The notes under the pieces are model-generated. The model did no database searches. It was not told where the DNA came from and saw only the letters and a list, made by a program, of their open reading frames with translations. This document shows, one piece after another, positions 1 through 64,000 of a stretch of 64,000 bases of DNA (within the stretch, counting starts at the first letter, position 1; each line of letters opens with the position of its first letter). Source of the DNA: an uncultured Clostridia bacterium. Its GTDB lineage: Bacteria; Bacillota; Clostridia; TANB77; CAG-508. The DNA lies in the NCBI GenBank assembly GCA_947627755.1, contig CANQXD010000003.1, forward strand, positions 4,173 to 68,172, read 5' to 3'. Both the position numbers and the translations under genes were made by a program.

Positions 1-28
1 CTTTTCCTTCTTCTAAATACCAATTCAT
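1..28 (-). CDS. mcsB: protein arginine kinase McsB, first 9 codons only (gene runs off the window)
   Basis: Reverse complement of 1-28 reads ATG AAT TGG TAT TTA GAA GAA GGA AAA (MNWYLEEGK). It lies downstream of ctsR-mcsA, the conserved Firmicute order. Too short to confirm on sequence alone. Confidence 0.4.
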
Positions 29-95
29 TTTTTATATCTCCTTTGCTTTTTCTTTCACGCGGACACACATTTCATTATATGTCCCACGCTGGATA

Positions 96-698
96 TTATT
101 TATTTTTTAAATTATTGATTTCATCTCTTGTTTTAGCAGCATCCTCATAACGTTCTTCTTTAATTTCTTGTTTTAACCTTGCTTGCAAGGCTTCTATTTT
201 GTCTTCTTTACTTACTTTCTTCTTAGCAGTCACTTTCTTTGTATCTTGTGTATTTTCTGCATTTTCTTGTTTGTTTTCGTTTGCTTTGCTATTTGTTTCT
301 TGTGCCTTGCCTAACATTTTTCCATTTCTTCCTATATGGCGATTAACACCATGAATATTTTTAAGCAAATTATCTATTTTTGTATGGAACGTGTTGTAAC
401 ATTCATCACATCCAAATTTTCCTGTTTGTAAAAATTCATCATAAGTCATATTACACTTGTCACATTTTAACGTTTGTGGCAAAGAAAAAGTTGGCATAAA
501 GGTTTCTAAATTATCCTCAAAGATATCTCCAATTCCTCCTAAAAAGTTTGAAAAATCAATTGGCATAGAAAATGAAGTAACATCAATTCCTAAATTTTTT
601 GCACACTCATCACATAGATTCATTTGCTTTTTTACACCATTTACAATTTGTGTATATTTTACATTGGCTTCTCTTTCATTACAATTTTGACATAACAT
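96..698 (-). CDS. mcsA: protein arginine kinase activator McsA
   Basis: Two zinc-ribbon pairs (CQNC...CDEC, CDKC...CDEC) and a C-terminal UvrB/C-like motif (EERYEDAAKTRDEI). Start moved to the ATG at 698 (MLCQNC), 9 nt after AAGGAG. Downstream of ctsR. Confidence 0.85.
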   Translation of the reverse strand: MLCQNCNEREANVKYTQIVNGVKKQMNLCDECAKNLGIDVTSFSMPIDFSNFLGGIGDIFEDNLETFMPTFSLPQTLKCDKCNMTYDEFLQTGKFGCDECYNTFHTKIDNLLKNIHGVNRHIGRNGKMLGKAQETNSKANENKQENAENTQDTKKVTAKKKVSKEDKIEALQARLKQEIKEERYEDAAKTRDEINNLKNK

Positions 699-744
699 AA
701 AAATCAACTCCTTTTTATTTTAATTTAAAACCCCGCCCTAAATT

Positions 745-838
745 GTCCCATTTGTCGCAATTGGGGACTGAGCTCAGCATAAGTTATCCGTAATTCGCTT
801 TGCTTCATACGGCTAACTCATCCCTAATTGTGACAAAA
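745..838. repeat. nested inverted-repeat element filling the ctsR-mcsA spacer
   Basis: Arms 751-767 (tttgtcgcaattgggga) and 821-837 (tccctaattgtgacaaa) are 15/17 complementary. Inner stem 782-792 / 808-818 is 10/11. Palindrome ctgagctcag at 768-777. Visibly GC-richer than its flanks. Confidence 0.7.
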
Positions 839-840
839 CA

Positions 841-1287
841 TTACTCAATTAAGTTTATTAGCATATTTTTAAATATCTTTGCTCTTATTTCATCTCTTGT
901 TGGTTGAGGAATTCTTAAAACATTGTCACTTGTTGCTACCTTTAATAGTTTTGCTTCTGTTTCATTTATCATTTGATATGATAAGAAATTACTAATAAAA
1001 ATATCTACTTCTTGACTTGTTAAGCTATCTTCTATACTATTGATAATATGCATAAAGTAATTGCTTTTTGTAATATTTATTTTTCGAATTTTTATATGAC
1101 CTCCACCGCCACGCTTACTTTCAACATAGTAACCTTGGGATGGTTTGAAACGAGTTGCTATGACATAGTTTATTTGAGATGGTACACAATTAAACTGCTC
1201 TGCTAAGTCATTTCTTTGTATTTCAATTGAATCTTCTTCCTCAAATAAGTCTTTTATGAATTCTTCTATCATATCAGATATTCTCAT
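841..1287 (-). CDS. ctsR: class III stress-gene repressor CtsR
   Basis: 148 aa with the HTH region QFNCVPSQINYVIATRF and the glycine loop ESKRGGGGHIKI typical of CtsR. Followed by mcsA. Confidence 0.95.
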   Translation of the reverse strand: MRISDMIEEFIKDLFEEEDSIEIQRNDLAEQFNCVPSQINYVIATRFKPSQGYYVESKRGGGGHIKIRKINITKSNYFMHIINSIEDSLTSQEVDIFISNFLSYQMINETEAKLLKVATSDNVLRIPQPTRDEIRAKIFKNMLINLIE

Positions 1288-1315
1288 TTAATCACCTTCT
1301 TATTACTTTTCATTT

Positions 1316-1358
1316 TTTGACTTTGACTTTCTTTGACCTATAATTATATTATAATATC
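1316..1358 (-). promoter_or_regulatory. CtsR operator (tandem heptad repeats) overlapping a sigma-A-like -10
   Basis: Minus strand reads TATAAT...GGTCAAAGAAAGTCAAAGTCAAAAAA, matching the CtsR box (A/G)GTCAAAnAn(A/G)GTCAAA. It lies about 30-70 nt upstream of the ctsR ATG. Confidence 0.8.
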
Positions 1359-1395
1359 TTTTTTTAATATGTCAATACCTTTTCTAATTTTTTAT

Positions 1396-1608
1396 TTATT
1401 TTTCCTTTTCTTTTGTCATTTCTTCTAACTTTTTTGCATTTTCCTTTTGCTTATCTAAAGTTATCCATGCAAAATAGGAAGAAACAAATTCTCCATATTT
1501 TGTCGCATCTTCTTTTTCTTCTATTTGGTGCTTTATATTTTTTTTATTTTCATACGTATTTTTGCTCACAAAAAATGCACTCCCCTCATTTTTGTTTAGT
1601 TTGTGCAT
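1396..1608 (-). CDS. hypothetical small protein (70 aa)
   Basis: Open frame only; Lys/Glu-rich with no recognisable motif. It fits the gap between the HAD gene and ctsR. Confidence 0.3.
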   Translation of the reverse strand: MHKLNKNEGSAFFVSKNTYENKKNIKHQIEEKEDATKYGEFVSSYFAWITLDKQKENAKKLEEMTKEKEK

Positions 1609-1667
1609 TTTTTTCGTTTTTATCCATTTTATAAAAATGAATTTTTAATTTATCATCATTTATTTTC

Positions 1668-2543
1668 TTATTCTATAACATACTTTTCTATTGCTTCTGC
1701 TACGCCATCGTTGTCGTTGTCTGAAACTACTATATCTGCCATTTCTTTGATATATGGTGCACTATTTCCCATCATAATACCAAGTCCTGATTTTTTTACC
1801 ATTTCAGCATCATTGATGTTGTCTCCAATTGCCATTATTTCTTCTTGCTTTATTTCTAACTTTTTTGCTAAGTTTTCTACTGCCTGCCATTTATCTACAT
1901 TTGTACTTGTTATTTCTGTATAATAATATTGCATTGAAATTCTATCTGTTCCGTCTTTTATCATTTTCCTAGACATGTGTTCTACGTCTAATACATCTAC
2001 ATCTTTTATATTGCGCAATTTACGAATAATGCTACCAAATACTACTTTATCATTGTCGCAAATTGTTATTTTTAAATAGTCTTCTTCTTTTCTATTTTTT
2101 ACATATTCTTCTATATTTTGTACTATTGTAATTCTTGTTTTTTTATCTTCTGGTTTGCTTGCATTTTCTTGATGATAAAAAAGAACATTGAAATTTAAAT
2201 TTTTGGCTAAAATAGTATCTTTTGTATATACATTATAAAAAATGCTATTTTCTTCACAAATTTTTATAATTTGTAATACTTTTGCTTTTTCTAAAAATCG
2301 ATTGTATATAATTTGTTCATTTTGTATATCATAAGTGATAGCTCCATTTCCACAAATCATGTAATGATTACATCCAATTTCATTTGCTAAATTTTTTACA
2401 GACATGATTGGTCTTCCGGAAGCAAGTACTATTTCTACATTTTTTTGAACTGCTTTTTGAATTGCTTCTCTATTTTTGCTTGAAACTTCTCCATACGAAT
2501 TTAACAATGTTCCATCTAAATCTATTGCAACTAATTTGTACAT
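1668..2543 (-). CDS. Cof-type HAD-IIB phosphatase
   Basis: N-terminal HAD motif I (VAIDLDGTLLNS), SGRP motif (VLASGRP) and C-terminal GDNINDAEM. The 291-aa length is typical of the Cof subfamily. Confidence 0.85.
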   Translation of the reverse strand: MYKLVAIDLDGTLLNSYGEVSSKNREAIQKAVQKNVEIVLASGRPIMSVKNLANEIGCNHYMICGNGAITYDIQNEQIIYNRFLEKAKVLQIIKICEENSIFYNVYTKDTILAKNLNFNVLFYHQENASKPEDKKTRITIVQNIEEYVKNRKEEDYLKITICDNDKVVFGSIIRKLRNIKDVDVLDVEHMSRKMIKDGTDRISMQYYYTEITSTNVDKWQAVENLAKKLEIKQEEIMAIGDNINDAEMVKKSGLGIMMGNSAPYIKEMADIVVSDNDNDGVAEAIEKYVIE

Positions 2544-2675
2544 ATTAAATTACATTCCTTCCTCAATTGCTTAAAAGATATAACTAATAATTAAAATCCT
2601 TTTATTCATTATTTATTTCCTTTTATGCGTTCTCTTTAGTATTGTATCATTTCTCTTTTTTTTATACAATATTTT

Positions 2676-2710
2676 TCAAAAAAGAAATCCCACATATAAA
2701 ATATGTGGGA
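2676..2710 (-). terminator. rho-independent terminator
   Basis: Perfect 10-bp stem tcccacatat / atatgtggga (2688-2697 / 2701-2710). On the minus strand it is followed by TTTCTTTTTT, just after the stop of the 2723-2902 ORF. Confidence 0.75.
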
Positions 2711-2722
2711 TAAAGAAACTTT

Positions 2723-2902
2723 CTATTTTGATAGTTCTCTAATTTTTTTTCGCATTTTATATGCTACTATAAAATTTGAGCACCGAATGCACATACCATC
2801 TATTTTGGGGTTATACATTGCTTTGCATTGATGCTTATGCGCATAATCAATCAAATCAAATTGTTTCTTTTTGTCTTTAATAGATACTGCTGATATGTCC
2901 AT
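2723..2902 (-). CDS. unannotated small protein, 59 aa, His/Cys-containing
   Basis: Not in the ORF track (<60 aa). My translation: MDISAVSIKDKKKQFDLIDYAHKHQCKAMYNPKIDGMCIRCSNFIVAYKMRKKIRELSK. RBS AAAGGGG lies 8 nt before the ATG and its own terminator follows. Confidence 0.45.
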   Translation of the reverse strand: MDISAVSIKDKKKQFDLIDYAHKHQCKAMYNPKIDGMCIRCSNFIVAYKMRKKIRELSK

Positions 2903-2993
2903 ATTGTGCGCCCCTTTCTATTAAATTATAAATTAATTATATTTTTATTATACTACATTTTTCATCATTTTTCTACATTTTTCATTTTTTTAC

Positions 2994-3024
2994 CAGTTTA
3001 TTTTTATTTTTTTTACATATTCTA
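2994..3024 (+). promoter_or_regulatory. candidate forespore (sigma-G/F-type) promoter of SASP gene 1
   Basis: GTTTA, about 17-18 nt, then CATATTCTA resembles sigma-G (-35 GnATA, -10 CATnnTA). The same block is duplicated upstream of the second SASP gene. Confidence 0.4.
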
Positions 3025-3089
3025 AATACTGAAAAACATATTTTGTTTTTCTATATAATACGAAATTCACATTCTAGGAGGTGAAAAAG

Positions 3090-3290
3090 ATGACAAATTC
3101 AAATTCAAAAGTAGTTCCAGAAGCTAGAGAAGCTCTTAACAAATTCAAATATGAAGTTGCTTCAGAAGTTGGTGTAACTTTAAAAGACGGATATAACGGA
3201 GATTTATCTTCAAGAGACGCTGGTAGAATCGGTGGAAACATGGTTAGAAAATTAATCGAAACAGCTGAAAAACAAATGGCTAACAAATAG
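3090..3290 (+). CDS. alpha/beta-type small acid-soluble spore protein
   Basis: MTNSNSKVVPEAREALNKFKYEVASEVGV...GGNMVRKLIE is a classic alpha/beta SASP sequence. Start set at the ATG at 3090, 8 nt after AGGAGG, rather than the track's GTG at 3081. Confidence 0.95.
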   Translation: MTNSNSKVVPEAREALNKFKYEVASEVGVTLKDGYNGDLSSRDAGRIGGNMVRKLIETAEKQMANK

Positions 3291-3350
3291 TGATTTTTAA
3301 AATAAAATAGTAGAAAAACAGGAATTTCTTTTTTGCCTTTCTACATAGTG

Positions 3351-3377
3351 AAAGACAGGAAACAAGTTCCTGTCTTT
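3351..3377 (+). terminator. rho-independent terminator after SASP gene 1
   Basis: Stem aaagacagga / ttcctgtcttt with a 6-nt loop, followed by a T-rich stretch. Confidence 0.7.
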
Positions 3378-3463
3378 CTGTTTGTGTTATTCGATAGAAA
3401 TCTCCTTATCGTTAAAATTTAAGATAAGAGAAGAAATGCCAAGTTTTTTTGATAAATTTACCA

Positions 3464-3492
3464 GTTTATTTTTATTGTTTTTGCACATTCTA
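3464..3492 (+). promoter_or_regulatory. candidate forespore (sigma-G/F-type) promoter of SASP gene 2
   Basis: GTTTA, 17-18 nt, then CATTCTA. It sits in the conserved block taccagtttatttttatt...acattcta shared with the first copy. Confidence 0.45.
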
Positions 3493-3548
3493 TATAGTGA
3501 AAATAAATTTTACATTTTCAAATTTTAAATTTTCAGGAGGTGAAAAAA

Positions 3549-3743
3549 ATGACAAATTCAAATTCAAAAGTAGTTCCAGAAGCTAGAGAAGCTCTTAACA
3601 AATTCAAATATGAAGTTGCTTCAGAAGTTGGTGTAACTTTAAAAGACGGATACAATGGAAATTTATCTTCAAGAGATGCTGGTAGAATTGGTGGAAACAT
3701 GGTTAGAAAATTAATCCAACAAGCTGAAAGCCAAATGAAATAA
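3549..3743 (+). CDS. alpha/beta-type small acid-soluble spore protein (paralog)
   Basis: Protein is identical to copy 1 over the first 37 residues from the shared MTNSNS start, then differs at one position (N for D) and in the last ~9 residues. ATG at 3549 after AGGAGG. Confidence 0.95.
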   Translation: MTNSNSKVVPEAREALNKFKYEVASEVGVTLKDGYNGNLSSRDAGRIGGNMVRKLIQQAESQMK

Positions 3744-3764
3744 GTTTAAATTGTTTTGAAACAA

Positions 3765-3797
3765 AAAGCAGATGATTTTATTCACCTGCTTTTTTCT
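3765..3797. terminator. bidirectional terminator between SASP gene 2 and hpf
   Basis: Stem agcagatga / tcacctgct with one mismatch, flanked by an A-run upstream and a T-run downstream. Confidence 0.65.
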
Positions 3798-4333
3798 TAT
3801 GCTTCTGGTTCTACTAAACCATAGTTTTTGCCGTCTTTTAAACGATAAATTACATTTACTTTTTGGGTTTCTATATTGATAAATACTAAGAAATTATTTT
3901 TTGGTTTGTCTTGTAATTCTAATTTTGCATCTTCTGGTGCCATTGGTTTTATTTCATAGTAAATTGTTTTTATAATTTCATTTTCAATTTCATGTTCTGC
4001 ACCATTTTCTGAAACTGCTTCTTTCATACGAATAGATTCTGTCATATTTTGCTTATCTTTTTTTGTTTTCATTTTACGAATTTGACCTTCTAAAATGTCG
4101 ATGTCTTTATCTATTGAAGCATATAAGTCTCTATGTGCAGTTACTGCTCTAAAAGTTTCTGAATTTGCTGTTACATGTAATTCTGCTACTTGCTCTTTGC
4201 CTTCTGTTTTAATTGTTGCTAAAACATCAAACTCCTCTCCAAAATATTTTACTAATCTTTCTAATTTTCTTTCGATATAGTCTTTAATTGCCTCTGTTGC
4301 TTCTAAATCTTTTCCTGTAATTTTTATGTTCAT
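3797..4333 (-). CDS. hpf: ribosome hibernation promoting factor, long form
   Basis: MNIKITGKDLEATEAIKDYIERKLERL... is an S30AE/HPF N-domain, followed by a C-terminal dimerisation domain (IIKTIYYEIKPMAPEDA). Start moved to the ATG at 4333 with RBS GAAAGGAG. Confidence 0.9.
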   Translation of the reverse strand: MNIKITGKDLEATEAIKDYIERKLERLVKYFGEEFDVLATIKTEGKEQVAELHVTANSETFRAVTAHRDLYASIDKDIDILEGQIRKMKTKKDKQNMTESIRMKEAVSENGAEHEIENEIIKTIYYEIKPMAPEDAKLELQDKPKNNFLVFINIETQKVNVIYRLKDGKNYGLVEPEA

Positions 4334-4581
4334 AAAAATCGCTCCTTTCATTTTTGTTCTTTTGTTTTCTAATGTACTTTTATTATACATTGTTTCTTTT
4401 ATTTTTTCAAACATTTTCCTAATTTTTCCTAAATTTATTTAATTTTTTTATATTTTTACCTTTGTTATAATTTTTTTTCGATTTTTACAAATTTTTGTTA
4501 ACTTTTCTTTCAATTCTCTTGCCAAAACTAGATTTTTATGATAAAATTTTATTTGCTATATATGAGGGAGGTGCAAAATAA

Positions 4582-4848
4582 ATGCCAAATATTAAATCAG
4601 CTATTAAACGTGTAGATGTTATTGAAAAGAAAACATTACAAAATAATATGGTAAAATCAGCTTATAAAACTGCTGTTAAAAAATTTGAACAAGCTGTTGC
4701 AGAAGGAAATGTAGAAGAAGCTACTACTTTATTTTCTAACGCTACTAAAAAAGTAGATCAAGCTTGCACAAAAGGTGTTATTGTTAAAAACACAGCAGCT
4801 AGAAAAAAATCTAATATGGCTAAAAAATTAAATGCTATGAAAGCATAA
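4582..4848 (+). CDS. rpsT: 30S ribosomal protein S20
   Basis: [22 protein letters not shown]... is a typical S20 N-terminus. 88 aa, with RBS GGGAGG upstream. Confidence 0.95.
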
Positions 4849-4920
4849 ATATAAAAAATTGTGCACAGTTTTTTATATTGTAGAAATTTTCAAGCAATAG
4901 CGAAGAAAAGCTCTATATAA

Positions 4921-4960
4921 AAAAACGTATTTATTGTCAAAAATAAGTACGTTTTTTCTT
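4921..4960 (+). terminator. rho-independent terminator of rpsT
   Basis: Stem aaaaacgtatttatt / aataagtacgttttt with one mismatch, then TTTTTTCTTTTTTT. Confidence 0.7.
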
Positions 4961-5010
4961 TTTTTACTTTATTTTGTAAGCTTTTGTCTATATTTTGTTT
5001 CTGTAAACTC

Positions 5011-5039
5011 TTTACATTTAATGGAAAATGTTGTATAAT
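5011..5039 (+). promoter_or_regulatory. sigma-A-like promoter of the small ORF at 5072
   Basis: TTTACA (5011-5016), 17-nt spacer, TATAAT (5034-5039). Confidence 0.55.
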
Positions 5040-5071
5040 AATTCTTATATTATATAAGGAGGTATAACCCG

Positions 5072-5248
5072 ATGCAGCAGGATGTAATGAATATCCAAGA
5101 AGCTCGGAGTTTTGTAGGGAAAAATGGTCCTCAATATGTTAAACTTTATGCAACAGAAGAGGAAAAACGTCGTTTTGAAGGTATCCTATACTATCAAGGG
5201 AAACCCAATAAATCCCTCATTACTAAACTTGCTTCTCCTACCAATTGA
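5072..5248 (+). CDS. orphan small protein, 58 aa, GC-richer than its surroundings
   Basis: Not in the ORF track. My translation: MQQDVMNIQEARSFVGKNGPQYVKLYATEEEKRRFEGILYYQGKPNKSLITKLASPTN. RBS AAGGAGG before the ATG; own promoter and terminator. No family recognised. Confidence 0.5.
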   Translation: MQQDVMNIQEARSFVGKNGPQYVKLYATEEEKRRFEGILYYQGKPNKSLITKLASPTN

Positions 5249-5265
5249 AATAATTGGCAGGCTAA

Positions 5266-5306
5266 GAAAAAGCCAGAATACTTAATAATTTAAGTTCTGG
5301 CTTTTT
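5266..5306 (+). terminator. rho-independent terminator
   Basis: Stem agccagaa...ttctggct (5271-5278 / 5295-5302), followed by TTTTTCTTT. Confidence 0.75.
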
Positions 5307-5356
5307 CTTTGTCCTTTTCAATAATTCTAAAAGTATATTTCAGAAAAATAAAAAGA

Positions 5357-6031
5357 TTAAGTTCTACTACCTAAGTTTTGAATGAATTGTACGATGGCAT
5401 TCCAAATTCCTTGTAATATATTGCTAAGAATATCTACAATTGTTTTTACAATAGTATTTCCTTCATAAAATTCTATTATCCAACGATGCGTTGGTGGAAA
5501 GAACCAAAGAATAGCAATGATTATAGCTAAAATAAGAATAACTTTTAATAAATCTATCACTCGTTTTAATGTCCAAGGCTCTTTTATTTTAAATCCAAGT
5601 CTTCTTAAATAAGTGTAATAAGCATCATGATATGCTTTATTCATTTCATTTTGGATTTTTTGTCTGTTTTCGTATTCCATTTGTGTTCTTCTATTTTCAT
5701 AGTCTATTTGTTCTTGACTTGCTTGATATTCTAATGGTGATTGTATGTTTTGATTTTCTTTTTGCATATTATTTTCATATTGTTGTGCATTTATTTGTTT
5801 TTCTTCTTGTTTTGTTTGTTCTAATTCTATATCATATTGTTTTCTTTTTTCCTCGTTGCTTAAAATATCATAAGCTTCGTTAATTTGCTTCATCTTTCTT
5901 TCTGCTTCTTGTTTTTGTGATTCTTCTTGCAAATCTGGATGATACTTTTTAGCTAATACTCGATATGCTTTTTCAATTACTTCTTTTGAGGCTTTCTCAC
6001 TAACCTCTAATATTTCATATAAATTGGCCAT
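5357..6031 (-). CDS. J-domain (DnaJ-like) membrane-anchored protein
   Basis: N-terminal J domain ([32 protein letters not shown]...[18 protein letters not shown]), a Gln/Glu-rich linker and a C-terminal hydrophobic segment ([15 protein letters not shown]). Confidence 0.85.
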
Positions 6032-6176
6032 AGTTTTCCCTTCTTTTTTAAATTATATCATGAAAATATGCAAAAACATAGTTTTTTTTGAAAAAATATG
6101 TTATAATACCAACTATCAGAAAAATATTATATTTTTTTGACATACTATTAAAAATAGTCATTTATTTTTTAGAGGA

Positions 6177-6725
6177 GTGAGACTTTTGAAATTAACTTCT
6201 GATGATGAGACTTTAGCTGAAAATAAAGTATTAATTTTATATATTTTGAGTAAAGTAGCAAAGCCTATTTCTAATCATGCTTTGCTTAATTTGGTACTTA
6301 CTATTACTGATATGAATTATTTTTATTTTCAACAATTTTTGTTGGATTTATTAGAAAATGGTTATATTTCTCAATTTGAAAAAGATGGTCATAATTTCTA
6401 TGAAATGACAAGTAGTGGAAAGGAAACTTTAGAACTTACTAAAAATATAGTTCCAGGTATTATAAAATTAAAGGTAGATAACAGTTTTAAAAAAGAGCTA
6501 GAAACTTTTGAAAATGAACATTCTATCGTTGCTGAATATACCCCTCGTAGTGAGAATTACTTTGATATTTCTTGCAAAATTGTAGAGCATAATGAAACTA
6601 TTTTTGAAGTAAATACTTTTGTTGGCTCTAAAGAGCAAGCAAAGGAAATTGTAGATAATTGGCAAAATAATGCTGAGGAAATTTATCCTGCTATTTTGAA
6701 AGTTTTAACAAAAAGTAAAAAATAA
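6177..6725 (+). CDS. DUF4364-family protein (putative winged-helix regulator)
   Basis: The N-terminus LAENKVLILYILSKVAKPISNHALLNLVL...YFYFQQFLLDLLENGYIS matches my recollection of clostridial DUF4364 proteins. Start ambiguous (GTG 6177 or TTG 6186). Confidence 0.65.
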   Translation: MRLLKLTSDDETLAENKVLILYILSKVAKPISNHALLNLVLTITDMNYFYFQQFLLDLLENGYISQFEKDGHNFYEMTSSGKETLELTKNIVPGIIKLKVDNSFKKELETFENEHSIVAEYTPRSENYFDISCKIVEHNETIFEVNTFVGSKEQAKEIVDNWQNNAEEIYPAILKVLTKSKK

Positions 6726-6740
6726 ATTTTGGAAAGCAAA

Positions 6741-6767
6741 AAGAAAGATTTGTCCCAAATCTTTCTT
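6741..6767. terminator. bidirectional terminator (DUF4364 gene / proS)
   Basis: 11-bp stem aagaaagattt / aaatctttctt with loop gtccc, flanked by A-run and T-run. Confidence 0.75.
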
Positions 6768-6773
6768 TTTTTC

Positions 6774-8213
6774 TTAATATTGTCTTCCCCAAATTACCAT
6801 TTTATCTGCTTTTTTACCACAGCATACACAAGTGTCTGATATTTTTTCTTGCTCAAATGGAATGCATCTTGAATGTGCACCTGTTGCTTCTTTTATTTTG
6901 TTTTCACATTCTTCATCTCCACACCACATAGTTTTTACATAACCTTGGTTTTCATTGATATTTTTAATAAATTCTTCTAATGTTGTTGCTGTTGTTGTTT
7001 TTGAAATTGCTCTTTGCTTACATTCATTATACATATTGCTTTGAATATCATCTAAAATTTTCTGTAATTTTGTAGGCAATTCTTGTAAATCTACTTCTAT
7101 TTTTTCCGCTGTGTCACGCCTTACTACTACGCATTTATTTGCTTCTATATCACGTGGACCAAGTTCAATTCTAACTGGTACACCTCTTAGTTCCCAATCG
7201 TTAAATTTAAAACCTGGCGATACTTGATCTCTTGTGTCTATTTCTATATGATAGTTGTCTTTTAATCTTTCATATAGTTCCTGCGCTTTTTCTTTTACTC
7301 CTTCTTTGTGCATAGCAACTGGTACAATAACTGCTTGAATTGGTGCTACTTTTGGTGGTAATTTTAAGCCTCTATTATCGCCATGTGCCATAATAACTGC
7401 ACCTATTAGCCTTGTGCTAATACCCCATGAAGTTTGATATGGGTATTCTTCTTTTCCTTCACGATTTTGAAATGTTATATTAAATGGTTTTGTAAAGTTT
7501 TGTCCAAAATAGTGTGATGTTCCTGCTTGAAGTGCTCTTCCATCATGCATTAAAGTTTCTACTGTGTATGTTGCTTCTGCTCCTGCAAATTGCTCTTTTG
7601 GTGTTTTTCTTCCTTTTAGCACTGGAATAGCAAGTAAGTTCTCTATAATATCGGCATACACGTCTAACATTTGAAGTGTTCTTTCCTTTGCTTCTTGCTC
7701 TGTTTCATGAATGGTATGACCTTCTTGCCATAAAAATTCTCTTGAACGTAAAAATGGTCTTGTTTCTTTTTCCCATCTTAACACATTACACCATTGATTA
7801 TAAACAAATGGTAAATCTCTCCATGATTTTAGCCATTTTGCATATAAGGTTGAAAACATTGTTTCTGAAGTTGGTCTAATACATAGTTTTTCATCTAATT
7901 CTTCTTGCCCACCAATTGTTACCCATGCTACTTCTGGTGCAAAACCTTCTACATGGTCTTTTTCTTTTTCTAGTAAGCTTTCTGGTATTAGCACTGGGAA
8001 ATATACGTTTTTTACTCCTACTTGTTTAAATTTTTCATCTGCGTATTTTTGAATATTCTCCCAAATTGCATAACCATAAGGCTTTATGGCTATGCAACCT
8101 TTTGTATCTGTATAGTCTGCTAAGTCTGCTTTTAGTACAATGTCAGTGTACCATTTTGCAAAGTCTTCTTCTATATTGGTTATTTCTTTTACGAAATCTT
8201 TTTCATTACTCAT
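6774..8213 (-). CDS. proS: proline--tRNA ligase (archaeal/eukaryote-like class IIa form)
   Basis: 479 aa. N-terminus [17 protein letters not shown]...[13 protein letters not shown], and a C-terminal zinc-binding domain ([12 protein letters not shown]...CIPF...CVCCGKKA...WGRQY). Confidence 0.95.
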
Positions 8214-8271
8214 TTTCTTTTATCTCCCCTTTTTGTTCTTGTTGTTCTCTTTGTTTTTATAGCTTTTTCTT

Positions 8272-8979
8272 TTATTCTTGTTCTGCTTGTTTCTCTTCTT
8301 CTATTTCTTTTTGTACATCTTTTTCTTTGACTTCTTGTTGATTTTCTTGTCCTTCTGTGTTTTTTTGTTCATCTTGTTCCTCTGTCTCTTCTTTTTCTAC
8401 ATTGTCCCTTTCGGGCATTGGAGCCTCAAGAATATCATCAATAACAATTTGTCTGTTTTCATCCAATTTATATTTTGGTAATTCTGGAAGTTCGTCTAAA
8501 TTAGTTAGTCCAAACATTTTTAAGAAATCTTTGGTAACACTATACATTCCAGGTCTTCCTGGTAAATCTGCTTTTCCTACATTTTCGATTAGGTTGTATT
8601 CTAATAGTTTGTACATGGTTCCGTCGCAATTTACCCCACGAATTGCTTCAATTTCTGCTTTAGTGATGTTTGGGTTGTATGCAATGATAGATAATACTTC
8701 TAAAGCAGCATTAGATAGGTTTGGCTTGCTCCTTTTATCAAAAATAGGATATATATATTCATAATATTCTTTTTTAGTAGTTAATTGAAATGCATTTTGT
8801 ACTTTTATAATTTCAATTCCTCTATTTTGTTTTTCATAATCTTCTTTCATACTTTCAATAATTGCCATTAAATCTTCACTACTTAATTCTAGTGCAGACA
8901 TTAGCTCTTTTGCTTCTACTTCTCTGCCACAAGCAAATAAAATGGCTTCTATTGCAGCTTTTACCTTTTCTATTTCCAT
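8272..8979 (-). CDS. scpB: segregation and condensation protein B with an acidic C-terminal tail
   Basis: MEIEKVKAAIEAILFACGRE..., SNAALEVLSIIAYNPNITKAEIEAIRGV and LPGRPGMYSVTKDFLKMFGL are ScpB winged-helix motifs. Start set at the ATG at 8979. About 55 extra Glu/Gln/Lys-rich residues at the C-terminus. Confidence 0.9.
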   Translation of the reverse strand: MEIEKVKAAIEAILFACGREVEAKELMSALELSSEDLMAIIESMKEDYEKQNRGIEIIKVQNAFQLTTKKEYYEYIYPIFDKRSKPNLSNAALEVLSIIAYNPNITKAEIEAIRGVNCDGTMYKLLEYNLIENVGKADLPGRPGMYSVTKDFLKMFGLTNLDELPELPKYKLDENRQIVIDDILEAPMPERDNVEKEETEEQDEQKNTEGQENQQEVKEKDVQKEIEEEKQAEQE

Positions 8980-9073
8980 GCTAACTATAATTCCTTTCCG
9001 ACACAAATATAAGAAAATTTTAAACTTATCCTATTATCTCACGGAAAAGCGAATCTGTCAACAAAAAGTAGCG

Positions 9074-9754
9074 CTAGTTTGCACTACTTACTTCTTTTTC
9101 TTCTATTTCTATTATGCTTTCATATAGCCTCTTTTTCTTTTGATATTTTTTATTTTCTACAATTACTAAATACCAAAGATAAGCTAAAATAAGTAAAATT
9201 GCAATATTTTGCCAATATAAAATAGCAATACTGCAGAAAATAGTTAGAAAGCAAATAGTAAAATATGAAATTGTATGCATATAATCGTAGGCTTCTTTTC
9301 TTCCATATAAAATATGTAAAATTCCTTTTAAAATTCTTCCTCCATCCATTGGATAAATTGGAATTAAATTGAAAATGGCAAGCAAAATATTTGCATAAAT
9401 GATTAGTGTTCTATCTATGTGCCAAACTGAAATTGGAAGAATAGAAAACAAAATAATAAAAAATAGATTTGTAAGTGGTCCACTTGCAGCAATAATAATC
9501 TTTTTCAGTGTAAGCATAGTTCCATTTTTTATTTTTTTATTTACATTTTCTACTTTACTTTCAAAACCAATTGAAAGACCAAGTGGCATAATTTCTAGAC
9601 TATTGGGCTTGAATCCTAGAATAATTCCTGCTAGCAAATGTCCTAATTCGTGAAGAACTGCAAAAAGCATTAACATTCCATAAATTTCAATTTGCCTTGT
9701 AATAATAAAAATGGCTATAAAAATAAATATTTTCAAATGTAATCGTATTTTCAC
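9074..9754 (-). CDS. M50 site-2 protease (SpoIVFB-like, no CBS domain)
   Basis: HELGH zinc motif (LHELGHLLAG) and a second motif NLIPIYPMDGGRIL. Polytopic, and follows an M23 gene as in spoIVFA-spoIVFB. Confidence 0.8.
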   Translation of the reverse strand: MKIRLHLKIFIFIAIFIITRQIEIYGMLMLFAVLHELGHLLAGIILGFKPNSLEIMPLGLSIGFESKVENVNKKIKNGTMLTLKKIIIAASGPLTNLFFIILFSILPISVWHIDRTLIIYANILLAIFNLIPIYPMDGGRILKGILHILYGRKEAYDYMHTISYFTICFLTIFCSIAILYWQNIAILLILAYLWYLVIVENKKYQKKKRLYESIIEIEEKEVSSAN

Positions 9755-9809
9755 TTTTTAGATTCCTTTCTTTTGTCTAAACTCTCATAACTATCTATAT
9801 AATCTATTT

Positions 9810-10844
9810 CTATGCGAAAGATAAGATTAGCTCTGGATTTACTACTCGATTTGCTTTTCGTACTTCAAAATGTAGATGTGGTCCAGTTGCATTACCACTT
9901 TCTCCTACTTCACCTATTTGTTGTCCTTGCACAATTGTATCTCCTTCTTTTACGTAAATTGTTTGGCAATGAGCATATAGAGTAATTACATCATCTTTTT
10001 CTATATAAACATGATTTCCATAGCCACCTTCTGTAGAAACACAAGTTACTTTTCCTTCCATAGCAGCTGTAAAAACAGTTCCAGCATTAACTGCTATATC
10101 AATTCCCGCATGATTTGCAGATATAATATCTGTTGGCTCTCTTGGTCCAAAACGAGATGTAATTGTTCCTCTTAGTGGCAATATCATACTATAATTGTTT
10201 TTAATTTCATTTGCATCAATTTCCATTTGCGATAATTGTATCTCTTCTGATGCTTGACTATTTTCTTGCTGAATTGCTGATTCTACTATAGTTTCATTTG
10301 CTAAAAGTTCTTCTCCTTCTTCTCCTCCACCAATTCCTCCTTCTACTATTTCATTACTTGTTTCTATATTATTTTGTTGTTCATTATTTTCTTGTCCATT
10401 TTCTTCTACTTGTTCATTCACTTGGATATTGCTTTCTTCTTGTTCTGAGCTTTGCTCTGTATCTTCATTTTTTTGTAATAGAAATGCTTTTATATTATTG
10501 TTATAATATTCTTCTGCCTGCTTATATACATTTTGAAAATTGATGTCATAGGATAAAAATTCTTTTGTTTTACTAATGACATTTTCTGAAAAAATATAGT
10601 TTGAATTTTTTATTAAATAAAAAATAAAATAAATTAATAGGCAGATGGCAATTTGTAAAATAAGTTTTTTAAATAGACTATACTCTACCTTTTGTGTACT
10701 ATTGACATTACTGCTTGGAACACGTACGCCACCTTGCATTTTTCTTCTTTGATAAATTTCTTCCGCTCTTCTTATTCTTTCTTCTGCACTTATGGTTCTT
10801 TCCAAACCTTCCACCTCTTCCTTGGTTTTTCTTTGCTTATTCAT
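9810..10844 (-). CDS. M23 (LytM) metallopeptidase, membrane anchored (SpoIVFA position)
   Basis: One TM segment (LILQIAICLLIYFIFYLI), an acidic Glu/Gln/Asn-rich linker, and a C-terminal M23 domain with intact HxxxD (HAGID) and HxH (HLHFE). Confidence 0.85.
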   Translation of the reverse strand: MNKQRKTKEEVEGLERTISAEERIRRAEEIYQRRKMQGGVRVPSSNVNSTQKVEYSLFKKLILQIAICLLIYFIFYLIKNSNYIFSENVISKTKEFLSYDINFQNVYKQAEEYYNNNIKAFLLQKNEDTEQSSEQEESNIQVNEQVEENGQENNEQQNNIETSNEIVEGGIGGGEEGEELLANETIVESAIQQENSQASEEIQLSQMEIDANEIKNNYSMILPLRGTITSRFGPREPTDIISANHAGIDIAVNAGTVFTAAMEGKVTCVSTEGGYGNHVYIEKDDVITLYAHCQTIYVKEGDTIVQGQQIGEVGESGNATGPHLHFEVRKANRVVNPELILSFA

Positions 10845-10900
10845 TTATATTCTTGTTTTTTTCTTTTATGCAAAATAATAAAAAGTATTTATACATGAAA

Positions 10901-10920
10901 AAATCCGCTAAAGCGGATTT
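10901..10920. terminator. small bidirectional terminator hairpin
   Basis: aaatccgc taaa gcggattt, with an A-run upstream and a T-rich tract downstream. Confidence 0.6.
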
Positions 10921-10976
10921 TAAAATTATTTATTTTTTTATTTTCTTGTTCAATAAATTATGATTCAAAATGGACA

Positions 10977-11062
10977 GATGATACAAATGTATAAGTTGAC
11001 CATTTAAGCGGATAGCGAGTTACTGACAACTTATTCAAAATCAAACGTCCGAATGTATCATC
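10977..11062. repeat. nested inverted-repeat element overlapping the stop codon of the 11058 ORF
   Basis: Outer arms gatgataca (10977-10985) / tgtatcatc (11054-11062); inner arms ataagttg (10991-10998) / caacttat (11027-11034). Contains caaacgtccgaatgta, related to the gatC-gatA repeat core. Confidence 0.6.
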
Positions 11063-11429
11063 TTAATATCATAGCAAATAAACTTAATGCACTAAACATA
11101 GCTAAAAAAATTGTTAGGGCTTTTAGTCTTTTATATTTTTCTTTTAATTTCTTATTAGAGTTTCCCAATTCGTATTCTTTTTTATCTATTTTTGTAATAT
11201 AGTCTTGCACTATCATTTCAGCTTCTTTTATAATGTATTCTTTTGTTTTTGGTTTTTCTTCTTTTTCCGTTGCTTTATTTTTTTCTATTTTTTCTTTCTT
11301 ATGTATTTTTACATTATCTTTAAATACAACAAATGCTTCTTCTACCATATTAGAAGGTAAATCTCTTAAAATTACAATATTTTTCATTGTATTTGTATCC
11401 ATATAAATTTCATTTCCTTTCAAATTCAT
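11058..11429 (-). CDS. hypothetical C-terminally membrane-anchored protein
   Basis: 123-aa ORF, Lys/Glu-rich, with a C-terminal hydrophobic tail (LTIFLAMFSALSLFAMIL). Immediately downstream of yyaC. Start uncertain. Confidence 0.5.
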   Translation of the reverse strand: MNLKGNEIYMDTNTMKNIVILRDLPSNMVEEAFVVFKDNVKIHKKEKIEKNKATEKEEKPKTKEYIIKEAEMIVQDYITKIDKKEYELGNSNKKLKEKYKRLKALTIFLAMFSALSLFAMILR

Positions 11430-11468
11430 TTATATAGATTTTTTCCATTTTTGGTGAGATTATACTTT

Positions 11469-12044
11469 TTATATATATTTTATTACTTCACAAATTCCAT
11501 CTACTACTATTTCAGATAGTCTTATTACTTCATTTAAAGCAACATTTTGAAGGCTTGCGAAATTGTATTTTGATAGTTTATAATTTTTTCCTACTACTGC
11601 TTTTATTGAAATATTTCCTACTTCTATTTTTGATTTATAAAGTCCTTTTCCTAAGTTTATTTTTTCTTTTTTTACAAATATTTTGCCTATATTTTCTTCT
11701 TGTGAAAGGGCTGCATCTATAGCAATAATACAAGGATTTTGGTGTCTTTTCTGTATATCTTTTAATGTATCTTTTATATTTGTATAGCACAAATTTTCTT
11801 TTAATGTTCCATATATTGTAATATTTGAAATATTGTATGGTTCTAATTTTTCTTTCAATTCTGTTCCTACTAATGGTCCTAAACAATCTCCTATCATTCT
11901 ATCTGTTCCAATACATAAAAACACTATTTCCATATCATTTTTATTTTTTCTTTCTTGCTGAAGATAATAATTTAGTTCCTGCACAAAGTCATCTTTTTGC
12001 TCATTTTCTTCCTCATTATATAGCACATTCATACTTACTATCAT
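11469..12044 (-). CDS. yyaC: sporulation protein YyaC (DUF1256 putative protease)
   Basis: Signature VFLCIGTDRMIGDCLGPLVG and IIAIDAALS as in B. subtilis YyaC. Start uncertain (M1 or M5). Confidence 0.85.
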   Translation of the reverse strand: MIVSMNVLYNEEENEQKDDFVQELNYYLQQERKNKNDMEIVFLCIGTDRMIGDCLGPLVGTELKEKLEPYNISNITIYGTLKENLCYTNIKDTLKDIQKRHQNPCIIAIDAALSQEENIGKIFVKKEKINLGKGLYKSKIEVGNISIKAVVGKNYKLSKYNFASLQNVALNEVIRLSEIVVDGICEVIKYI

Positions 12045-12152
12045 TCCTTCCCTTTTTGCTTTATTTTTGTTTGAAAAAGAATTGTAATTATTTTTTACCC
12101 TTTTTCAAAAAACTTTTCTTTTAGGATAAAATATGTTGTTTTTTTGTATTTA

Positions 12153-12401
12153 TTACAATATTTTTCTTGGACTAATGATAATATTTACATCTTTACTATT
12201 TTGATATTTTTTTATAATGTCCTCAGAAAATCCTGCTATTTCGTTTGATAATACAATAGTATGATAGTTTTGATTTACTAATTCTTCCATAGTTTTATCA
12301 ACTTCTTCTGGATTTTTTAGACGATGCACCTCCATACCTAATCTTTCTGCAATAGCAAAATTTTTATTATCTTTTTCTTCTTTTATCCATGATATTTTCA
12401 T
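12153..12401 (-). CDS. orphan V-type ATPase subunit F-like small protein
   Basis: The 82-aa sequence AIAERLGMEVHRLKNPEEVDKTMEELVNQNYHTIVLSNEIAGFSEDIIKKY resembles NtpG/subunit F. No other V-ATPase genes are nearby. Confidence 0.4.
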   Translation of the reverse strand: MKISWIKEEKDNKNFAIAERLGMEVHRLKNPEEVDKTMEELVNQNYHTIVLSNEIAGFSEDIIKKYQNSKDVNIIISPRKIL

Positions 12402-12511
12402 TTTCTTTCTCCTTTCTAAAGTACAAAATTTGATTTATATTCTATATTTGAATATTATTAAACTTAATATTTAGTATATTGTGCCTTTTTCGTTTCTTTT
12501 TTATACCTTTG

Positions 12512-12540
12512 TTGACTTTTTTGATGTTTTATACTATGAT
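12512..12540 (+). promoter_or_regulatory. sigma-A-like promoter of mscL
   Basis: TTGACT (12512-12517), 17-nt spacer, TATGAT (12535-12540). Confidence 0.5.
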
Positions 12541-12608
12541 TTTTTATAGTTGAAGCATTAACATACTACAAATAATGTATAAGATTTTATAAAAAAGGAG
12601 TAAATGAA

Positions 12609-13100
12609 ATGTTAAAAGAATTTAAAGAATTTGCTTTAAAAGGCAATATTATGGATATGGCAATTGGTGTTATTATTGGTGGTGCTTTTCAAAAAATTGT
12701 TACTTCTTTAGTAAATGACTTAATTATGCCAGCTATTGCTATTTTTACAGGAAAGGTTGATTTTTCTGATTTGGTGCTTACTGTTGGAAATTCTTCTATT
12801 AAATATGGCTCTTTTATTACAACTGTAGTTGACTTTTTTATTATCGCATTTTCTATTTTTATTGCCATTCGCTGGATTCAAAAAATTAATGATAAGGCAA
12901 AAGAAAATTTAGAAAAAAGCAATTTATTAAAACATGTAGAAACCGATAAAGATGGAAAAGAAGGAGAAGAAACAGAAAAAGAGCCTACTACAAAGGTATG
13001 CCCTTATTGTTTTTCTGAAATTCATATAGAAGCAACTAGATGCCCTCATTGTACTTCTGTTTTAGAAGAGGAAAAAGAAATGGTAGAGGAAGATAATTAA
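12609..13100 (+). CDS. mscL: large-conductance mechanosensitive channel with a C-terminal zinc-ribbon extension
   Basis: [41 protein letters not shown] is a canonical MscL N-terminus. The extra tail carries CPYC...CPHC. Confidence 0.9.
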
Positions 13101-13133
13101 TCTACTTTTACAAATTTACTTGACAAAGTTTAT

Positions 13134-13190
13134 GAGTTACCACTAATCAATGTTCACCTTATTATTTTGCTTTTGGTAACTCTTTTTTTA
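13134..13190 (+). terminator. putative terminator of mscL (long loop)
   Basis: 9-bp stem gagttacca (13134-13142) / tggtaactc (13174-13182), then TTTTTTTATTTTTT. The 31-nt loop lowers confidence. Confidence 0.45.
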
Positions 13191-13221
13191 TTTTTTGTTT
13201 TTTGATTTTTTTATATTTTTA

Positions 13222-14079
13222 TTAAATAACTAGCAAATCTATTAAAATTCCTGATACAACCCCTATTGCATATAGTATGGCTAATATTTTTATATTTTCT
13301 TTTCTATTTTCATTCACACGGAATAAAACCAAAATACCAATTCCAGAACCTACTAATAAACCACCTATCATGGAGCCAAATGAAATTACTTGTTCTAAAT
13401 ATAGTTGAGTTAGAATAACAGATCCTGCACAATTTGGAATAATTCCTACCAAACTTGCAATAATTGGCCCTACTACTGGCATATTTAAAATAAGATTTGC
13501 TAGATTTTCTTCTCCTATTAAATGAATAACACAGTTTATTAAAAGAGAAATGATAAAGATAAATACAAAAATATGTAAGGTATGTTTTATAGCAGATTTT
13601 AAAATTCCTTCTTCTTCACAATGACAATGCTCATGCTCGCAAATATGACCTATTTCTTCCTCTAATGTATCTTCTTTTTTCTTTTTTATTGCTTGTCCTA
13701 TCATATCTATTAGTAAGCCTGCTACTATTCCTATTAACAATTTAATGGCTAAAATGGTTATAATAGTAGAAATTGGAACTGCTTCTGAAATTAGAATAGG
13801 AAGCATTTCATCAGAGGTTGATAGAAAAATTGCAATTAGTGTTCCTAAAGTAATAACTTTACCTGCATATAAATTAGCGGCTGCTGCTGAAAACCCACAT
13901 TGTGGAAAAATTCCTAAAATTCCCCCAAGTAATGGTCCAAACTTTCCTGATTTTTGAATTACCTTTTTTGCCTTTTCTCCTGTTTTATGCTCAATATACT
14001 CCATAATAATGTAAGTAATGAATAGGAAAGGTAATAGTTTTATGCTATCTATTATAGTATCTAACAAGATATCTATCAT
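13222..14079 (-). CDS. putative 10-TM metal transporter (ArsP_2 / putative manganese exporter family)
   Basis: FGPLLGGILGIFPQCGFSAAAANLY and a repeated half with IPNCAGSVILTQLY. Central His/Cys loop HICEHEHCHCEEE. Family assignment is from memory. Confidence 0.7.
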   Translation of the reverse strand: MIDILLDTIIDSIKLLPFLFITYIIMEYIEHKTGEKAKKVIQKSGKFGPLLGGILGIFPQCGFSAAAANLYAGKVITLGTLIAIFLSTSDEMLPILISEAVPISTIITILAIKLLIGIVAGLLIDMIGQAIKKKKEDTLEEEIGHICEHEHCHCEEEGILKSAIKHTLHIFVFIFIISLLINCVIHLIGEENLANLILNMPVVGPIIASLVGIIPNCAGSVILTQLYLEQVISFGSMIGGLLVGSGIGILVLFRVNENRKENIKILAILYAIGVVSGILIDLLVI

Positions 14080-14205
14080 CTTCGTTCCTCTTTCTTATAA
14101 AATATTTACGTTTTTTTTAACAGTTATTATGATAGCATAATTTTTTAACTTTTACAAGTTGAAACATACAAAGTTATAAAGAATATAGGTATTTAATAAT
14201 AGGTA

Positions 14206-15061
14206 TTATTCTTGGCAAAGTTCTTTTATTTTCTTTATATTTTTCATTACACACTCATATCCATATTGATAACAATGGTCTAACTTTTGCACGTCTAGTA
14301 AACCTACTTTATCTGTATAAACACTTAATACCATATCACTTTTTTCTAAATTTTCTTCTGCAATTTTGTTTCCCATAATGTCAATTGTTTTCATTATAAT
14401 ATCCATTATATTACTTGTTTCATCTACAGGGTCTGCATCAAATTTTACTGCTATTACTTTGTCTGCCCCTTGCTTTCTTACTTCTGTAACAGGTACATTG
14501 TCTAAGGCTCCTCCATCCATAAAAGCATGTGTTCCTATTAAACATGGATTGAATACAGCAGGAAAACTACTACTTGCTCTTACTGCTTTTCCTATGCTAA
14601 TGTTAGTTAAGTACTGAGATTTATCTTGTGATTCTTCTGGAACATTATTGGTAAATACATATTCTTTTGATTCTGCAATATCTACACTTGGTATTACAAT
14701 AGGCATTGGTATTTGTTTTATTTCTTTAATTCCTTTTTTTAATGCTAATTTATTGCATAGTATTTCTATTGGTTCTCCATCTTTTAGCCCTGTTACCTTC
14801 TTTTTATAAAAAATATATTGTTTTATTCCTTTCCATATTGGTTCAGTGTGAAAAGAAGTAATTTCTTTGGCATACCTTTTAAATAAAAGATAGATATAAT
14901 GTGGTTTATAGCCCATAGCATATAAACTTGCTATCATACTTCCGGCAACTTGTTCCTCCTATTATATCAATTTTAATCTCATTATCTTCTAATGCTTTTA
15001 GCACTCCTGCATGTGCAATTCCTCGAATACCTCCACCAGATAAAGCAATTCCTAATTTCAA
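14206..15061 (-). pseudogene. patatin-like phospholipase, disrupted by a +1 frameshift in the GxSxG nucleophile motif
   Basis: Upstream frame: (TTG)[37 protein letters not shown], then out of frame. Removing one A of caact (14947-14948) restores [17 protein letters not shown]. The span is 856 nt (3n+1). DGG catalytic Asp motif (AFMDGGALDN) is present downstream. Confidence 0.85.
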
Positions 15062-15223
15062 TAAAAAGCACCTCTCTTATGTTTAACTATATTATTTACT
15101 AATATTATATGTTTAAACATTAGAGAGGTTATTTACTAGTTTTTTTATGGAATTGCTATTATGTACTTATATAATTTAATACTTTTTATATGTTTTAATA
15201 TTTTTTACATAATTTAATATTTC

Positions 15224-17083
15224 TTAGAATCCTGTTCTTGGAAGTTTTGGCTCTTCTGGTTTTTTAGAAGGATTTGTAATAGTTATTTCTTGTGTACTTT
15301 CATGCTCTATAATTTCTACTTCAAATTCTTCATTTGTTATGTCATAATCATAATGTGTTTTTACTTCTCGAATTGTATAAATTCCTTTTTCTAATTCTTT
15401 ACTAATTGCAATTCCTTCTTCATTGGTAATTAATGTTTGTACCACCTTTTTATTTTCATCTAAAATTTGAAAGATTACACCTTCAATTGGACTTCCTTGT
15501 AATCTTCCATTTATTAGGTTGTCGTCTTCACTTATTTTTATAATTTTTATTTTTCCTTTTATTTTTTCGTTTTCTAGTTTTAATGTGATTACTTCTCCAT
15601 ATTTAATTTCCACAGTAATCTCTTTTTCTTTTAATACATAATTATCGTTTGTTTTTGTTTCCTTTAGAGTGTAAGTTCCTATTTCTAAATTGTTTGCATA
15701 AGCCTCGCCTTTTTCATTGGTAATTAGTGTTTGTACTAATTTTCCTTCGCTATCAAAAAGTTTAAATTCTACATTTTTTAATGCAATTTTATTATCTTCA
15801 GCATCTACTTTAATAATTTTTAAATTTCCTTTTTTTCGCTCATTTTCGAACATAACACTTGCTAGTTTTCCCCATTGCAAGGTAACTTGTTTTTTCTCTT
15901 TTGAAAGTAGATATGGTTCTGGAACCTTAGTTTCCTCAATGGTTACAGTTTGTGGATAAATTCCATCTAAATGTGCAATTCCATTTTGATTTGTAGTAAC
16001 TTCTCCTATTTTATTTTGTTTTTCATCTATTATTTCAAAAGTGACATTTGCTAGTGGTTTCTTTGTTTCTGCATCTATTTTTTGAATTTCTAAACTACAT
16101 GTATTTGCTTTTATTTTTAATTGAATAGATGTTCTTGCTGTTTCATAACTATTTAAATATGTAACATAACTTTGTGCCTCACTATCTCCACTTTTACAAT
16201 GAAAAATAGGGTTGGTTTTTATTTGTGCATTTTTTACAATTACCGTTCCATTAATATCTTGTTTTATTTGGTTTGTTGGAATTGCTATTTTAAATGTATT
16301 TTGTGAAAAATAGTTTTGTTCTACATTATTCATATCTAATATTTTTGTTCCATTTGGAAATTTTTGCATTTCTACTTCATAAGATTTTAATTCTTTATTA
16401 GCTTGTACTTTATAATTTTGCACATAATATTCTATATTATTAATTATTTCTGTCTTTCTTCCTTGGTATTCTTGTATTCCTACATTTGGTGGCTGATAAG
16501 TATCACTTCCATTTATTCCATAATCATACAATGTTTGTGCTACTTCTAACACTTTCTTTCCTCTTCTTTGTATTTCTTCTACTGTATTTCCATCTACACT
16601 TCTATTCCCTAAAATATATTTTTGGGTTGGAGCAATAGAATCTTTTAATGAGTGAAGTGCTACCTTTGTCGCAGAGTATAAATCATCATCACATTCTAAA
16701 TTCCATTCTGTGTAATTTGAACCCATATAACCTTTATCTAATATCCTCCAAATTCTTTGGTCTTCTTCTTTTTGAATGGTTACATTGTAAGCATCATATC
16801 CAGTTCCTACTCCTTTTTTTGCTGGTTCTACACAAAATGCCGGATAGTTTTTGTTTTCGGCCTCATCATGATAATAAACATAATATACTACTTTATAACT
16901 CCATCTTTTTTCATTTTCCATATAATATTCTAGTAAAGAATCACATTCGTGATCTGCTTGTAATAGCACAGTATCCCCTTCTTTAATTTTTGCTTCACTA
17001 GGAATGATACTTGCTGTTATTTGTAGTATTTGAAATGTTAGTAATAAAATTAAAATTAATTTTTTTATTATTTTCTTTTTCAT
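15224..17083 (-). CDS. surface adhesin: signal peptide, thioester-domain-like N-domain, three CnaB/SpaA-type repeats, terminal LPRTG
   Basis: Signal peptide MKKKIIKKLILILLLTF. PAFCVEPAKKG and YSATKVALHSL resemble the Cys and TQxA motifs of thioester domains. Three repeats of the type LKIIKVDAEDNKIALKNVEFKLFD...GTYTLKETK. Ends ...EEPKLPRTGF-stop. Confidence 0.8.
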   Translation of the reverse strand: MKKKIIKKLILILLLTFQILQITASIIPSEAKIKEGDTVLLQADHECDSLLEYYMENEKRWSYKVVYYVYYHDEAENKNYPAFCVEPAKKGVGTGYDAYNVTIQKEEDQRIWRILDKGYMGSNYTEWNLECDDDLYSATKVALHSLKDSIAPTQKYILGNRSVDGNTVEEIQRRGKKVLEVAQTLYDYGINGSDTYQPPNVGIQEYQGRKTEIINNIEYYVQNYKVQANKELKSYEVEMQKFPNGTKILDMNNVEQNYFSQNTFKIAIPTNQIKQDINGTVIVKNAQIKTNPIFHCKSGDSEAQSYVTYLNSYETARTSIQLKIKANTCSLEIQKIDAETKKPLANVTFEIIDEKQNKIGEVTTNQNGIAHLDGIYPQTVTIEETKVPEPYLLSKEKKQVTLQWGKLASVMFENERKKGNLKIIKVDAEDNKIALKNVEFKLFDSEGKLVQTLITNEKGEAYANNLEIGTYTLKETKTNDNYVLKEKEITVEIKYGEVITLKLENEKIKGKIKIIKISEDDNLINGRLQGSPIEGVIFQILDENKKVVQTLITNEEGIAISKELEKGIYTIREVKTHYDYDITNEEFEVEIIEHESTQEITITNPSKKPEEPKLPRTGF

Positions 17084-17185
17084 TATTTCACCCTTTCTTT
17101 GTTTTTATAACTTAGTTTTATTCAATTTTCTGTTACATCTAAAGTTATTGCATTATTTATTAGAGAAACAATGAAGATAAAATGT

Positions 17186-17228
17186 AAAAAGAAAAGACTA
17201 AATAAAACGTATTTATACGTTTATTTAG
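17186..17228 (-). terminator. rho-independent terminator of the rpsF-ssb-rpsR operon
   Basis: Stem ctaaataaaacgta / tacgtttatttag. On the minus strand it is followed by CTTTTCTTTTT. Confidence 0.7.
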
Positions 17229-17262
17229 CCCCTATTTTATATTTATGTATTTTTAATTTATA

Positions 17263-17544
17263 TTACTCTTGTGTGAATGGTAAAATAGCAATTTGTCTTG
17301 CTCTTTTAACTGCTAGAGTAATGTCTCTTTGATGTTTTGCACATGCTCCTGTTGCTCTTCTTGGTAATATTTTTCCTTTATCGTTGATAAATTTTTTTAA
17401 TTGGTCTGCATTTTTATAATCTAATACAAGATTTTTGTCTGCACATAAAGGACAAACTTTTTTTCTTATTTTTCTAAACTTTGGATTGAAATCATCATCC
17501 ATATTATTATTTCTGTTATTTCTTTTTTGTTTTTTATCTGCCAT
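17263..17544 (-). CDS. rpsR: 30S ribosomal protein S18
   Basis: [62 protein letters not shown] is a canonical S18 core, preceded by a basic N-terminal extension. Confidence 0.95.
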
Positions 17545-17583
17545 TGTTTTTTTCCCCCCTATCTTAATTATGTGATAACCTAC

Positions 17584-18009
17584 TTAGAATGGTAAATCGT
17601 CTCCAGAAGAAACTTCAAAATCGGAACTTCCAGCTGTTTCTGGCATTGCTCCAAATGTAGCGTCAAAATTATTGCCTGCTTCTCCATCTCTTTTGCTATC
17701 TGCAAAATATGCTTCTTCGGCTACTACTTCTGTAATATAATGTTTTTGTCCTTGGTCATCATCCCAAGTTCTTGTTTGGATTCTTCCAATAATACCTACT
17801 TGTTGACCTTTTCTAAAGTATTTGCTACAGAATTCTCCTAATTTGCTCCATGCTACAATATTAATAAAATCTGCTTGTCTTTCTTCTCCTTGTCTTACAA
17901 ATCTTCTATTAACTGCTAAGCTAAAAGAAGCAACTAATGTATTGTTAGATTGTGTATATCTAACTTCTGGATCTCTTGTTAATCTTCCCATTAAAATTAC
18001 TTTGTTCAT
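17584..18009 (-). CDS. ssb: single-stranded DNA-binding protein
   Basis: MNKVILMGRLTRDPEVRYTQSNNTLVASFSLAVNR is an OB fold; the acidic tail ends DDLPF. Confidence 0.95.
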   Translation of the reverse strand: MNKVILMGRLTRDPEVRYTQSNNTLVASFSLAVNRRFVRQGEERQADFINIVAWSKLGEFCSKYFRKGQQVGIIGRIQTRTWDDDQGQKHYITEVVAEEAYFADSKRDGEAGNNFDATFGAMPETAGSSDFEVSSGDDLPF

Positions 18010-18072
18010 ATTTTTCCCTTACCTTTCTTTTAAAGGCCCCTATTCTTATTTTTTTAATTTTTGATTTTTTTC

Positions 18073-18357
18073 TTATTTTTCTACTTTTACTGTCATAAAT
18101 TTAATAATTTCGTCTGTAATTCTGTAATTTCTTTCAAGTTCTGAAATTAGGCTTGGATTTGCTTCAAAGTAAAATACAACATAATTTCCTTCTTTGTTTT
18201 TTTGTACTTCGTAAGCTAATTTTCTTTTTCCCATTTCATCTACTTTTTCAAGTTTTCCATCTGTATTAATCAAATCAGAGAATTTTTGAATAACTGCTTT
18301 TATTCCTTCTTCATCTAAATTTGGATTAATAATGATAACACTTTCGTATTTATTCAT
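18073..18357 (-). CDS. rpsF: 30S ribosomal protein S6
   Basis: MNKYESVIIINPNLDEEG...GKRKLAYEVQKNKEGNYVVFYFEA is a canonical S6 sequence. Confidence 0.95.
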   Translation of the reverse strand: MNKYESVIIINPNLDEEGIKAVIQKFSDLINTDGKLEKVDEMGKRKLAYEVQKNKEGNYVVFYFEANPSLISELERNYRITDEIIKFMTVKVEK

Positions 18358-18444
18358 TATTGTTTCACCTCCTTTTGGACTATTAACCTACAGATTTCTG
18401 TAAGTAAGGATGTAAAAATTTCGTTTTATTTTTACAACGATAGT

Positions 18445-18473
18445 ATTTTATCACATTTTTTAAGATATCGCAA
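18445..18473 (-). promoter_or_regulatory. sigma-A-like promoter of rpsF-ssb-rpsR
   Basis: Minus strand reads TTGCGA, 17 nt, TAAAAT. About 85 nt of leader follows, with a small hairpin (tacag/ctgta, 18389-18402), possibly the S6:S18 autoregulatory leader. Confidence 0.45.
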
Positions 18474-18497
18474 GGGTTTTTGAGATTTTTTTAGCAT

Positions 18498-20306
18498 TTA
18501 ATTACTCTTTTTTTCTTTTGTATAATAGTTCATACCATAGCCAAAATCTAATTTATAATAAATTCCTATAAATTCTGGTGTATCAGATTCTATTTCGTAA
18601 GTAGGCTCTACAATAATTTTTCCATTACTATTGATAACACCCCATTTGTCATCTTGCATTATGCCAGCAAATCCATAATTATTTAATTCTAATGCCATAT
18701 CATATTTTGCTTCAATTACGGTATTTCCTTCTTTATCTTGATATCCCCATTTGCCATTTTCTGCTTGGAAAGCATATAAATTTAAATTAGTGAAAAGTTC
18801 TTTATATGATATTTCATTTCCTTTATTATCTAAATATTTTCTTTCTGTTTTTGAAAAAACTGTTACATAATTTTCTTCTATTTGAATATTAGCCTCTTTC
18901 ATAGAAACTATTTTTTCCATATTTTCATTATAAATTTCAATTGTATATGGTTCTAGTAAAATGGTTTGTATCATTTGTTTGTTTTCTATATTGTAGATAA
19001 CATCACAGTTTGAAATTATTTCTTGTTTTTTACTTGCATCATATATTCCTACTTTTCTATTTTTAGTTACAATGAAATAATTTCCGAAAGAATATTCAAT
19101 ATAAGAATATTCATTTTCTAATATAACATTTTGATCTTTATCTATTAGTCCAAATTTATCTTGTTTATCTATTGTTATATAATACTGACTATTTTCTACT
19201 GTTACAATTGTTTTTTCTGTTTGTGCTTCTTGCTTTTCTCCTTTTTTATTATAAGAAGTAGTAATACCATCTTTTTGTGCATTTATACTTTCTGTCGAAA
19301 TCATAATGTAATCATATTCTGGCTTCAAAATTTCTTTTCCGTCTATATCTAATACTCCTTGCTTTCCATTTTTTTGTACTAAAAACATTTGATTTTGACT
19401 ATTATATTCAATTTCTTCATAACTATGTTTTATAATTTGCTTTTTATTTTGGTATATGCCTGCTTGTCCATTTTGAAATGCAAGTAGATAAATGTCATCA
19501 TTTTTCATTTCTTCTATTATACGATTAACCTCATTATATTCTACTTCTAAAATTGTTTTTCCTTGGTTGTCTATATAGCCATATCGATAACCTTCTTGCT
19601 TTTTTTGACCTACAACAAAACCTGCTTTTTGATATTGCGTTTCTTTATCATAGTAGCCATCTGCGCTAATAGAATCATATTCAATGTCTATTATTGTTTT
19701 TCCTTTGATGTTAATAACTCCATATTTTTCTTCTTGTTTTACTAATAAGCATCCTTCTTTATATTGCAAGCTTTCTATAGAATCATATATTGCTTTTGTT
19801 ATTTTTTTGCCTTTAAAATCTATTATTCCATATTTATTGTTTTCTTTATATGCAAGAACGCTTTTTTCATACGGAATTTCTGTTGAAATGTCTTTTAAAG
19901 AAAGTGGCAATACTTGTGTGTATTTTGTAAAAATTTTTTCATTTTTATCATTTAATACTTCAGTTTGGTATTCTCCTGTTTGAGAATTATAATTGAAGTA
20001 TCCAATAAAGACTGCTTTGGATGGATTTGGAATTACTAACATGTCATATTTTGGTTCAACTAAGATATTTCCATTTGTATCTATTACACCATATTTTTCA
20101 TTTTCGTATAGTTTAAAGTAAGAAAATTGGGTTACTTGCTCTATTTCATAATCTTTATCTAATTTTTGGTTTATAAATAAGAAAGCTATTGCTATAGCAA
20201 CAACTATAATAGGCATTAGTAAAAATATCTTTTTATTTTTCTTATTTATATTTTTCTCTACTTTTGTGTTTTTTTCTTTACTTATTTCTTCATTTTCTTC
20301 TTCCAT
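18498..20306 (-). CDS. membrane-anchored WG-repeat (KWG-type) protein
   Basis: N-terminal TM (IFLLMPIIVVAIAIAFLFI), then many repeats of the type KYGVIDTNGNILVEPKYD / KWGYQDKEGNTVIEAKYD. Confidence 0.8.
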   Translation of the reverse strand: MEEENEEISKEKNTKVEKNINKKNKKIFLLMPIIVVAIAIAFLFINQKLDKDYEIEQVTQFSYFKLYENEKYGVIDTNGNILVEPKYDMLVIPNPSKAVFIGYFNYNSQTGEYQTEVLNDKNEKIFTKYTQVLPLSLKDISTEIPYEKSVLAYKENNKYGIIDFKGKKITKAIYDSIESLQYKEGCLLVKQEEKYGVINIKGKTIIDIEYDSISADGYYDKETQYQKAGFVVGQKKQEGYRYGYIDNQGKTILEVEYNEVNRIIEEMKNDDIYLLAFQNGQAGIYQNKKQIIKHSYEEIEYNSQNQMFLVQKNGKQGVLDIDGKEILKPEYDYIMISTESINAQKDGITTSYNKKGEKQEAQTEKTIVTVENSQYYITIDKQDKFGLIDKDQNVILENEYSYIEYSFGNYFIVTKNRKVGIYDASKKQEIISNCDVIYNIENKQMIQTILLEPYTIEIYNENMEKIVSMKEANIQIEENYVTVFSKTERKYLDNKGNEISYKELFTNLNLYAFQAENGKWGYQDKEGNTVIEAKYDMALELNNYGFAGIMQDDKWGVINSNGKIIVEPTYEIESDTPEFIGIYYKLDFGYGMNYYTKEKKSN

Positions 20307-20393
20307 TTTTTATTTCATTCCCTTCTTACTTTGCTTGAGAAAGCAAACATAGATAATTTGTATTTTATAATAATGTTCATATTTATTCTAGTT

Positions 20394-21680
20394 TCATAAT
20401 TTGCAAGCTTTTACTAATAAAATTCTTTTTTCTTCGTATTTTTCTATTTTATAACTTATTTCTTTTGTTTCTATTGTTGGAGCTTCGCCTTCTTCTGGTA
20501 TTCTTCCTAATAATTCTAGTAAATATCCAGACAATGTGTCATAATCACCTTCTGGAATATCTACTTGTAATATTTTCTTTAGCTCATTGATTGTTACTCC
20601 TCCACTAATTAGAAAAGTATTATCATCTATTTTTGTGTAGTCATTTTCTACTTCGTCGTATTCATCAAAAATATTTCCAACAATTTCTTCAAGTAAATCT
20701 TCCATAGTAACAACTCCTGCTGTTCCACCATATTCATCAATGACAATTGCCATTTGCATTTTGCTTTTTTGTAAATCTTTAAACAATTCGTTAATTGGTT
20801 TACTTTCCGAAACAAAATAAGCTTCTCTCATAATATGTTTTATTTTTACAGGTTTCTTTGTATAAAAGTATTTTAATAAGTCTTTTACAAATAAAATCCC
20901 TTTAATATCATCAATGTTTTCTTCATAAACAGGAATTCTGCTATATTTGTATTCGTCTAAATCTTCTATAATATCTTCTATTTTTGAATTAATTTCTATA
21001 GCATATACGTCTGTTCTTGGTGTCATTACCTCTGATACATTTATATCATTGAATTCAAAAATATTATGAATCATCTCTTTTTCTTCTTCCTCAATTGTTC
21101 CTTTTTCTTCACCTTCATCAATCATCATTTTTATTTCTTCTTCTGTTACTACTTCTTCTTCATTTTCAGAAATGCCAAATAATTTTGATAGAATATTTGT
21201 TACAGAGGTTAGTATTTTTACAAATGGCGCAGTTATAATAGAAATGCCTCTAATAATTGGAATAGTTGCAAATGCAATTTTTTCGTAATATTTCATTGCT
21301 AGCCTTTTTGGTACTAATTCCCCTAATACTAAAGTAAAAAAGGATAGAATAATTGTAATTAATACAATAGAAATGCCTCGCCAAATTTCTATAGATAATG
21401 TCGGAAATAGAAGATGTAAATTTGGTGCTAATTTATCTGCAAAAGTATCTGAAGCGAAGGCACTAGATAAGAATCCTGCTAAGGTGATTCCAATTTGAAT
21501 AGTTGCTAAAAATTTGCTTGGATTTTTTAACATTTTTTCAATTTGCTTTGCTTTTTTATTTCCTTCTTTTGCTTGTTTTTCTACCTTTGCATCATTAAGA
21601 GAAATAAATGCTATCTCTGTAGCAGCAAAATATGCATTTAATAAGATTAAGATAAATAAAATAAAAATTTGCATTATCAC
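20394..21680 (-). CDS. CNNM/TlyC-family protein (DUF21-CBS pair-CorC_HlyC)
   Basis: N-terminal DUF21 TM region (LNAYFAATEIAF, GELVPKR), a CBS pair (VMTPRTDVYAI...RIPVYEENIDDIKGILFVKDL) and a C-terminal CorC domain. Confidence 0.85.
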   Translation of the reverse strand: MIMQIFILFILILLNAYFAATEIAFISLNDAKVEKQAKEGNKKAKQIEKMLKNPSKFLATIQIGITLAGFLSSAFASDTFADKLAPNLHLLFPTLSIEIWRGISIVLITIILSFFTLVLGELVPKRLAMKYYEKIAFATIPIIRGISIITAPFVKILTSVTNILSKLFGISENEEEVVTEEEIKMMIDEGEEKGTIEEEEKEMIHNIFEFNDINVSEVMTPRTDVYAIEINSKIEDIIEDLDEYKYSRIPVYEENIDDIKGILFVKDLLKYFYTKKPVKIKHIMREAYFVSESKPINELFKDLQKSKMQMAIVIDEYGGTAGVVTMEDLLEEIVGNIFDEYDEVENDYTKIDDNTFLISGGVTINELKKILQVDIPEGDYDTLSGYLLELLGRIPEEGEAPTIETKEISYKIEKYEEKRILLVKACKL

Positions 21681-21814
21681 GTTTTTGTTTTCATTTTCCT
21701 CTCTTTTTTCTTATATTTATACCCATTTTTTACTGCTTTTATTATATCTTTATTCTATTTCCTGTGTCAATTGTTTTTCTTTTTTTAGTGTTTTATTTTT
21801 ACATATAAAATTTT

Positions 21815-23416
21815 CTAATTTATTGTTACTAATTTTTTTATTGAATAAATTTTCCGTTCGTCTTGATTCCAAGTATTTATTAAGGCATCTACTTCTGAAT
21901 TAGGAACTAACGCTATTCGAAGTGCTGAAATTGGTTTTGTTGTATCATAACACGTTAATTCTCCATTTTTCGCAGGTGATAACCAACCAACAGAATCTAC
22001 GTAAACTTGATAGCAAATAGAATTTTCGTTATATGATTTTAATTTTATTTGTAATGCCGAAATACCATAACGATATTGTTTTGCAATTTCTTCTGGAATT
22101 GGATTTTCATTATACATATCTCCTTTTCCTATTCCATTGACACCACCGCCACCTAGTTGAAAATAATATTTTCCATTTAAAAGTATTCGGTCTTCTTGTG
22201 TTTCATATTTCCAATCACTTCCTTGAGGATTCCAACCATTAGAATAAATTTGACCTGTAATTTCACATCTTCCTTTACCTTCTTCTCCCCAATGAGTATA
22301 AACATAAGCTCTTGCTTGTAAATAGTCTTTTTCAACATCACCAGAAATGTTAAAAGCTAAACTTTCTGTTTTGTAAGTAGCATTTTTTCTTATTGCTTCT
22401 AAACCTGCAATGTCATAATTTCCATAACCATAACTCCAACTTACTACTGAATTATGAGAAGCATAACTTAATATAATATTAGTTGCCTCTATAATATTTA
22501 TTTCTACTTGGCTACTATTTCCTGCTAAATCTTGAATGGTAGTAATATAAGATAAATTGTTTGTAAATATCTTTTTCAAGATAGTTTTATTTTCTAAAGT
22601 CCAACCATCTAATTTTCTAATTTCTTCATTTGCTATAATTTTTGCCTCTATTTTGCCTGCTTCTATTTTTTCTTGTGAGTAAATACCTTGTGGCTTTGTA
22701 TTATCGATTTGAATATTCGTATCTTTTGTTACTGATACATTTGTATTTCCTGTTTCATCTTGAATAACACCATTTTGTATACTAATGCTTAAATTTCCTT
22801 CTTCTTTGATACCAAATAATTTTAGTTTTACTTCTTGCTCTTTTGTTTCTTTTCTAATAACTTCAAATTCTTTGGTAACTGAATCGATTTCTTTATTGTT
22901 AATCAATACATGAATATCATTTTTTTCTAAAGATTTTTGTATTTTTTGATCATCTTTTACTAATAAGTTTATACTAATTTGCGTTTCTTGATTAGCATAA
23001 TTAGGATAGCTTTCATTGCTGTTATAAATGCTTAATATTTCTACCACTGGAGCAATTGTATCTATATTGTTTACTTCTATTGTTACTTTTTTGCTATTTC
23101 CTGCCTTATCTTTTATTTCTACTTCTTCTTGTGTATTTTGTTCAAATTTCTTTTTTAATGTACATCCATCTTCCTGCAAAACCCATCCATTTCCTGGATC
23201 TTGCACTTGTTCATCTGCTTGCAGAGTTACTTCTACTGGTTGAGAAGTTTTTTCTCTTGTAGAATATGTTTCCTCTACATTTGGAGGTGTTCTATCAATG
23301 TTTAAGGTGCCAGCTACTATATTTTCTTCTATTACATATTTTCCAAATGTAGGCGTTAAGAAAATACAAAATAAAATTAAAAATGTAATAGTTGCAATTA
23401 AAATACTTTTTTTCAT
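21815..23416 (-). CDS. large secreted protein with a TasA-like (SipW-cognate) signal, Ig-like repeats and ChW-like C-terminal repeats
   Basis: N-terminus ...FLTPTFGKYVIEENIVAGTLNIDRTPP (compare TasA ...AYF...AGTLD). D-x-AGN motifs (DKAGNSKKVTIEV, QDLAGNSSQVEINI). C-terminus YQVYVDSVGWLSPAKNGELTCY...ISALRIAL resembles clostridial hydrophobic-W repeats. Confidence 0.7.
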   Translation of the reverse strand: MKKSILIATITFLILFCIFLTPTFGKYVIEENIVAGTLNIDRTPPNVEETYSTREKTSQPVEVTLQADEQVQDPGNGWVLQEDGCTLKKKFEQNTQEEVEIKDKAGNSKKVTIEVNNIDTIAPVVEILSIYNSNESYPNYANQETQISINLLVKDDQKIQKSLEKNDIHVLINNKEIDSVTKEFEVIRKETKEQEVKLKLFGIKEEGNLSISIQNGVIQDETGNTNVSVTKDTNIQIDNTKPQGIYSQEKIEAGKIEAKIIANEEIRKLDGWTLENKTILKKIFTNNLSYITTIQDLAGNSSQVEINIIEATNIILSYASHNSVVSWSYGYGNYDIAGLEAIRKNATYKTESLAFNISGDVEKDYLQARAYVYTHWGEEGKGRCEITGQIYSNGWNPQGSDWKYETQEDRILLNGKYYFQLGGGGVNGIGKGDMYNENPIPEEIAKQYRYGISALQIKLKSYNENSICYQVYVDSVGWLSPAKNGELTCYDTTKPISALRIALVPNSEVDALINTWNQDERKIYSIKKLVTIN

Positions 23417-23445
23417 TATTATTTCCTCCTTATCTTTTTAATTTT

Positions 23446-24006
23446 TTATATGTTATTTGCTGTTTGGATAGAGTGAATTTTCACTTCTACATTTTCATTA
23501 ATATCTTTTCCTAAGGTGCCTTTAGTATTATCATAAGTAATTTCTAAACGATAAGAATGAGTTTGTTTTTGGTCTTTTCCTAATTTAATTGTTGCTGTTT
23601 TATTTTGGGTTAAGGGAATTTGTTTGTTGCCTTGATAAAGAGCAAATTGTATAGATTCATCTGTATTAGAAATAATTTCAATATAATATTCCATATCCAC
23701 TTGATTTAATTCATCTTCTTTATAATTTCGAACTTCAAAAACATAAGATGCTTTAGGGGCGAATGCAGTTAGTAGCAAACTTTGTTCTTTTTTTATTTCT
23801 AAAACTGGCTTTGCAATACTTGCAAAGCCTTGTCCTGTTACTTTACTTTGATATTTTGCAAAGCTTATCCCAATTAGAATTCCAAGTAAAAGAAGAAGTA
23901 AAAGAAATATGAGAAGAAAAATTTTACTTGGTTTCTTTTCTTTCTTTTCAAACAACTTTTTTTCACTTTGAGTTAGGAATGAACGTTGCTTTAATTTTGT
24001 TTTCAT
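23446..24006 (-). CDS. small secreted protein with a SipW-cognate-like signal (paralog of 24416-25003)
   Basis: Start set at the ATG at 24006 (MKTKLKQRSF), with RBS AAAGGAGAAAAT and an ATGA overlap with the sipW stop. The h-region ends GISFAKYQSKVTGQGFASIAKP, parallel to GGSYSKYLTQVDGKGIIEVAKW in the paralog. Confidence 0.7.
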   Translation of the reverse strand: MKTKLKQRSFLTQSEKKLFEKKEKKPSKIFLLIFLLLLLLLGILIGISFAKYQSKVTGQGFASIAKPVLEIKKEQSLLLTAFAPKASYVFEVRNYKEDELNQVDMEYYIEIISNTDESIQFALYQGNKQIPLTQNKTATIKLGKDQKQTHSYRLEITYDNTKGTLGKDINENVEVKIHSIQTANNI

Positions 24007-24413
24007 ATTTTCTCCTTTCCTTTTATGATAATAAAAAAAATACATATTCCAATCACATAATATCGATAATGATAAATGATTCCTAATAATTGAGAATGGA
24101 AAATAACTTTTCCTTGAATTTGTTCTTTTGTTACTATTTTTTCATCTTCTGTATTATTAGCATCTCCTTTGGTAATATAACCTTTCTCTGTTGTTTGAAC
24201 AATACGATGTGTTATAAAATAGGAATTTCCTACATTATAAGTAATAATATCTTTTGTTTTATAGTTTTTTTGTTTTACTAATATTATAATTTCGCCTACT
24301 TGTAACTCTGGTACCATACTTCCTGATTGTATTTTATATAGTTTAATATGGCTTTGGTATACTAATAAAATTAAAATACATATTATTAAAAATAAAATTA
24401 TACTTTTTTTCAT
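24003..24413 (-). CDS. sipW: signal peptidase I, ER/archaeal (SipW) type
   Basis: SGSMVPELQVGE (catalytic Ser box), ITHRIV (His box) and ITKGDANNTED, in a short 136-aa protein with one N-terminal TM and a C-terminal hydrophobic segment, as in S26B SipW. Confidence 0.85.
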   Translation of the reverse strand: MKKSIILFLIICILILLVYQSHIKLYKIQSGSMVPELQVGEIIILVKQKNYKTKDIITYNVGNSYFITHRIVQTTEKGYITKGDANNTEDEKIVTKEQIQGKVIFHSQLLGIIYHYRYYVIGICIFFIIIKGKEKI

Positions 24414-24415
24414 TT

Positions 24416-25003
24416 TTATACTGACTGTGGTGTTTCTTGAGTTCCTGTTATAACAATGTTAAAGGAATATTGCTCTAATAATGTTCCATCATTTGTGTCT
24501 TGTGCATCTTCTTGTGTTCTATTGCCTTGCGTTTCATAAGGCCAATTCCATAAAATTGTCATTGTTTTTGTTTTTTCACTTGCGTTTGCTGCTATAGTTC
24601 CTTCCAAATATTGTTCTAAATCTTTTACACTATTTACGGTGTGCCCATCATACGTAAATTGCAAATTTTGTGGCTTACTGGTTTCATTTTGGAATTTAAC
24701 ATCATAGTTAATTCCTACTTCTGAACCACTTGCGTCTATTTCAATATTGAAAGAACCATTAGTTCCCGGTGCAATTGTATTTTGTTTCAATGTTTCTTTC
24801 TTATAAGTGCTTGCCAAGTTTAATGGTGTAATACTAGCAGTTTGTCCATTTACTAAAAATGCCCATTTTGCTACTTCAATAATGCCTTTTCCATCAACCT
24901 GCGTTAAATATTTAGAGTAACTTCCTCCTTGAAAAAAAAGTAATAGTAAAAATAATAAGATTAGTAATACTAAAAAAATAATTTTTCTTTTTGGCTTTTT
25001 CAT
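24416..25003 (-). CDS. small secreted protein with a SipW-cognate-like signal (TasA/CPF_0494-like class)
   Basis: MKKPKRKIIFLVLLILLFLLLLFFQGGSYSKYLTQVDGKGIIEVAKWAF, then beta-rich APGTNGSFNIEIDASGSEVGINYDVKF. No C-terminal sorting signal. Confidence 0.7.
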   Translation of the reverse strand: MKKPKRKIIFLVLLILLFLLLLFFQGGSYSKYLTQVDGKGIIEVAKWAFLVNGQTASITPLNLASTYKKETLKQNTIAPGTNGSFNIEIDASGSEVGINYDVKFQNETSKPQNLQFTYDGHTVNSVKDLEQYLEGTIAANASEKTKTMTILWNWPYETQGNRTQEDAQDTNDGTLLEQYSFNIVITGTQETPQSV

Positions 25004-25021
25004 ATATTTTTTATTTCCTTT

Positions 25022-25603
25022 CTAAATTTTTATCTCTTGTGCCTGAACACAAAGTCTGTATTCAGGCACATTTTCTACACAAGTAATTAAGGTTAATATA
25101 TTTTCTTTTGTTTCTTTCAAATAGGAAAAATCGGTTTCTTTGATGTACCCTTTCCAAGTTACATGATAAGTTCTTTTCCCTTGCTCTGTTTGATAGATAA
25201 TACTATCTCCTATTTCGAGCCTTTTTAATTCTTGGAAAAAATGAGATGGGTATCCTCTATTATGAGCAGCTAGGGCTACATTTCCATTCCATTTATTAGT
25301 GGATTCAAAATGACCTACTGCTTGTTTTAAAATTTCTTGACTAGTTCCTTCTAAAATAGGGGCCTCTAAATTGATTTTTGAGATAAAAATTTTCCATGAT
25401 GAATTGCTTATTTCATTTACTTTTATATCTTCTTTTTCATCTTTTTCTAGGCTTGATTGACTTGTTTTAAGAACAAAACTAGAATGAATTTCCTTTTTTG
25501 ATTTCTCTTCTAATTGTTTTAGAATAAATAAGATGGATACCAATAGGATAAATGAGATGATAAGTGAAACAATAATTCCCTTTCTTTTGCTATAGTTTGA
25601 CAT
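25022..25603 (-). CDS. sortase-family transpeptidase
   Basis: N-terminal TM anchor, His region GNVALAAHNRG, catalytic Cys motif TLITC and a downstream Arg (YRLCVQ). First gene of the operon. Confidence 0.85.
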   Translation of the reverse strand: MSNYSKRKGIIVSLIISFILLVSILFILKQLEEKSKKEIHSSFVLKTSQSSLEKDEKEDIKVNEISNSSWKIFISKINLEAPILEGTSQEILKQAVGHFESTNKWNGNVALAAHNRGYPSHFFQELKRLEIGDSIIYQTEQGKRTYHVTWKGYIKETDFSYLKETKENILTLITCVENVPEYRLCVQAQEIKI

Positions 25604-25848
25604 ACATACGCTCTTACCTCCTAACTTTACTTGAACTTAAATTTTTAATATTCTATGGAAGTTATCATCTAGAATAATTAACTTAACATAGAAAATAAAT
25701 ATTTAGAAATAAAATTGCAATTTCAAATCTGGCTTTATGTTACCATATATTTCCAATTATGTAAAGAACTTTTCATCGCCTTTTTCTTTCATTTTTCGAC
25801 TTTGGGCTTGTAAATGCTTGATATTGCCTATTATTTTTATGATGGTTC

Positions 25849-25877
25849 TTGTATAATTACATAATATATGTTATAAT
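25849..25877 (+). promoter_or_regulatory. sigma-A-like promoter (extended -10) of the 25924 ORF
   Basis: TGtTATAAT at 25869-25877, with TTGTAT-like -35 at 25850-25855. A second TGTATAAT at 25851-25858 overlaps it. Confidence 0.45.
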
Positions 25878-25923
25878 TATAACATAACTATTGTAAATAT
25901 TCTTTTCAAAAGGAGGATTTGAC

Positions 25924-26361
25924 ATGAGTGAAACATCTACTATCAACAAGGCACGGGCTTCTAACTCTTTAGAACCTAATTGGATGAAGAAAAAAGTATG
26001 TATTGCTAATGCCAAAATTAACGGTTTAGCAAAATCTCCTTATTTCTTTGAGCCGAGAGTTTACTACGTTTGGGACATTACTTTTTCTAAAACTTCTACA
26101 TTACTTTTCTATAATCTTCCGTTTATTTATATGGGAAATACCTACGAAGAAGCAGAGGTATTTTGTAATCAGGTTAAGCAGAATTTTGCTGACGCCCATA
26201 TTCAGAACGGCGATATGGTAAAGGTAATGTACCAGAAAAACGGATCTGTAAAAGCAATTGGTTCTATGAAAACTGACATCTGGATTGATGTAGATGACAA
26301 GTTTTCAAAAAAGACTTTGGAGGAACTCAATGTTATTGTATTAGAAAAATTTATTTATTAA
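25924..26361 (+). CDS. orphan hypothetical protein (145 aa), compositionally atypical
   Basis: Long ORF with RBS AAGGAGG and its own terminator. It uses G/C-ending codons (cgg, gcc, ccg, ggc) that are rare in neighbouring genes. No family recognised. Confidence 0.65.
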   Translation: MSETSTINKARASNSLEPNWMKKKVCIANAKINGLAKSPYFFEPRVYYVWDITFSKTSTLLFYNLPFIYMGNTYEEAEVFCNQVKQNFADAHIQNGDMVKVMYQKNGSVKAIGSMKTDIWIDVDDKFSKKTLEELNVIVLEKFIY

Positions 26362-26420
26362 AAGTGTTCTTATTCAAATGAATGCTTTTAGAAATCTTCT
26401 ATTGAGGAAATTTCCTACAA

Positions 26421-26459
26421 AAAATCGCGATTTTCAAAATTGAATTTCGCGATTTTTTT
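26421..26459 (+). terminator. rho-independent terminator
   Basis: 10-bp stem aaaatcgcga / tcgcgatttt (26421-26430 / 26447-26456), followed by TTTTTTT. Confidence 0.7.
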
Positions 26460-26502
26460 ATTTTTTATATTATTCTATTTTATTTCTTATAAAATGTAAT
26501 TT

Positions 26503-28035
26503 TTACTTATCCAATTCAAAATAGAATTCTACTCCATTTTCATTATTGATAACACCAAAATCGTTACCATATTGGTTCATAATGGCTTTTACTAAAGCAA
26601 GTCCAATACCTGTTCCACCATCTTCTCTATTTCTAGCACTATCTACTTTATAAAAACGTTTCCAAATTCTTTCTAAGTCTTCTTCTTTAATATTTTCTCC
26701 AGTATTAAAAATGCTGACTCTTACTTTATTGTTATTCTCTTGTATTTGCACTTTTATTTGTTTTTTACCATCTTTTTCTTCTACATGCTTAATTGCATTT
26801 GTTAAATAATTTGTAATAACTTGCTCAATGTAAAATTCATCTGCATTTACAGTAATTATCTTGCTATCGTCAAATTCTACTTCAATTTGTTTTTCTGTTA
26901 ATAACATATTGCACTTACGAATAACCTCTTTCATTAATTCCACAATATCCATATTCCTATTGTTGAATTCGCCTTTTCCATACTCTAATTTCATTAGTTC
27001 TAACAATTGTTTTACTAATTTATCCATTTTTTCTGCTTCATCTAAAATAACTTCTGCATAAAATTTTCTAGATTCTTCATCATTATTTACGTTTTCTACT
27101 AATCCTTCTGCATAGCCTTGTATTAAAGCAATTGGCGTTTTTAGTTCATGAGATACATCAGAAATAAATTGTTTTCTCATTTCGTCAATTTTTGATTTTT
27201 CTTCAATATCTTTTTCTAACTCTCCATTTGTTTCTCTTAGTTGTTTTATTGTGCTTTCTAGTTTATCTGACATAGTATTAATACTTTTTCCTAAATGGTT
27301 GATTTCGTCATCTGCGTCTTTTGTTCTATATTTTTTACTAAAATCTAATTTTGACATACTTTGTGCTATTTCATTTAATTCTAGAATAGGATCTGTAAAT
27401 TTTTTGGCTATGAAGGATGCCAAAATACCTGCAATGATAATAGAAATTCCACCTATTAGAATAAGCAAACGATTTGCTATTTGCACACTTTCTTGAATAG
27501 AGGCAACTTGAATTCTTATGTATAGACTACTACCATTATCCAAACTAGCCGATAAGAAGATATAATTCATACTATTTTTTTCATCTAAAATTCTACGAAT
27601 CATTACTTTTTCATCTTGGTATATTATACGTTGTTTATTTGTTACTTTACTATCTATAATAAAATTTTGCTCTCCATTATTTAGCATCATTTCATTGATT
27701 TTGTTAATAGTTGAAGCTAAATTTCTATCTGAACTAAAAATTAAAATGCTTTGATTATTTTTTATTAAAATATCAAAGTTATTTTTCATAGCAATATGGT
27801 TTAGTTCTTCTTCTATGTTGATATTCGCATCTTCATTTTGCTCGATTGTGTTGTATAAGTTATTTATTTTTTCATATTCTAATTTTACATTTTTTACTTT
27901 CGAATATAAATAAAAACTTTCTAAAATAACATTGTTAATAATAATTAGAAATATTACAATTATAGATACGACAACACATAGACTAAGAAACAATTTAACA
28001 CGTACTGATTTTAGTTTTTCCTTGATATAGTTCAT
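26503..28035 (-). CDS. sensor histidine kinase (two TM segments, HAMP, HisKA, HATPase)
   Basis: H-box FISDVSHELKTPIALIQGYAEGL, N-box NYLTNAIKH and G-boxes GTGIGLALVKAIM. N-terminal TM and a second TM (LILIGGISIIIAGILASFIA) precede the HAMP domain. Confidence 0.9.
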   Translation of the reverse strand: MNYIKEKLKSVRVKLFLSLCVVVSIIVIFLIIINNVILESFYLYSKVKNVKLEYEKINNLYNTIEQNEDANINIEEELNHIAMKNNFDILIKNNQSILIFSSDRNLASTINKINEMMLNNGEQNFIIDSKVTNKQRIIYQDEKVMIRRILDEKNSMNYIFLSASLDNGSSLYIRIQVASIQESVQIANRLLILIGGISIIIAGILASFIAKKFTDPILELNEIAQSMSKLDFSKKYRTKDADDEINHLGKSINTMSDKLESTIKQLRETNGELEKDIEEKSKIDEMRKQFISDVSHELKTPIALIQGYAEGLVENVNNDEESRKFYAEVILDEAEKMDKLVKQLLELMKLEYGKGEFNNRNMDIVELMKEVIRKCNMLLTEKQIEVEFDDSKIITVNADEFYIEQVITNYLTNAIKHVEEKDGKKQIKVQIQENNNKVRVSIFNTGENIKEEDLERIWKRFYKVDSARNREDGGTGIGLALVKAIMNQYGNDFGVINNENGVEFYFELDK

Positions 28036-28121
28036 GAATGTTTCCTTTCTTTGTGATTTAGTGTAGTGATATTATATTTTTATGTTTTTTATGTTTTTGA
28101 TTTATCTGTTCTTGTCTAACA

Positions 28122-28799
28122 TTATTTTACTTCAAATTTATATCCAATGCCTCGAATAGTCTCAATATATCTTCCCTTTTTTCCTAGTTTATGTCGAATT
28201 TTTTTGATGTGACTATCAATAGTTCTAGAGTCTCCATAGTAATCATAGTTCCATACATTATTTAAAATTTTATCTCTTGATAGGGCAATGCCATGATTTT
28301 CTACAAGATATATTAGTAGTTCATATTCTCTTAAACTTAATTCTATTTCTTTGCCATCAATTTTTACTGTTCTTCCTTCTTCATCTATAACAATTCCACC
28401 ATATTCTTTTTTATTGCTTTCTTTTGGCTTTGTACGATTTAAAATTGCTTCTACTCTAGCTACTAATATTTTAGGACTAAAAGGTTTTGAAATATATTCA
28501 TCTACTCCTAATTCAAATCCAAATAGTTCATCTTGTTCTTCTCCTCTTGCTGTTAGCATAATAATTGGTACATCTGACTTTTGACGAATTTGACGAAGTA
28601 CTGACCATCCATCTAATTTTGGCATCATTACATCTAATAAAATTAGTTTTATTTTGTTTTGGTTTTCTTCAAATACGGTTAAAGCTTCTTCTCCATTGGC
28701 TGCTTCTAATACTTTATATTGCTTTTGCATTAAAAAGTCTTTTACTAATTTTCTCATTCTAGATTCATCATCTACTACTAAAATAGTAATATCATTCAT
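28122..28799 (-). CDS. OmpR-family response regulator
   Basis: Receiver domain (ILVVDDE...LILLDVMMPKLDGW...MLTARG) and a winged-helix output domain (LSLREYELLIYLVENHGIALSRDKILNNVW...TIRGIGYKF). Confidence 0.92.
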   Translation of the reverse strand: MNDITILVVDDESRMRKLVKDFLMQKQYKVLEAANGEEALTVFEENQNKIKLILLDVMMPKLDGWSVLRQIRQKSDVPIIMLTARGEEQDELFGFELGVDEYISKPFSPKILVARVEAILNRTKPKESNKKEYGGIVIDEEGRTVKIDGKEIELSLREYELLIYLVENHGIALSRDKILNNVWNYDYYGDSRTIDSHIKKIRHKLGKKGRYIETIRGIGYKFEVK

Positions 28800-28910
28800 T
28801 TTTTATCATCCTATCTCTATAAACGAAGTAATTATCTTTCAATTTCTCCATTTATCTTTAATTTTTATTTTATATTTTTATGTATAATTTATTTTATAAG
28901 CGTTTCTATT

Positions 28911-28943
28911 TTAAAAGAAGAGCAATGTAAAACCAATTGCTCT
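28911..28943 (-). terminator. putative terminator downstream of metG and the small ORF
   Basis: 8-bp stem agagcaat / attgctct (28919-28926 / 28936-28943). On the minus strand it is followed by TCTTTT. Confidence 0.5.
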
Positions 28944-29152
28944 AACTCTTTCTTTTTTATTATACTTGCAAAATATGTCTAGTTTGTGAATTTCTTGCTA
29001 CTTTTTTGTTTTTCTAAACACTTTTTATATTCTTATATTTTTATACTTTAGGAAAGTCATCTCCAAATACGATAGACTTGGGCGTATATTTCTTAGCTCT
29101 GTGAATAGAATGAGCAAGAAAATTATGCACACAAATTATACGTAGAAAATTT

Positions 29153-29320
29153 TTAGAAATTATTTTTCTTATTTTTAAACCAACTTTCTGTAGCTTCTGC
29201 TTTGTTCTCTGGAATCCATGAAGAATTTATATTACTTGCTTTAAATTGCTCTTGATAACGTTCTTCTCTCATATAAGGATTTCCTAACTTAATACAATAT
29301 TGTCTATGTTTTTCGTCCAT
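29153..29320 (-). CDS. unannotated small protein, 55 aa
   Basis: Not in the ORF track. My translation: MDEKHRQYCIKLGNPYMREERYQEQFKASNINSSWIPENKAEATESWFKNKKNNF. Starts 24 nt after the metG stop with RBS AGAGGTG. Confidence 0.4.
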   Translation of the reverse strand: MDEKHRQYCIKLGNPYMREERYQEQFKASNINSSWIPENKAEATESWFKNKKNNF

Positions 29321-29343
29321 ATTTAGCACCTCTTTTATTTCCT

Positions 29344-30957
<1,614 letters not shown>

Positions 30958-31031
30958 CTATTATATCCATTTGTTTTTATTGTAAGCATTTTATCATAAT
31001 TTTTTGGGAAATACAATAATAATTTATAAAG

Positions 31032-31069
31032 AAATGCAGATAACTTTCATTTTTAAGTTATCTGCATTT
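31032..31069 (-). terminator. rho-independent terminator downstream of splB
   Basis: Perfect 15-bp stem aaatgcagataactt / aagttatctgcattt with an 8-nt loop. T-rich on both sides. Confidence 0.7.
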
Positions 31070-31316
31070 TATCTATATAAAAAACAATATATTGTTTGTA
31101 CTATATCTTATGCAATTTGTATTTTTTGTGCTACTTTTTTAGAGAAGTTTTTACATAGATATATTATAATTTTTCTATTTTTTCTTGCATACATTGCTTC
31201 ATTTTTAAAGTAGATTTTAAATTGCATAAAAAGAACATTACACTTCTTTGTTTTAAATTTATTTTACAGATTGAATTTTGATTTTCGCTTTTTGAATAAA
31301 AGCTATGAATAAAGTG

Positions 31317-31338
31317 ACAAACGTCCTCAATGGCGTAT
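31317..31338. repeat. single copy of the CCATTGrGGACGTTT repeat core just 3' of splB
   Basis: Plus strand acaaacgtcctcaatggcgtat; the minus strand reads atacgCCATTGAGGACGTTTGt, starting right after the splB stop. Confidence 0.6.
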
Positions 31339-32346
31339 TTACACAATATATTTAATTTCGTTGTTTGGGAAATGCTTTTGCATTAGCTCTCTTAAAAAGC
31401 TTTCTGCTTCTTCTCTTATTTCTTTCTTGTAAGTATATTTTCCTCTGCCTCTACCTGTCATTTTCTCTTTATCATATAGCACAGGGTTATTAGGAAAAGC
31501 TTCTGTGTTAATAGCATTATGAATATAACTATAGGTCATAAAGATAATTTCAAAAAAACATTCCTTCTTTACTTTTTCACTTAAATTTTCTGCTAAATAT
31601 TCTATTAACGTTTTATATTCTTCTTTCCAGTTATCTACTAATACAATAGGTGCAATTAGAATTCCTACTTTATAGTCCGCTTCTTTTAGTTTGTTTATGG
31701 CTTCTACTCTATTTTTCAAAGGCGATGTTCCTAGTTCTACTTTTCTTATTATCTCTTGTGGATTTACGCTCACTCTTACTATAATTCTTCCTTGATGTTC
31801 TAAATTTAAGATAGGATCAACCATATCAAATTTTGTAGGAAAAGTTAAATTGCCCTTTTCTGTTCTAGCAATAAAGTTTTGAATTGTCCATACTAAATTG
31901 CCTGTGATTGTATTTTCTAGAATTAAATCACTATTGCTTCCTATTTCAAATGTTAATTCTTTTTCACTTTCATTGTTTACTTTTATTATTTTATCTAGCA
32001 TTTCTTCACGATTAACAAATAGCCTTAAATAGGCACATTTATTATAATTACAAACTAAATAGCAATATAAACACATTGCAATACATCCAGAAGATGTATA
32101 TGGTACTAAATAGTCTGATGTTTTATGGTTTGGCACAAATTTATGTGTTTTGCGAACTCCAATAATTAAATTTTGTTTCATTTTGGGAAATTCTTTATTT
32201 TCCTTTTTTCTCATTTGTTCAATGTTATTATGATTTTCTATTTCAGTGCAAGGAATTCCTTTTTCCTGATATCTTGCTAATAATTCTTTTCCTAATTCAT
32301 AGTTTTGCGCGTTTCTTTCAAAAAAAACTTCTCTTGGTAAAAACAT
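31339..32346 (-). CDS. splB: spore photoproduct lyase (radical SAM)
   Basis: Radical-SAM cysteine cluster GCIAMCLYCYL, about 335 aa. Start set at the ATG at 32346 (MFLPREVFFE) after AAAGGAGAG. Confidence 0.85.
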   Translation of the reverse strand: MFLPREVFFERNAQNYELGKELLARYQEKGIPCTEIENHNNIEQMRKKENKEFPKMKQNLIIGVRKTHKFVPNHKTSDYLVPYTSSGCIAMCLYCYLVCNYNKCAYLRLFVNREEMLDKIIKVNNESEKELTFEIGSNSDLILENTITGNLVWTIQNFIARTEKGNLTFPTKFDMVDPILNLEHQGRIIVRVSVNPQEIIRKVELGTSPLKNRVEAINKLKEADYKVGILIAPIVLVDNWKEEYKTLIEYLAENLSEKVKKECFFEIIFMTYSYIHNAINTEAFPNNPVLYDKEKMTGRGRGKYTYKKEIREEAESFLRELMQKHFPNNEIKYIV

Positions 32347-32482
32347 ATTTTTCTCTCCTTTTTTATAGTTTTTACTTTTGAAAAGTTTTTTATTCACAAT
32401 GTTTTGATGCTATGTACTTTTGTTACTATTGAGTTATATTTATTTGTATAGAAAAGTATTTAAAGTCTTTTTAATATACAAT

Positions 32483-33133
32483 TTATATATTGTCTTCAAT
32501 AACGTGTGTAAAAAGTAACAAATAAGAAATTGATAAACAAAAACCTGCCACTACGTCACTTGCATAATGAACTCCTAAATAAATTCGGCTAAGTCCAATC
32601 AAAATAATTAGTAGGCTAAGTGCTATATTATAAGTCCATTTAATTATTGGGTTTTTTACCTTTTTATGAATTAAATAAATAAACAATCCGTAAAATGCCA
32701 TGCTTACCATAGAATGACCTGAAGGAAAGCTATAGCCACTTTGCTCTACAATTCTAAAACCTTCTGGTCTTGGTCTTTGAATAATATTTTTTAATAGTTG
32801 ATTGCTAAAAAAGATAATGATTAGATTAACTCCAATGTATTTTCCTATTTTTTTCTTCCATAGACAAACTACGCTAATAATATACACTGGAATGATTACA
32901 TAACTAGAACCAATAGTGGTAATAATTTTAGCAATAATTGTGGTTGGTTCGTTAATCCATTTTGAAACAATGCTATAAATAGCATTATCAAACTCATGGA
33001 TTTCCTCATCTAATACATCTTCTAATATTACAAAAAATAGAATTAGACCAACAATTAAAATGAGCCATTTGCTATTTTTCTTAAAAAATTCTATTATTTT
33101 TTTACTCTTTTTTTCTATTGTGTTTTCCAACAT
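32483..33133 (-). CDS. PAP2-family phosphatase (BcrC-type undecaprenyl-diphosphatase candidate)
   Basis: PAP2 motifs KNIIQRPRP, PSGHS and SRIYLGVHYASDV in a polytopic 216-aa protein. Confidence 0.85.
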   Translation of the reverse strand: MLENTIEKKSKKIIEFFKKNSKWLILIVGLILFFVILEDVLDEEIHEFDNAIYSIVSKWINEPTTIIAKIITTIGSSYVIIPVYIISVVCLWKKKIGKYIGVNLIIIFFSNQLLKNIIQRPRPEGFRIVEQSGYSFPSGHSMVSMAFYGLFIYLIHKKVKNPIIKWTYNIALSLLIILIGLSRIYLGVHYASDVVAGFCLSISYLLLFTHVIEDNI

Positions 33134-33152
33134 TTTTCCTTCCTTTTTTGTT

Positions 33153-33812
33153 TTATTGTATCTTTGCTATGAGTGCTTTTATTTTTATGCCTTGCTCTTT
33201 AAACATTTTCTCATGTTCAGTTTCAATATTGTCCCAAAAATTTTCTTCATTTGCTAAGTCGTAGGTTTGCTTTGTGATGGTAAATCCACTATTTTCAAAA
33301 TAGATAAGACTATCTTTATATAAATTATCGTCATCTGTTTTAAAGTAGATTTCTCCATCATTTGTTAAAAATTCTTTATATTTTTCTAATTGCCTTGTAT
33401 GTGTAAGCCTTTTTTTATGGTGCTTTCCCCTTGGCCAAGGATTGCAAAAGTTAATATATATTCTTTCCACCTTATCCTCTTTTCCTAGAATTAAAAAGAT
33501 TCTTTCAATGTCAAATCTAGTTAAATATACATTTTCTACTTCTTTTTTAGCTTCTTGATATGTTTGCTCTATGTTTCTTTTTGCAAGTCCAAGCATAGCA
33601 TCTACTAAGTCAATAGCTAGATAGTTTATGTTTTCATTTTTAATAGCAAGCTTCGAAATAAAACTTCCTTTTCCACAACCTAGTTCAATATGAAATGGTG
33701 CTTTGTTTTTATATAATGTGCTCCACTTGTTTTTATATTCTTCTGGATTATCTATGTAAAATTTGCTTGCCTCTAATTCTGGTCTTGCCCATGGTTTAAA
33801 ACGTATTCTCAT
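33153..33812 (-). CDS. trmB: tRNA (guanine46-N7)-methyltransferase
   Basis: MRIRFKPWARPEL..., SAM-binding motif HIELGCGKGSFI and NFCNPWPRGKHHKKRL, typical of TrmB. Confidence 0.9.
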   Translation of the reverse strand: MRIRFKPWARPELEASKFYIDNPEEYKNKWSTLYKNKAPFHIELGCGKGSFISKLAIKNENINYLAIDLVDAMLGLAKRNIEQTYQEAKKEVENVYLTRFDIERIFLILGKEDKVERIYINFCNPWPRGKHHKKRLTHTRQLEKYKEFLTNDGEIYFKTDDDNLYKDSLIYFENSGFTITKQTYDLANEENFWDNIETEHEKMFKEQGIKIKALIAKIQ

Positions 33813-33999
33813 TACTTTTTCTCCTTTACCTGTTTCATATAGAGTACATTTATAAGATTTTTATTGCATAAAGAATTATAACATAAGTTTATTACTTTTA
33901 CATCTTTTTTCTATTATTTTTGGTATAAATTACCTTTGCTTTTTGTTCTTGTTTTGTGTTAACATAAATATAGAGTTGTAAGAAAGTTGAGGGATTTTT

Positions 34000-34257
34000 A
34001 TGAAGATAGTAAATACTTTGGTTAGTAAAATTAAGAATTTAGATGAAAGTATAAAGAAACTTATGTGTAAGGGATATTCTTTTTCTTTTCTATTATGCGT
34101 TGTTGCTAGTTTAACCCTTTTTACTTATGAAATTTTTTATAGTAATCCTACTTTATATTATATTGGACTTTCCTTATTTCGCACTAGTTTAATGTTTGCT
34201 TGTACTTTCTTTATTTGTGGAATTGGTTTTGATACAATAAAAAAGGAGAGAATATAG
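34000..34257 (+). CDS. hypothetical small membrane protein
   Basis: 85 aa with two hydrophobic segments, RBS GAGGGA upstream and a terminator downstream. No family recognised. Confidence 0.45.
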   Translation: MKIVNTLVSKIKNLDESIKKLMCKGYSFSFLLCVVASLTLFTYEIFYSNPTLYYIGLSLFRTSLMFACTFFICGIGFDTIKKERI

Positions 34258-34290
34258 AAAAAAGATGGCTTAAGGCCACCTTTTTTAGTT
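34258..34290. terminator. bidirectional terminator (34000 ORF / gatB)
   Basis: aaaaaa-gatggc-ttaag-gccacc-tttttt: a short GC stem flanked by an A-run and a T-run. Confidence 0.6.
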
Positions 34291-34291
34291 A

Positions 34292-35734
34292 TTATTTTTT
34301 TAATTCTTCTAAGAACATTTTATTTAGCATTTGTGGGTTTGCTTTTCCTTTGGTTTCTTTCATTGCTTGCCCTACTAAGAAACCTAGTGCTTTATCTTTT
34401 CCGGCTTTAAAGTCTGCTATAGATTGAGGGTTTGCCTCTAAGATTTTCATAACTACTTCTTTAATTGCTCCCTCGTCTGAAATTTGTATCCATCCTTTTT
34501 CTTTGATAATTTCTTCTGGGTCTTTTGGATTTTCAAATAGCTCTTCTATTACTTTTTTACCAATAGCACTACTAATGGTTCCTTTATCAATTAGAGTAAT
34601 CATTTTCGCTAATTGCTCTGCGGTAAATGGTATTTGGTCTGGTTCTAGTTCTTTTTCATTTAGAATTCTGGAAACATCAGATAATAGCCAATTTGCTACT
34701 GCTTTTGCATTGTTGCAAATTCCTTGTGCTTCTTCAAATAAGTTAGATAAGTGTTTTGATGCTGTTAATAAGTTACTATCTTTTTCAGATAAACCAAATT
34801 CCTGTATATATCTTGCACGTCTGCTTTCTGGCAATTCTGGCAAATTATTTTTTATATTTTCAATATATTCTTCTGATAAACGAATAGCAACTAAGTCTGG
34901 ATCTGGGAAGTAACGATAGTCTTGGGCATCTTCTTTATCTCTCATAGAGAAGGTTTTTCCGGATACATCGTCCCAACGCAATGTTTCTTGCTCTATTGTG
35001 CCACCTTCTTCTATCACGTCAATTTGTCTATCTGCTTCGTATTCAATGGCTCTTACAATGCTTCTGAAAGAATTCATATTTTTCATTTCCGTACGTGTTC
35101 CAAATTCAGTAGCACCTTTTTTTCTTACTGATACATTGACATCGGCACGAAGGGAACCTTCTTGCATTTTGCAATCTGAAACTTCAATATATTCTAATAT
35201 TGATTTTAACTTTTTAAGATATGCTTCTGCTTCTTTTGCGCTACGTATATCTGGCTCTGATACAATTTCAATTAAAGGAACGCCTGCTCTGTTTAAGTCT
35301 ACTAAACTTCCCCCACCAAATTCATTGTGGTTTAGTTTTCCTGCATCTTCTTCTATATGAATACGAGTTAAGCGAATTTTTTTCTTTTCTCCATTTTCTA
35401 GTTCAATTTCAATATAGCCATGCTCACAAAGTGGTTTATCAAATTGAGATATTTGGTAAGATTTTGGAAGGTCTGGATAGAAGTAATTTTTTCTATCGTT
35501 TTTGCTATCTCTTGAAATTTCACAGTTTGTAGCAAGTCCTGCTTTTACAGCATATTCTACTACCTTTTCATTTAAAACAGGAAGTGTTCCTGGCATTGCC
35601 ATGCAAATTGGACAGGTATGTGTATTAGGGTCTGCCCCAAATTCGGTTGGGCAACTACAAAAGATTTTTGTCTTTGTTGATAATTCTGCGTGTACTTCTA
35701 GTCCTATTACAATTTCATAATCTTCTCTTGCCAT
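34292..35734 (-). CDS. gatB: Asp/Glu-tRNA amidotransferase subunit B
   Basis: MAREDYEIVIGLEVHAELSTKTKIFCSC...NTHTCPICMAMPGTLPVLN is a canonical GatB sequence. Start at the ATG at 35734, 1 nt after the gatA stop. Confidence 0.95.
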   Translation of the reverse strand: MAREDYEIVIGLEVHAELSTKTKIFCSCPTEFGADPNTHTCPICMAMPGTLPVLNEKVVEYAVKAGLATNCEISRDSKNDRKNYFYPDLPKSYQISQFDKPLCEHGYIEIELENGEKKKIRLTRIHIEEDAGKLNHNEFGGGSLVDLNRAGVPLIEIVSEPDIRSAKEAEAYLKKLKSILEYIEVSDCKMQEGSLRADVNVSVRKKGATEFGTRTEMKNMNSFRSIVRAIEYEADRQIDVIEEGGTIEQETLRWDDVSGKTFSMRDKEDAQDYRYFPDPDLVAIRLSEEYIENIKNNLPELPESRRARYIQEFGLSEKDSNLLTASKHLSNLFEEAQGICNNAKAVANWLLSDVSRILNEKELEPDQIPFTAEQLAKMITLIDKGTISSAIGKKVIEELFENPKDPEEIIKEKGWIQISDEGAIKEVVMKILEANPQSIADFKAGKDKALGFLVGQAMKETKGKANPQMLNKMFLEELKK

Positions 35735-35735
35735 A

Positions 35736-37214
35736 TTAGCACACACCTCCTTTAAATTGTGGTTTATTGCTTTCTCTAAATTTAATTTTTTGTTCAAATG
35801 TATAAGCAGCATTTAAAATTTCTTCTTCTCCAAAGCGCTTTCCAATTAGTTGCATTCCGATTGGCATACCTTGAGAATCGACTCCGCATGGAATTGAAAT
35901 TCCTGGAAGACCTGCAATGTTAACAGATACTGTGCATATATCTGCTAAATACATTTCTAATGGATTGCTTGATTTAGTTCCTATTTCAAAGGCTACTGTT
36001 GGTGAGGTTGGTGTTAATAAAATATCATATTTTTCAAATGCTTCTTCAAATTGCTTTCTTACTAAAGTTCTTACTTGTTGTGCTTTTTTATAATAAGCAT
36101 CATAGTAACCAGAAGATAATACATAAGTTCCTAAAATAATTCTTCTTTTTACTTCTGAACCAAATCCTTCACTTCTAGAATTGCGGTAAATATCTTTTAA
36201 ATTGCTAAAGTTTTGCGTTCTATAGCCATAACGAATGCCATCAAATCTTCCTAAGTTTGAACTTGCTTCTGCACAAGCAATAATGTAATAAGTTGCTAAG
36301 GCGTAGTTTGCAATATCTAACGAAAATTCTTCTACTTTTGCTCCCATTTCTTTATAAGTTTCAATAGCTTTTTGCAAACTTTTCTTAACTTCTTCATTGA
36401 TTCCTTCGCCAAAAAATTCTTTTGGAATTCCTATTTTTAAGCCTTTTACATCATTTCTTAGGCATTTGGTATAATCTACTTTTTCTTTTGCTTCAGAAGT
36501 GGTATCTTTTTCATCATGTCCTGTAATGACATTTAATAGAATAGCAGCATCTTCTACATCTTTGGTAATTGGACCTATTTGGTCTAAAGAAGATGCAAAA
36601 GCTACTAAACCATAACGAGATACTAAACCATAAGTTGGCTTTAAGCCTACTACTCCACAAAAAGAAGCTGGCTGACGAATTGATCCCCCAGTATCTGAGC
36701 CTAATGCCCATGGCACTAAGTTTGCTGCAACGGCTGCTGCACTTCCTCCAGAAGACCCACCTGGTACTGTATTTAAATTCCATGGATTCTTTGTTACGTG
36801 AAAAGCAGAGTATTCGGTAGAACCACCCATCGCAAATTCATCCATGTTTAATTTTCCTAAATTGATTAAATTTTCTTCTTTTAATTTTTCTACTACGGTA
36901 GCATCATAAGGGGATACAAAGTTTTCTAACATTTTAGAGCTACAAGTTGTTTTAATTCCTTTAGTACAAATGTTGTCTTTAATTCCAATAGGAATACCAG
37001 CAAGTTTTGATGTAATTTCTCCCTTATTTACCTTTTCTTCTATTTGCTTTGCTTCTTCTTGTGCTTTACTACATAATGTTGTAACAAAGGCTTGTACCTC
37101 TTTTTCTTTTTCTTCAATTCTATTGGCATAAGCTTTTGTAATTTCGCTTATGGTAATTTCTTTTTTTTCTAATTTTTCTTGCAATTCATGCACAGTTAAT
37201 TCTGTAATATCCAT
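35736..37214 (-). CDS. gatA: Glu-tRNA(Gln) amidotransferase subunit A
   Basis: Amidase signature [13 protein letters not shown]...[26 protein letters not shown]. Confidence 0.95.
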
Positions 37215-37230
37215 CTGTTTTCCTTTCTAT

Positions 37231-37408
37231 TTACCTTTAGGGTACCATTATGTACCATTGGGGACGTTTCCTTTTGGTATATCTGTCCCTAATGGTAACT
37301 TTTATTATTAAAATTTTCTTTAATGTACCTTTAGGAAACGTCCCCAATGGTACATCTATTATCATATTTTATTTAATGTTTCTTTAGGAAACGTCCCAAA
37401 AGAGACAT
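37231..37408. repeat. cluster of palindromic repeat units filling the gatC-gatA spacer
   Basis: Perfect 22-bp inverted repeat atgtaccattggggacgtttcc (37250-37271) / ggaaacgtccccaatggtacat (37334-37355). A third partial unit tttaggaaacgtccc lies at 37384-37398. The units form hairpins with different stems around a conserved core. Confidence 0.85.
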
Positions 37409-37696
37409 TTATTGTATTACTTTTGGTATTTTAAACATATTTCTTTCTTTTTCTGGGGCATTTGCTAGTAATGCTTCATTATCTTCAAATACTTTTATTT
37501 CATCTTTACGAAATACGTTTTCATTTTCATTTACTCCAAAAGATTCTCCTAAACCTTCTACTGGTGCATTATTTACAATGTTTGCAAAATTTAAAATGTC
37601 TTGCAAATGTAGTAAATAAGTATCTATTTCTTCTTCTTTTAAATTTAAGTTGGCTAGTTTTGCTATATGCAAAATTTCTTCTCTACTTACTTTCAT
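37409..37696 (-). CDS. gatC: Asp/Glu-tRNA amidotransferase subunit C
   Basis: MKVSREEILHIAKLANLNLKEEEIDTY...FRKDE is a typical GatC sequence. Start moved to the ATG at 37696. Confidence 0.9.
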   Translation of the reverse strand: MKVSREEILHIAKLANLNLKEEEIDTYLLHLQDILNFANIVNNAPVEGLGESFGVNENENVFRKDEIKVFEDNEALLANAPEKERNMFKIPKVIQ

Positions 37697-37875
37697 AGTT
37701 ATTATTTCCTTTCCTAAAATGCAAACTAGTTTGTAATTGTTATTTGGCAATTATTTTTCAAACTTTTGTTATTATACCTTTTTTTTCTGTAAATTACAAG
37801 AAATCTTACAAAAAAAGTTACGCAAAATAAAACTTTTGCGTAACTTTTAATCAACTTTATTATAAGACTTAGTCC

Positions 37876-38961
37876 TTATGGCAATTGACTATTTTTTAAT
37901 ATATTTTCTACTTTAGTATTATAAAGTGCATTTATTCCAATATATTTTAGTTTTCCACTATAATTAAAATTTTTTAGTGAAGTACATTGTCTAAATGCAT
38001 ATTCACCAATAGAAATAACAGAATTTGGTACATCTACTTTTTCTAATTTTTTATTTAACTGAAATGCTGAATCTCCAATTATCTCTACTCCATTTTCGAT
38101 TGTTAAACTTTTAATATCTGATTGTGCAAATGCACCTTTACCAATATACTTAAATTGTTTTGGTATCGTTAAATCAGTAAATCCTTTTGCTTCATAAAAT
38201 GTCCAATTTTGTATATAATTTATTTGCTCTGGAAATTCAAAAGAATTAATTTTTTTATTATTTTCAAATAATGATTCACCATAGTATTGTAGATTCTTTG
38301 GCATTACTACTTTTCCTTTGATATCACTATTAATATATGCTAAATTATCAGTTGCACTAAAAGCTCTATCTCCAATATATATAACCGAATCTGGTAATGT
38401 AACTTTTTCAAGATTTTCATATCCATAAAATGTTTCACTATTAATATACTCTACACCTTCAGGCACTGTTATTGATATTATATTATTCCAATAGTTTTTT
38501 TCATTTATTGATTTATGAAATAATGCATTTCCAAGAGTTGCATTGTCTCCAATTGATATAACTTTATGTCCATCTAATGTACTTGGAAGTATAACATTTT
38601 CTGTAAAATTACTACTAGATGTGTAAACGTTTATTGCATTACCTTGTGCATCTAAGTCATAATACCATTTATTATTATCTACAATACAACTTTTTCCTTC
38701 TTGTACTGCTTCAGGTAGTGTTATTTTGTTTATTTCAAATTCAACTAAAGTTCCTAATTCTGTACTTCCATCATATAATGAAGTATTTGATTTTTCTGGC
38801 GTTGAAGTTGATGTTTGTGATGGCATTTGTGATGGCGTTGAATCTGATTTCTTTGTATTGACAACAAGTATAATTCCTATTAATATGCAAATTATTACTA
38901 TAACAATAGCTAAAATCATAATAGGTTTCTTAAAAAAATTTTCTTTTTCATTATCATTCAT
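37876..38961 (-). CDS. membrane-anchored BspA-type leucine-rich-repeat protein
   Basis: N-terminal TM, a Ser/Thr/Pro linker, then LRR_5-like repeats (ITVPEGVEYINSETFYGYENLEKVTLPDSVIYIGDRAF...). Confidence 0.8.
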   Translation of the reverse strand: MNDNEKENFFKKPIMILAIVIVIICILIGIILVVNTKKSDSTPSQMPSQTSTSTPEKSNTSLYDGSTELGTLVEFEINKITLPEAVQEGKSCIVDNNKWYYDLDAQGNAINVYTSSSNFTENVILPSTLDGHKVISIGDNATLGNALFHKSINEKNYWNNIISITVPEGVEYINSETFYGYENLEKVTLPDSVIYIGDRAFSATDNLAYINSDIKGKVVMPKNLQYYGESLFENNKKINSFEFPEQINYIQNWTFYEAKGFTDLTIPKQFKYIGKGAFAQSDIKSLTIENGVEIIGDSAFQLNKKLEKVDVPNSVISIGEYAFRQCTSLKNFNYSGKLKYIGINALYNTKVENILKNSQLP

Positions 38962-39103
38962 TTTTATTATTTCCCCCTTTTTCTTTAGTGTTAACTATAA
39001 AATAAATTTTTATTAATTTAAATTTATTTTTTTCAATTACTTTACAATATTACTTTATAATAAAAAAGTAGCAACGTCAAGTATTTTTTCAAATTTATAT
39101 TAT

Positions 39104-39625
39104 TTATTTTAATGCTACTATTTCTTCGTCTTGTTTTAATTTTTCTCCTAAAAATTGAAATACACTTTTATCTTTTTGCATGGCTATCATTCCAATTTCT
39201 TTATCATTTTTTAATCTACTACTAGCATATTTTAGAATAATTGGCTTATTTTCTACTGCTAATTTTACAACTTCTTTATCATCACGCATTTCTTGTGTCG
39301 CATAATATAAAATTTGCCCACTCATTTTTAGCCCACTCATTAATAATTCTTTATCATCTAATAGCTTTCCTTTGGCATAGCAATACGTCCAGCCTAATTT
39401 ACTAACTGATTCATACACAATTTCTCTATCTTCTTTTAAAGTGTCTGATGCAAATTCTAATGCTTCTGCATTGTTCTTTACCGCTTCTAATACAATTTCT
39501 CTATCATTTTTTAGTTCTTCATCTGCAAATTCTAACAACTTTCCATTTTCTTTTACTGTTTTTAGTACATATTCTCGATTGCTTGCATTTTCTTTCATAT
39601 TTATTACTTCTATTGGTTCTGGCAT
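39104..39625 (-). CDS. DUF4116 repeat protein
   Basis: Repeats of the type LKNDREIVLEAVKNNAEALEFASDTLKEDREIV, typical of DUF4116. Confidence 0.8.
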   Translation of the reverse strand: MPEPIEVINMKENASNREYVLKTVKENGKLLEFADEELKNDREIVLEAVKNNAEALEFASDTLKEDREIVYESVSKLGWTYCYAKGKLLDDKELLMSGLKMSGQILYYATQEMRDDKEVVKLAVENKPIILKYASSRLKNDKEIGMIAMQKDKSVFQFLGEKLKQDEEIVALK

Positions 39626-39653
39626 TTTTTCTCCTACTTTCTTTTACTAATTT

Positions 39654-41438
39654 TTAAAAATTATCTTTTATTTTCCTTGCTAAACTTTCTGTTATTCCTT
39701 TTACTTTTGTTAATTCTTCGATGCTAGCCTCTTTTATTTTTTCTACACTACCAAATGTTTGCATTAGTAGTTTTTTCTTTGCTTCTCCTATTCCTACAAT
39801 ATCATCTAAAGCAGAATGTGTTAGTTCTTTTTCCCTTAATTTTTTATGATAGCCAATGGCAGTATCGTGAACACTATCTTGAAAACGTGTAATTAGGTTT
39901 AGCAATTCTTGTGATATTGTAAGCTCTTTTCGGTTTTCATCCATTAAAGCTCTTGTCTGGTGCTTGTCGTTTTTTACCATTCCAAAAACAGGAATAGTTA
40001 GGTTGTAACTTTTTACTGCCTCAATGCCCGCTCTTATTTGGGTAATTCCGCCATCTACAAAAATTACATCTGGCAGCCTTCCAAAGCTTCCATTTTCCTC
40101 ATCTATAGAATGTTTTAATCTTCTTTGAATGACCTCTTTCATACAAGCTGGATCATCTTGTGAATAGATTGTTTTAATTTTAAATCTTCTTGCTAAGTTT
40201 TTCTTAATGTTGCCATCTTGCATAACACTCATTCCTGCTACCATATTCGTTCCAGATAAGTTTGAAATATCGTAACATTCAATCTTTCTTGGCATTTTCT
40301 CTAATTTTAGAACTTCCTTTAGTTCTGCTAAAACATTATATTGCTCTTTGTTTTTATTTTCTAATGTGATTAGCGCATTTCTTTCTGCCATTTCCACTAA
40401 TCTTAGTTTTTCACCTTTTTGAGGTGTTTTTATTTCTACTTTTCTTCCTGCGATTTTACTTAGGGATTCTTGAATTAATTCTTTATCTTCAATTTCTTCC
40501 TTCATCATAATTTTATTAGGTAAAATGGTTCTTCCAATGTAGTATTGTTTTACAAACTCGGAAACAATTCTTTCTTCTGTTTCATCTTCCATATTTTTTA
40601 AGAAGAAATACTCTCTTCCTATCATTTTGCTTTTACGCACAAAGAAAACTTCTATGCAAACTTCAAAATCGCCTCTTGCAAAGCCAATAACATCTATATC
40701 GTTTTCGGTAATATTAGATACCTTTTGCTTTTCTGAGATACGTTCAATTGCAATGATTTTATCTCTTACATAAGCTGCTTTTTCAAATTCCATTTTACTT
40801 GATAATTCTTGCATTTCTTGTTCTAATTGCTTTACTATTTTTTCTGTTTTTCCTTCAAGTAACAGTATAATTTCATCAATTTGTTTTCGGTATTCTTCTT
40901 TTGAAACATAGCCTTGGCATGGTGCTAAACATTTTTTTATATGATAATTTAAGCAAGGTCTATCTTTATATTTGAAATTGCGACATTGTCTAATTTTAAA
41001 TTTTTCTTTTATAAAATCTACCATTTCTTTGGCAGCACCAGCTGAGGCATAAGGTCCGAAATATTTTGCCCCATCATTTAACATTCTTCTTGTAATATAG
41101 ATGTTAGGATAATCTTCTTGCAACGTAATTTTTATATATGGATAGGTTTTATCATCTTTTAATAATACATTAAATTTTGGACGATTTTTCTTAATTAAAT
41201 TGCACTCTAAAATAAGGGCTTCTGCCTCATTATCTACCACAATGTACTCAAAGTGGTCAATTAGAGAAACCATATTTTCAATTCTCTTTGTTTTTTTATT
41301 TTTTCTAAAATATTGCCTTACACGATTTCTTAGAGAAATAGCTTTTCCTACGTAAATGATGTTGTCGTCTTTGTCGTGCATAATATAAACGCCTGGTTTA
41401 GAAGGCAATTTTTTCAGTTCTTGCTCAATATCAAACAT
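39654..41438 (-). CDS. uvrC: excinuclease ABC subunit C
   Basis: GIY-YIG domain (PGVYIMHDKDDNIIYVGKA...LRNRVRQY), UVR domain (FEKAAYVRDKIIAIE) and a C-terminal HhH region (IVGIGEAKKKLLMQTFGSVEKIKEAS). Confidence 0.95.
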   Translation of the reverse strand: MFDIEQELKKLPSKPGVYIMHDKDDNIIYVGKAISLRNRVRQYFRKNKKTKRIENMVSLIDHFEYIVVDNEAEALILECNLIKKNRPKFNVLLKDDKTYPYIKITLQEDYPNIYITRRMLNDGAKYFGPYASAGAAKEMVDFIKEKFKIRQCRNFKYKDRPCLNYHIKKCLAPCQGYVSKEEYRKQIDEIILLLEGKTEKIVKQLEQEMQELSSKMEFEKAAYVRDKIIAIERISEKQKVSNITENDIDVIGFARGDFEVCIEVFFVRKSKMIGREYFFLKNMEDETEERIVSEFVKQYYIGRTILPNKIMMKEEIEDKELIQESLSKIAGRKVEIKTPQKGEKLRLVEMAERNALITLENKNKEQYNVLAELKEVLKLEKMPRKIECYDISNLSGTNMVAGMSVMQDGNIKKNLARRFKIKTIYSQDDPACMKEVIQRRLKHSIDEENGSFGRLPDVIFVDGGITQIRAGIEAVKSYNLTIPVFGMVKNDKHQTRALMDENRKELTISQELLNLITRFQDSVHDTAIGYHKKLREKELTHSALDDIVGIGEAKKKLLMQTFGSVEKIKEASIEELTKVKGITESLARKIKDNF

Positions 41439-41568
41439 TTCTTTTTTCCTCTTTTTGTATTATACCACGGATTCTTAAATTACAAAAGTCTTTTGAATAT
41501 TTCGTTGCTGTTTTTTATATTTTTTGCTCCGTCCCTAAAATATAAAGCTAAAATTTTTAAACTAAATC

Positions 41569-41600
41569 TTGACACTTTTTTCCTTTTAGCATAATATAAT
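41569..41600 (+). promoter_or_regulatory. sigma-A-like promoter of the glmS ribozyme-glmS transcript
   Basis: TTGACA (41569-41574), 17 nt, TAATAT. An alternative TATAAT lies at 41595-41600. Confidence 0.55.
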
Positions 41601-41659
41601 ACCATAAATACTAAAAAAGCATTACAAATACAGATAATTTTCAAGAAAGGAGTTTGGAA

Positions 41660-41818
41660 TTGATTAAGCGCCTGGACAGGATTTTTTACTTTTCCTGTTG
41701 ACGAGGAAGGAACTTATCGAAAGATTCGGCGGATGGTTCCTTGGCATTGGTTACTGCCATAAATATGGAAAAAAACGAATTGTGAAATTCGATAACAAAG
41801 TCCATAAGGTAGCCTTTA
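41660..41818 (+). ncRNA. glmS ribozyme: glmS ribozyme (GlcN6P-dependent self-cleaving riboswitch)
   Basis: aAGCGCCtggacagg...cctgttGACGAGGAagg...ttCGGCGGATGg...ggtagcc matches the conserved glmS ribozyme core blocks, directly upstream of glmS. GC-richer than its flanks. Confidence 0.85.
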
Positions 41819-41864
41819 TTTGTATGCTTTCTTTAGAGTTTACTTTAAAGGAGGTTTTTTTATT

Positions 41865-43676
41865 ATGTGTGGAATTGTTGGATATGTAGGAGAAAAGAAG
41901 TGTACTCCTATTTTATTAAATGGACTTAAAAACTTAGAATATCGAGGTTATGACTCTGCAGGAATAGCAGTTTTAGAAAAGAATTCAATTCAAATTAGAA
42001 AAGCAAAAGGAAGAGTCAAAAATTTAGAGGAATTGATGCAAAAAGATTTGTGTGAAGGAACAATTGGCATTGCCCATACTAGGTGGGCTACACATGGCAA
42101 GCCTTCGAAAGAAAATGCACATCCTCATGAAGATAATAGCCATAGTTTTGCTTTAGTTCATAATGGAATTATAGAAAATTATAAGCAGCTTCGCCGTTTT
42201 TTAAAAGAACAGGATTATACTTTCTATTCAGAAACGGATACAGAAGTCATTCCTAATTTAATTCATTACTATTATACCAAGCAGGAGAAAACAAAAAAGG
42301 GCTTTTTACAAGCTGTCGCTTTAGCTTGTAAAAAATTAGAAGGAAGCTTTGCAATTTTAGTTCTTTGCAAAGATTTTCCAAAAACCATCATTTTAGCTAG
42401 AAGAAATAGTCCTTTGGTGGTGGGAAAAGGAGAAAATGAATATTATATTGCTTCTGATATGCCTGCTATTTTAGAGTATACAAGAGATTTTTACTTTTTA
42501 GAAGATAATGAGATAACTTTGCTTGAAAAAGATTCTATTGATTTCTTTGACTTTGATTTAGATAAGCATAAGAAGGAACTTGTTCACAGTGGCCTTAATC
42601 GTCATGCTAGTAGTAAAAATGGTTATCAAGACTTTATGCTCAAGGAGATAGAAGAACAACCTCAAGCTATTTTTGAAACATTACAAAAGGAAATTGAGTT
42701 ACCTTTATCTAGAAAAGAAATTTCTTCTTTTTCTCAAATCTATATTGTGGCTTGTGGAACTGCAATGCATGCTGGCTTAGTAGGAAAAACTTGTATAGAA
42801 TCATTCTGCAAAATTCCTACTTTTGTAGAAATTGCTTCTGAATTTCGCTACCGTAACCCTCTTGTTGATTCTGATACGCTTTGTATTTTTATTAGCCAAT
42901 CTGGTGAGACTGCTGATACTATTGCGGCTTTGAAACTTGCTAAGCAAAAAGGTGCAAAAACAATTGCCATTTCTAATGTCATGGGTAGTTCCCTTGTAAG
43001 AGAAGCAGATATGTATTTTTATACTTATGCTGGTCCCGAAATTGCAGTTGCCTCAACAAAAGCGTATACTTCTCAAGTTTGCTTACTTTGTATGATTGCT
43101 ATTTCACTTGCAAAACAATTAAAAACTACCTCTAAGAACGAATTAGAAAGTTTCAAGAAAGAATTGTTACAGCTACCACAAGAAATAGAAAGTATTTTAG
43201 ATAATAAAGATTCAATCCAACTACTTGCCAAACAGCTTTACTTGGAAAAAGATATGTTTTTTTTAGGTCGTGGAATTGATTATGCAACTTGCTTAGAAGC
43301 TTCTTTGAAATTGAAAGAAATTTCTTATATTCACTCAGAAGCTTACCCTGCAGGAGAATTAAAACACGGTCCTATTGCATTGATTGAGTCTAACACTGCC
43401 GTAGTTGGTATTTTAACAGAAGAAACATTGCTTGATAAAACGATTAGTAATTTACAAGAGGTAATGGCAAGAGGGGCAAAAATTTTTGTTGTTACCAATC
43501 AAGTATTACCAGAAAATAACTTTGATTTTATTTTTTCTGTTCCAAAAACAAATCGATTTTTATCCCCTATTCTTTCTATTGTTCCTTTTCAACTATTTTC
43601 TTACTATATAGCAAAAGAAAAGGACTTAGATATTGATAAGCCTAGAAATTTAGCGAAATCGGTAACTGTAGAATAA
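41865..43676 (+). CDS. glmS: glutamine--fructose-6-phosphate aminotransferase
   Basis: MCGIVGYVG N-terminal nucleophile, two SIS domains, C-terminal KPRNLAKSVTVE. Start at the ATG at 41865 after AAAGGAGG (the track ORF starts too early). Confidence 0.97.
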   Translation: MCGIVGYVGEKKCTPILLNGLKNLEYRGYDSAGIAVLEKNSIQIRKAKGRVKNLEELMQKDLCEGTIGIAHTRWATHGKPSKENAHPHEDNSHSFALVHNGIIENYKQLRRFLKEQDYTFYSETDTEVIPNLIHYYYTKQEKTKKGFLQAVALACKKLEGSFAILVLCKDFPKTIILARRNSPLVVGKGENEYYIASDMPAILEYTRDFYFLEDNEITLLEKDSIDFFDFDLDKHKKELVHSGLNRHASSKNGYQDFMLKEIEEQPQAIFETLQKEIELPLSRKEISSFSQIYIVACGTAMHAGLVGKTCIESFCKIPTFVEIASEFRYRNPLVDSDTLCIFISQSGETADTIAALKLAKQKGAKTIAISNVMGSSLVREADMYFYTYAGPEIAVASTKAYTSQVCLLCMIAISLAKQLKTTSKNELESFKKELLQLPQEIESILDNKDSIQLLAKQLYLEKDMFFLGRGIDYATCLEASLKLKEISYIHSEAYPAGELKHGPIALIESNTAVVGILTEETLLDKTISNLQEVMARGAKIFVVTNQVLPENNFDFIFSVPKTNRFLSPILSIVPFQLFSYYIAKEKDLDIDKPRNLAKSVTVE

Positions 43677-43687
43677 AAATGATTTTT

Positions 43688-43960
43688 TTAAATTAAAAAT
43701 AATTTTAGCAAAACTAATAGTATAACTCCCGGTACTCCTAATATTCCCGTTATAATAGCAGTTCCTACATTAAGCCCTATGTGGAAATTGAATAAGCCTC
43801 CTATAGCATTAGCAACGAATATAAGTACTCCACCTAATATAGAGTTTCCTATTAGTTTTGCTATGCTTTTTAGAGGCAAAATAAAAAATCTTCCTATGAT
43901 AAATAAGAATACTATACATGCTAAATACACAATCACTGTATTTCCATCCAAAATAATCAC
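43688..43960 (-). CDS. bofA: pro-sigma-K processing inhibitor BofA
   Basis: 90-aa membrane protein with NSILGGVLIFVANAIGGLFNFHIGLNVGTAIITGILGVPGV, the BofA signature. Follows yaaL as in B. subtilis. Confidence 0.85.
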   Translation of the reverse strand: MIILDGNTVIVYLACIVFLFIIGRFFILPLKSIAKLIGNSILGGVLIFVANAIGGLFNFHIGLNVGTAIITGILGVPGVILLVLLKLFLI

Positions 43961-44010
43961 CTTTTTTCTTTTCTTATTTCATTTGTATGATTATTTTGGG
44001 ACAAATATTC

Positions 44011-44289
44011 CTAAATTACTTTATTATAATTTATATCTATTTGCTCTATCATATCTAAAGCTAGACCTTTTTTCTTTGCCTTTTTTAATAAATAGTCAAA
44101 TTTTGCTCTCATGGCTTTTATTTGATAAGTATAATAGTCTATTAAATCTTCTTGTGCATATTCAAAATTGAGATTTGCAACTTCTAATTCTTTTTTTGTT
44201 TTTATAATACTAACCATTAGCTCTATTTCTTTTTCCTCATCTGATTTGTCGAATACCTTTGTTTCTTTTTTATATTCTTCTTCCTGCAT
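44011..44289 (-). CDS. yaaL: DUF2508 protein (YaaL)
   Basis: 92 aa with VSIIKTKKELEVANLNFEYAQEDLIDYYTYQIKAMRAKFDYLLKKAKKKG, typical of YaaL. Adjacent to bofA. Confidence 0.75.
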   Translation of the reverse strand: MQEEEYKKETKVFDKSDEEKEIELMVSIIKTKKELEVANLNFEYAQEDLIDYYTYQIKAMRAKFDYLLKKAKKKGLALDMIEQIDINYNKVI

Positions 44290-44361
44290 ATTTTAATCTC
44301 CTTTTTAAACAATTCTTGTTAATAGTGTATCCTTTTTTGTTTTTTATTATTCCAATTTTTT

Positions 44362-45201
44362 CTAAAAGAACTGATAAATAATAATACCAATAGATTGAAT
44401 AATAAATAAATTTAGTATATTTGATGTTAGTAAATTATTTGTAGCTTCTACTACTCCTAATTCTACATTTTTGGCTTCGTGATAGTGTTTTTGTGATTCA
44501 AAAAAGGTTATAAGTTCTGGAATGCTAGTGATAAATCCTAGTGCAATACCGAGTATAATTTCAGAAATTCCAAAAAATGCTGCTAAATTTTCTAAACAAA
44601 CGCTTAGGGCATTTCCTACAATGTATAATGAAGCACTTGTAAATAAAAGGAATAACGAATATTTTACTACTAATTTTGTTTTTCCTTTTACCCATTTCTT
44701 TTCTTTTTCTATTTTTTCTTCTATTTGTGTATCTTGTTTTTGTAAGTAAAGTTTATGTGCATTATGATTTATATAATAGAATAATAGGCATAGTAGAATA
44801 AAAATCGGTATCATAGAAGGAATGTATCCCATATTAAATATGGCTAAAGCAACTGGTATTAGTATTGTAATTATCACTAGAATAATATCTATACGTATTG
44901 CCATATTTTTTAATATTCTTTGATTATGATTAAAAAATATGGATGCACTATATTGCAAAAAATTGATGACATTGGAACTAATAATATTATAAACACTAGC
45001 CCCTACTAACCCTGCCAAAGCAGAAAAAGAAACCGTCAATAGTTCTGGCACAGAGGTAGCAAGTCCTGCTATATTTCCTACAGCTTTTGCTGACAAATCT
45101 AAACTTTCTGCAAGCTTACGAAGCAATCCCACTAACACATATTTGGCAATTACAACGATTAGCAATGAATAAATAAAAAATTTTATGATTTCTAGTAACA
45201 T
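44362..45201 (-). CDS. CaCA-family cation/Ca2+ exchanger-like membrane protein
   Basis: Two internal repeats with alpha-repeat-like motifs GLATSVPELL and GFITSIPELITF. Polytopic. Confidence 0.7.
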   Translation of the reverse strand: MLLEIIKFFIYSLLIVVIAKYVLVGLLRKLAESLDLSAKAVGNIAGLATSVPELLTVSFSALAGLVGASVYNIISSNVINFLQYSASIFFNHNQRILKNMAIRIDIILVIITILIPVALAIFNMGYIPSMIPIFILLCLLFYYINHNAHKLYLQKQDTQIEEKIEKEKKWVKGKTKLVVKYSLFLLFTSASLYIVGNALSVCLENLAAFFGISEIILGIALGFITSIPELITFFESQKHYHEAKNVELGVVEATNNLLTSNILNLFIIQSIGIIIYQFF

Positions 45202-45412
45202 AGTCTCTCCTTTTTACTATATTTTCCTAAGCTAGTATTTTTATACGAAAAACATTTTTGTTCTTATTTTCCGTAAAGTCTAAACTATAAAACACACCTG
45301 AAAAAGACTTAAATACGACTGCATCGTTACAATTTTTATAACAATTTCCAGTAAAACAATTGAATTTATCCTATTTTTGTGCTAAAATGCGAGTATTAAA
45401 AGAGGTGTTTTT

Positions 45413-46705
45413 ATGTTAGATATTAAATTTGTAAGAGAAAATCCTGAAATCGTAAAAGAAAATATTAAGAAAAAATTTCAATACCATAAGCTTGGTTTAG
45501 TAGATGAAGTAATTGAACTTGATACCAAAAACAGGGAAATTAAACTAAAAGGAGACGAGCTTAGAGCTTCTAGAAATACGTTAAGTAGTCAAATTGGAAA
45601 CCTTATGAAGGAAGGAAAAAAAGAAGAAGCAGAGCAAATCAAACAAAAGGTAAAAGAAATTAACGATGAATTAGTAGAAAATGAGAAATTAGAAGAACAA
45701 TATTCTAATGAAATTAAAGAAAGAATGATGAAAATTCCTAATATCATTCATTCTTCTGTTCCTGTTGGAAAAGATGATAGTGAAAATGTGGAAATTCAAA
45801 AATATGGAGAACCTATTGTTCCAGATTATGAAATTCCTTTCCATGGAGAAATTTTAGAAAAACTAGGAGGAATTGACTTTGACTCTGCTCGTAGAGTAGC
45901 TGGAAATGGTTTTTACTATTTAATGGGTGATATTGCAAGACTTCATTCTGCTGTTTTAACTTATGCTAGAGATTTTATGATTAACAAAGGTTTTACTTAT
46001 TGTATTCCTCCTTATATGATTCGTTCTGATGTAGTTACTGGCGTTATGAGTTTTGAAGAAATGGACGCTATGATGTATAAAATTGAAGGCGAAGATTTAT
46101 ATTTAATTGGTACTTCTGAACATTCTATGATTGGTAAATTTAAAGGACAACTATTAAATAAAGAAAATTTACCTTATACCATGACTTCGTATTCTCCTTG
46201 TTTTCGAAAAGAAAAAGGTGCACATGGTTTAGAAGAACGTGGTATTTACCGAATTCACCAATTTGAAAAGCAAGAAATGATTGTGGTTTGTGAACCAGAA
46301 GAAAGTTATGAATGGTATGATAAAATGTGGAGTTATACTGTTGAATTATTCCGTAGTATGAATATTCCTGTTCGTACTTTAGAGTGCTGTTCTGGTGACT
46401 TAGCAGATTTAAAAGCAAAAAGCTGTGATGTTGAGGCATGGAGTCCAAGACAGAAAAAGTATTTTGAAGTAGGAAGTTGTTCTAACTTAACAGATGCACA
46501 AGCACGTAGACTTGGTATTCGTATTAAAGGAGAAAAAGGAAATTACTATGCTCATACCTTAAACAATACAGTAGTTGCTCCTCCTCGTATGTTAATTGCG
46601 ATTTTAGAAAATAACTATCAAGAAGATGGAAGCGTTATAGTTCCAGAAGTTTTACGTCCTTATATGGGTGGACTTGAAAAAATTAAGGAGAAAAAAATAT
46701 GTTAG
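45413..46705 (+). CDS. serS: serine--tRNA ligase
   Basis: MLDIKFVRENPEIVKENIKKK, an N-terminal coiled-coil arm and class II motifs (YRIHQFEKQEM, GSCSNLTDAQARRL, HTLNNT). Confidence 0.95.
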   Translation: MLDIKFVRENPEIVKENIKKKFQYHKLGLVDEVIELDTKNREIKLKGDELRASRNTLSSQIGNLMKEGKKEEAEQIKQKVKEINDELVENEKLEEQYSNEIKERMMKIPNIIHSSVPVGKDDSENVEIQKYGEPIVPDYEIPFHGEILEKLGGIDFDSARRVAGNGFYYLMGDIARLHSAVLTYARDFMINKGFTYCIPPYMIRSDVVTGVMSFEEMDAMMYKIEGEDLYLIGTSEHSMIGKFKGQLLNKENLPYTMTSYSPCFRKEKGAHGLEERGIYRIHQFEKQEMIVVCEPEESYEWYDKMWSYTVELFRSMNIPVRTLECCSGDLADLKAKSCDVEAWSPRQKKYFEVGSCSNLTDAQARRLGIRIKGEKGNYYAHTLNNTVVAPPRMLIAILENNYQEDGSVIVPEVLRPYMGGLEKIKEKKIC

Positions 46706-47283
46706 TTAAAAATCCAAAATTTGAAATATCGGCTGTAAAGCCTGCCCAATATCCTAATAATGATTTACCTCAAATTGTTTTAGTTGGAAAATCTAATGTA
46801 GGAAAATCGTCTTTTGTTAATACTATGGTAAATCGCAAAAATCTTGCTAGAACTAGTTCTGAACCAGGTAAAACAAGACAAATCAATTTTTATAATATGG
46901 ATAATAACTTTTATTTTGTGGATTTACCCGGTTATGGTTATAGTAAAATGTCTAAACAAGAACAAGCAAAGGTGGGAACTTTTATTGAGGAATATTTAAA
47001 TACAAGTAATAATATTGAACTTATTGTATTTCTACTTGATATTAGACATGAACCAACAGAAAATGATAGATTGATGTATCGTTATATTATTGACTCTGAA
47101 AGACCTTGTATTGTAATTTGTAACAAAGCAGATAAAATTGCTATTACCAAAGTAGATAAACAAGTAGAAAATTTACAAAATGCACTAAATCCTTTAAAAG
47201 ATTTAACTTTTTTACCTTTTTCTTCAGAAAGAAAAATTTATACAGAAAAAGTTTGGGACAAAATAGAAAATTATATTTCTTAG
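46699..47283 (+). CDS. engB: ribosome-biogenesis GTPase YsxC/EngB
   Basis: G1 motif GKSNVGKSS, G3 motif DLPGYGY and G4 motif NKADK. Overlaps the serS stop by 7 nt. Confidence 0.9.
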   Translation: MLVKNPKFEISAVKPAQYPNNDLPQIVLVGKSNVGKSSFVNTMVNRKNLARTSSEPGKTRQINFYNMDNNFYFVDLPGYGYSKMSKQEQAKVGTFIEEYLNTSNNIELIVFLLDIRHEPTENDRLMYRYIIDSERPCIVICNKADKIAITKVDKQVENLQNALNPLKDLTFLPFSSERKIYTEKVWDKIENYIS

Positions 47284-47287
47284 CATA

Positions 47288-47325
47288 AAAAGAAGAAACC
47301 TCCAAAATGGAGATTTCTTCTTTTA
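47288..47325. terminator. bidirectional terminator (engB / 47326 ORF)
   Basis: Stem agaagaaacctcc / ggagatttcttct with one mismatch, flanked by AAAA and TTTT. Confidence 0.7.
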
Positions 47326-48189
47326 TTACATCTTCAACACCACCAATTCTCCTGTTTCCTTTCGCCATAGTTGTCCGTCACTAATACAGTGAAATATTAT
47401 GCTAGACATCTTTCTATTTCCAATTGATGGGAATTGCCTCATTACATCAGGAAACTTTATATTAGGATGGCTCCTAATATAATAAAGAACCCTTGCTTTG
47501 GAATACGTATGATAGCTCTTTGTTATGTTATTTTTTCCTCCTGTAATGTATTTTCCTTGCATTTGATTTAGTAATTCTGGAAGTTTATAAAATTCTTTTG
47601 GAAATTCAGTTTTAATTTGTAGTTCCGTAAAATTATCTTGTTGCATAATGTAATCTAACAAGATTTTATACCTAGACTTTTCAAAAATGCCAAATGGAAA
47701 ATCATATAACATATAATTTTTTCTTTCCTTTCTGAGTTCTTTTGACTCTATGAGAAAGTCCAGTACTTTTGCAACTATTTTAGGAGATACCTTTACTCTA
47801 GTAACAATCTGTTCTTGTGTCATTTTACAAGTAGTTGTCTTAAAGAGATTTAAAATTTGAATTTCTCTTTTTGCTATTTCATTTATGTCTATTATTTCTT
47901 CCTCTTTGCTTTTTTGCCATTCACATCTTTTGGTTTCTTTTTCTATAGTGTTTTTAGGTGTATCAATTGGCTTTATTGCTACTATATCTAGCCATCCTTC
48001 TAAGATTATAAGCTTAATAATAGCAATTATGCTTTCATTATTGATTGAGCCTTTAATACAAAATGGTTCCAGTGTAGTAACTACAGTAGTTTCTGTAATA
48101 CCTATTTTTCCGCTGACAAATTCTAAAATCTTCCGTTGAATTTGTTTATTTTCTGTTTGGATCATAACTATATTTTCATTTTTTTCCAT
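47326..48189 (-). CDS. orphan hypothetical protein (287 aa)
   Basis: Long ORF with RBS AGGAGGAAAAA. No recognisable catalytic motif. Several segments look like winged-helix folds (TQEQIVTRVKVSPKIVAKVLDFLIESKEL). Somewhat GC-richer at the 3' end. Confidence 0.6.
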   Translation of the reverse strand: MEKNENIVMIQTENKQIQRKILEFVSGKIGITETTVVTTLEPFCIKGSINNESIIAIIKLIILEGWLDIVAIKPIDTPKNTIEKETKRCEWQKSKEEEIIDINEIAKREIQILNLFKTTTCKMTQEQIVTRVKVSPKIVAKVLDFLIESKELRKERKNYMLYDFPFGIFEKSRYKILLDYIMQQDNFTELQIKTEFPKEFYKLPELLNQMQGKYITGGKNNITKSYHTYSKARVLYYIRSHPNIKFPDVMRQFPSIGNRKMSSIIFHCISDGQLWRKETGELVVLKM

Positions 48190-48304
48190 AGTTTTTCCTC
48201 CTTATACATATAGCAAGTCAGTTTTATGTTTACTACATTAATATGTATTATTATATCACTATTTTTTTTATTTGTCTATTGCTTTATAGAAAATAACTCA
48301 TTAA

Positions 48305-48493
48305 TTAACTTTCTTCTTTTTCTATTTTTTTTGTTATTATCTTTAATGCTTTTGGTCTTTCCAAGATAATAGTATGTCCACAACCTAAGCATTTTAGTTT
48401 AAAATCTACACCAATTCTAGTAATTTCCCATAATTTACTTCCACAAGGATGCTGTTTTTTTGTTCGTACAATATCACCAATTTGATATTCCAT
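48305..48493 (-). CDS. DUF951 small protein (YyzM-like)
   Basis: MEYQIGDIVRTKKQHPCGSKLWEITRIGVDFKLKCLGCGHTIILERPK is the typical DUF951 pattern with a Cys4 cluster. Confidence 0.8.
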   Translation of the reverse strand: MEYQIGDIVRTKKQHPCGSKLWEITRIGVDFKLKCLGCGHTIILERPKALKIITKKIEKEES

Positions 48494-48586
48494 TTCACAT
48501 TCATCCCTTTCTTTATTTTTTACGTGTAAAAATTTTTTCTAATCATTGCATATACTTAATGAACATCAAAAATTTACTTCTTCCAC

Positions 48587-50239
48587 CTATTTATTAACAA
48601 ACAAGCTAAAACGCTTTTCTATTCTTTCTTTTCCTAATACTTGCATAATTTCATATAAATCTGGTGTATTACTTCTTGAGGTTAATGCTACTCTTAATAC
48701 TGTGCTAATGTCTCCTACGTGACCTGGCCATTTTTCTGGCTCTTGCTTATACTCTTTTACTTCTCTTGCAAAGCCAAGTTCTTCACTTAAGTTCTTTATT
48801 TTGTCAAACCAAGTTTGTTTGTCATCATTTTCATTATAATATTTTTCCATATATAATGTTAAAATATTTTTGATTAGCTCTTTGTCTGTTATTTTTTGGA
48901 ATTCATATTGTCTTTCTTTTTCTTCAAATTTATTATCATACATATATTCAATATTTTCTTTTACATCAGACCATTTTGCAATGTCTTTTCTAGGTTTTAC
49001 ATTTCCTCTTTCAATGCCAAATACTTTTAAAGCATATTCCTTATCTTGTAACATTTCTAATAATTCAGAATCATAATTTTTAGCCCAATTGTATGCTTCT
49101 TCATATATTTGTTCTGCTGTATATTTTGAAATTACTGTTTTTGAAATGTCTAAAATTTTTACAATATCGAATAAAGCTCCACTTACACTCATTTTATTTA
49201 ATTGTAATTCAAATTCGTCAATGCTAGCATTTGGATTTTGCTTTCTCCATGTTTCAAAATTTGAATTAGCAATATTAAGTAAGTATTCTACTACTGCCTC
49301 TTTTGGTACACCAATTTCAGTATAATAGCTTACTGCTGCTTCTGGGTCTTTACGTTTGCTAAGTTTACGTTTTCCACCATCATCTTCCTTCATAATTGGT
49401 GCAATGTGAGCATATTTTGGTGCTTTGAAGCCTAGCATTTGGAATAGTTGTAAATGAAGTGGTACAGAAGATAGCCATTCATCTCCACGAATTACGTGTG
49501 TTGTTCCCATTAAGTGGTCATCTACTGCATGTGCAAAGTGATAAGTTGGAAGACCATCTGCTTTAATAATAACAATGTCTTGGTCATTTTCTGGAAAATC
49601 TACATTGCCTTTAATGACGTCATGATGCTTTATTTTTCTATCTTCTCTTCCTTCTGATTTTAAACGAATAATGTATGGTTCTCCATTTTTTATTTTTTCT
49701 GCTGCTTCTTCTACTGTTAAATTTCTATATTTTGCCCAAACTCCATAATAGCCTGGTCTAATTTTTGCTGCTTCTTGCTTTGCTCTCATTTCTTCTAGTT
49801 CTTCTGGTGTTGCAAAACATGGATAGGCTTTTCCTTGTTCTAATAGGTATTTGGCATAAGATTGATAAATTTCTTTTCTTAATGATTGCTTATATGGTCC
49901 ATATTCTCCGATTTCTTCTGTTTCACTTGTCATTCCTTCATCTGGTGTTAAACCAAAATCTCTTAAAGATTCTATAATTCCTGTTACACCATTTTCTACT
50001 TCTCTTTTTTGGTCAGTATCTTCTACTCTTAAAAAGAATACACCATCAGTTTGTTTTGCCATTTTTCTAGCAATTACAACTTGATATAAAGAGCCTAAAT
50101 GAACAAATCCTGTTGGACTTGGTGCAAATCTGGTTACAATGGCTCCTTCTTTTAAATTTCTTGCTTTATATTTTTCTTCATAATAAGATATTTCCTTTGC
50201 ATTTGGAAATATTAAATTTGCTAATTCTTTATAATCCAT
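48587..50239 (-). CDS. gltX: glutamate--tRNA ligase (long clostridial form)
   Basis: VTRFAPSPTGFVHLGSLYQ (HIGH-like) and KLSKRK (KMSKS-like). Start set at the ATG at 50239 after GGGAGG. gatCAB in the window fits a non-discriminating enzyme. Confidence 0.9.
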   Translation of the reverse strand: MDYKELANLIFPNAKEISYYEEKYKARNLKEGAIVTRFAPSPTGFVHLGSLYQVVIARKMAKQTDGVFFLRVEDTDQKREVENGVTGIIESLRDFGLTPDEGMTSETEEIGEYGPYKQSLRKEIYQSYAKYLLEQGKAYPCFATPEELEEMRAKQEAAKIRPGYYGVWAKYRNLTVEEAAEKIKNGEPYIIRLKSEGREDRKIKHHDVIKGNVDFPENDQDIVIIKADGLPTYHFAHAVDDHLMGTTHVIRGDEWLSSVPLHLQLFQMLGFKAPKYAHIAPIMKEDDGGKRKLSKRKDPEAAVSYYTEIGVPKEAVVEYLLNIANSNFETWRKQNPNASIDEFELQLNKMSVSGALFDIVKILDISKTVISKYTAEQIYEEAYNWAKNYDSELLEMLQDKEYALKVFGIERGNVKPRKDIAKWSDVKENIEYMYDNKFEEKERQYEFQKITDKELIKNILTLYMEKYYNENDDKQTWFDKIKNLSEELGFAREVKEYKQEPEKWPGHVGDISTVLRVALTSRSNTPDLYEIMQVLGKERIEKRFSLFVNK

Positions 50240-50438
50240 TTTTTCATTTCCTCCCACGGCACAATTTTATTTTGAAATTTTATTTATAGATATTTTTATT
50301 TCCTATTCTCTTATTTTTTGCCTATTATATCAAAGTTTTTTGCGATTTACAAGACATTTTGATTGGAAATTTTAACTCGTCTTTAAAATTTCCAATGTGT
50401 ATAATTTTTATATTATTGGTATTTTTTTACAATTTTTG

Positions 50439-50467
50439 TTGATTTTTATGTAAAACAATGTTATAAT
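50439..50467 (+). promoter_or_regulatory. sigma-A-like promoter with extended -10
   Basis: TTGATT (50439-50444), 17-nt spacer, TGtTATAAT (50459-50467). Confidence 0.6.
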
Positions 50468-50500
50468 ATAGTTATCATTAAAATAGGAGGTTGCAAGAAC

Positions 50501-50641
50501 ATGCCGACAGAAACTACAAAAATTGCAGTAGAGGACAATGACATCGATGATGTTATCCGGGAACAGTTAACTCTAAACGGTTTTAACTCGGAGGCCGATA
50601 GTTTATCGGCAATGTACTCTTCTGCAACACAGACGCTCTAA
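50501..50641 (+). CDS. orphan acidic small protein (46 aa), or possibly a structured sRNA
   Basis: Not in the ORF track. My translation: MPTETTKIAVEDNDIDDVIREQLTLNGFNSEADSLSAMYSSATQTL. RBS TAGGAGG, own promoter and terminator, GC-richer than its flanks. Internal hairpin gccgata-gtt-tatcggc. Confidence 0.45.
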   Translation: MPTETTKIAVEDNDIDDVIREQLTLNGFNSEADSLSAMYSSATQTL

Positions 50642-50650
50642 ATCCAACCA

Positions 50651-50685
50651 AAAAGGCTTCCATAAATTGGGAAGCCTTTTTATTG
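50651..50685. terminator. bidirectional terminator (small ORF / RNase J)
   Basis: Stem aaaaggcttcc / ggaagcctttt with a 7-nt loop. Confidence 0.8.
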
Positions 50686-50728
50686 TATTAAAGAATTTTA
50701 TAAATAACTCTTGATATTATTATAGCAA

Positions 50729-52693
50729 TTATAGTGACATAATGATTGGAAGTATCATTGGGTTTCTTTTTGTTTTTTGGAATATATAGTCTCTTATATG
50801 GTCTTTTAAAGTTGATTTTATTGTAGACCAATCACGGATTCCTCTATTTTCTAACATTTGTACTTCTTCACGAATAAATCTTTTTACCTCATCCATTAAG
50901 TTTTCCGATTCTTTTACATAAACAAATCCCCTAGAAATAACATCTGGACCTGCTACAATTTCTCCGGTTGCTTGATCCATTGTCATAACTATAACTATAA
51001 GTCCATCTTGTGATAAGTGTTGTCTATCACGTAGTACTACATTTCCTACGTCTCCTACTCCGTATCCATCTACTAATATTTTACCAGATGGTACACTTCC
51101 TGTTTGCTTTGCTTCTTGTTCGTTCATTTCTATTATTCGTCCATTGGTACTCATAAAAATATTTTGTGGCTCTACTCCCATCATTTTAGCTGTTTCAGCG
51201 TGTGCCATTAGTTGCCTATATTCTCCGTGAACCGGAATGAAATATTTTGGTTTTGTTAAAGCAAATATTAATTTTTGTTCTTCTTGGCAAGCGTGTCCTG
51301 ATACGTGAATATCTGCAAGTGCACTATATACCACTTCTGCTCCTATTTGAAGTAAATCGTCAATTACTTTTGATACAGATTTTTCATTTCCTGGAATTGG
51401 ATTTGCAGATATAATTATTAAGTCATTTGGTGTAATAACAATTTTCTTATGCTCTCCTGCTGCCATTCTTGTTAGCGCAGACATTGTTTCTCCTTGACTA
51501 CCTGTAGTAATTATAACTAATTGCTCGTCTGTATAATTTTGAATCATATCTATATCTATAAATATATTTTCTGGTACATCTATATATCCTAAAGATTTTG
51601 CTGTTTCTATCATATTAATCATACTTCTGCCACATACTGCAATTTTTCTGCCGTTTGCAACTGCAGCATTTACAATTTGTTGAACACGATGCACATTAGA
51701 AGCAAAGGTAGCTACTACAATTCTTTTTTTACAATTAACAAATAGTTTGTCAAGTTCTTGCCCTACTGTTCTTTCTGACATAGTATAGCCTTTTCTTTCG
51801 CTATTGGTACTGTCTGATAATAATGCAAGTACACCTTTACTACCAATTTCAGCGAGACGGTTAAAGTCTGTAATTTCACTGTTAATTGGTGTATAATCAA
51901 TTTTAAAGTCTCCTGTGTGAAGTACTGTTCCTACTGGTGTATAAATAGCAAGCATAACAGCATCTGGAATACTATGGCAACTGCGAATAAATTCTACTTT
52001 CATTTTTCCAAAGTGAATGGTTTGCCCTGCCTCTACTTCATACATTTTTGTACTTCTTAATAGTTTATGTTCTTCTAATTTATTCTTTATTAAACCTAAA
52101 GTTAGTCTTGTTCCATAAATTGGTACATTGATTTGTTTTAAAATATAAGGAATAGCTCCTATATGGTCTTCATGACCGTGGGTAATGACGAAGCCTTTTA
52201 TTTTGTCCTTATTTCTTTCTAAGTAGGTTACATCTGGAATTACTAAATCAACTCCTAACATATCATCTGTTGGAAATTCTAGTCCACAATCTACTACAAT
52301 AATTTCATCCTCATATTCAAAAATGGTCATATTGTTTCCAATTTCCTCTAAGCCACCTAAAGGAATAATTTTTAAATTGGATTTTTTTAATTCAAAATTT
52401 TGTTTTTTACTATAATTTTTTCTTTTTTCTATAGTATTTGTGTCTACTTGCTCTCTTTTTGTTTCTTTCCTTTTCTTTGGTACTTGTTGATCTTTTTCTC
52501 TCTTCGCTATTGTTTCTTGTTTGTTTGTTTCTCTCCTTAATCTAGCTACTTGCTCATTACTTTCTTTTTTGTCTAACTTTGATTCTTTCCTATCTTGCCT
52601 TTCCAAATTTTTTTCTATTTTTTCTTGTACTCTTGTATTAGGTTTATAAGTCCTTCTTGCCCTTTGTTGATTCTCTTTTCTTTCTTCTGTCAT
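50729..52693 (-). CDS. rnj: ribonuclease J with a ~100-aa basic/acidic N-terminal extension
   Basis: Metallo-beta-lactamase motif ITHGHEDHIGAIP, beta-CASP and C-terminal domains. The first ~100 residues are a Lys/Arg/Glu/Gln-rich low-complexity extension. Confidence 0.93.
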   Translation of the reverse strand: MTEERKENQQRARRTYKPNTRVQEKIEKNLERQDRKESKLDKKESNEQVARLRRETNKQETIAKREKDQQVPKKRKETKREQVDTNTIEKRKNYSKKQNFELKKSNLKIIPLGGLEEIGNNMTIFEYEDEIIVVDCGLEFPTDDMLGVDLVIPDVTYLERNKDKIKGFVITHGHEDHIGAIPYILKQINVPIYGTRLTLGLIKNKLEEHKLLRSTKMYEVEAGQTIHFGKMKVEFIRSCHSIPDAVMLAIYTPVGTVLHTGDFKIDYTPINSEITDFNRLAEIGSKGVLALLSDSTNSERKGYTMSERTVGQELDKLFVNCKKRIVVATFASNVHRVQQIVNAAVANGRKIAVCGRSMINMIETAKSLGYIDVPENIFIDIDMIQNYTDEQLVIITTGSQGETMSALTRMAAGEHKKIVITPNDLIIISANPIPGNEKSVSKVIDDLLQIGAEVVYSALADIHVSGHACQEEQKLIFALTKPKYFIPVHGEYRQLMAHAETAKMMGVEPQNIFMSTNGRIIEMNEQEAKQTGSVPSGKILVDGYGVGDVGNVVLRDRQHLSQDGLIVIVMTMDQATGEIVAGPDVISRGFVYVKESENLMDEVKRFIREEVQMLENRGIRDWSTIKSTLKDHIRDYIFQKTKRNPMILPIIMSL

Positions 52694-53040
52694 CTTTTTT
52701 CTCTCCTTCTTTTCTCTTTTTTATTTACGCATTTAAATTTATTTTTACTATAACAAAACGAAAAAAAATAGTTGTAAAAAACTATTTTGATTCTAAACGA
52801 TAAAATATTTTGGCACTTTTAATTTAGTAGAAAATCTTTTCTACCTTCTTTTGTTCTCTTTATTTTTATATTTTGTTTCGAATCTCATTTTTTGTTTGAT
52901 TGACTTTAGCAACGTTTTTCAATCTCTTATAAATTTAAATCTCTTCTTTACCATATATGGTAACCATTGTTTTGTATTTTATCATATTTTTTCTTTATTG
53001 TCAAATTTGTCTCAAAAATAATAGTGTAAAGTATAAAAAT

Positions 53041-53079
53041 AAAAATTAGGAAAGATTTAAATACATTCAAAATCTTTCC
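53041..53079 (-). terminator. rho-independent terminator of the type IV pilus operon
   Basis: 10-bp stem ggaaagattt / aaatctttcc (53049-53058 / 53070-53079). On the minus strand it is followed by TAATTTTT. Confidence 0.75.
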
Positions 53080-53102
53080 CAATTATTTTCACTTATTTTT
53101 TT

Positions 53103-54452
53103 CTACACTCCTGCTGCTGAGAATAAGAAGTTACCCATATATACTTCTAGTAATGGAACTAATACAACTAATACGAAGAAGATAATAAACACACCTACAA
53201 TAGAGTACATTAATTGTGGCATTACTTTCATTATTTTTTCTAGTGCATTGTTAATGTCCATTTCCATATATTCTACTAATTTTTGCATCATTTCAGATAA
53301 GTCTGTTTGCATACCTATCTTTAACATTTCCGTTATCATTGGAGAAGTTAGACCTGACCTTTCAAATGGTTCTATCCATGATTGTCCAATTAAAATATTG
53401 TTGATTGCTGTTTCTGTCATAGATAGAAATACATAATTGTGTACTACGTTTTTACTTACTTCTATAGCATCTTGAATTCTCATTCCATTGTCTAAGTTTA
53501 ATAACATTGCTTTAATAAATCTAGAAAAGTCTAAACTATAAATTAACTTTCCAAAGATTGGCATTGTATATTTAAAATAATGAAAATTATATTTTCCCTT
53601 TGGTGTATTGATATAGAATATAATACCAACTACAATACCTAAAATGATAAAGGTCGGAATATACCAGTGTTCAAGCAATGCTATAATGAAGGATTGGAAA
53701 GCTAATGTAATAGGATTGATTTCATCTTTACTTCCTACTGCATCATACACTCTTTGAATTGCAGGTACTGCAACTAATGTTCCTACTACTAGCATAATAA
53801 TTAATCCTATTAATTGTAATACACTTGGAATAACAATTTTCTTTACTTTGCTAGTGATATCATTTGAATTATCTAAATATCGAACAGCTTGTTGTAAAGA
53901 TTTTGTAAGAGATCCTGACAATTCTCCTACTTTTATCATATTAATATAAATATATGGAAAAACATTAGAATAGTATTCCATTGTTGTATACATATAGTCT
54001 CCACCCTGTACTCCAGCTAGAATATCCTCTAAAATTCCACGTAAAGACAAGTTTTCTGTACTTTCTATAATGGTACTTAAAGCATGAATATTATTAAAAT
54101 TTGCCTTTTTTAATAAGTAAAAGTTTTGTGTAAAAACAACTAAATCACGATTTGTAATTTGCTCTGTTGCTGCTAATTTTAAATTGACCTTTTCTACCCA
54201 TGAGATTTCTTTTTTGGCTGTTCCGTTTAAAATAGCACTAGAGTTTGCTGTTTGCATAATTTCATCCATATTGCTAACATTTTTCTTTTTCTTCTTCACG
54301 CCTTTGCCCATATATCCAACTTGTACTACTTGAATAGGCATTAAGCCATTATTTTTAAGTCTTTTAATTAAGGACTGCTTGCTAGTATCTTCTACTTTGT
54401 TTTTTACTACTAATCCTTTATCTGTTACAGCTTTATACACATATTCTGCCAT
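53103..54452 (-). CDS. pilC: type IV pilus platform protein (GspF/PilC family)
   Basis: 449-aa polytopic protein with two T2SS-F-like repeats (FPYIYINMIKVGELSGSLTKSLQQAVRYLD; SPMITEMLKIGMQTDLSEMMQKLVEY). Last gene of the pil cluster. Confidence 0.85.
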   Translation of the reverse strand: MAEYVYKAVTDKGLVVKNKVEDTSKQSLIKRLKNNGLMPIQVVQVGYMGKGVKKKKKNVSNMDEIMQTANSSAILNGTAKKEISWVEKVNLKLAATEQITNRDLVVFTQNFYLLKKANFNNIHALSTIIESTENLSLRGILEDILAGVQGGDYMYTTMEYYSNVFPYIYINMIKVGELSGSLTKSLQQAVRYLDNSNDITSKVKKIVIPSVLQLIGLIIMLVVGTLVAVPAIQRVYDAVGSKDEINPITLAFQSFIIALLEHWYIPTFIILGIVVGIIFYINTPKGKYNFHYFKYTMPIFGKLIYSLDFSRFIKAMLLNLDNGMRIQDAIEVSKNVVHNYVFLSMTETAINNILIGQSWIEPFERSGLTSPMITEMLKIGMQTDLSEMMQKLVEYMEMDINNALEKIMKVMPQLMYSIVGVFIIFFVLVVLVPLLEVYMGNFLFSAAGV

Positions 54453-54489
54453 TTTTTATTCTTTCCTCCTTCCTAATTTATATTTTCTA

Positions 54490-55602
54490 TTAATTTGATA
54501 TTTGTGATTGTTTCTTTATTTTTAATTGCATAATCGTTCTATTTAAAATTTCTATATTTTTTTCTTCTATTTGCGCTTTAGCTTGATCTAATGTAATTTT
54601 GTCATCTACAAATAACTCTGCAATAGAATTTATTAAACCGATACTTCCTTTTTCTAAATTACTTTGAATTGCATCTTCTATTTCAGATACACTAATTTTA
54701 TCTTTTCTAATAATTCCTGAAACGATATTATCTACTACCATAACTTCTGGTACTAATACTAATTTTCCATTTTTTCCTTTTAATAGTCTTTGTGAAACAA
54801 CAAGTTTTAGTAAAGAAGAAATAACATATTTAACACTTGGTTGGTCACTAATGTCGTAAAAGTTAATCATTCTATCGATAGTTTCTGCACAAGATTTAGT
54901 ATGCAACGTTCCTATTACTAAGTGACCTGATTCTGCTGTTTCAATTGCAGCATCCATAGTTTCTCTATCACGAATCTCTCCTACTACTACAATATCGCAG
55001 TCTTCTCTTAAAGAGTTTTTTACACCATCACTATAGCATAAACAATCTCTTCCTGCTCCTACTTCCTTTTGAATAATAATGGATTTTTTTGAAGTGTGTT
55101 TATATTCTACTGGACTTTCTAATGTTAATATTTTTTTGTTTTGATTCTCATTAATATCATTAATTAACGCATTTAATGTAGTTGTTTTTCCTGAGTTTGT
55201 TTTTCCTGTTACTAAAATTAAGCCTTGTGGTTGATAAGTCATTCTTCTTACTATATCTGGTACTCCTAAATCTTCATATTTAGGAAGTTCATTTTTAATT
55301 AAACGCAAGGTGAAAGTAGGAATTTCATCTGCATAAGATACATTTACCCTTAAGCGGATATCTTCAAATTCAAAAGAAGTATCCAATTTTTTGGTCTTTT
55401 TAAAGGTTTCATCTTTTTCTAAGTTTCCTCTTACAAAATAATCGTAAATTTCGGTTAAATCTTCTTCTGTTAATTCCTCATATTCTTCTATTGGTATTAA
55501 ATCTCTTGCAATTCTTAACATTGGCTTTAATCCGAAAATTAAGTGAACATCTGAGGCATCTTTTTCTTTTGCTATTTTTAAAACCTTATCTATATTTATC
55601 AT
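54490..55602 (-). CDS. pilT: type IV pilus retraction ATPase (PilT family)
   Basis: ASDVHL N-terminal motif, Walker A GKTNSGKTTT, Asp box/Walker B (CDIVVVGEIRD) and His box (GHLVIGTLHT). 370 aa. Confidence 0.9.
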   Translation of the reverse strand: MINIDKVLKIAKEKDASDVHLIFGLKPMLRIARDLIPIEEYEELTEEDLTEIYDYFVRGNLEKDETFKKTKKLDTSFEFEDIRLRVNVSYADEIPTFTLRLIKNELPKYEDLGVPDIVRRMTYQPQGLILVTGKTNSGKTTTLNALINDINENQNKKILTLESPVEYKHTSKKSIIIQKEVGAGRDCLCYSDGVKNSLREDCDIVVVGEIRDRETMDAAIETAESGHLVIGTLHTKSCAETIDRMINFYDISDQPSVKYVISSLLKLVVSQRLLKGKNGKLVLVPEVMVVDNIVSGIIRKDKISVSEIEDAIQSNLEKGSIGLINSIAELFVDDKITLDQAKAQIEEKNIEILNRTIMQLKIKKQSQISN

Positions 55603-55627
55603 CTGTAAATTTCCCCTTCCATTTTAT

Positions 55628-57256
55628 TTAAAAAATAACTAATTTTTTGTTTAGCTCTTGTAAAGTTGTTATTCCTGCTAATACTTTGTTTAATCCATCA
55701 ACAACAAGTGGTCTATAATTTCCTTCTAATGCCTTATTTCTAATTTCTATACTAGAAGCATTATCTACTATTAATTGCTTAATAGTATCATCAATTACTA
55801 ATATCTCATAGATAGCAATTCTATCATAGTAGCCAGTATGGTGGCATCTTTCACAACCTATTGTTTCATAAGTTGTTTTATCTGTAAAATCTAATGTAGT
55901 ATGATATTGTTCTGCAATATGATTCATTATATCTTTTTCTTCTTCATTGAATTCTCTTTTTTTACTACAATATGGACATACTTTTCTTACTAGACGTTGC
56001 GAAATTGAAGTTGCAAGTGTACTTGCTATGTCGTAGTTTGAAATTCCCATTTTTCTTAATCTTGTAATAACTTCTACACTGTTAATTGTATGTATAGTGG
56101 ATAATACGTAATGTCCAGTTTGTCCAGATTGCATTGCAATTTCTGCCGTTTCTTTATCACGAATTTCTCCTACTAGAATAATATCTGGATCTTGTCTTAA
56201 AACTGTTCTTAAAGAATCAGAGAAAGAAGTCTTTGTATCAATTTCTACTTGATTTAAGCCTGGAATACGAATTTCAACTGGGTCTTCAATTGTGGTAATA
56301 TTAATACTTGGCTTGTTTAACATATCTACAACGCTATATAATGTTGTTGTTTTTCCTTCTCCTGTAGGTGCCGCAATAATAGTAATACTATTTTTCTTAT
56401 CAAAGCTATCTTTTAGTAATTTTTCATCTTTTGGGAAACCTAAATCAAAAATTTTCTTGATTCCAGCATTCTTTTTTAATAATCTTAATACAAATTTTTC
56501 TCCATATACATTTTTTTGTGAAGATACACGAATGTTATAGTCTGGATACTCTAAAATTCTACCATCTTGTGATTCTTGTTTTTCTTGGTGCATATTTGAA
56601 ATAGCTTTTAACCTTCCTATAATTTGTGGTTGTTTTTCTTGTTCTATTTCTACTGCTGTAATAAGTTCTCCGTCTATACGATAGCGAATTCTTAATTTAT
56701 CTTCCATTGGTTCAAAGTGAATATCACTGGCTCTTTTTTCCATAGCCGTTTTAATTATACTATCTACTAATCCTGTAATATCTCGATTTGTATCAATGTT
56801 TTCTGAAACCACTCCTTCTAAAGAGTTTAATATTTCATCTATATTACTTTCAAATGTAATATATTTATCCATAACAAGCCCTTTATTTAATAATAAAAGT
56901 CTTATAGTATCTACTGTTCTTGGCTTAGTAGTATCAGCAAAACATACCTTTACTTTTCCAGCCTCTATATCAAATGGAATTGCTTTATTCTTTTTTGCAA
57001 TATCTAAAGATATATAATCTGAGACCTCAATACGAATATCATTTTCAGTTAATAATATTGTTTTTTCTCCTAAAATATCTCCTAATGCTGATATTAAGGC
57101 ATTATCATTACATAAATGCAAAATATGTAAAATATCTCCTAATTTTTTTTCAGGATGTTCTCTTTGGTATTCTAAGGCTGATTGAATATCCTCTTCACTA
57201 ATAATTCTTCTTTTTGCAAGTTCTATTCCAATTGGTTGTGTTTGTTTTAGTGCCAT
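55628..57256 (-). CDS. pilB: type IV pilus assembly ATPase (PilB/GspE family)
   Basis: Walker A APTGEGKTTT, PDIILVGEIRD, GHYVLSTIHT and a tetracysteine motif (CPYC...CERC). Confidence 0.92.
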   Translation of the reverse strand: MALKQTQPIGIELAKRRIISEEDIQSALEYQREHPEKKLGDILHILHLCNDNALISALGDILGEKTILLTENDIRIEVSDYISLDIAKKNKAIPFDIEAGKVKVCFADTTKPRTVDTIRLLLLNKGLVMDKYITFESNIDEILNSLEGVVSENIDTNRDITGLVDSIIKTAMEKRASDIHFEPMEDKLRIRYRIDGELITAVEIEQEKQPQIIGRLKAISNMHQEKQESQDGRILEYPDYNIRVSSQKNVYGEKFVLRLLKKNAGIKKIFDLGFPKDEKLLKDSFDKKNSITIIAAPTGEGKTTTLYSVVDMLNKPSINITTIEDPVEIRIPGLNQVEIDTKTSFSDSLRTVLRQDPDIILVGEIRDKETAEIAMQSGQTGHYVLSTIHTINSVEVITRLRKMGISNYDIASTLATSISQRLVRKVCPYCSKKREFNEEEKDIMNHIAEQYHTTLDFTDKTTYETIGCERCHHTGYYDRIAIYEILVIDDTIKQLIVDNASSIEIRNKALEGNYRPLVVDGLNKVLAGITTLQELNKKLVIF

Positions 57257-57342
57257 ATCATCTTCTCCCTTCTTTTGTACTCTATCTCTATTATACTATA
57301 CTTTTTATTATTTCTATAGCATTTTTAACAAATTACATAAAA

Positions 57343-57786
57343 TTACCAATATCGTAGTACATATTCATTTTTAACTTCAAAAAGTTTTGAGCTTTTAATT
57401 GCCATCTGTACTTGTATTAAATTTTTGGTAATATTATTTTGTTTTTGCTCTGTTTTTGTAAATTTACAATAAGCAATGTTATTGCATATCTTTACCTTGT
57501 TACGATAAATACTATTATCTGGAGCTTCATAATAAGTATATATTGTACCATCTTCAAAAATAATCTGATGATTTGTTACTTCATAAGTATTGTTGTTGTT
57601 TTTTACATCTTCAATAAAATACATATTGAATTTATTAAATTCTGATATATATTTTCCACTCTCAGTAATATATTTTGTATTACTAAAAAACATATCACTT
57701 ATCACTGCTAGCATTGAAATAGCAAATGTTAGCAATATCATATATATAATTAAAGAGGTTAATGTGATTCCTTTTTCTTGTTTCAC
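57343..57786 (-). CDS. minor pilin-like protein (non-canonical prepilin)
   Basis: MKQEKG|ITLTSLIIYMILLTFAISMLAVI: short basic leader ending in Gly, then a ~22-aa hydrophobic helix. Ser at +5. Confidence 0.7.
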   Translation of the reverse strand: MKQEKGITLTSLIIYMILLTFAISMLAVISDMFFSNTKYITESGKYISEFNKFNMYFIEDVKNNNNTYEVTNHQIIFEDGTIYTYYEAPDNSIYRNKVKICNNIAYCKFTKTEQKQNNITKNLIQVQMAIKSSKLFEVKNEYVLRYW

Positions 57787-57801
57787 TAAAAGTCTCCTTT
57801 T

Positions 57802-58212
57802 CTACGCTTCTTTTATTTTTAATTTTCGTATCGTATAGTTCTTAGTTTGTCCTAAAAATTCGTAATCAATGGTTATAGTAAGAATTTTTATAATATCTTG
57901 CTTACTACTATCGTTTTGATTATATTTTTCTACTTTTATATTTGCATTCATACTTTCTGGTAATTCATACATAGCACTAATATTTTCATTTAAAGTTTCT
58001 GTTACTTCTTCATATTGCATTTTGTCTGTACTTTCTGCTATTTTTACAGCATAATGAACTGCCATTGCGTTCATTCTAATTTCTGCTGTATAGGATGCAA
58101 TTTGATAATATAAGGTACCTATTGTTCCTACAAACAAGCTTAAAATCAACATAGCAATAACAACATCTGCAATTGATATTCCTTTATTTTCTTTCCACTT
58201 TATTAATTTCAT
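57802..58212 (-). CDS. minor pilin-like protein (non-canonical prepilin, Asp at +5)
   Basis: Start set at the ATG at 58212 (MKLIKWKENKG|ISIADVVIAMLILSLFVGTIG) after AGGTGG. Abuts the pilD stop. Confidence 0.7.
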   Translation of the reverse strand: MKLIKWKENKGISIADVVIAMLILSLFVGTIGTLYYQIASYTAEIRMNAMAVHYAVKIAESTDKMQYEEVTETLNENISAMYELPESMNANIKVEKYNQNDSSKQDIIKILTITIDYEFLGQTKNYTIRKLKIKEA

Positions 58213-58213
58213 T

Positions 58214-59029
58214 TTACCACCTACAAGCAAACCAATTGATTCCAATTATTGTGATAATATTAAAAATTGTTAGATAAAAACCAATGGGTAAATTTTCAAA
58301 ATAAGACATTGCTTTATAATTTTTTCCTCTACTATTTTGCATTATTTTTCTTATTATATTCTCTATACAAAATGTCACTAAACTTAAGAATACTGTTATT
58401 ATATAACCTATTGGATATGAAAAAACTATCATAATAATACTTAATTGCAAAATTTCAATTACATAAGAGCCTTGTATTTTTTTCTTTAAATACTTATTAT
58501 CAATTATTATTAATATAATAAGCAATAATAAGGATATAACATATCTATATATATTAGCTTTTTCTACTATATATAGATAAATCATATACCCTGCTAAAAT
58601 AATAGTTTCATATAAAATTACGCATTTTTGAATAGTTTTTCTTTCTTTATCAATTCCCGCTATTATAATTAAGCCAGCAAAATATAATAGCCCTACTAAC
58701 AAATATACTAATTTACTAACTTCTAATTTTTCAAATGATAAATTAAGTGACATAGCAAATAAAAGAAATATTGTACCTGATAATATTTCTAAAAGTAAAT
58801 AACGAATTCTAATTTTTTCTTTGCAATAATGACATTTTCCCTTTAACGCTAAATAGCTTAAAATAGGAATCATATCCCAAAATCCAAGTTTATGATTGCA
58901 ATTTGGACAATAAGAACGTTTATGGGTAATGTCTTGATGTAAAGGAAGTCTATATACTGCCAAAGTAAAAAAGCTTCCAAATAGAGTTCCAATGCAAAAA
59001 ATTAAAAAATAAAAAATAAATTGTTCCAT
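58214..59029 (-). CDS. pilD: prepilin peptidase (A24 family, divergent)
   Basis: N-terminal Zn-binding region CPNCNHKL...CHYCKEKI, a first Asp region (IIAGIDKERKTI) and polytopic topology. The usual GxGD(V/F)KL box is not obvious (closest is IIDNKYL). Confidence 0.8.
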   Translation of the reverse strand: MEQFIFYFLIFCIGTLFGSFFTLAVYRLPLHQDITHKRSYCPNCNHKLGFWDMIPILSYLALKGKCHYCKEKIRIRYLLLEILSGTIFLLFAMSLNLSFEKLEVSKLVYLLVGLLYFAGLIIIAGIDKERKTIQKCVILYETIILAGYMIYLYIVEKANIYRYVISLLLLIILIIIDNKYLKKKIQGSYVIEILQLSIIMIVFSYPIGYIITVFLSLVTFCIENIIRKIMQNSRGKNYKAMSYFENLPIGFYLTIFNIITIIGINWFACRW

Positions 59030-59046
59030 TTTCTTTCCATTTTACT

Positions 59047-59090
59047 AAAAAATATGAGGTTACCTAAATACAAAATTGGTAACCTCATAT
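59047..59090 (-). terminator. strong hairpin/terminator immediately after the major pilin gene
   Basis: Perfect 13-bp stem atatgaggttacc / ggtaacctcatat (59052-59064 / 59078-59090). On the minus strand it is followed by TTTTT. Confidence 0.8.
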
Positions 59091-59145
59091 TTAGTTTTTT
59101 AGCTAATAAATTAAATAATTTTGCTAATTAGATAATTATGCTTTA

Positions 59146-59364
59146 TTATTCCCAGCCTTTGTCGTCTATATATTTTTCAACGTTAGTAAAATCACTTTGC
59201 TCTTGATTAGCTGCTGCTGCATAATTTTCACGACCTTGTTTTGCCTTATTGAATAATCCATTTTGTCCTAATACCATAGAAATAGATATTCCAGCTAAGA
59301 TAATAAGTACAACAATAGTAATTACTAATGCAACAAGTGTAATACCTTTTTGTCCTTTTAACAT
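59146..59364 (-). CDS. major pilin candidate, 72 aa (65 aa mature), non-canonical prepilin
   Basis: MLKGQKG|ITLVALVITIVVLIILAGISISMVLGQNGLFNKAKQ... Strong RBS AAGGAGG and its own downstream hairpin. No room for a globular head domain. Confidence 0.8.
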   Translation of the reverse strand: MLKGQKGITLVALVITIVVLIILAGISISMVLGQNGLFNKAKQGRENYAAAANQEQSDFTNVEKYIDDKGWE

Positions 59365-59431
59365 AAAAAATTCCTCCTTATATTTATTTTTTTGTATATA
59401 TTTATTTTTATAAATATAACCTAAATATTAA

Positions 59432-59866
59432 TTATTTTAGTCCTGTTTTTGGACTACTTACTGTATTTCCCGTACTTCCCGTGCTTCCTGTATTTTGATT
59501 GTTTCCTGCTTGTCCATTTGATGAATTATTATCTGGCGTGTCAGTTCCTACTATCGTAGTACCTGCATCACTTTCTACTGTAGTTGCAAATGGATTTTCT
59601 TTGCTAGGGTCGTAAGTTCTATCTTTTTGATAAATATTTAAATCTGCTCCTTCTATTACATATACTCTATTTTGTAATTCTATTTCGTTATCAATTGTTT
59701 CTTCTTTTAATGCATTTTGAACACTTTCTGGTGTAGTATATGCAATTTTATTTGGAACTACTTTACTAATTGGGTTATCATCATAAAATAATACACTTAA
59801 TAATAAGATGATAACAACACATAGTAATAAAATGATAATCATTTCTTTTAATATGGTTTTAATCAT
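59432..59866 (-). CDS. bitopic pilus-cluster protein of unknown role
   Basis: N-terminal TM (MIIILLLCVVIILLLSVLFY), then a small domain and an Asn/Gly/Ser/Thr-rich tail. Lies between the pilO-like and pilin genes. Confidence 0.55.
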   Translation of the reverse strand: MIKTILKEMIIILLLCVVIILLLSVLFYDDNPISKVVPNKIAYTTPESVQNALKEETIDNEIELQNRVYVIEGADLNIYQKDRTYDPSKENPFATTVESDAGTTIVGTDTPDNNSSNGQAGNNQNTGSTGSTGNTVSSPKTGLK

Positions 59867-59883
59867 TTTTTTACTCCTTTACT

Positions 59884-60573
59884 TTAGTCTTCATTTGTAT
59901 TAGTATTTTCCTGCGTATCACTAGATTCTTGTGAATCATTAGTTTCTTGCGTATCTGTTGTGCTTGTTGCATTTACTGATTGTGTTGAAGTGTTACCTTG
60001 TACTGTTACATTTTTAACTGTAAATGTTCCTTGTAATATTTCACCTTGATAAGGTAATAGTTTGAAGTTTTGTATTCTAAAGTTTAAATCTGTATCATTT
60101 TCAATAGCATAAATGAAGTTTGTAATTGCTATATATGAACCATTTACTGTAAATCTTATATCATTTACACCATTAGTACCTGTACTACTTGAAACGATTT
60201 CAAATGTTAGTAAAACTCCTTGCTTTCTAGCATGTGTTCCTAATGTTGTCCATAAAAATTCAATAGTATAACTTTTTTGTTCCATTGCTGCTAAAATTTC
60301 TGCATCTGTACTTACATTCGTATATTGTAAATATTCTTCTTCTGCTTCTTTTAAATTTTTTTCTGCATTTGTTAGCTCTGATCTTTTTTTAGGATAGTCA
60401 ACATCAATCATAGCATTGGCTTCTTCAATTTTGGTATTTAATTCTTGTGCTTTTTGTTCTATTTGCTCTATACTTAAAATTTGTATACTACCAAATTGCA
60501 TTCCATTTCTTAAGGCTACATAGCCTAGAGCAAGAAATAAAACAATGATAATACTTAATAATATCTTTCTCAT
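59884..60573 (-). CDS. PilO-like pilus alignment protein
   Basis: N-terminal TM, a coiled coil (QKAQELNTKIEEANAMI...NLKEAEEEY) and a C-terminal beta-rich domain. ATGA overlap with the pilMN stop. Assignment rests on architecture and position. Confidence 0.5.
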   Translation of the reverse strand: MRKILLSIIIVLFLALGYVALRNGMQFGSIQILSIEQIEQKAQELNTKIEEANAMIDVDYPKKRSELTNAEKNLKEAEEEYLQYTNVSTDAEILAAMEQKSYTIEFLWTTLGTHARKQGVLLTFEIVSSSTGTNGVNDIRFTVNGSYIAITNFIYAIENDTDLNFRIQNFKLLPYQGEILQGTFTVKNVTVQGNTSTQSVNATSTTDTQETNDSQESSDTQENTNTNED

Positions 60574-62219
60574 GGCAAGTCTCCTTCTATTACAACTTTT
60601 ACAATACCATTTTGTTTTACACCAGAAGTAGAAACTATTGTACTAGGGCTTAAAATTCCATCAACAATTAACTTGCTCTTGAAAAATCCTAGTAAATCAT
60701 ATTCCTTAGCTTGTGCTTGGATAACAATATGGGAATTTGAAGTATTTTCTATTGACGTTAAAGTAACTCCTTTTGGAATAACATTCATAATTCTTGTTAA
60801 TAACAATGGAATCACATTTTTTGTTCTTAGCTTTTCTTGTGCTTCATCACTATAATTTTTAAGATTTTCTGTCATTGTTTCATAATTAGTAGCTTTACTA
60901 TTTAATGCTTGCACATCTTTATCTGCTAAACTTATTTGTTCTCTTGTATCTTCTTTTAAACGTTCAACTTCTGCTATTTTACTATCTGTTTGAACTTTTA
61001 AGAAAGTTACCATAGCAAAATAGATAATTAAGAATGCTACTATTCCTGAAGTTAATCTTAACATCCATTTTTCTGTATTGTCCCATTTTGCTTTTAAGTC
61101 GAACGATAAATTTAAAGAAGAAAAGATGTTTTTCTTTTTGCCTTTTGAATTATTAGCGTTATTTTTACTGTTTCCTTCTAATTTTAACCAACTTGGCATT
61201 TGATCCACTAATGTTGGTTTTTTAAAGTTTATGGTCTTAATTCCATAACCTAAACCTTGCATAGCAAGAGCTATAGCAGAGTTTACTTCAATATAATCTT
61301 TCATATTGATTTTTATATTGTCTGGTACAAAGTATGGTTTTAAGATTTCGCATTTAATATTTGGAAAATACTCTTGAAAGTATAAATCTACATTGCTAAT
61401 TATACTTCCAGTTCCTGTAATATAAATTTTATTTATATGGTCTATTTCTAAGTTTTCTACTAATGTTTTTGTTTTTTGCACAATTTGATATAATGTAGGC
61501 ATTATATCTTCTAAATATAAATTTTCATCTTCTTGTCCAAGTTCTTTTCCTTCCATAGTGTAAATAGTAGTATTTTTACAGATTTCATAAGCTTTTGCAT
61601 AAGAATTTTCTTTTGAATTAATATTGTCTAAAATGACGTCCATTCCTTCTTCTAATTTATCTACTTGATACACTCTTTCTTCTACCATAGTAGTAATACT
61701 TGTTTTTTCTTCAATATTAACAATAATAGAATTTTCCTTTGATTTAATATCTACTAAATTAGGAATTACCATAGCAAGTGGTGACATACAAGAGATAGAA
61801 TTTCCTTCAAATTCTTGCATTTTTCTATTAATTTCTACTTTATTTACAGATATATAAATTGCTTTTATTTTTTCGTTATTTTTCATATCTGGTACTAAAG
61901 CATAACGTGTTTCTAACGCATTTCTGTTGTAACCTTTATCAAAGCAATATGAATCAAACTCTGTTTCTATTGCTTTTTTTAAGTCATTTTTATTAAGTAG
62001 ATTAAAAAAGTAGAAATATTGATAAGTTTCCTCTGATAAATTAATACTAATTGGTATTTTGTAGCTAAAAGTTTCAGAAATGATTTGATTAATTGCTTCA
62101 CCAATTTTATCATAAAATTTTACACCAAAAGATTCTACTTTTAGTAAGTCACGTTCTTTAGTTACTTTTGCATATTTAATTAAATTGTTTTCAATATATA
62201 AACCTAAACAACTTGGCAT
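60570..62219 (-). CDS. pilMN: fused PilM-PilN pilus alignment protein
   Basis: N-terminal actin-like PilM-type domain (about 330 aa), then TM (LTSGIVAFLIIYFAMVTFL), a coiled coil and a PilN-like C-domain. A fused pilMN is known in clostridial T4P loci. Confidence 0.7.
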   Translation of the reverse strand: MPSCLGLYIENNLIKYAKVTKERDLLKVESFGVKFYDKIGEAINQIISETFSYKIPISINLSEETYQYFYFFNLLNKNDLKKAIETEFDSYCFDKGYNRNALETRYALVPDMKNNEKIKAIYISVNKVEINRKMQEFEGNSISCMSPLAMVIPNLVDIKSKENSIIVNIEEKTSITTMVEERVYQVDKLEEGMDVILDNINSKENSYAKAYEICKNTTIYTMEGKELGQEDENLYLEDIMPTLYQIVQKTKTLVENLEIDHINKIYITGTGSIISNVDLYFQEYFPNIKCEILKPYFVPDNIKINMKDYIEVNSAIALAMQGLGYGIKTINFKKPTLVDQMPSWLKLEGNSKNNANNSKGKKKNIFSSLNLSFDLKAKWDNTEKWMLRLTSGIVAFLIIYFAMVTFLKVQTDSKIAEVERLKEDTREQISLADKDVQALNSKATNYETMTENLKNYSDEAQEKLRTKNVIPLLLTRIMNVIPKGVTLTSIENTSNSHIVIQAQAKEYDLLGFFKSKLIVDGILSPSTIVSTSGVKQNGIVKVVIEGDLP

Positions 62220-62506
62220 GATAACTCCTTCTTTTGTTTTTGAAAATTTATATTATTATAGTTTGCAAAAAAATACAAAAAATACTTTTCTTTTTTTATT
62301 TTATTTTTCATATTTTTCCGTTTTTTGTCATATTATGATAAATCTGTCTCTATTTTATCTTTTTTTTATTGAAAGTCAATAGTTTTAATATACTTGTAAT
62401 TTAAATGTAATATTATTGTAATATTTTATAATTTTTTTTATTTTTATATAATTTTTCAAATAATTATTCAAAATTTTGCACTTATTTTTTAATTGCTAAA
62501 AAATTA

Positions 62507-62552
62507 AGCCATAGATTTTCTTTTAAATAAATTTTTAAGAAAATCTATGGCT
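62507..62552 (-). terminator. rho-independent terminator of uppP
   Basis: Perfect 16-bp stem agccatagattttctt / aagaaaatctatggct with a 14-nt loop. On the minus strand it is followed by TAATTTTTT. Confidence 0.8.
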
Positions 62553-62567
62553 CGATATATTTATTGC

Positions 62568-63388
62568 TTATCTTATAAAACATATTGCTATAATAATAAT
62601 TCCCAATATTACACGATAAATGGCAAATATTTTAAAACTTCCTTTTTTTAGATAATTTAGCAAAAATTTGATGACAAAAAGTCCTACTAAAAAGCTAGTA
62701 ACAACACCTATTAGGAATGGCAAATCGAAAACAAAATGTTTCATTTCGTATAAAGCGGCAGCTGCTACAATTGGTGTAGATAATAGGAAAGAATATTTTG
62801 CAACTGATTCTCTGTCAATTTGTAACTTTCTTCCTACAGTCATTGTAATTCCTGATCTTGAAACTCCCGGAAATGCAGCTGCAAGTGCTTGTGAAATTGA
62901 AATTAGAATTGATTGTTTTAAGGTAATATCTTTGTAAGATATTTTTGATTTTGCTTTTTTATATATAATACAATTCCCATTACAATTAAAGCAATTGCTA
63001 TTAGTATCATTTCTACTGATATTATTTCTACGTGAAATGCACTGGATAATCCTTCTATTATTTTTTCTGATATTTTATCTAATACTAAGCTTAAAATGCC
63101 TGCTGGAATTGTTGCAATAACAATATACCAGAAAATTTTTCCTTCTGTTGATTTTTCTTTTTTTACTACTTGCTTGTATCCGCCTTTTATTAAATTAACC
63201 CAATCTTTAAAGAAGAATACTAAAATTGAAAATAAAGTTCCAATATGTAATGCTACATCAAATGATGGTGTCATTTCTCCCCACTGAAATAGCCATGGAA
63301 ATAAGTTTAAATGAGCTGAACTAGAAATTGGTAGTAATTCTGTTAATCCTTGTACAATTCCTAATATAATCGCTTGTGTTATATTCAT
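62568..63388 (-). pseudogene. uppP: undecaprenyl-diphosphatase UppP/BacA, split by a -1 frameshift in a homopolymer
   Basis: ORF 62918-63388 (GIVQGLTELLPISSSAHL...) and ORF 62568-62843 (...KYSFLLSTP...) are the two halves. The intervening frame reads SYKDITLKQSILISISQALAAAFPGVSRSGIT. One extra T in the T6 run at 62955-62960 would fuse them. The span is 821 nt (3n+2). Confidence 0.85.
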
Positions 63389-63438
63389 TTTTCTTCCTCC
63401 TATGTTTTATCTATTTAAATTTTAACTTTTAATTTTTT

Positions 63439-64000
63439 CTATTGTTCCATTTCTTTTATTATATGAAAGATTGTATCTTTAATAAATTCTGCTGAAGTAA
63501 GTGGTGCTACTTTTCCTGGAAGAGCAAGTGCCCATATTGTTTTTATGCCTTGCTTTTTTGCCGCTTCTTGGTCAATTCCACCGAGGATAAGAAGCTAAAT
63601 CTATTAGCACACATTCCTTTTTTAATTTGCTTAGTTCTTCTTCTTTTAATATTATCGTTGGAATTGTATTCATAATAATATCAAATTGACCTAAATTTTT
63701 TTGTATTTCATTTAGTAAAATTGGCTTGTAGCCATATACTTTCATCCATGCGAAATCTTCTTCTTTACCTGCTTCTACAAAAACATTAGCACCTATTCCT
63801 TTTAACATATAAGCTACTGCTTTTCCTACTCTTCCAAATCCTAATACTAAAATATTGCTTCCATGTAAAGTATGAATAGTTTGTTCCATTGCAATTTGAA
63901 TGGCACCTTCTGCCGTTGCAATAGTGTTTAGCACTACTAATTCTTCGCGTTCTAAAATATCAATAATTTTTACATTTTGTTTTGTTGCTTCATCTTTATA
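63439..64000 (-). pseudogene. dpaA: dipicolinate synthase subunit A (SpoVFA/DpaA), 5'-partial in the window and frameshifted near the 3' end
   Basis: LNTIATAEGAIQIAMEQT...LVLGFGRVGKAVA (Rossmann fold)...VLIDLASYP, then PRWN-stop. Shifting one base at ccgagg (63581-63586) restores GGIDQEAAKKQGIKTIWALALPGKVAPLTSAEF...EQ-stop at 63439. The frame stays open up to 64000. Confidence 0.8.

Follow-up and report, generated by a model that had tools for sequence, protein, structure and literature searches.

In the FCT pili of Streptococcus pyogenes, the known pilins all have LPXTG-type sorting signals with a membrane anchor, and a class C sortase polymerises them; the SipA of the FCT locus is a catalytically inactive, S26A-like protein. 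TasA, BsaA and AbpX loci commonly encode a TIGR02228 peptidase together with minor and tip subunits (PMC11580942; 10.64898/2026.01.04.697558), and genes for signal peptidases, LPXTG anchors, SpaA-domain proteins, sortases and histidine kinases are reported in preprints to occur often in BsaA/TasA and AbpX loci (PMC11580942; 10.64898/2026.01.04.697558). In Clostridium perfringens, srtB adjoins sipW-bsaA-bsaB-bsaC, and a srtB mutant forms normal BsaA polymers (PMC7395162).

The locus described here comes from an uncultured gut Clostridia genome and lies in a window of 64,000 nucleotides (the whole stretch of DNA that was analysed); its gene cluster probably encodes a surface fibre. The original prediction was that a sortase and a SipW-type peptidase act in one operon with no described equivalent; however, sortases beside sipW/TasA-like operons are known, that is, in the C. 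perfringens bsa locus (PMC7395162) and in AbpX loci (10.64898/2026.01.04.697558). The likeliest reading, and one that we think fairly probable, is that a fibre module of TasA-superfamily-like type stands beside a sortase-adhesin module.

A candidate fibre cluster with a dedicated signal peptidase

The cluster contains, as predicted, five tightly packed co-directional genes on the minus strand: a sortase (193 aa; 25603-25022), pA (195 aa; 25003-24416), a signal peptidase (136 aa; 24413-24003), pB (186 aa; 24006-23446) and pC (533 aa; 23416-21815). The successive gaps are 18, 2, -4 (an ATGA overlap) and 29 nt, and no minus-strand terminator-like site was found within the cluster. The pB start is an ATG preceded by a GGAGA ribosome-binding site, giving 186 aa, and an identical 186-aa protein is present in public collections. 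A two-component system is encoded upstream of the sortase on the same strand (histidine kinase, 26503-28035; response regulator, 28122-28799).

The peptidase scores 82.3 bits against TIGR02228, the model for archaeal/ER-type signal peptidase I (cut-off 51.85), and falls short of the Bacillus SipW equivalog model (53.6 vs 190). It has membrane segments at its N- and C-terminus and its Ser (SGSM), His (THRIV) and Asp (KGDAN) boxes are all present, as are the other motifs quoted in advance (TLITC and AAHNRG in the sortase, D/E-x-(A/T)GN in pC); by its sequence, it is assigned to the ER/archaeal-type S26B, SipW-like signal peptidases I. The signals of pA, pB and pC end alike, in GGSYS-KY, ISFA-KY and TPTFG-KY, respectively, and thus share the expected '..[SFT][YF][SAG]-KY' pattern. 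Its KY is conserved in all three families: the Lys and Tyr are invariant in the pC family (K26 and Y27), conservation in pB is at least 90%, and pA has an invariant Y32. The peptidase would cleave these signals just before the conserved Lys-Tyr. None of the three proteins has an LPXTG-like C-terminus.

In pA, the signal is followed by a conserved N-terminal segment, a beta-sandwich core and a conserved C-terminal TGTQ.xP; pB has a conserved C-terminal IKIHSIQKA, and an invariant Gln is found in both C-termini (TGTQ.xP and HSIQKA). No family was matched by pA in Pfam and NCBIfam or by pB among the family models searched. A word search finds 109 clusters of the pA family, and a full HMM search 4854 representative clusters; the pB family has 92 clusters, and pB follows pA in nearly all related loci. 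BLASTP matches the two proteins in the signal region only (E 0.62), so that their predicted paralogy emerges from profile-profile comparison alone (hhalign probability 97%, E 4e-11 over 143 columns, part of the score coming from the signal peptide); at this level they are remote paralogs.

In the AF2 monomer model of pA (pLDDT 72.5), the most conserved segment, residues 26-52, is disordered and has the lowest confidence, which is what a strand that becomes ordered only on polymerisation should show. Among PDB structures, the best global match of pA is TasA (5of1/5of2; TM 0.36-0.39, probability ~0.9, E 0.01-0.03 by Foldseek), found among generic beta-sandwiches (FlhE, CUB, an enterotoxin C-terminal domain). 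In hhalign comparisons with the verified TasA sequence, the pA profiles (A1 and A4) aligned in the signal c-region only (1.8-5.7% probability) and the pB profile (A2) found nothing; Peptidase_M73 matched 0/66 members of the pA superfamily, across which an N-E-K isopeptide triad is not conserved. The likeness of pA and pB to TasA is a weak one of fold; by sequence, neither belongs to the TasA/camelysin family.

The third protein, pC, has a KY-type signal and N-terminal strand (TPTFG followed by KYVIEENIVAGTLNI), three Ig-like domains and a C-terminal ChW-like domain. Its AF2 model is confident (pLDDT 90.5) with residues 24-31 disordered; Foldseek matches are limited to Ig-domain arrays such as SbsC, and the Ig-like domains had been predicted. 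The ChW-like repeats, also predicted, are matched by pC itself at E 0.094 only; however, 6 of the 40 members of its family match ChW (best E 5.5e-6; 4 match Big_3_2), so the domain is supported in the pC of the window. By analogy with TapA, pC is a candidate wall-binding anchor or terminal subunit.

We propose that pA, the candidate major subunit, polymerises outside the membrane, most likely by donor-strand exchange in which its conserved N-terminal segment would enter the beta-sandwich of the next subunit; pB would be a minor subunit of the fibre, and pC would join it via the same N-terminal strand and, by means of its ChW-like domain, hold it on the cell wall without a covalent bond, a role much like that of TapA for TasA. 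Alternatively, pA, pB and pC may be monomeric secreted or wall-associated Ig-like proteins (matrix binders or adhesins, for example), linked simply by their use of one dedicated signal peptidase. The lack of TasA/camelysin sequence homology in pA and pB and the weakness of the TasA fold match among generic beta-sandwiches would fit such proteins, as would clusters in related genomes that have no peptidase in cis (65 of 80; see below). However, two or three paralogous small subunits and a large multi-domain protein share one conserved N-terminal strand, an architecture also described for TasA, AbpX and Tafi loci; the monomer model leaves the best-conserved part of pA disordered; and the pA domain also forms the N-terminus of very large adhesins and is joined in larger proteins to adhesin repeats (Flg_new, Glug, LamG). 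We therefore regard monomeric proteins as unlikely.

The sortase and its probable substrate, a tail-less adhesin

The 193-aa protein is a small, membrane-anchored sortase (Pfam Sortase, 86.6 bits vs a cut-off of 26.6) with the catalytic residues His114, Cys175 (in TLITC) and Arg183; these and a second cysteine, Cys185, are invariant among 11 relatives. None of the NCBIfam sortase class models reaches its cut-off on this protein (e.g., class C, 69 bits vs 160), and its weak PDB relatives are class A sortases (2e-11) and C. perfringens SrtD (4D70; 2e-10).

The original prediction saw no obvious substrate for the sortase in cis. However, a 619-aa adhesin with TED (27.1 bits; Pfam cut-off 22) and three SpaA domains (170 bits) is encoded on the same strand, 4.7 kb downstream of the cluster (15224-17083, minus strand), and ends in LPRTGF, so the sortase does have a probable substrate in cis. 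Across 80 metagenome loci collected around members of this sortase family, the TED gene is directly 3' of the sortase in 63 (adjacency counts here ignore shared ancestry); that is, the usual partner of the family is a TED/SpaA adhesin, and the adhesin in the window is probably the cognate substrate.

The most unusual feature of the locus is the sorting signal of this adhesin. The protein terminates as ...KLPRTGF-stop, with no hydrophobic segment and no charged tail, and AT-rich non-coding DNA directly follows the stop codon. The same ending, LPxTG plus one residue and no hydrophobic tail, is found in 49 of the 53 complete sortase-adjacent TED homologs and also in loci L006, L007, L075, L076 and L086. 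An anchor-less sorting signal is at odds with the textbook wall-anchoring mechanism. We suggest that the second module pairs a dedicated sortase with a TED/SpaA adhesin whose sorting signal is a C-terminal LPxTG-X-COOH. After cutting behind the Thr of LPRTGF, the sortase would pass the adhesin on to an amine acceptor, of which a peptidoglycan precursor is the simplest candidate.

Both modules lie in a conserved chromosomal island with the order metG, response regulator, histidine kinase, sortase ... WG-repeat gene, rpsF-ssb-rpsR, TED adhesin, patatin; in the lineage described here, the fibre genes and a CNNM gene are placed between the sortase and the TED adhesin, so the sortase appears as the first gene of the fibre operon. 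The two-component system keeps its synteny with the sortase in the presence and in the absence of the pA cluster: the regulator-kinase-sortase order is conserved in L003, L006, L007, L010, L087, L102, L118, L135 and L139, and this backbone occurs without a pA cluster in L102, L118, L135, L139 and L144.

Neighbouring modules or a single system

The original prediction treated the sortase as integral to the fibre operon and was to be judged by the synteny of sortase, peptidase and small proteins. The 80 species-level genomes surveyed from pA have the genes pA-pB-pA'-pC as their conserved core; a sortase lies in cis in 8/80, with none in the flank (up to 10 kb) of the other 72, and the peptidase is in cis in 15/80. 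TED is found in 4/8 sortase-positive and 0/72 sortase-negative pA loci (Fisher p 4.4e-5). Seen from the sortase, pA or pB is nearby in only 8 of the 80 loci and absent from the flank of 55 of the 63 sortase-TED pairs. What survives of the predicted hybrid operon is the surface or fibre module with its dedicated signal peptidase; the sortase as an integral part does not, and two of the observations named in advance as refuting the prediction were made. With a thioester adhesin as the usual partner of the sortase, the locus is more likely two neighbouring surface modules, each of a kind already noted in the literature, and the sortase, while probably co-transcribed with the fibre genes, would be dispensable for fibre assembly.

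The two modules occur together more often than chance would lead one to expect. Whether the survey starts from pA or from the sortase, ~10% of the loci carry both, and at least five arrangements are seen; the modules adjoin each other repeatedly and in different orders (srt-pA..TED, srt-TED-pA-pB, pA-pB-pA'-pC-srt-TED and pA-srt-TED). In one arrangement, on a conjugative (T4SS) element, distantly related genes (38-41% identity) form a single tight operon in the order pA, peptidase, Flg_new protein, pB, pA', sortase, 287-aa protein and a TED protein ending in LPKTGK; in the reduced loci L036 and L065, the sortase still adjoins pA although pB and pC are lost. These observations would fit a functional coupling in which the sortase ligates the tail-less adhesin (as LPRT-) to an amine on pA, pB or pC, such as that of one of their lysines or of the N-terminal Lys newly freed by SipW-like cleavage. 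Repeated adjacency in different orders (in counts that ignore shared ancestry) would then be explained, as would the tail-less signal, since an adhesin not destined for lipid II makes sense without an anchor, and the conserved Lys directly after the predicted cleavage site in pA, pB and pC; the product would be a non-covalent TasA-like fibre covalently decorated with a thioester adhesin. However, in the 72 loci that have no nearby sortase, pA and pB keep the same KY motif and the same C-termini, so the features of the fibre proteins do not track the sortase, and most sortase-TED pairs have no pA or pB within the flank. On sequence evidence of this kind we consider such ligation decidedly unlikely.

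The single machine first proposed, in which the sortase would polymerise or anchor pA, pB or pC via a non-LPXTG signal, could account for the terminator-free 18 nt from the sortase stop to the pA start, the srt-pA order retained in about nine related loci and the conserved, Gln-containing C-termini of pA and pB, but we think it very improbable, given that the same C-termini are found in clusters without a sortase, that the sortase is missing in cis from most species, that the usual partner of its family has a canonical LPxTG pentapeptide and that deletion of srtB left BsaA polymers unchanged (PMC7395162).

Comparison with described loci

Like the FCT pilus locus of S. pyogenes (thioester tip adhesin Cpa, backbone pilin, SrtC, SipA/LepA), the locus brings together genes for a sortase and an adhesin with a thioester domain, for a protein of the signal peptidase family and for small Ig-like subunits; it differs in that the small proteins have no sorting signal of any kind, the peptidase is an intact S26B enzyme and the sortase fails the class C model.

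Bacterial AbpX-type loci (10.64898/2026.01.04.697558) have, by description, the same architecture as the locus here, with a TIGR02228 peptidase, minor and tip subunits, sortases and histidine kinases, and with SLH or LPXTG wall anchors. However, their peptidase is reported to have ten transmembrane helices, whereas the one here has 136 aa and two segments; for their LPXTG anchor itself, strand complementation with the fibre is predicted, whereas the LPXTG protein here has no KY-type N-terminus and the candidate anchor is the ChW protein.

The tapA-sipW-tasA locus of Bacillus subtilis (PDB 8AUR; PMC9674648, PMC10151520) also has an S26B peptidase of its own. The signal c-regions are alike in shape (GGGTWA-AF vs GGSYS-KY of pA), the beta-sandwich subunit of either locus has a free N-terminal segment as a monomer, and each locus encodes an accessory protein with a similar N-terminal strand (TapA there, pC here). 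The B. subtilis locus has no sortase or TED adhesin; the relation to TasA is one of fold only (TM ~0.36-0.39, with Peptidase_M73 at 0/66 and hhalign negative), and pC carries Ig and ChW domains.

The biofilm-matrix locus of C. perfringens, srtB/sipW-bsaA-bsaB-bsaC-bsaRSD (PMC7395162; PMC11580942), also has a SipW-type peptidase, a two-component system, an adjoining sortase gene, two small TasA-like secreted paralogs without LPXTG and a large third secreted protein. Its sortase is divergently oriented, whereas the one here is co-directional and 18 nt upstream of pA; its third protein has a von Willebrand A domain, whereas pC has Ig and ChW domains; pA and pB have no detectable sequence similarity to TasA (the sequence compared was TasA, not BsaA), and no N-E-K triad is conserved in the pA superfamily; and the LPXTG protein here is a tail-less TED/SpaA adhesin and not BsaB-like.

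The five-gene cluster and its two enzymes

The five genes all lie on the minus strand of the window (27% G+C), and ORF calling places each exactly where the original prediction had put it: a sortase (25603-25022), the 195-residue secreted protein pA (25003-24416), a signal peptidase (24413-24003), the 186-residue pB (24006-23446), and the 533-residue pC (23416-21815), with HMM matches for the two enzymes. The sortase gene is separated from pA by 18 nt, and pA from the peptidase gene by 2 nt; the peptidase gene and pB overlap by 4 nt (ATGA), and 29 nt separate pB from pC. No terminator-like site was found on the minus strand within the cluster, and a promoter scan was uninformative in DNA this AT-rich (33 sites vs 29.8 expected). 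A search of the 64-kb window found no second sortase, peptidase, or pA-like gene.

The sortase exceeds the cut-offs of Pfam PF04203 (86.6 bits, cut-off 26.6) and TIGR01076 (71.2 bits, cut-off 39.35), and its catalytic residues, His114, Cys175 (in TLxTC), and Arg183, are invariant in an alignment of 11 relatives. None of the class-specific NCBIfam models reaches its cut-off (SrtD-LPxTATN, 70 vs 140; class C, 69.2 vs 160; class E, 65.5 vs 160; class D, 55.8 vs 165); by these profile scores the enzyme stays unclassified among classes A-F. A second Cys, C185, located two residues past the catalytic Arg (R-x-C-x-Q), is also invariant (11/11 aligned members).

The peptidase matches TIGR02228, the model for ER/archaeal-type signal peptidase I (S26B), with 82.3 bits (cut-off 51.85), and its sequence contains the Ser (SGSM), His (THRIV), and Asp (KGDAN) boxes. 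It scores 53.6 bits against the Bacillus SipW equivalog NF046067, below the cut-off of 190; as judged from these models, it is of the same type as SipW but is not a SipW ortholog. Between the histidine kinase gene and the sortase gene is a divergent ORF encoding 145 residues (25924-26361, plus strand) that matches no family and has no homolog in syntenic relatives, and that could be either spurious or specific to the lineage.

The secreted proteins pA, pB, and pC

The signal peptides of pA, pB, and pC all end in [SFT][YF][SAG] followed by Lys-Tyr, and within each of the three families this KY pair varies little or not at all; the common N-terminal signal that had been proposed is conserved family by family. 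The SipW-cognate models (TIGR0408x/0409x) that had been suggested for comparison gave no NCBIfam report at E ≤ 0.1, and none of the three proteins matches any family in Pfam or NCBIfam. Inspection of the sequences also agrees with the original prediction in that the proteins have neither an LPXTG-like motif nor a C-terminal membrane segment. The conserved C-termini (TGTQ.xP and HSIQKA) were considered as cryptic sorting motifs and rejected because they are identical in clusters with and without a nearby sortase.

The proposed paralogy of pA and pB is seen at the level of profiles (hhalign probability 97%) but not by BLASTP (E 0.62). The AF2 model of pA is a beta-sandwich (mean pLDDT 72.5) in which residues 26-52, just after the signal peptide, are unstructured in the monomer. 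Some of the best-conserved residues of the family (Y32, G38, G40, A45, and W47) fall in this segment, an indirect hint that pA may polymerise by donor-strand exchange. In the confident model of pC (pLDDT 90.5), an N-terminal strand that is disordered precedes three Ig-like domains and, at the C-terminus, a beta-rich domain; a full-length Foldseek search retrieves generic Ig arrays only. The pC of the window scores under the 22-bit cut-off for the ChW repeat (PF07538; 13 bits, E 0.094); in its family, ChW is matched by 6/40 members (best E 5.5e-6) and Big_3_2 by 4/40.

In a fold search of the PDB, the matches to pA with the widest coverage are TasA structures (5of1/5of2; TM 0.36-0.39, probability 0.89-0.92); the E-values are 0.01-0.03, and generic beta-sandwiches score alike. 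The camelysin/TasA family (Peptidase_M73) is not matched by pA, pB, or pC, nor by any of 66 diverse members of the pA superfamily (0/66 at E ≤ 0.1), and profile searches of the PDB did not retrieve TasA. In hhalign comparisons with a TasA sequence whose identity with PDB 8AUR we had confirmed beforehand, the profiles of pA and of the wider pA superfamily (A1 and A4) gave probabilities of 5.7% and 1.8% with only the c-region of the signal aligned (GGGTWAAF with GGxSYSKY), and a pB profile (A2) gave 0.1% with nothing meaningful aligned. We rejected membership in the TasA/camelysin family by sequence, the Pfam and NCBIfam scans (of the window proteins and the 66 relatives), PDB profile searches, and hhalign comparisons all being negative, and we describe pA, pB, and pC as unannotated families that are not detectably homologous to TasA at this level.

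The size of the pA family depends on the search: a word-indexed search identifies 109 clusters, and a full HMM search (E ≤ 1e-3) identifies 4854 representative clusters. The pA-type domain, with its signal, also occurs N-terminally in very large adhesins, the longest of 3136 residues, that bear Flg_new, Glug, or LamG (Laminin_G) domains (e.g., P0439, 3136 residues, and P0455, 2694 residues; also P0364, P0392, P0402, and P0448); such proteins would fit tip-adhesin-like subunits belonging to this system.

A tail-less LPxTG adhesin and the two modules

Whereas the sortase had been described as lacking an obvious substrate in cis, a gene on the same strand 4.7 kb downstream (15224-17083, minus strand) encodes a 619-residue protein that matches the Pfam thioester domain (TED, 27.1, cut-off 22) and, in three stretches, SpaA (170, cut-off 23.1); from these matches we assign it as a TED/SpaA adhesin, the thioester being predicted from the Pfam hit. 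Its sequence ends KLPRTGF, followed by TAA and then non-coding DNA; it has, therefore, the canonical LPXTG pentapeptide with one residue past the Gly before the stop, and both the hydrophobic segment and the positively charged tail are absent after LPRTG. We rejected a frameshifted hydrophobic tail (stops occur in all frames downstream, and many species share this ending) as well as an alternative genetic code (the stop is TAA, and the same 619-residue product is on public record).

The ending is shared by the TED adhesins of this sortase family, LP[RKVI]TG, a single further residue (M, F, Y, R, or K), and the stop (LPRTGF, LPKTGF, LPITGM, LPVTGM, and LPKTGK among L006, L007, L075, L076, and L086). 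In a metagenome scan anchored on the sortase family (80 loci, L087-L166), a TED/SpaA gene is located directly 3' of the sortase in 63/80, and the two genes often overlap. Among the sortase-adjacent adhesins, 53 are complete, and 49 of these stop a single residue after LPxTG (M in 23, F in 18, Y in 7, R in 1). A member of the pA or pB families is nearby in only 8/80 of these loci. The adhesin is the probable cognate substrate of the sortase; a sortase motif outside the five-gene cluster would explain the enzyme, which counts against the original reading.

The textbook rule is that a sortase substrate needs a hydrophobic tail to keep it in the membrane. The tail-less LPxTG-X signal runs counter to this rule and suggests a sortase-substrate pair that can be tested and might be engineered. 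Our literature search found no description of such a signal, which is not proof of absence. It merits attention of its own whichever model of the locus holds.

The window also contains a patatin-like phospholipase gene that is split by a 1-nt frameshift (about 14930-15060, minus strand, joining the ORF at 14206-14937) exactly at the active-site motif, GGTS|AGS; either the gene is a pseudogene or the assembly is wrong at this point. A type IV pilus cluster (55628-62219, minus strand) encodes a PilB-like ATPase, pilin-like proteins, a prepilin peptidase, and PilM/N/O-like proteins; one gene in it (59432-59866, minus strand) encodes a 144-residue protein with an N-terminal membrane segment that ends SSPKTGLK, a short-tailed sortase-like motif. 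Type IV pilus genes are reported to aid export of Bsa proteins in C. perfringens (PMC11580942).

A scan from the pA side, using one genome per species, gave 80 loci, all from MAGs of uncultured gut Clostridia. Profile searches of their ORFs identify the conserved core as pA-pB-pA'-pC (pA' is a further pA-type gene; pC is divergent in some). In the flanking sequence retrieved (10 kb at most), an S26B peptidase is present in 15/80 and a sortase in 8/80; for the 45 loci whose sequence extends 3 kb or more to each side, the counts are 9/45 and 5/45. The sortase is mostly not syntenic with the small proteins, which speaks against the five genes forming one machine. A TED/SpaA protein occurs in 4/8 of the sortase-positive and 0/72 of the sortase-negative pA loci (Fisher p 4.4e-5).

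The conserved backbone of the neighborhood is metG, response regulator, histidine kinase, sortase ... WG-repeat gene, (rpsF-ssb-rpsR), TED, and patatin. The pA cluster is located between sortase and TED in the clade of the window, upstream of the sortase-TED pair in L075, L076, and L154, and downstream of it in L142 and L157; it is absent from L088, L102, L118, L135, L139, and L144. The two-component system tracks the sortase, not pA. Three loci from the clade of the window (L019, L036, and L065) contain, respectively, sortase-pA-peptidase-pB, sortase-pA-peptidase, and sortase-pA only, with a CNNM gene downstream every time; the cluster appears to be progressively reduced within this clade.

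A distant version of the whole system (38-41% identity) is found as a single tight operon in L001, L002, and L086 (e.g., L086, 2466-18866), directly downstream of T4SS/conjugation genes (PrgI, TrbL, TraG-like, and T4SS pilin). It starts with pA, the S26B peptidase, and a Flg_new protein whose signal is of the RY type, continues with pB, pA', and the sortase, and closes with a 287-residue protein and a TED adhesin that ends LPKTGK. The pA homolog of this version occurs on many contigs (it is recorded in 115 blocks of the indexed collection), and the system is possibly an adhesive structure that travels on a conjugative element.

We favor, with some reservation, the interpretation that a TasA-superfamily-like, SipW-type-dependent fibre module lies inside a sortase/TED-adhesin module. 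A closer coupling seems unlikely to us: that the unclassified sortase, paired one-to-one with anchor-less LPxTG+1 thioester adhesins, ligates these, instead of to lipid II, to a TasA-like donor-strand fibre (of pA, pB, or pC) whose subunits SipW has processed, in a system that would also be carried by conjugative elements. Whichever side the scan started from, about 10% of loci have the two modules next to each other, in five or more different arrangements, and the modules form one tight operon in the distant version on the T4SS-bearing element; the sortase also remains beside pA in reduced chromosomal loci that lack pB, pC, or peptidase. However, the sequences of pA, pB, and pC show nothing that sets sortase-linked clusters apart from sortase-free ones. 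We retain this coupling as a minority reading because an anchor-less sorting signal is not what plain wall anchoring would lead one to expect and because the adjacency is recurrent; if true, a covalent adhesin on a non-covalent fibre would be a previously undescribed sortase logic.

If the fibre reading is right, the SipW-dependent surface fibres of gut Clostridia include a very large branch, defined by pA, that has so far gone without annotation (no Pfam or NCBIfam model; 4854 or more representative clusters by full HMM), and pA provides a handle on how uncultured commensals make matrix or adhesive fibres. What was observed in the original prediction holds; its interpretation is supported only in part.

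Comparison with known fibre and pilus systems

In C. perfringens, srtB adjoins sipW-bsaA-bsaB-bsaC-bsaRSD, BsaA and BsaB have no LPXTG, and an srtB mutant makes normal BsaA polymers (PMC7395162). A preprint describes donor-strand exchange plus an isopeptide lock in these fibres and reports that BsaA/TasA genes frequently share an operon with several paralogs and with genes for LPxTG and SpaA-domain proteins, signal peptidases, and sortases (PMC11580942). The bacterial TasA-superfamily loci of AbpX encode a TIGR02228 peptidase with minor and tip subunits, and also SLH or LPXTG anchors, sortases, and histidine kinases (2026 preprint, 10.64898/2026.01.04.697558). From the bsa and AbpX loci, the architecture of the cluster is of a known kind; although no described equivalent had been recognized, a sortase beside a SipW/TasA-like cluster is already in the literature (PMC7395162; PMC11580942; 10.64898/2026.01.04.697558) and, as originally framed, is no new class of machine.

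The locus differs from the bsa and AbpX loci in three respects: the candidate anchor is a putative ChW-type protein (pC), the partner of the sortase has a tail-less signal, and the pA, pB, and pC families are unannotated and without detectable TasA homology. Compared with the ‘exchange and lock’ fibres of BsaA, the Asn-Glu-Lys triad is not among the conserved columns of the pA superfamily, that is, the 66-member alignment has no Asn, Glu, or Lys in invariant or ≥90% conserved columns; in pB, N94, E110, and K176 are invariant as sequence columns, with no spatial arrangement implied. Finally, in contrast to the sortase-assembled SpaA/FCT pili, pA, pB, and pC carry no sorting signals and the sortase falls below the class C model.

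Follow-up and report, generated by a model that had tools for sequence, protein, structure and literature searches.

We report a ten-gene cluster from an uncultured Clostridia bacterium that is, judged from its sequence, a real and previously undescribed variant of the well-known type IV pilus machine. The window, meaning the whole 64,000-nucleotide stretch of DNA that was analysed, carries the cluster on its minus strand from 62219 to 53103, as ten co-directional and intact open reading frames encoding PilB, PilT, PilC, a GspL-like PilM/N fusion, a PilO-like protein, a bitopic protein, three pilin-like proteins and a PilD-like protein. Family assignments were significant for PilB, PilT, PilC and the N-terminal domain of the PilD-like protein (Pfam or NCBIfam), and our literature search found no earlier description of such a Glu5-less pilus cluster. 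We consider it probable that this is a functional type IVa-type pilus operon of a monoderm, conserved by vertical descent across TANB77, an uncultured order of the gut. A first-pass annotation of the same DNA had read it as a complete type IV pilus cluster whose prepilins are non-canonical and may belong to a widespread unstudied class; this core reading is supported, and is strengthened by a pilin signature conserved across the lineage, by a gene order that is identical in 71 of the 80 related species loci (the remaining nine are interrupted by contig ends) and by the presence of the pilin module in about 30,000 protein clusters.

All ten genes lie where the annotation had placed them, and the sequence contains both of the translational couplings it described, an ATGA overlap at 60570-60573 and a TAA-a-ATG junction at 58216-58210. 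Decay of the locus in relatives, which had been raised as a possibility, was not seen: each uncut related locus keeps all ten genes, syntenic and intact. The hosts of the related loci are uncultured gut Clostridia throughout, CAG-245, CAG-273 and CAG-508 among them. A relative of the PilD-like protein is encoded by 480 GTDB species, and the named genomes are all either gut Clostridia MAGs or CAG-245, CAG-273 and CAG-508. These three groups are assigned to the GTDB order TANB77, as has been stated for CAG-245 (PMC11680825).

The annotation called the cluster complete, which holds for the predicted motor set (PilB for extension, PilT for retraction, the PilC platform and a GspL/GspM-style membrane sub-complex) and is in doubt for the processing step, as the pilD gene of the annotation encodes something other than a canonical prepilin peptidase. 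The PilB-type assembly ATPase (542 aa, 55628..57256; PF00437 E=9e-100, PF05157 2.5e-7) has an MshEN N-domain, a CxxC...CxxC zinc motif and all of the Walker A, Walker B and His boxes. Among NCBIfam models it scored best against the type IV-A PilB model TIGR02538 (395 bits), followed by GspE (374 bits) and ComGA (214 bits), with 68 bits against FlaI and 38 bits against the Tad ATPase, which identifies the motor as of the bacterial PilB/GspE type, neither archaeal nor Tad. The PilT-type retraction ATPase (370 aa, 54490..55602) scores 322.3 bits on the PilT/PilU model TIGR01420, whose cutoff is 319.1, and the PilC/GspF platform protein (449 aa, 53103..54452) contains two T2SSF repeats, with PF00482 matching in two stretches (E=2.3e-26) and further NCBIfam matches to GspF and PilC. 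The Walker A strings reported as unusual, GKTNSGKTTT in PilT (75 of 77 relatives) and APTGEGKTTT in PilB (68 of 78), are indeed present; since both fit the P-loop consensus [AG]x4GK[ST] and the remaining ATPase boxes are all preserved, they are no sign of unusual function.

The first gene of the operon, a position it holds in 71 of 80 loci, encodes a PilM/PilN-like fusion of GspL-like architecture (549 aa, 60570..62219), recognised by its open reading frame and position, in which one transmembrane helix joins a cytoplasmic domain of ~380 aa to an external domain of ~130 aa. Weak PF05137 PilN matches fall in the C-terminal part in 11 of 23 orthologues (best E=0.001); the N-terminal part has no sequence match in Pfam or PDB, and we infer its PilM identity from position and the GLYIENNLIKYAKV start. 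The gene after it, which it overlaps through the ATGA, encodes a 229-aa bitopic protein (59884..60573) that combines a transmembrane helix at its N-terminus with a coiled coil; Pfam and PDB searches gave no significant match, and its PilO/GspM-like label is assigned only from its conserved position. The names "pilMN fusion" and "pilO-like" are thus drawn from position, topology and weak PilN matches; neither PilM nor PilO was detectable by sequence search. A further bitopic protein (144 aa, 59432..59866) with a Gly/Ser/Thr/Asn-rich tail matches no Pfam or NCBIfam family and is kept at its position in 76 of 80 loci.

The major prepilin (72 aa, 59146..59364), recognised by its open reading frame and conserved N-terminus, has the leader MLKGQKG, predicted cleavage of which would expose the mature N-terminus ITLVALVITIVVL (ITLVA...), with Ala at +5. 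To our knowledge, textbook accounts treat Glu5 as universal in bacterial pilins. All 79 species compared keep Gly at -1 and Thr at +2 of the major pilin; +1 is Ile in 72 and Val in 7, +5 is Ala in 76 and Thr in 3, and in about 80 species an acidic residue never occupies +5. The prepilin has its first acidic residue at position 46, which leaves no other cleavage site that could bring Glu to +5; to that extent the alternative processing contemplated in the annotation, which had read the pilin N-termini correctly, is excluded for this protein. Taken together these features mark out a distinct, putative pilin class in which the leader is short and basic, Gly-1 is invariant and the mature N-terminus has Ile/Val+1, Thr+2, Leu+3 and Ala+5. 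The mature protein of ~65 aa contains no globular domain and neither of the helix breakers Gly14 and Pro22, and PF07963 (N_methyl) reaches only 16.2 bits on the prepilin, under its cutoff of 21.2. At this position, 23 of the 78 relatives encode longer pilins of 128-191 aa, either singly or in tandem arrays of up to 10 copies.

The major pilin gene appears built for high expression, with a strong ribosome-binding site (AAGGAGG) and its own terminator. Directly 3' of the gene, on the same strand, lies an intrinsic terminator or attenuator hairpin (59044..59103) with a GC-containing 14-bp stem followed by a U-run, which folds as RNA at -23.2 kcal/mol (z=-6.3), a value equalled by 0 of 200 shuffles. 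Upstream of the first gene, also on the minus strand, a candidate sigma-70-type promoter (62352..62379, TTGACT-16-TAAAAT, 10/12 matches) is a pointer only, such sites being no commoner in the region than in shuffles.

Of the three pilins, only the 136-aa minor prepilin (57802..58212), assigned from its open reading frame and start, has an acidic residue at +5 (Asp). Its N-terminus is MKLIKWKENKG then ISIADVV, and KG followed by ISIAD in the window corresponds to KG followed by FTMQD in most relatives, among which +5 is Asp in 80 and Glu in 1, and +1 is Phe (45), Val (17), Ile (10) or Ala (6). Its N-terminal profile weakly matches PilV, the Geobacter pilin and Thermus PilA5, and its sequence pattern is that of a long helix followed by beta strands. 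The 147-aa minor prepilin (57343..57786, GTG start, MKQEKG then ITLTSLI) has Ser at +5, where relatives have Ser (41), Ala (25), Thr (7), Glu (2) and others. In its AlphaFold2 model (pLDDT 86) a 55-residue helix at the N-terminus leads into an 8-strand sheet, the predicted "lollipop" architecture of a pilin, and Foldseek found no significant match to the model in PDB. The "inverted" pattern of +5 acidity among the three pilins is real and, being fixed in about 80 species, not a product of chance. A conventional tip can also be read from it, comprising a non-acidic cap and one Asp+5 subunit, in which case only the major pilin is aberrant.

A profile search with the 72-aa pilin, of the kind that the annotation had suggested, matched 30,207 protein clusters at E<=1e-3, many of which have the same pilin module of roughly 68 aa with large variable domains after it. 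In the best 150 of the 30,207 matches, +1 is Ile in 141 and Val in 4, and +5 is Ala in 144 and Ser in 2; two thirds of the best matches exceed 100 aa and carry additional domains such as ALK_LTK_GRD. One module-bearing gene is solitary amid housekeeping genes. The N-terminal class is widespread, as had been suggested, although the named genomes do not bear out its attribution to many Firmicutes, all of them being uncultured gut Clostridia MAGs or CAG-245, CAG-273 or CAG-508 genomes.

In the mechanism that we propose, prepilins would enter the membrane and be cleaved after Gly-1, a step for which the cluster's own PilD-like protein, probably co-diverged with its substrates, is the simplest candidate. 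The 147-aa pilin, with no acidic +5, would cap the tip, and the 136-aa pilin would sit beneath it with Asp5 paired to the N-terminal amine of the cap. PilB and PilC would next add Ala5 major subunits, whose continuous alpha-1 helices may be held together by hydrophobic packing of the kind found in Tad and archaeal pili, with Thr2, and possibly also the invariant Thr9, hydrogen-bonding the N-terminus of a neighbour in place of the Glu5 salt bridge. The Tad pilus of Caulobacter offers a parallel, in that its Glu5 takes part in no salt bridge, the N-terminus is bonded by Thr2 instead and the alpha-1 helix, lacking Pro22, is unbroken (PMC10710030). The 65-residue subunits would give a thin filament without globular domains, into which larger proteins with the same ~68-aa module could be incorporated as modular pilins displaying adhesive or enzymatic domains, and PilT would retract the fibre. 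What we infer in this scheme is how the filament packs, in which order the subunits stand at the tip and that modular pilins are used. The pilus reading is favoured by the gene families, synteny, pilin signature, expression signals and shape of the 147-aa model, and by the normal-size pilins, up to 10 in tandem, in the same slot of relatives; counted against it are the major pilin's score under the N_methyl threshold, the lack of a Foldseek match for the 147-aa model and PilM and PilO identities that have no sequence support.

The annotation's pilD gene (58214..59029) encodes a 271-aa polytopic membrane protein that has the N-terminal zinc-finger/N-methylase domain of PilD (PF06750 E=7e-31), almost invariant with all four Cys included, and a non-canonical C-terminal region of ~180 aa. 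PF01478 (A24 peptidase) matches neither this protein nor its 120 best relatives, which have PF06750 only, and an hhalign alignment with E. coli PppA covers just residues 13-92 (40% identity over 80 residues). Prepilin peptidases are described as having "two universally conserved Asp" (PMC10191384). Among 195 aligned PilD-like sequences, residue 127 is Asp in 192 and Glu in 3, and E129 is present in 194; the GxGD motif is absent from the PilD-like protein and no second acidic residue is conserved in the 195, positions 177, 192 and 206 being acidic in 77%, 68% and 74% and nine sequences being acid-free at both 177 and 192. That there is no detectable A24 domain and no pair of conserved Asp counts against cleavage by this protein, and lends some plausibility to a peptidase-dead pseudo-enzyme, acting as an N-methyltransferase and/or scaffold, with a separate A24 peptidase elsewhere cutting the prepilins. 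One candidate would be a TadV-type enzyme that works for the Tad cluster published for TANB77; the gene list of that cluster includes no peptidase, making a shared enzyme elsewhere conceivable (PMC11680825). We hold this explanation only tentatively, as the C-terminal 180 aa are well conserved, with a near-invariant GIDKE where the first catalytic Asp canonically sits and a C-terminal P-x-G-F/Y-Y-L motif (P(I/F)GFYL, resembling PFGPxL) in the place of PFGP, suggesting a retained but remodelled active site. Moreover, the gene is placed between pilin genes at every locus, and no GxGD-type open reading frame occurs in roughly 1.7 Mb of neighbourhood DNA, a sample far short of whole genomes, elsewhere in which a second, canonical peptidase or canonical Glu5 pilins may be encoded. 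The AlphaFold2 model of the protein (pLDDT 74) has no fold match in PDB.

A different function for the machine, which we think unlikely, is that of a monoderm type II-secretion-like or display device, in which a short pseudopilus built of the 65-residue subunit expels or surface-anchors proteins carrying the same N-terminal module. Analogues would be the archaeal bindosome and the pilus-associated secretion proposed for Clostridium perfringens in a preprint. Such a device would accord with the very large protein family in which the module is fused to diverse domains, with the large module-bearing genes just past pilC in several loci, with a major subunit lacking a globular domain and with a PilB that scores nearly as well against GspE as against PilB. 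However, the PilT retraction ATPase, typical of true type IVa pili, is retained in 77 of 80 loci, the tandem variable pilin paralogues of relatives suggest an exposed fibre under diversifying pressure, and the terminator behind the pilin gene suggests that this subunit is very abundant. It is most improbable that the three "pilins" are ordinary, never-processed N-terminally anchored membrane proteins or that the operon is a decaying relic, as the unreached pilin Pfam and NCBIfam models, the structurally unmatched 147-aa model and the missing canonical peptidase domain might suggest, given that Gly-1, Thr+2 and Leu+3 are invariant in about 80 species and the wider class, that a short Lys/Arg leader is retained across those species in three unrelated proteins and also in the wider class, all of which matches what prepilin peptidases recognise and is unlike generic anchors, that the genes and ATPase catalytic boxes are intact, and that the 147-aa model has pilin architecture.

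Read as a type IVa-type pilus, the TANB77 cluster resembles those of the monoderms Clostridium perfringens, Clostridioides difficile and Streptococcus sanguinis, which share PilB, PilT, PilC, PilM/N/O-type proteins, PilD and several pilins, ATPases of the same bacterial families, the absence of a secretin and a terminator 3' of the major pilin gene. S. sanguinis also has modular pilins with extra C-terminal domains. In contrast to the Phe/Met+1 and Glu+5 of known monoderm major pilins, the TANB77 cluster has Ile/Val+1 and Ala+5, and it differs further in its fused PilM-PilN, its two minor pilins only, its 65-residue major pilin without a globular domain in most species and its PilD without a recognisable A24 domain. 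With Tad/Flp (type IVc) pili it shares a very short major subunit lacking both a globular domain and Pro22, so that alpha-1 is probably continuous, whereas Flp pilins retain Glu5-Tyr6, CpaF/TadA, TadB/C, TadZ and CpaB are missing here, the Tad ATPase model scores far below PilB, and TadV lacks the methylase domain that the PilD-like protein has alongside its missing peptidase signature. The pilus already published for the same host order is a different, Tad-type cluster of CpaB, TadZ, CpaE, TadA, TadBC and 7 pilin-like genes (Kim et al. 2024, PMC11680825), and identity with it was rejected, as the two loci differ and the one described here encodes non-Tad machinery.

Archaeal type IV pilins and class III signal peptides likewise combine a short basic leader, Gly-1 and a small or aliphatic +1 with no conserved Glu5, and place one signal on many otherwise unrelated surface proteins; the motor here, however, is bacterial, as is the Clostridia host, and the PilD-like protein has the bacterial PilD N-domain that archaeal PibD and FlaK lack. 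The truncated Geobacter-type pilin (PilA-N, ~61 aa) is similar in its mature length of ~60-65 residues, its essentially alpha-1 structure, its type IVa-type cluster and weak N-terminal profile matches to "Geopilin domain 1", but has Phe1, Glu5 and a separate PilA-C partner, no counterpart of which is evident in the TANB77 cluster. Finally, although the PilD-like protein departs from bifunctional PilD/ComC (MEROPS A24A) in that PF01478 does not match it and that it lacks both GxGD and a universally conserved second Asp/Glu, it resembles these enzymes in its N-terminal transmembrane helix, four-Cys zinc domain and polytopic C-terminal half, in the Asp closing the third helix and in the P-x-G-x-x-L near its C-terminus.

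The pilus cluster consists of ten open reading frames (ORFs) running head to tail from 62219 to 53103 on the minus strand, which encode in order proteins of 549, 229 (bitopic), 144 (bitopic), 72 (pilin-like), 271 (polytopic), 136 and 147 (both pilin-like), 542, 370 and 449 aa. The two gene junctions for which translational coupling had been claimed in the first-pass annotation are real, the sequence reading as an ATGA overlap at 60573-60570 and as a TAA-a-ATG junction at 58216-58210. Among 80 related species loci collected via the 271-aa PilD-like protein (58214-59029, minus strand), 71 carry the full ten-gene set in identical order, and contig ends cut the remaining nine. By their sequences, these genes show a conserved set of apparent type IVa (T4a) motor proteins with a putative retraction ATPase, a short major subunit seemingly designed for high expression together with two minor subunits, and a predicted non-canonical, class III-like signal common to all three subunits. 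Two sequence features that define the family are lacking from the cluster, namely Glu5 in the major pilin (the residue at +5, counting from predicted cleavage after Gly) and an A24 domain with two Asp, and on this account we class it as a variant rather than an ordinary T4a member.

The 542-aa protein belongs to the PilB/GspE family (Pfam PF00437, E=9e-100); its best family model is TIGR02538, at 395 bits and yet under the equivalog cutoff of 675, followed by the models for the T2SS ATPase (374 bits), ComGA (214), archaeal FlaI (68) and the Tad ATPase TIGR03819 (38). Walker A and B motifs and Asp and His boxes are visible in its sequence, and its CxxC...CxxC motif is intact. PilT is represented by the 370-aa protein (TIGR01420, 322.3 bits against a cutoff of 319.1; PF00437, E=2e-42), whose gene is present in 77 of the 80 related loci, and the PilC/GspF platform by the 449-aa protein, which holds two T2SSF repeats in one protein (PF00482, E=2.3e-26). 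Walker A variants in the two ATPases had been flagged as unusual: their presence and their conservation in relatives were borne out, but unusual function was not, since the variants fit the general P-loop pattern [AG]x4GK[ST] and the Walker B motifs and His boxes are intact. Residues 9-58 of the PilB-like protein (window 55628-57256, minus strand) weakly match an MshE-type motif for c-di-GMP binding (NF053729 scores 29.8 bits; its cutoff is 38), with an adjoining MshEN domain, and this N-terminus suggests that c-di-GMP may control pilus assembly. In C. difficile a c-di-GMP riboswitch element lies upstream of the pilin gene; an Rfam scan of the pilus locus studied here returned no riboswitch, including no c-di-GMP element.

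The major prepilin (72 aa, 59146-59364) starts with MLKGQKG, followed after the predicted cleavage site by ITLVALVITIVVLIILAG; the corresponding starts of the minor prepilins are MKLIKWKENKG followed by ISIADVVIAML (136 aa, 57802-58212) and MKQEKG followed by ITLTSLIIYMIL (147 aa, 57343-57786). All three begin with a short basic leader that has Gly (or Ala) as its last residue and continue with some 20 or more hydrophobic residues, and within the 64-kb window such N-termini occur in these three proteins only. Across related species the major pilin has Gly at -1 (79/79), I72/V7 at +1, Thr at +2 (79/79) and A76/T3 at +5, with Leu+3 and Thr+9 also in 79/79 and with neither Gly at +14 nor Pro at +22. 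The 136-aa minor pilin has G75/A6 at -1, F45/V17/I10/A6 at +1, T68/S8/M5 at +2 and D80/E1 at +5, and the 147-aa minor pilin has Gly at -1 (81/81), I54/V27 at +1, Thr at +2 (81/81) and S41/A25/T7/E2 and others at +5. Glu or Asp at +5 is absent from the major pilin and fixed in the 136-aa minor pilin only; the inverted +5 pattern noticed earlier is thus correct and, on these position counts from about 80 species, a fixed property of the lineage and not an oddity of a single genome. Cleavage elsewhere in the major prepilin was ruled out as an explanation, since its first acidic residue is residue 46 and no alternative site would restore the canonical Phe1 and Glu5. Glu5 has been called “absolutely conserved in bacterial T4P” (PMC10710030), and the PilFind motif requires [DE] at +5 (PMC3244431). 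The standard model PF07963 gives the major pilin 16.2 bits against a cutoff of 21.2, neither minor pilin matches PF07963 or TIGR02532, and some members of the class just reach the PF07963 threshold (for example P0241, a protein matched by the pilin profile, at 21.7 bits), while homologues of the pilin are annotated at source as “hypothetical protein”, with “PulG” used in a single IMG entry. Sub-threshold scores, the PilFind demand for an acidic +5 residue and these labels together account for the class having gone unnoticed.

Several lines of evidence favour the identification of the three small proteins as pilins. Invariant Gly-1, Thr+2 and Leu+3 after a short Lys/Arg leader, in three otherwise unrelated proteins, argue for a pattern recognised by a prepilin peptidase and against a generic membrane anchor. 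The major pilin gene is preceded by a consensus AAGGAGG ribosome-binding site and directly followed by a strong hairpin with a U-run, of the intrinsic-terminator kind (59044-59103, minus strand; -23 kcal/mol, z=-6.3), which a simple terminator scan missed because of its 13-nt loop, and the two together are the usual arrangement for an abundant major subunit. Strong hairpins follow the pilin gene in 18 of 75 relatives, as counted by a crude scan in which many gaps were shortened by ORF calls. In 23 of 78 related loci the pilins encoded in this slot share the N-terminus and, at 128-191 aa, have the usual pilin size, and their genes often form tandem arrays; there are nine copies in one such locus (L046, about 7000-10000) and ten in another (L079, 3541-9804), upstream of pilD. 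The paralogues in these two arrays (130-190 aa) have identical Ala5 N-termini and variable C-terminal parts, and look like a pilin variation array. The form of 69-87 aa, found here and in about 55 loci, is the version of the same gene without the globular domain, and the 72-aa pilin is too short for a beta-sheet. An AlphaFold model of the 147-aa protein (AF2, 44 homologues; pLDDT 86) has a 55-residue N-terminal helix (residues 9-63) and then an eight-stranded sheet, which is the architecture of a pilin; a Foldseek search of this model against the PDB gave no significant match, and the likeness is one of architecture alone. In its sequence pattern the 136-aa protein corresponds to a small minor pilin of the GspI/PilV type, and its N-terminus gives weak profile matches to known pilins. 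PDB profile searches with alignments of the PilD-, PilM/N- and PilO-like proteins and of both minor pilins returned only chance-level or N-terminal-helix matches.

Calling the 271-aa gene pilD proved right for one half of its product. The N-terminal zinc/methylase domain is present (PF06750, IPR010627; E=7e-31), its four zinc-finger Cys are invariant in 195 distinct family members along with many other residues of the domain, and hhalign against E. coli PppA aligns residues 13-92 at a probability of 98.8% and stops before the A24 domain; the same comparison with E. coli GspO was uninformative because GspO lacks the zinc domain. The canonical peptidase domain is what the name wrongly implies: Peptidase_A24 (PF01478, IPR000045) gave no Pfam match at E<=0.1, and precomputed annotation of the 120 best relatives contains PF06750 alone and no PF01478. 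The two Asp of prepilin peptidases are described as universal (PMC10191384), and in the protein of the window and the 195 family members we found neither a GxGD motif nor a second acidic column above 90% in the C-terminal half. The membrane half contains a single near-invariant acidic motif, G-I-D127-K-E129 (D192/E3 at the first acidic position; Glu in 194/195 at the second), at the cytoplasmic end of the third helix, which is the place of the first catalytic Asp of PilD. This placement we infer from topology and spacing; a MAFFT alignment with GspO and PppA misplaced the motif. By topology the candidates for the second acid are positions 177 and 192. Position 177 is D97/E54/N25/S16/Q2/H1 (77% acidic), position 192, which lies 65 residues from D127 as in canonical enzymes, is E92/Q42/D41/G11/N5 and others (68% acidic), and position 206 is Glu in 145 of 195 sequences but Pro in the protein of the window; nine of the 195 have an acid at neither 177 nor 192. 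Near the C-terminus, the motif P-(I/F)-G-(F/Y)-Y-L is similar to the PFGPxL of prepilin peptidases, and a Foldseek search of the PilD-like model against the PDB returned generic helical membrane proteins only.

From these sequences, either the PilD-like protein may itself cut the prepilins, using a remodelled active site, or it may now be a methylase or scaffold, with another enzyme doing the cutting; about 1.7 Mb of DNA from cluster neighbourhoods held no canonical GxGD peptidase ORF. Work in Pseudomonas by Pasloske and Paranchych (1988) and by Strom and Lory (1991) reportedly found Glu5 to be needed for N-methylation and not for cleavage. If that rule applies to this cluster, methylation might be confined to the Asp5 minor pilin, and its being the sole substrate of the well-kept methylase domain is a lead suggested by this analogy.

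PilM/N/O-type roles were assigned by position and topology, with the 229- and 144-aa proteins placed by conserved position only. Orthologues of the 549-aa protein match PilN weakly in their C-terminal part (11 of 23; E=0.001 at best), and T2SSM matches are sporadic; the first ~380 residues of the 549-aa protein have no match in Pfam or PDB profile searches, and its opening, GLYIENNLIKYAKV, looks by eye like a PilM start in which other residues stand in for the Asp and Gly that bind phosphate. Its layout of a cytoplasmic domain, one transmembrane helix and an external domain is shared with GspL. Pfam and PDB profile searches of the cluster proteins gave no match to PilM or PilO, and family searches returned nothing significant for the 229- and 144-aa proteins.

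The window is chromosomal DNA of low GC content (26-33%), and housekeeping genes flank the pilus cluster (GltX, RNase J, MetRS, GatA/B, UvrC and GlmS). The RNase J-like protein (654 aa; 50729-52693, minus strand), recognised by eye from its beta-lactamase-type HGHEDH motif, has an unusual Lys/Glu/Arg-rich N-terminal extension of ~100 residues. Two adjoining ORFs of 91 and 156 aa (62568-62843 and 62918-63388, minus strand) by eye resemble the C- and N-terminal parts of one undecaprenyl-diphosphatase (UppP), and possible explanations of this two-ORF form are gene splitting, a frameshift and an error of assembly. The gene at 15224-17083 (minus strand) encodes a protein of 619 aa in which one thioester domain is combined with three SpaA prealbumin-like domains; it would be a sortase-type surface adhesin or pilin, an unrelated second kind of surface fibre in the window.

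Among 1.84 billion representative proteins, 30,207 clusters matched a profile of the 72-aa pilin at E<=1e-3, 16,070 of them at E<=1e-10, which supports the suggestion in the first-pass annotation that this N-terminal class is widespread. In the best 150 of the 30,207 matches, +1 is I141/V4 and +5 is A144/S2, and two thirds of these 150 exceed 100 aa, the longest reaching 706 aa. Long matches cover the whole 68-residue module, not just its hydrophobic stretch, and continue into unrelated domains. For most of the module proteins examined Pfam gave nothing significant, one (P0242) having an ALK/LTK-type glycine-rich domain; in P0241 the module is present twice, and no named protein was found among the module-bearing matches examined. 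One module gene stands alone amid housekeeping and sporulation genes, and in several related loci large module genes lie just beyond pilC. Module proteins of 200-700 aa were seen in related loci L012 (18932-20671) and L053, L058 and L063 (~6-8 kb downstream of pilD), and among the profile matches P0241-P0390. A tblastn search of the pilin against plasmid and phage collections gave no match, possibly owing to the low-complexity filter. The PilD-like family occurs in 480 of 185,579 GTDB species representatives, and the best 80 of these 480 comprise MAGs of uncultured Clostridia (samples from rabbit, human, mouse, deer and digester) and genomes entitled “Clostridium sp. CAG:245, CAG:273 or CAG:508”. 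As a rough estimate, a density of some one further member in every 100 kb of flanking sequence, in each of at least 480 species, could explain much of the 30,207 clusters. The CAG:273 and CAG:508 genomes we take to be from the order TANB77 (family CAG-508). CAG-245 belongs to the same order (PMC11680825).

The cluster is predicted to work like a monoderm T4a pilus. Prepilins would be cut after Gly-1, probably by the co-diverged PilD-like protein. The tip would be made of the 147-aa protein as a cap without an acid and of the 136-aa subunit, the Asp5 of which would pair with the N-terminal amine of the cap, and the shaft of Ala5 subunits with continuous helices and hydrophobic packing like that of Tad and archaeal pili. 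In the Tad pilus of Sonani et al., Glu5 takes no part in a salt bridge, the N-terminus of the neighbour is bonded by Thr2, and without Pro22 the alpha-1 helix runs on unbroken (PMC10710030), which provides a structural precedent for the packing of a pilin with Ala5 and Thr2 and without Pro22. Large module-bearing proteins may occasionally be incorporated as modular pilins, and PilT would retract the pilus. Such a pilus could serve in adhesion, motility on mucus or fibre, DNA uptake or protein display.

In bacterial type IV pilins Glu5 is regarded as the single functional residue that never varies. That a whole bacterial order appears to keep a full retractile T4a-type machine despite an Ala5 major subunit and a GxGD-less peptidase homologue makes this pilus a natural test of the roles of Glu5, N-methylation and the peptidase dyad. 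On a practical level, a family of ~30,000 clusters, most members of which are unnamed or “hypothetical”, escapes the current tools for pilin finding and annotation. It is possible, if doubtful, that TANB77 and its relatives have a separate lineage of bacterial type IV filaments that has lost both hallmarks of the superfamily in bacteria, the salt bridge from Glu5 to the N-terminus and the two-Asp GxGD peptidase, with archaeal- or Tad-like packing, new processing and the Ala5 module as a general tag for export and polymerisation; the new processing would be, for example, by a single-Asp active site of the PilD-like protein that is remodelled or formed by a dimer. If this were true, the surface proteins of gut Clostridia tagged by the ~68-residue Ala5 module would number in the tens of thousands. 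These findings are relevant to pilus specialists and to work on the gut microbiome. The abundance of TANB77 tracks the response to cancer immunotherapy, and a TANB77 pilin-like protein from a different cluster is reported to stimulate dendritic cells (PMC11680825); given this medical interest, a second surface fibre, predicted to be very abundant, is of relevance to host interaction.

A full-text literature search for the pilin N-terminal strings found no papers, and searches on related topics found no description of this cluster. The TANB77 pilus of Kim et al. 2024, the one paper on pili of this order that the searches found, is Tad-type, with CpaB, TadZ, CpaE, TadA, a fused TadBC and seven pilin-like genes, and that paper makes no mention of PilB, PilT or PilC genes (PMC11680825); identity with it is rejected on account of the different gene set. 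The Tad (type IVc) system is defined by a CpaF/TadA ATPase, split TadB/TadC, a TadV without a methylase domain and an Flp pilin with Glu5-Tyr6, none of which is found here; in contrast, our cluster has two T2SSF repeats in one platform protein, a PilD-like protein with a methylase domain and no Glu5-Tyr6. The Com pilus (ComGA, ComGB and ComGC-G) lacks PilT and PilMNO, whereas the cluster has PilT and PilM/N-like genes, and its proteins fall below the Com models (ComGA, 214 bits against a cutoff of 300; ComGB, 58 against 240). With the type IVa pilus it shares PilB, PilT and a two-repeat PilC platform, and differs from it in a major pilin without Glu5 and a PilD without the two-Asp A24 domain.

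Follow-up and report, generated by a model that had tools for sequence, protein, structure and literature searches.

Type IV pili are usually pictured as polymers of 'lollipop' subunits, where the globular head forms the filament surface and Glu5 aids assembly. In the Tad/Flp (type IVc) pili, pilins such as PilA of Caulobacter crescentus are very short, have no beta-sheet domain and build an all-helical filament (PMC11067988, PMC10710030). Fission of the pilin gene is recorded for the Desulfuromonadales in one study (PMC5174107), and ComGC, a small pilin of monoderms, possesses a soluble part which is helical and not an alpha/beta roll (PMC7212644). In Streptococcus sanguinis, the PilB and PilC proteins combine a pilin N-terminus with a grafted binding domain, within a monoderm type IV pilus (PMC8179133).

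The window considered here, that is, the whole stretch of 64,000 nucleotides that was analysed, derives from an uncultured Clostridia bacterium and holds a pilus operon on its minus strand. The prepilin gene of this operon (59146-59364, minus strand) encodes only 72 aa, made up of a 7-aa leader ending in Gly and a 65-aa mature part without head domain. The product, MLKGQKG|ITLVALVITIVVLIILAGISISMVLGQNGLFNKAKQGRENYAAAANQEQSDFTNVEKYIDDKGWE in the ORF translation, contains no Cys and has Ala at position +5; its frame ends with a double stop (TAA TAA), and its tryptic peptide is ENYAAAANQEQSDFTNVEK. The interpretation favoured in this work is that the protein is probably the major subunit, reduced to the alpha1 helix alone, of an all-helical filament put together by a type IVa-like machine. 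A previous sequence-only reading of the same DNA had described 72 aa, a 7-aa leader and the lack of both Cys and E5, and each of these items was found to be correct on re-reading the sequence.

The strongest expression signals of the operon, the AAGGAGG box and a hairpin, are those of the pilin gene. The ribosome-binding site, which had been called strong, was confirmed at 59373-59379 (minus strand), 8 nt 5' of the pilin ATG, and occurs in 39 of 39 orthologous loci. The 13-bp hairpin that had been attributed to the gene was also recovered by direct folding, with an energy of -24.1 kcal/mol (z = -5.8) which none of 200 shuffles equalled. Hairpin and T-run extend over 59044-59090 (minus strand), between the pilin gene and pilD; the arms of the stem lie at 59052-59064 and 59078-59090, separated by a 13-nt loop, and the T-run follows the stem on the minus (coding) strand. 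Its absence from the consensus terminator scan is due to this loop of 13 nt, since the scan considers loops of 3-8 nt only. Moreover, a hairpin of -13 kcal/mol or lower is present 3' of the pilin gene in 38 of the 39 orthologous loci, where two unrelated stem sequences, GAGGTTACC... and ATGGCATATGCA..., take the same position, so that it is the structure which is kept. The element is likely to be a partial terminator or a stabiliser of the mRNA 3'-end within the operon. As for the name of major pilin given in the sequence-only reading, the expression signals fit a major subunit, whereas the role itself would be assigned from context.

That so short a frame might stem from faulty sequencing or assembly, or from the recent decay of a longer pilin gene into a pseudogene, can be given practically no credence. 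A word-indexed search of 5.8 billion proteins yielded 678 homologues of the 72-aa pilin, the 120 listed measuring 69-83 aa, and in 39 species-level loci, drawn from one-genome-per-species contigs, an orthologue of 69-80 aa fills the identical syntenic slot within the common order pilMN-pilO-X-pilin-pilD-minor-minor-pilB-pilT-pilC. Once pooled, the short pilins comprise 147 distinct mature sequences of 62-76 aa, with Ala (136), Ser (6) or Thr (5) at position +5, never Glu or Asp, and with Cys in a single sequence. Such equality of length in about 40 species and 147 distinct sequences argues against an artefact, as do the double stop codon and the fact that only 116 nt remain before the next gene. 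Truncation of a longer pilin through a sequencing error, the caveat raised in the sequence-only reading, was ruled out by the orthologue lengths, there being hundreds of orthologues of the same size. In addition, the spacer of 116 nt between the pilin stop and the pilD start (59029) leaves no room for a frameshifted head domain after the pilin. The family, with 16,680 cluster representatives at E <= 1e-10, is a large one and, with nothing listed in Pfam for the short homologues, essentially unannotated. The carriers of the short pilin are MAGs of uncultured gut Clostridia (human, rabbit, mouse, chicken and deer), one of them being isolate UMGS1663, which on the PilB tree shares a well-supported 13-member clade with the window. 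The genus UMGS1663 belongs to the order TANB77 (PMC11680825), and the host of the window would appear to be a member of this order, in or near that genus.

The prepilin, MLKGQKG|ITLVALVITIVVLIILAGISI, shows a short hydrophilic leader up to Gly and then a hydrophobic stretch of about 21 or more residues (alpha1-N), and K6, G7, T9 and L10 are invariant in 45 family sequences. When the family profile was compared with solved type IV pilins, the N-termini of MshA (E 0.002), PilE1 and geopilin were matched. The Pfam N_methyl model (PF07963) gave E 0.0077 and 16.2 bits on the 72-aa pilin, below its cut-off of 21.2 bits. The class III signal peptide and the PilB/PilC-type machine context are features by which the protein would be placed in the type IV pilin superfamily; the Glu or Asp expected at +5 in this superfamily is lacking, and so is the globular alpha/beta head with disulfide-bonded D-region of type IVa/IVb pilins, the mature protein having 65 residues, no Cys and no predicted strand.

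Structure prediction with AlphaFold2 (45 sequences) returned helices at residues 2-32 and 37-69, with no strand, a mean pLDDT of 80 and a helix break at G-Q-N-G. The lack of a globular head claimed in the sequence-only reading was therefore upheld, two helices and no beta-sheet being predicted. No PDB entry was matched by the monomer model in Foldseek, which is unsurprising for a pair of helices with nothing attached. In mature numbering, the protein consists of a hydrophobic alpha1-N (1-25), the break G26-x-N-G29 and alpha1-C (30-62). Residues 1-25 align with the canonical alpha1-N through T2, L3, L6 and I15-L16-A17, and conservation within residues 28-62 follows an alpha-helical periodicity (maximum at 95-100 degrees) which defines one conserved alpha1-C face, formed by I30, A34, G37, Y41, A44, A45, E48 and L52. 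In ordinary pilins the alpha1-C face packs on the subunit's own beta-sheet; in a head-less pilin only neighbouring helices would remain as packing partners. For the C-terminal helix a dN/dS of about 0.7 was obtained, versus 0.19 for the N-terminal half, values which are only indicative because dS is near saturation. A freely varying remainder of alpha1-C is what would be expected of an exposed fibre surface. Glu5 is normally important in pilin assembly. The possibility that the invariant Glu48 stands in for it, as partner of the N-terminal amine, was considered and given little weight; head-bearing relatives keep Glu48 as well. An acidic residue is present around position 48-49 of canonical type IVa pilins, and Glu48 is more likely an inherited alpha1-C feature.

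The origin of the short form can be followed in sister genera of the same family, where a pilin of 131-199 aa occupies the identical operon slot. These long pilins have the same leader and helix as the short form (…QKGITLVALVITIIVLLILAGV…G.NG…), including G26, G29 and E48, and add a C-terminal part of strand-like sequence, while the window pilin stops about 35 residues past the hydrophobic helix. Among the eight sampled genera with the operon, six have the short pilin and two the long one. Two changes suffice for the short state on the PilB tree (46 loci), with 38 short loci on one side and a single long-pilin locus nested within them. Since pilins with the same N-terminus and a longer body fill this slot in sister genera, the head has been lost, on the PilB tree, essentially once. 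The head-less state would therefore come from the loss of a small alpha/beta head which the sister genera still keep. Gene fission was also considered as an origin, and no sign of it was found, pilD coming directly after the pilin and its 116-nt spacer. In two loci, L085 (5552-6420) and L079 (5494-6450), the slot is filled by a tandem pair of pilin genes (about 140-150 aa each). In the PilB tree the first of these loci falls inside the short-pilin lineages, which points to regain or replacement of a head-bearing pilin at this locus.

The loss of the head raises the question of the adjacent gene (59432-59866, minus strand), which encodes a 144-aa bitopic membrane protein with an N-terminal membrane helix, a short conserved segment and a low-complexity tail. 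In the sequence-only reading this protein had been proposed, as a speculation, as a PilA-C-like partner, in which case pilin and neighbour would constitute a two-chain subunit comparable to PilA-N/PilA-C. The two genes do adjoin and both are conserved across the clade; nevertheless, the proposal is now very improbable. The neighbour is located upstream of the pilin, not downstream, keeps its own membrane anchor, is mostly disordered and resembles no solved structure. In fact, the prediction consists of a membrane helix and two further, short ones, together with a long disordered Ser/Thr/Asn/Gly-rich tail, without any beta-domain (mean pLDDT 63, falling under 50 from residue 98), and no matches were obtained in Pfam, NCBIfam or the PDB sequences. 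Furthermore, a homologue of the neighbour (tblastn E <= 1e-4, 28-46% identity) is found in 5 of 9 long-pilin loci, and a protein which is present in relatives with head-bearing pilins is not a split-off head. A PilA-C-like head was accordingly ruled out on the grounds of predicted disorder, lack of structural relatives and presence in long-pilin loci; the protein is no pilin either, and is more likely an accessory of the pilus machine. The neighbour and its orthologues (L008-L087) conserve T-G-x-K at the extreme C-terminus, which in several relatives reads (Y/F)LPNTGTK, a sequence similar to the sortase LPxTG motif that lacks the usual hydrophobic tail.

The other genes of the operon, all on the minus strand, encode a pilus machine. 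The first gene (60570-62219) gives a 549-aa protein interpreted as a PilM-PilN fusion, whose PilM half is named from its position only and whose PilN half reaches a Pfam E of 0.091 and 13.2 bits, far below the 22.8-bit cut-off. A 229-aa bitopic protein (59884-60573) is called PilO-like on position and topology only, with no family match. Downstream of the pilin are the PilD-like gene (58214-59029), two genes for minor pilin-like proteins, of about 136-147 aa with the junction G|ISIAD and thus Asp at +5 (57802-58245) and of 147 aa with G|ITLTS (57343-57786), and three genes recognised through Pfam and NCBIfam models: a PilB-type extension ATPase with MshEN N-terminal domain (55628-57256), a PilT-type retraction ATPase above the cut-off of TIGR01420 (PilT/PilU family; 54490-55602) and a PilC/GspF platform protein (53103-54452). 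The best consensus match upstream of pilMN, a sigma-70-like TTGACT-16-TAAAAT (62352-62379, minus strand), is a possible operon promoter. Further upstream, a putative UppP/BacA-like undecaprenyl-diphosphatase gene (62568-63388, minus strand) is apparently divided into two ORFs, of 156 aa (62918-63388) and 91 aa (62568-62843). The division may be due to a frameshift, to an error in the sequencing or to decay of the gene into a pseudogene. In the whole genome (1.64 Mb, 28% G+C) the clear T2SSE-family ATPases are PilB and PilT only, and the fact that the operon contains both, PilT being above its family cut-off, points to a type IVa-like, retraction-capable machine in a single-membrane bacterium. 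A ComEC gene (778-aa frame) was located at genome contig C13:31226-32014, and neither a ComG operon nor a ComG-type ATPase was found in the genome. With ComEC present, ComG absent and PilB/PilT as sole clear T2SSE ATPases, a role in DNA uptake is possible; the pilus could serve in adhesion through modular heads, in motility or in DNA uptake.

The processing of the prepilin deserves separate consideration. The in-operon PilD-like protein conserves the zinc-ribbon A24_N domain, with four invariant Cys, in 27 of 27 orthologues, and the aspartyl-peptidase domain was not detected in it, the Peptidase_A24 model being found in 0 of the 27. These orthologues show no conservation where the second catalytic GxGD motif would be expected, and in a profile-profile comparison with the canonical enzyme the peptidase halves showed no similarity. 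A canonical A24 peptidase of 252 aa (…GFGDVKL…), without A24_N, is encoded as a solo gene at about 24.0-24.8 kb of genome contig C7 (L007 1342-2100) and is kept in 29 of 31 relatives. The in-operon PilD gene of one sister family still scores as A24. Methyltransferase and peptidase functions may be split between the PilD-like protein and the solo enzyme, and cleavage of the prepilin after Gly7 is plausible.

The degenerate in-operon peptidase, together with the absence of E5, lends some ground to the idea that the 72-aa protein does not polymerise at all, acting as a membrane-anchored regulator, a chaperone-like partner or a competitive substrate which tunes the processing of other proteins carrying its helix module. 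This is nonetheless rather unlikely, since the protein takes the slot of the 131-199 aa pilins of sister genera and has the strongest expression signals of the operon, where no other head-bearing candidate for major pilin was found.

The helix of the pilin is shared well beyond the operon, and the pilin itself represents the bare form of a common module. A module of about 60 aa heads 31 genes in the host genome, the pilin and 30 others, those outside the window being located on genome contigs C2, C4, C5, C6, C7, C9, C12, C22, C25, C26, C33, C35, C42, C43, C57, C60, C64 and C66. Each begins with a leader of 5-49 aa to Gly, followed by ITLIALVITIIVLIILAGVSINLVLGENGLF.KA…; the leaders of some, of up to 49 aa, are unusually long for prepilins. 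Large intact proteins, with open frames up to 888 aa, account for 27 of these genes: 17 have a common C-terminal domain with weak to significant FGE-sulfatase/C-type-lectin-like matches, and others are coiled-coil or repeat proteins. Two short module ORFs of 66 and 73 aa (C10:42071-42271 and C23:27680-27901), with Arg-rich ends (…ARRRSRSCK), look like frameshifted remnants of large paralogues and not like second short pilins. Related genomes (1.2-2.0 Mb) contain 2-99 module genes, and a profile search of 1.84 billion cluster representatives detected the module in 16,680 of them at E <= 1e-10. Among the best 150 of these 16,680, 40 are of 90 aa or less, the longest of the others has 706 aa, and 144 have Ala at +5. 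A literature search with the module sequence strings found nothing.

The module proteins appear to be bound to the fate of the machine. Besides the membrane helix, the 27 large paralogues retain A34, A44 and E48 of alpha1-C, and in one family (f1) the 32 genomes with PilMN carry 5-48 module genes while the 6 without PilMN carry 0-1; a sister family has neither PilMN nor the module. As the module tracks PilMN and shares alpha1-C residues, the proteins that carry it are dependent on the machine and have the look of subunits belonging to one common filament. A connection between head loss and the expansion of the paralogues was examined and rejected, the median number of module genes in family genomes being similar with short pilins (about 26) and with long ones (about 20), so that head loss and module-family expansion are separate events. 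In a same-genus genome (G016), the PilMN match at C5:46556-48236 is broken by several stop codons; 29 module genes and a pilin of 71 aa are nevertheless retained there. The machine of this genome may have decayed recently, or the assembly may be faulty.

The dependence of so many module-bearing proteins on one machine could also be explained if the 72-aa protein formed, instead of a long surface pilus, a piston-like short pseudopilus of the type II secretion kind, with a machine that serves mainly to process the module proteins and to export or display them. A head-less subunit offers little adhesion surface of its own, and a secretion role has been proposed for a clostridial set of type IV pilus genes (bioRxiv 10.1101/2024.11.04.621531). 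Such a role is on the whole unlikely. PilT, here above its family cut-off, is typical of dynamic pili and not of type II secretion systems, and the presumed cargo carries the pilin helix and the conserved alpha1-C face, which makes these proteins look like subunits and not like soluble cargo.

The reading in which the 72-aa protein is the major subunit of an all-helical filament can be described as follows. Transcription of the operon would start ahead of pilMN, and the hairpin that follows the pilin gene would raise the level of pilin mRNA above that of the downstream machinery genes. Once inserted in the membrane, the prepilin would lose its leader through cleavage behind Gly7. The prepilin peptidase responsible would probably be the canonical A24 enzyme of the solo gene, given that the PilD-like protein of the operon has only the zinc-ribbon domain left. 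From the 65-aa subunits, PilB, PilC and PilMN/PilO would then build a thin filament made of helices alone, in which the hydrophobic alpha1-N would form the core and the conserved alpha1-C face, judging from its conservation pattern, would pack on neighbouring helices instead of an own beta-sheet; PilT would retract this filament. The other alpha1-module proteins would make use of the same machine, as suggested by the shared packing residues and the strict co-occurrence, and would probably be modular pilins with lectin-like and other heads, located at the filament tip or at scattered points along its length. Several facts were counted against this reading: Glu5 is absent from 147 of 147 short pilins, the N_methyl score is below threshold, the peptidase domain is found in 0 of 27 PilD-like proteins, the C-terminal helix has a dN/dS of about 0.7 (with dS saturated) and Foldseek gave no match for the monomer. 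Moreover, we know of no solved precedent for a head-less filament on a type IVa-type machine without a partner protein. In a further and more tentative step, for which we would give less than even chances, the head-less pilin would serve as the stalk of a 'display pilus', with the large module proteins co-polymerising through the shared alpha1-C face. If so, a large, exchangeable repertoire of lectin-fold and other binding heads would be carried on the filament, and an uncultured gut order would possess a system of variable adhesins based on a pilus.

TANB77, an uncultured order that is frequent in human guts, has been linked to immunotherapy response and is at present of clinical interest, and the pilus system and its many surface proteins form an undescribed part of its surface. 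From a mechanistic point of view, a type IVa-like machine with a retraction ATPase seemingly runs on a 65-residue subunit without head and without Glu5, a condition which is stable across many species. To our knowledge, the unrelated Tad system is the only precedent for a fibre of alpha1 helices alone, and a structure of the filament would show how alpha1 by itself holds a retractile fibre together and how bulky modular pilins fit into it. There is also a practical consequence: the PilFind motif demands [DE] at +5 (PMC3244431), and pilin finders which need Glu or Asp at this position miss the short-pilin family because its +5 residue is Ala, Ser or Thr.

With regard to known systems, Tad/Flp, Geobacter PilA-N and ComGC are the closest analogues, and the pilin of 59146-59364 belongs to none of them. 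The sequence-only reading, which named PilA-N alone for comparison, was incomplete in this respect, since Tad/Flp pilins are established head-less pilins and ComGC is all-helical. The Tad/Flp pilins share with the window pilin a very short, head-less form, the window filament being all-helical by prediction only. The Flp motif (G/xxxxEY) is, however, missing from the window pilin, which has no E5-Y6 and whose N-terminus is T4a-like (TL..L...ILA), unlike that of Flp; the machines also differ, CpaF/TadB/TadC (TadV) in one case and PilB, PilT, PilC and PilMN/PilO in the other. The published 'TANB77 pilin' belongs to a separate, Tad-like cluster with pilin-like proteins of 143-236 aa (PMC11680825).

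The likeness to PilA-N of Geobacter sulfurreducens is closer in several respects, as both proteins have about 61-65 mature residues, consist essentially of alpha1 alone and are served by a T4a-type machine; in addition, the window family profile matches 'geopilin domain 1' over the N-terminus. PilA-N, however, works with the adjacent PilA-C, whereas the window pilin has pilD downstream and an upstream gene which is not a head. Glu5 and Phe1 of PilA-N correspond to Ala and Ile, and the two forms would have arisen by different routes, gene fission for PilA-N and head loss for the window pilin, whose host is a monoderm gut bacterium. ComGC resembles the window pilin in being a small pilin of a single-membrane host with a helical soluble part, but it is longer, has Glu5 where the window pilin has Ala5 and is built by ComGA/ComGB without PilT or PilMNO. 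The T4a PilB and GspE models were favoured over ComGA in the scores of the window PilB, and no sequence similarity between ComGC and the window pilin was found past the signal peptide. Finally, the modular pilins of S. sanguinis offer a parallel for the module family, both being large proteins with a pilin N-terminus in a monoderm with type IV pili. In S. sanguinis the carrier is a complete small pilin (helix and beta-sheet), with two such proteins per species, whereas in the window host the carrier is the helix alone, of the same kind as the major subunit, and it is found in 2-99 genes per genome.
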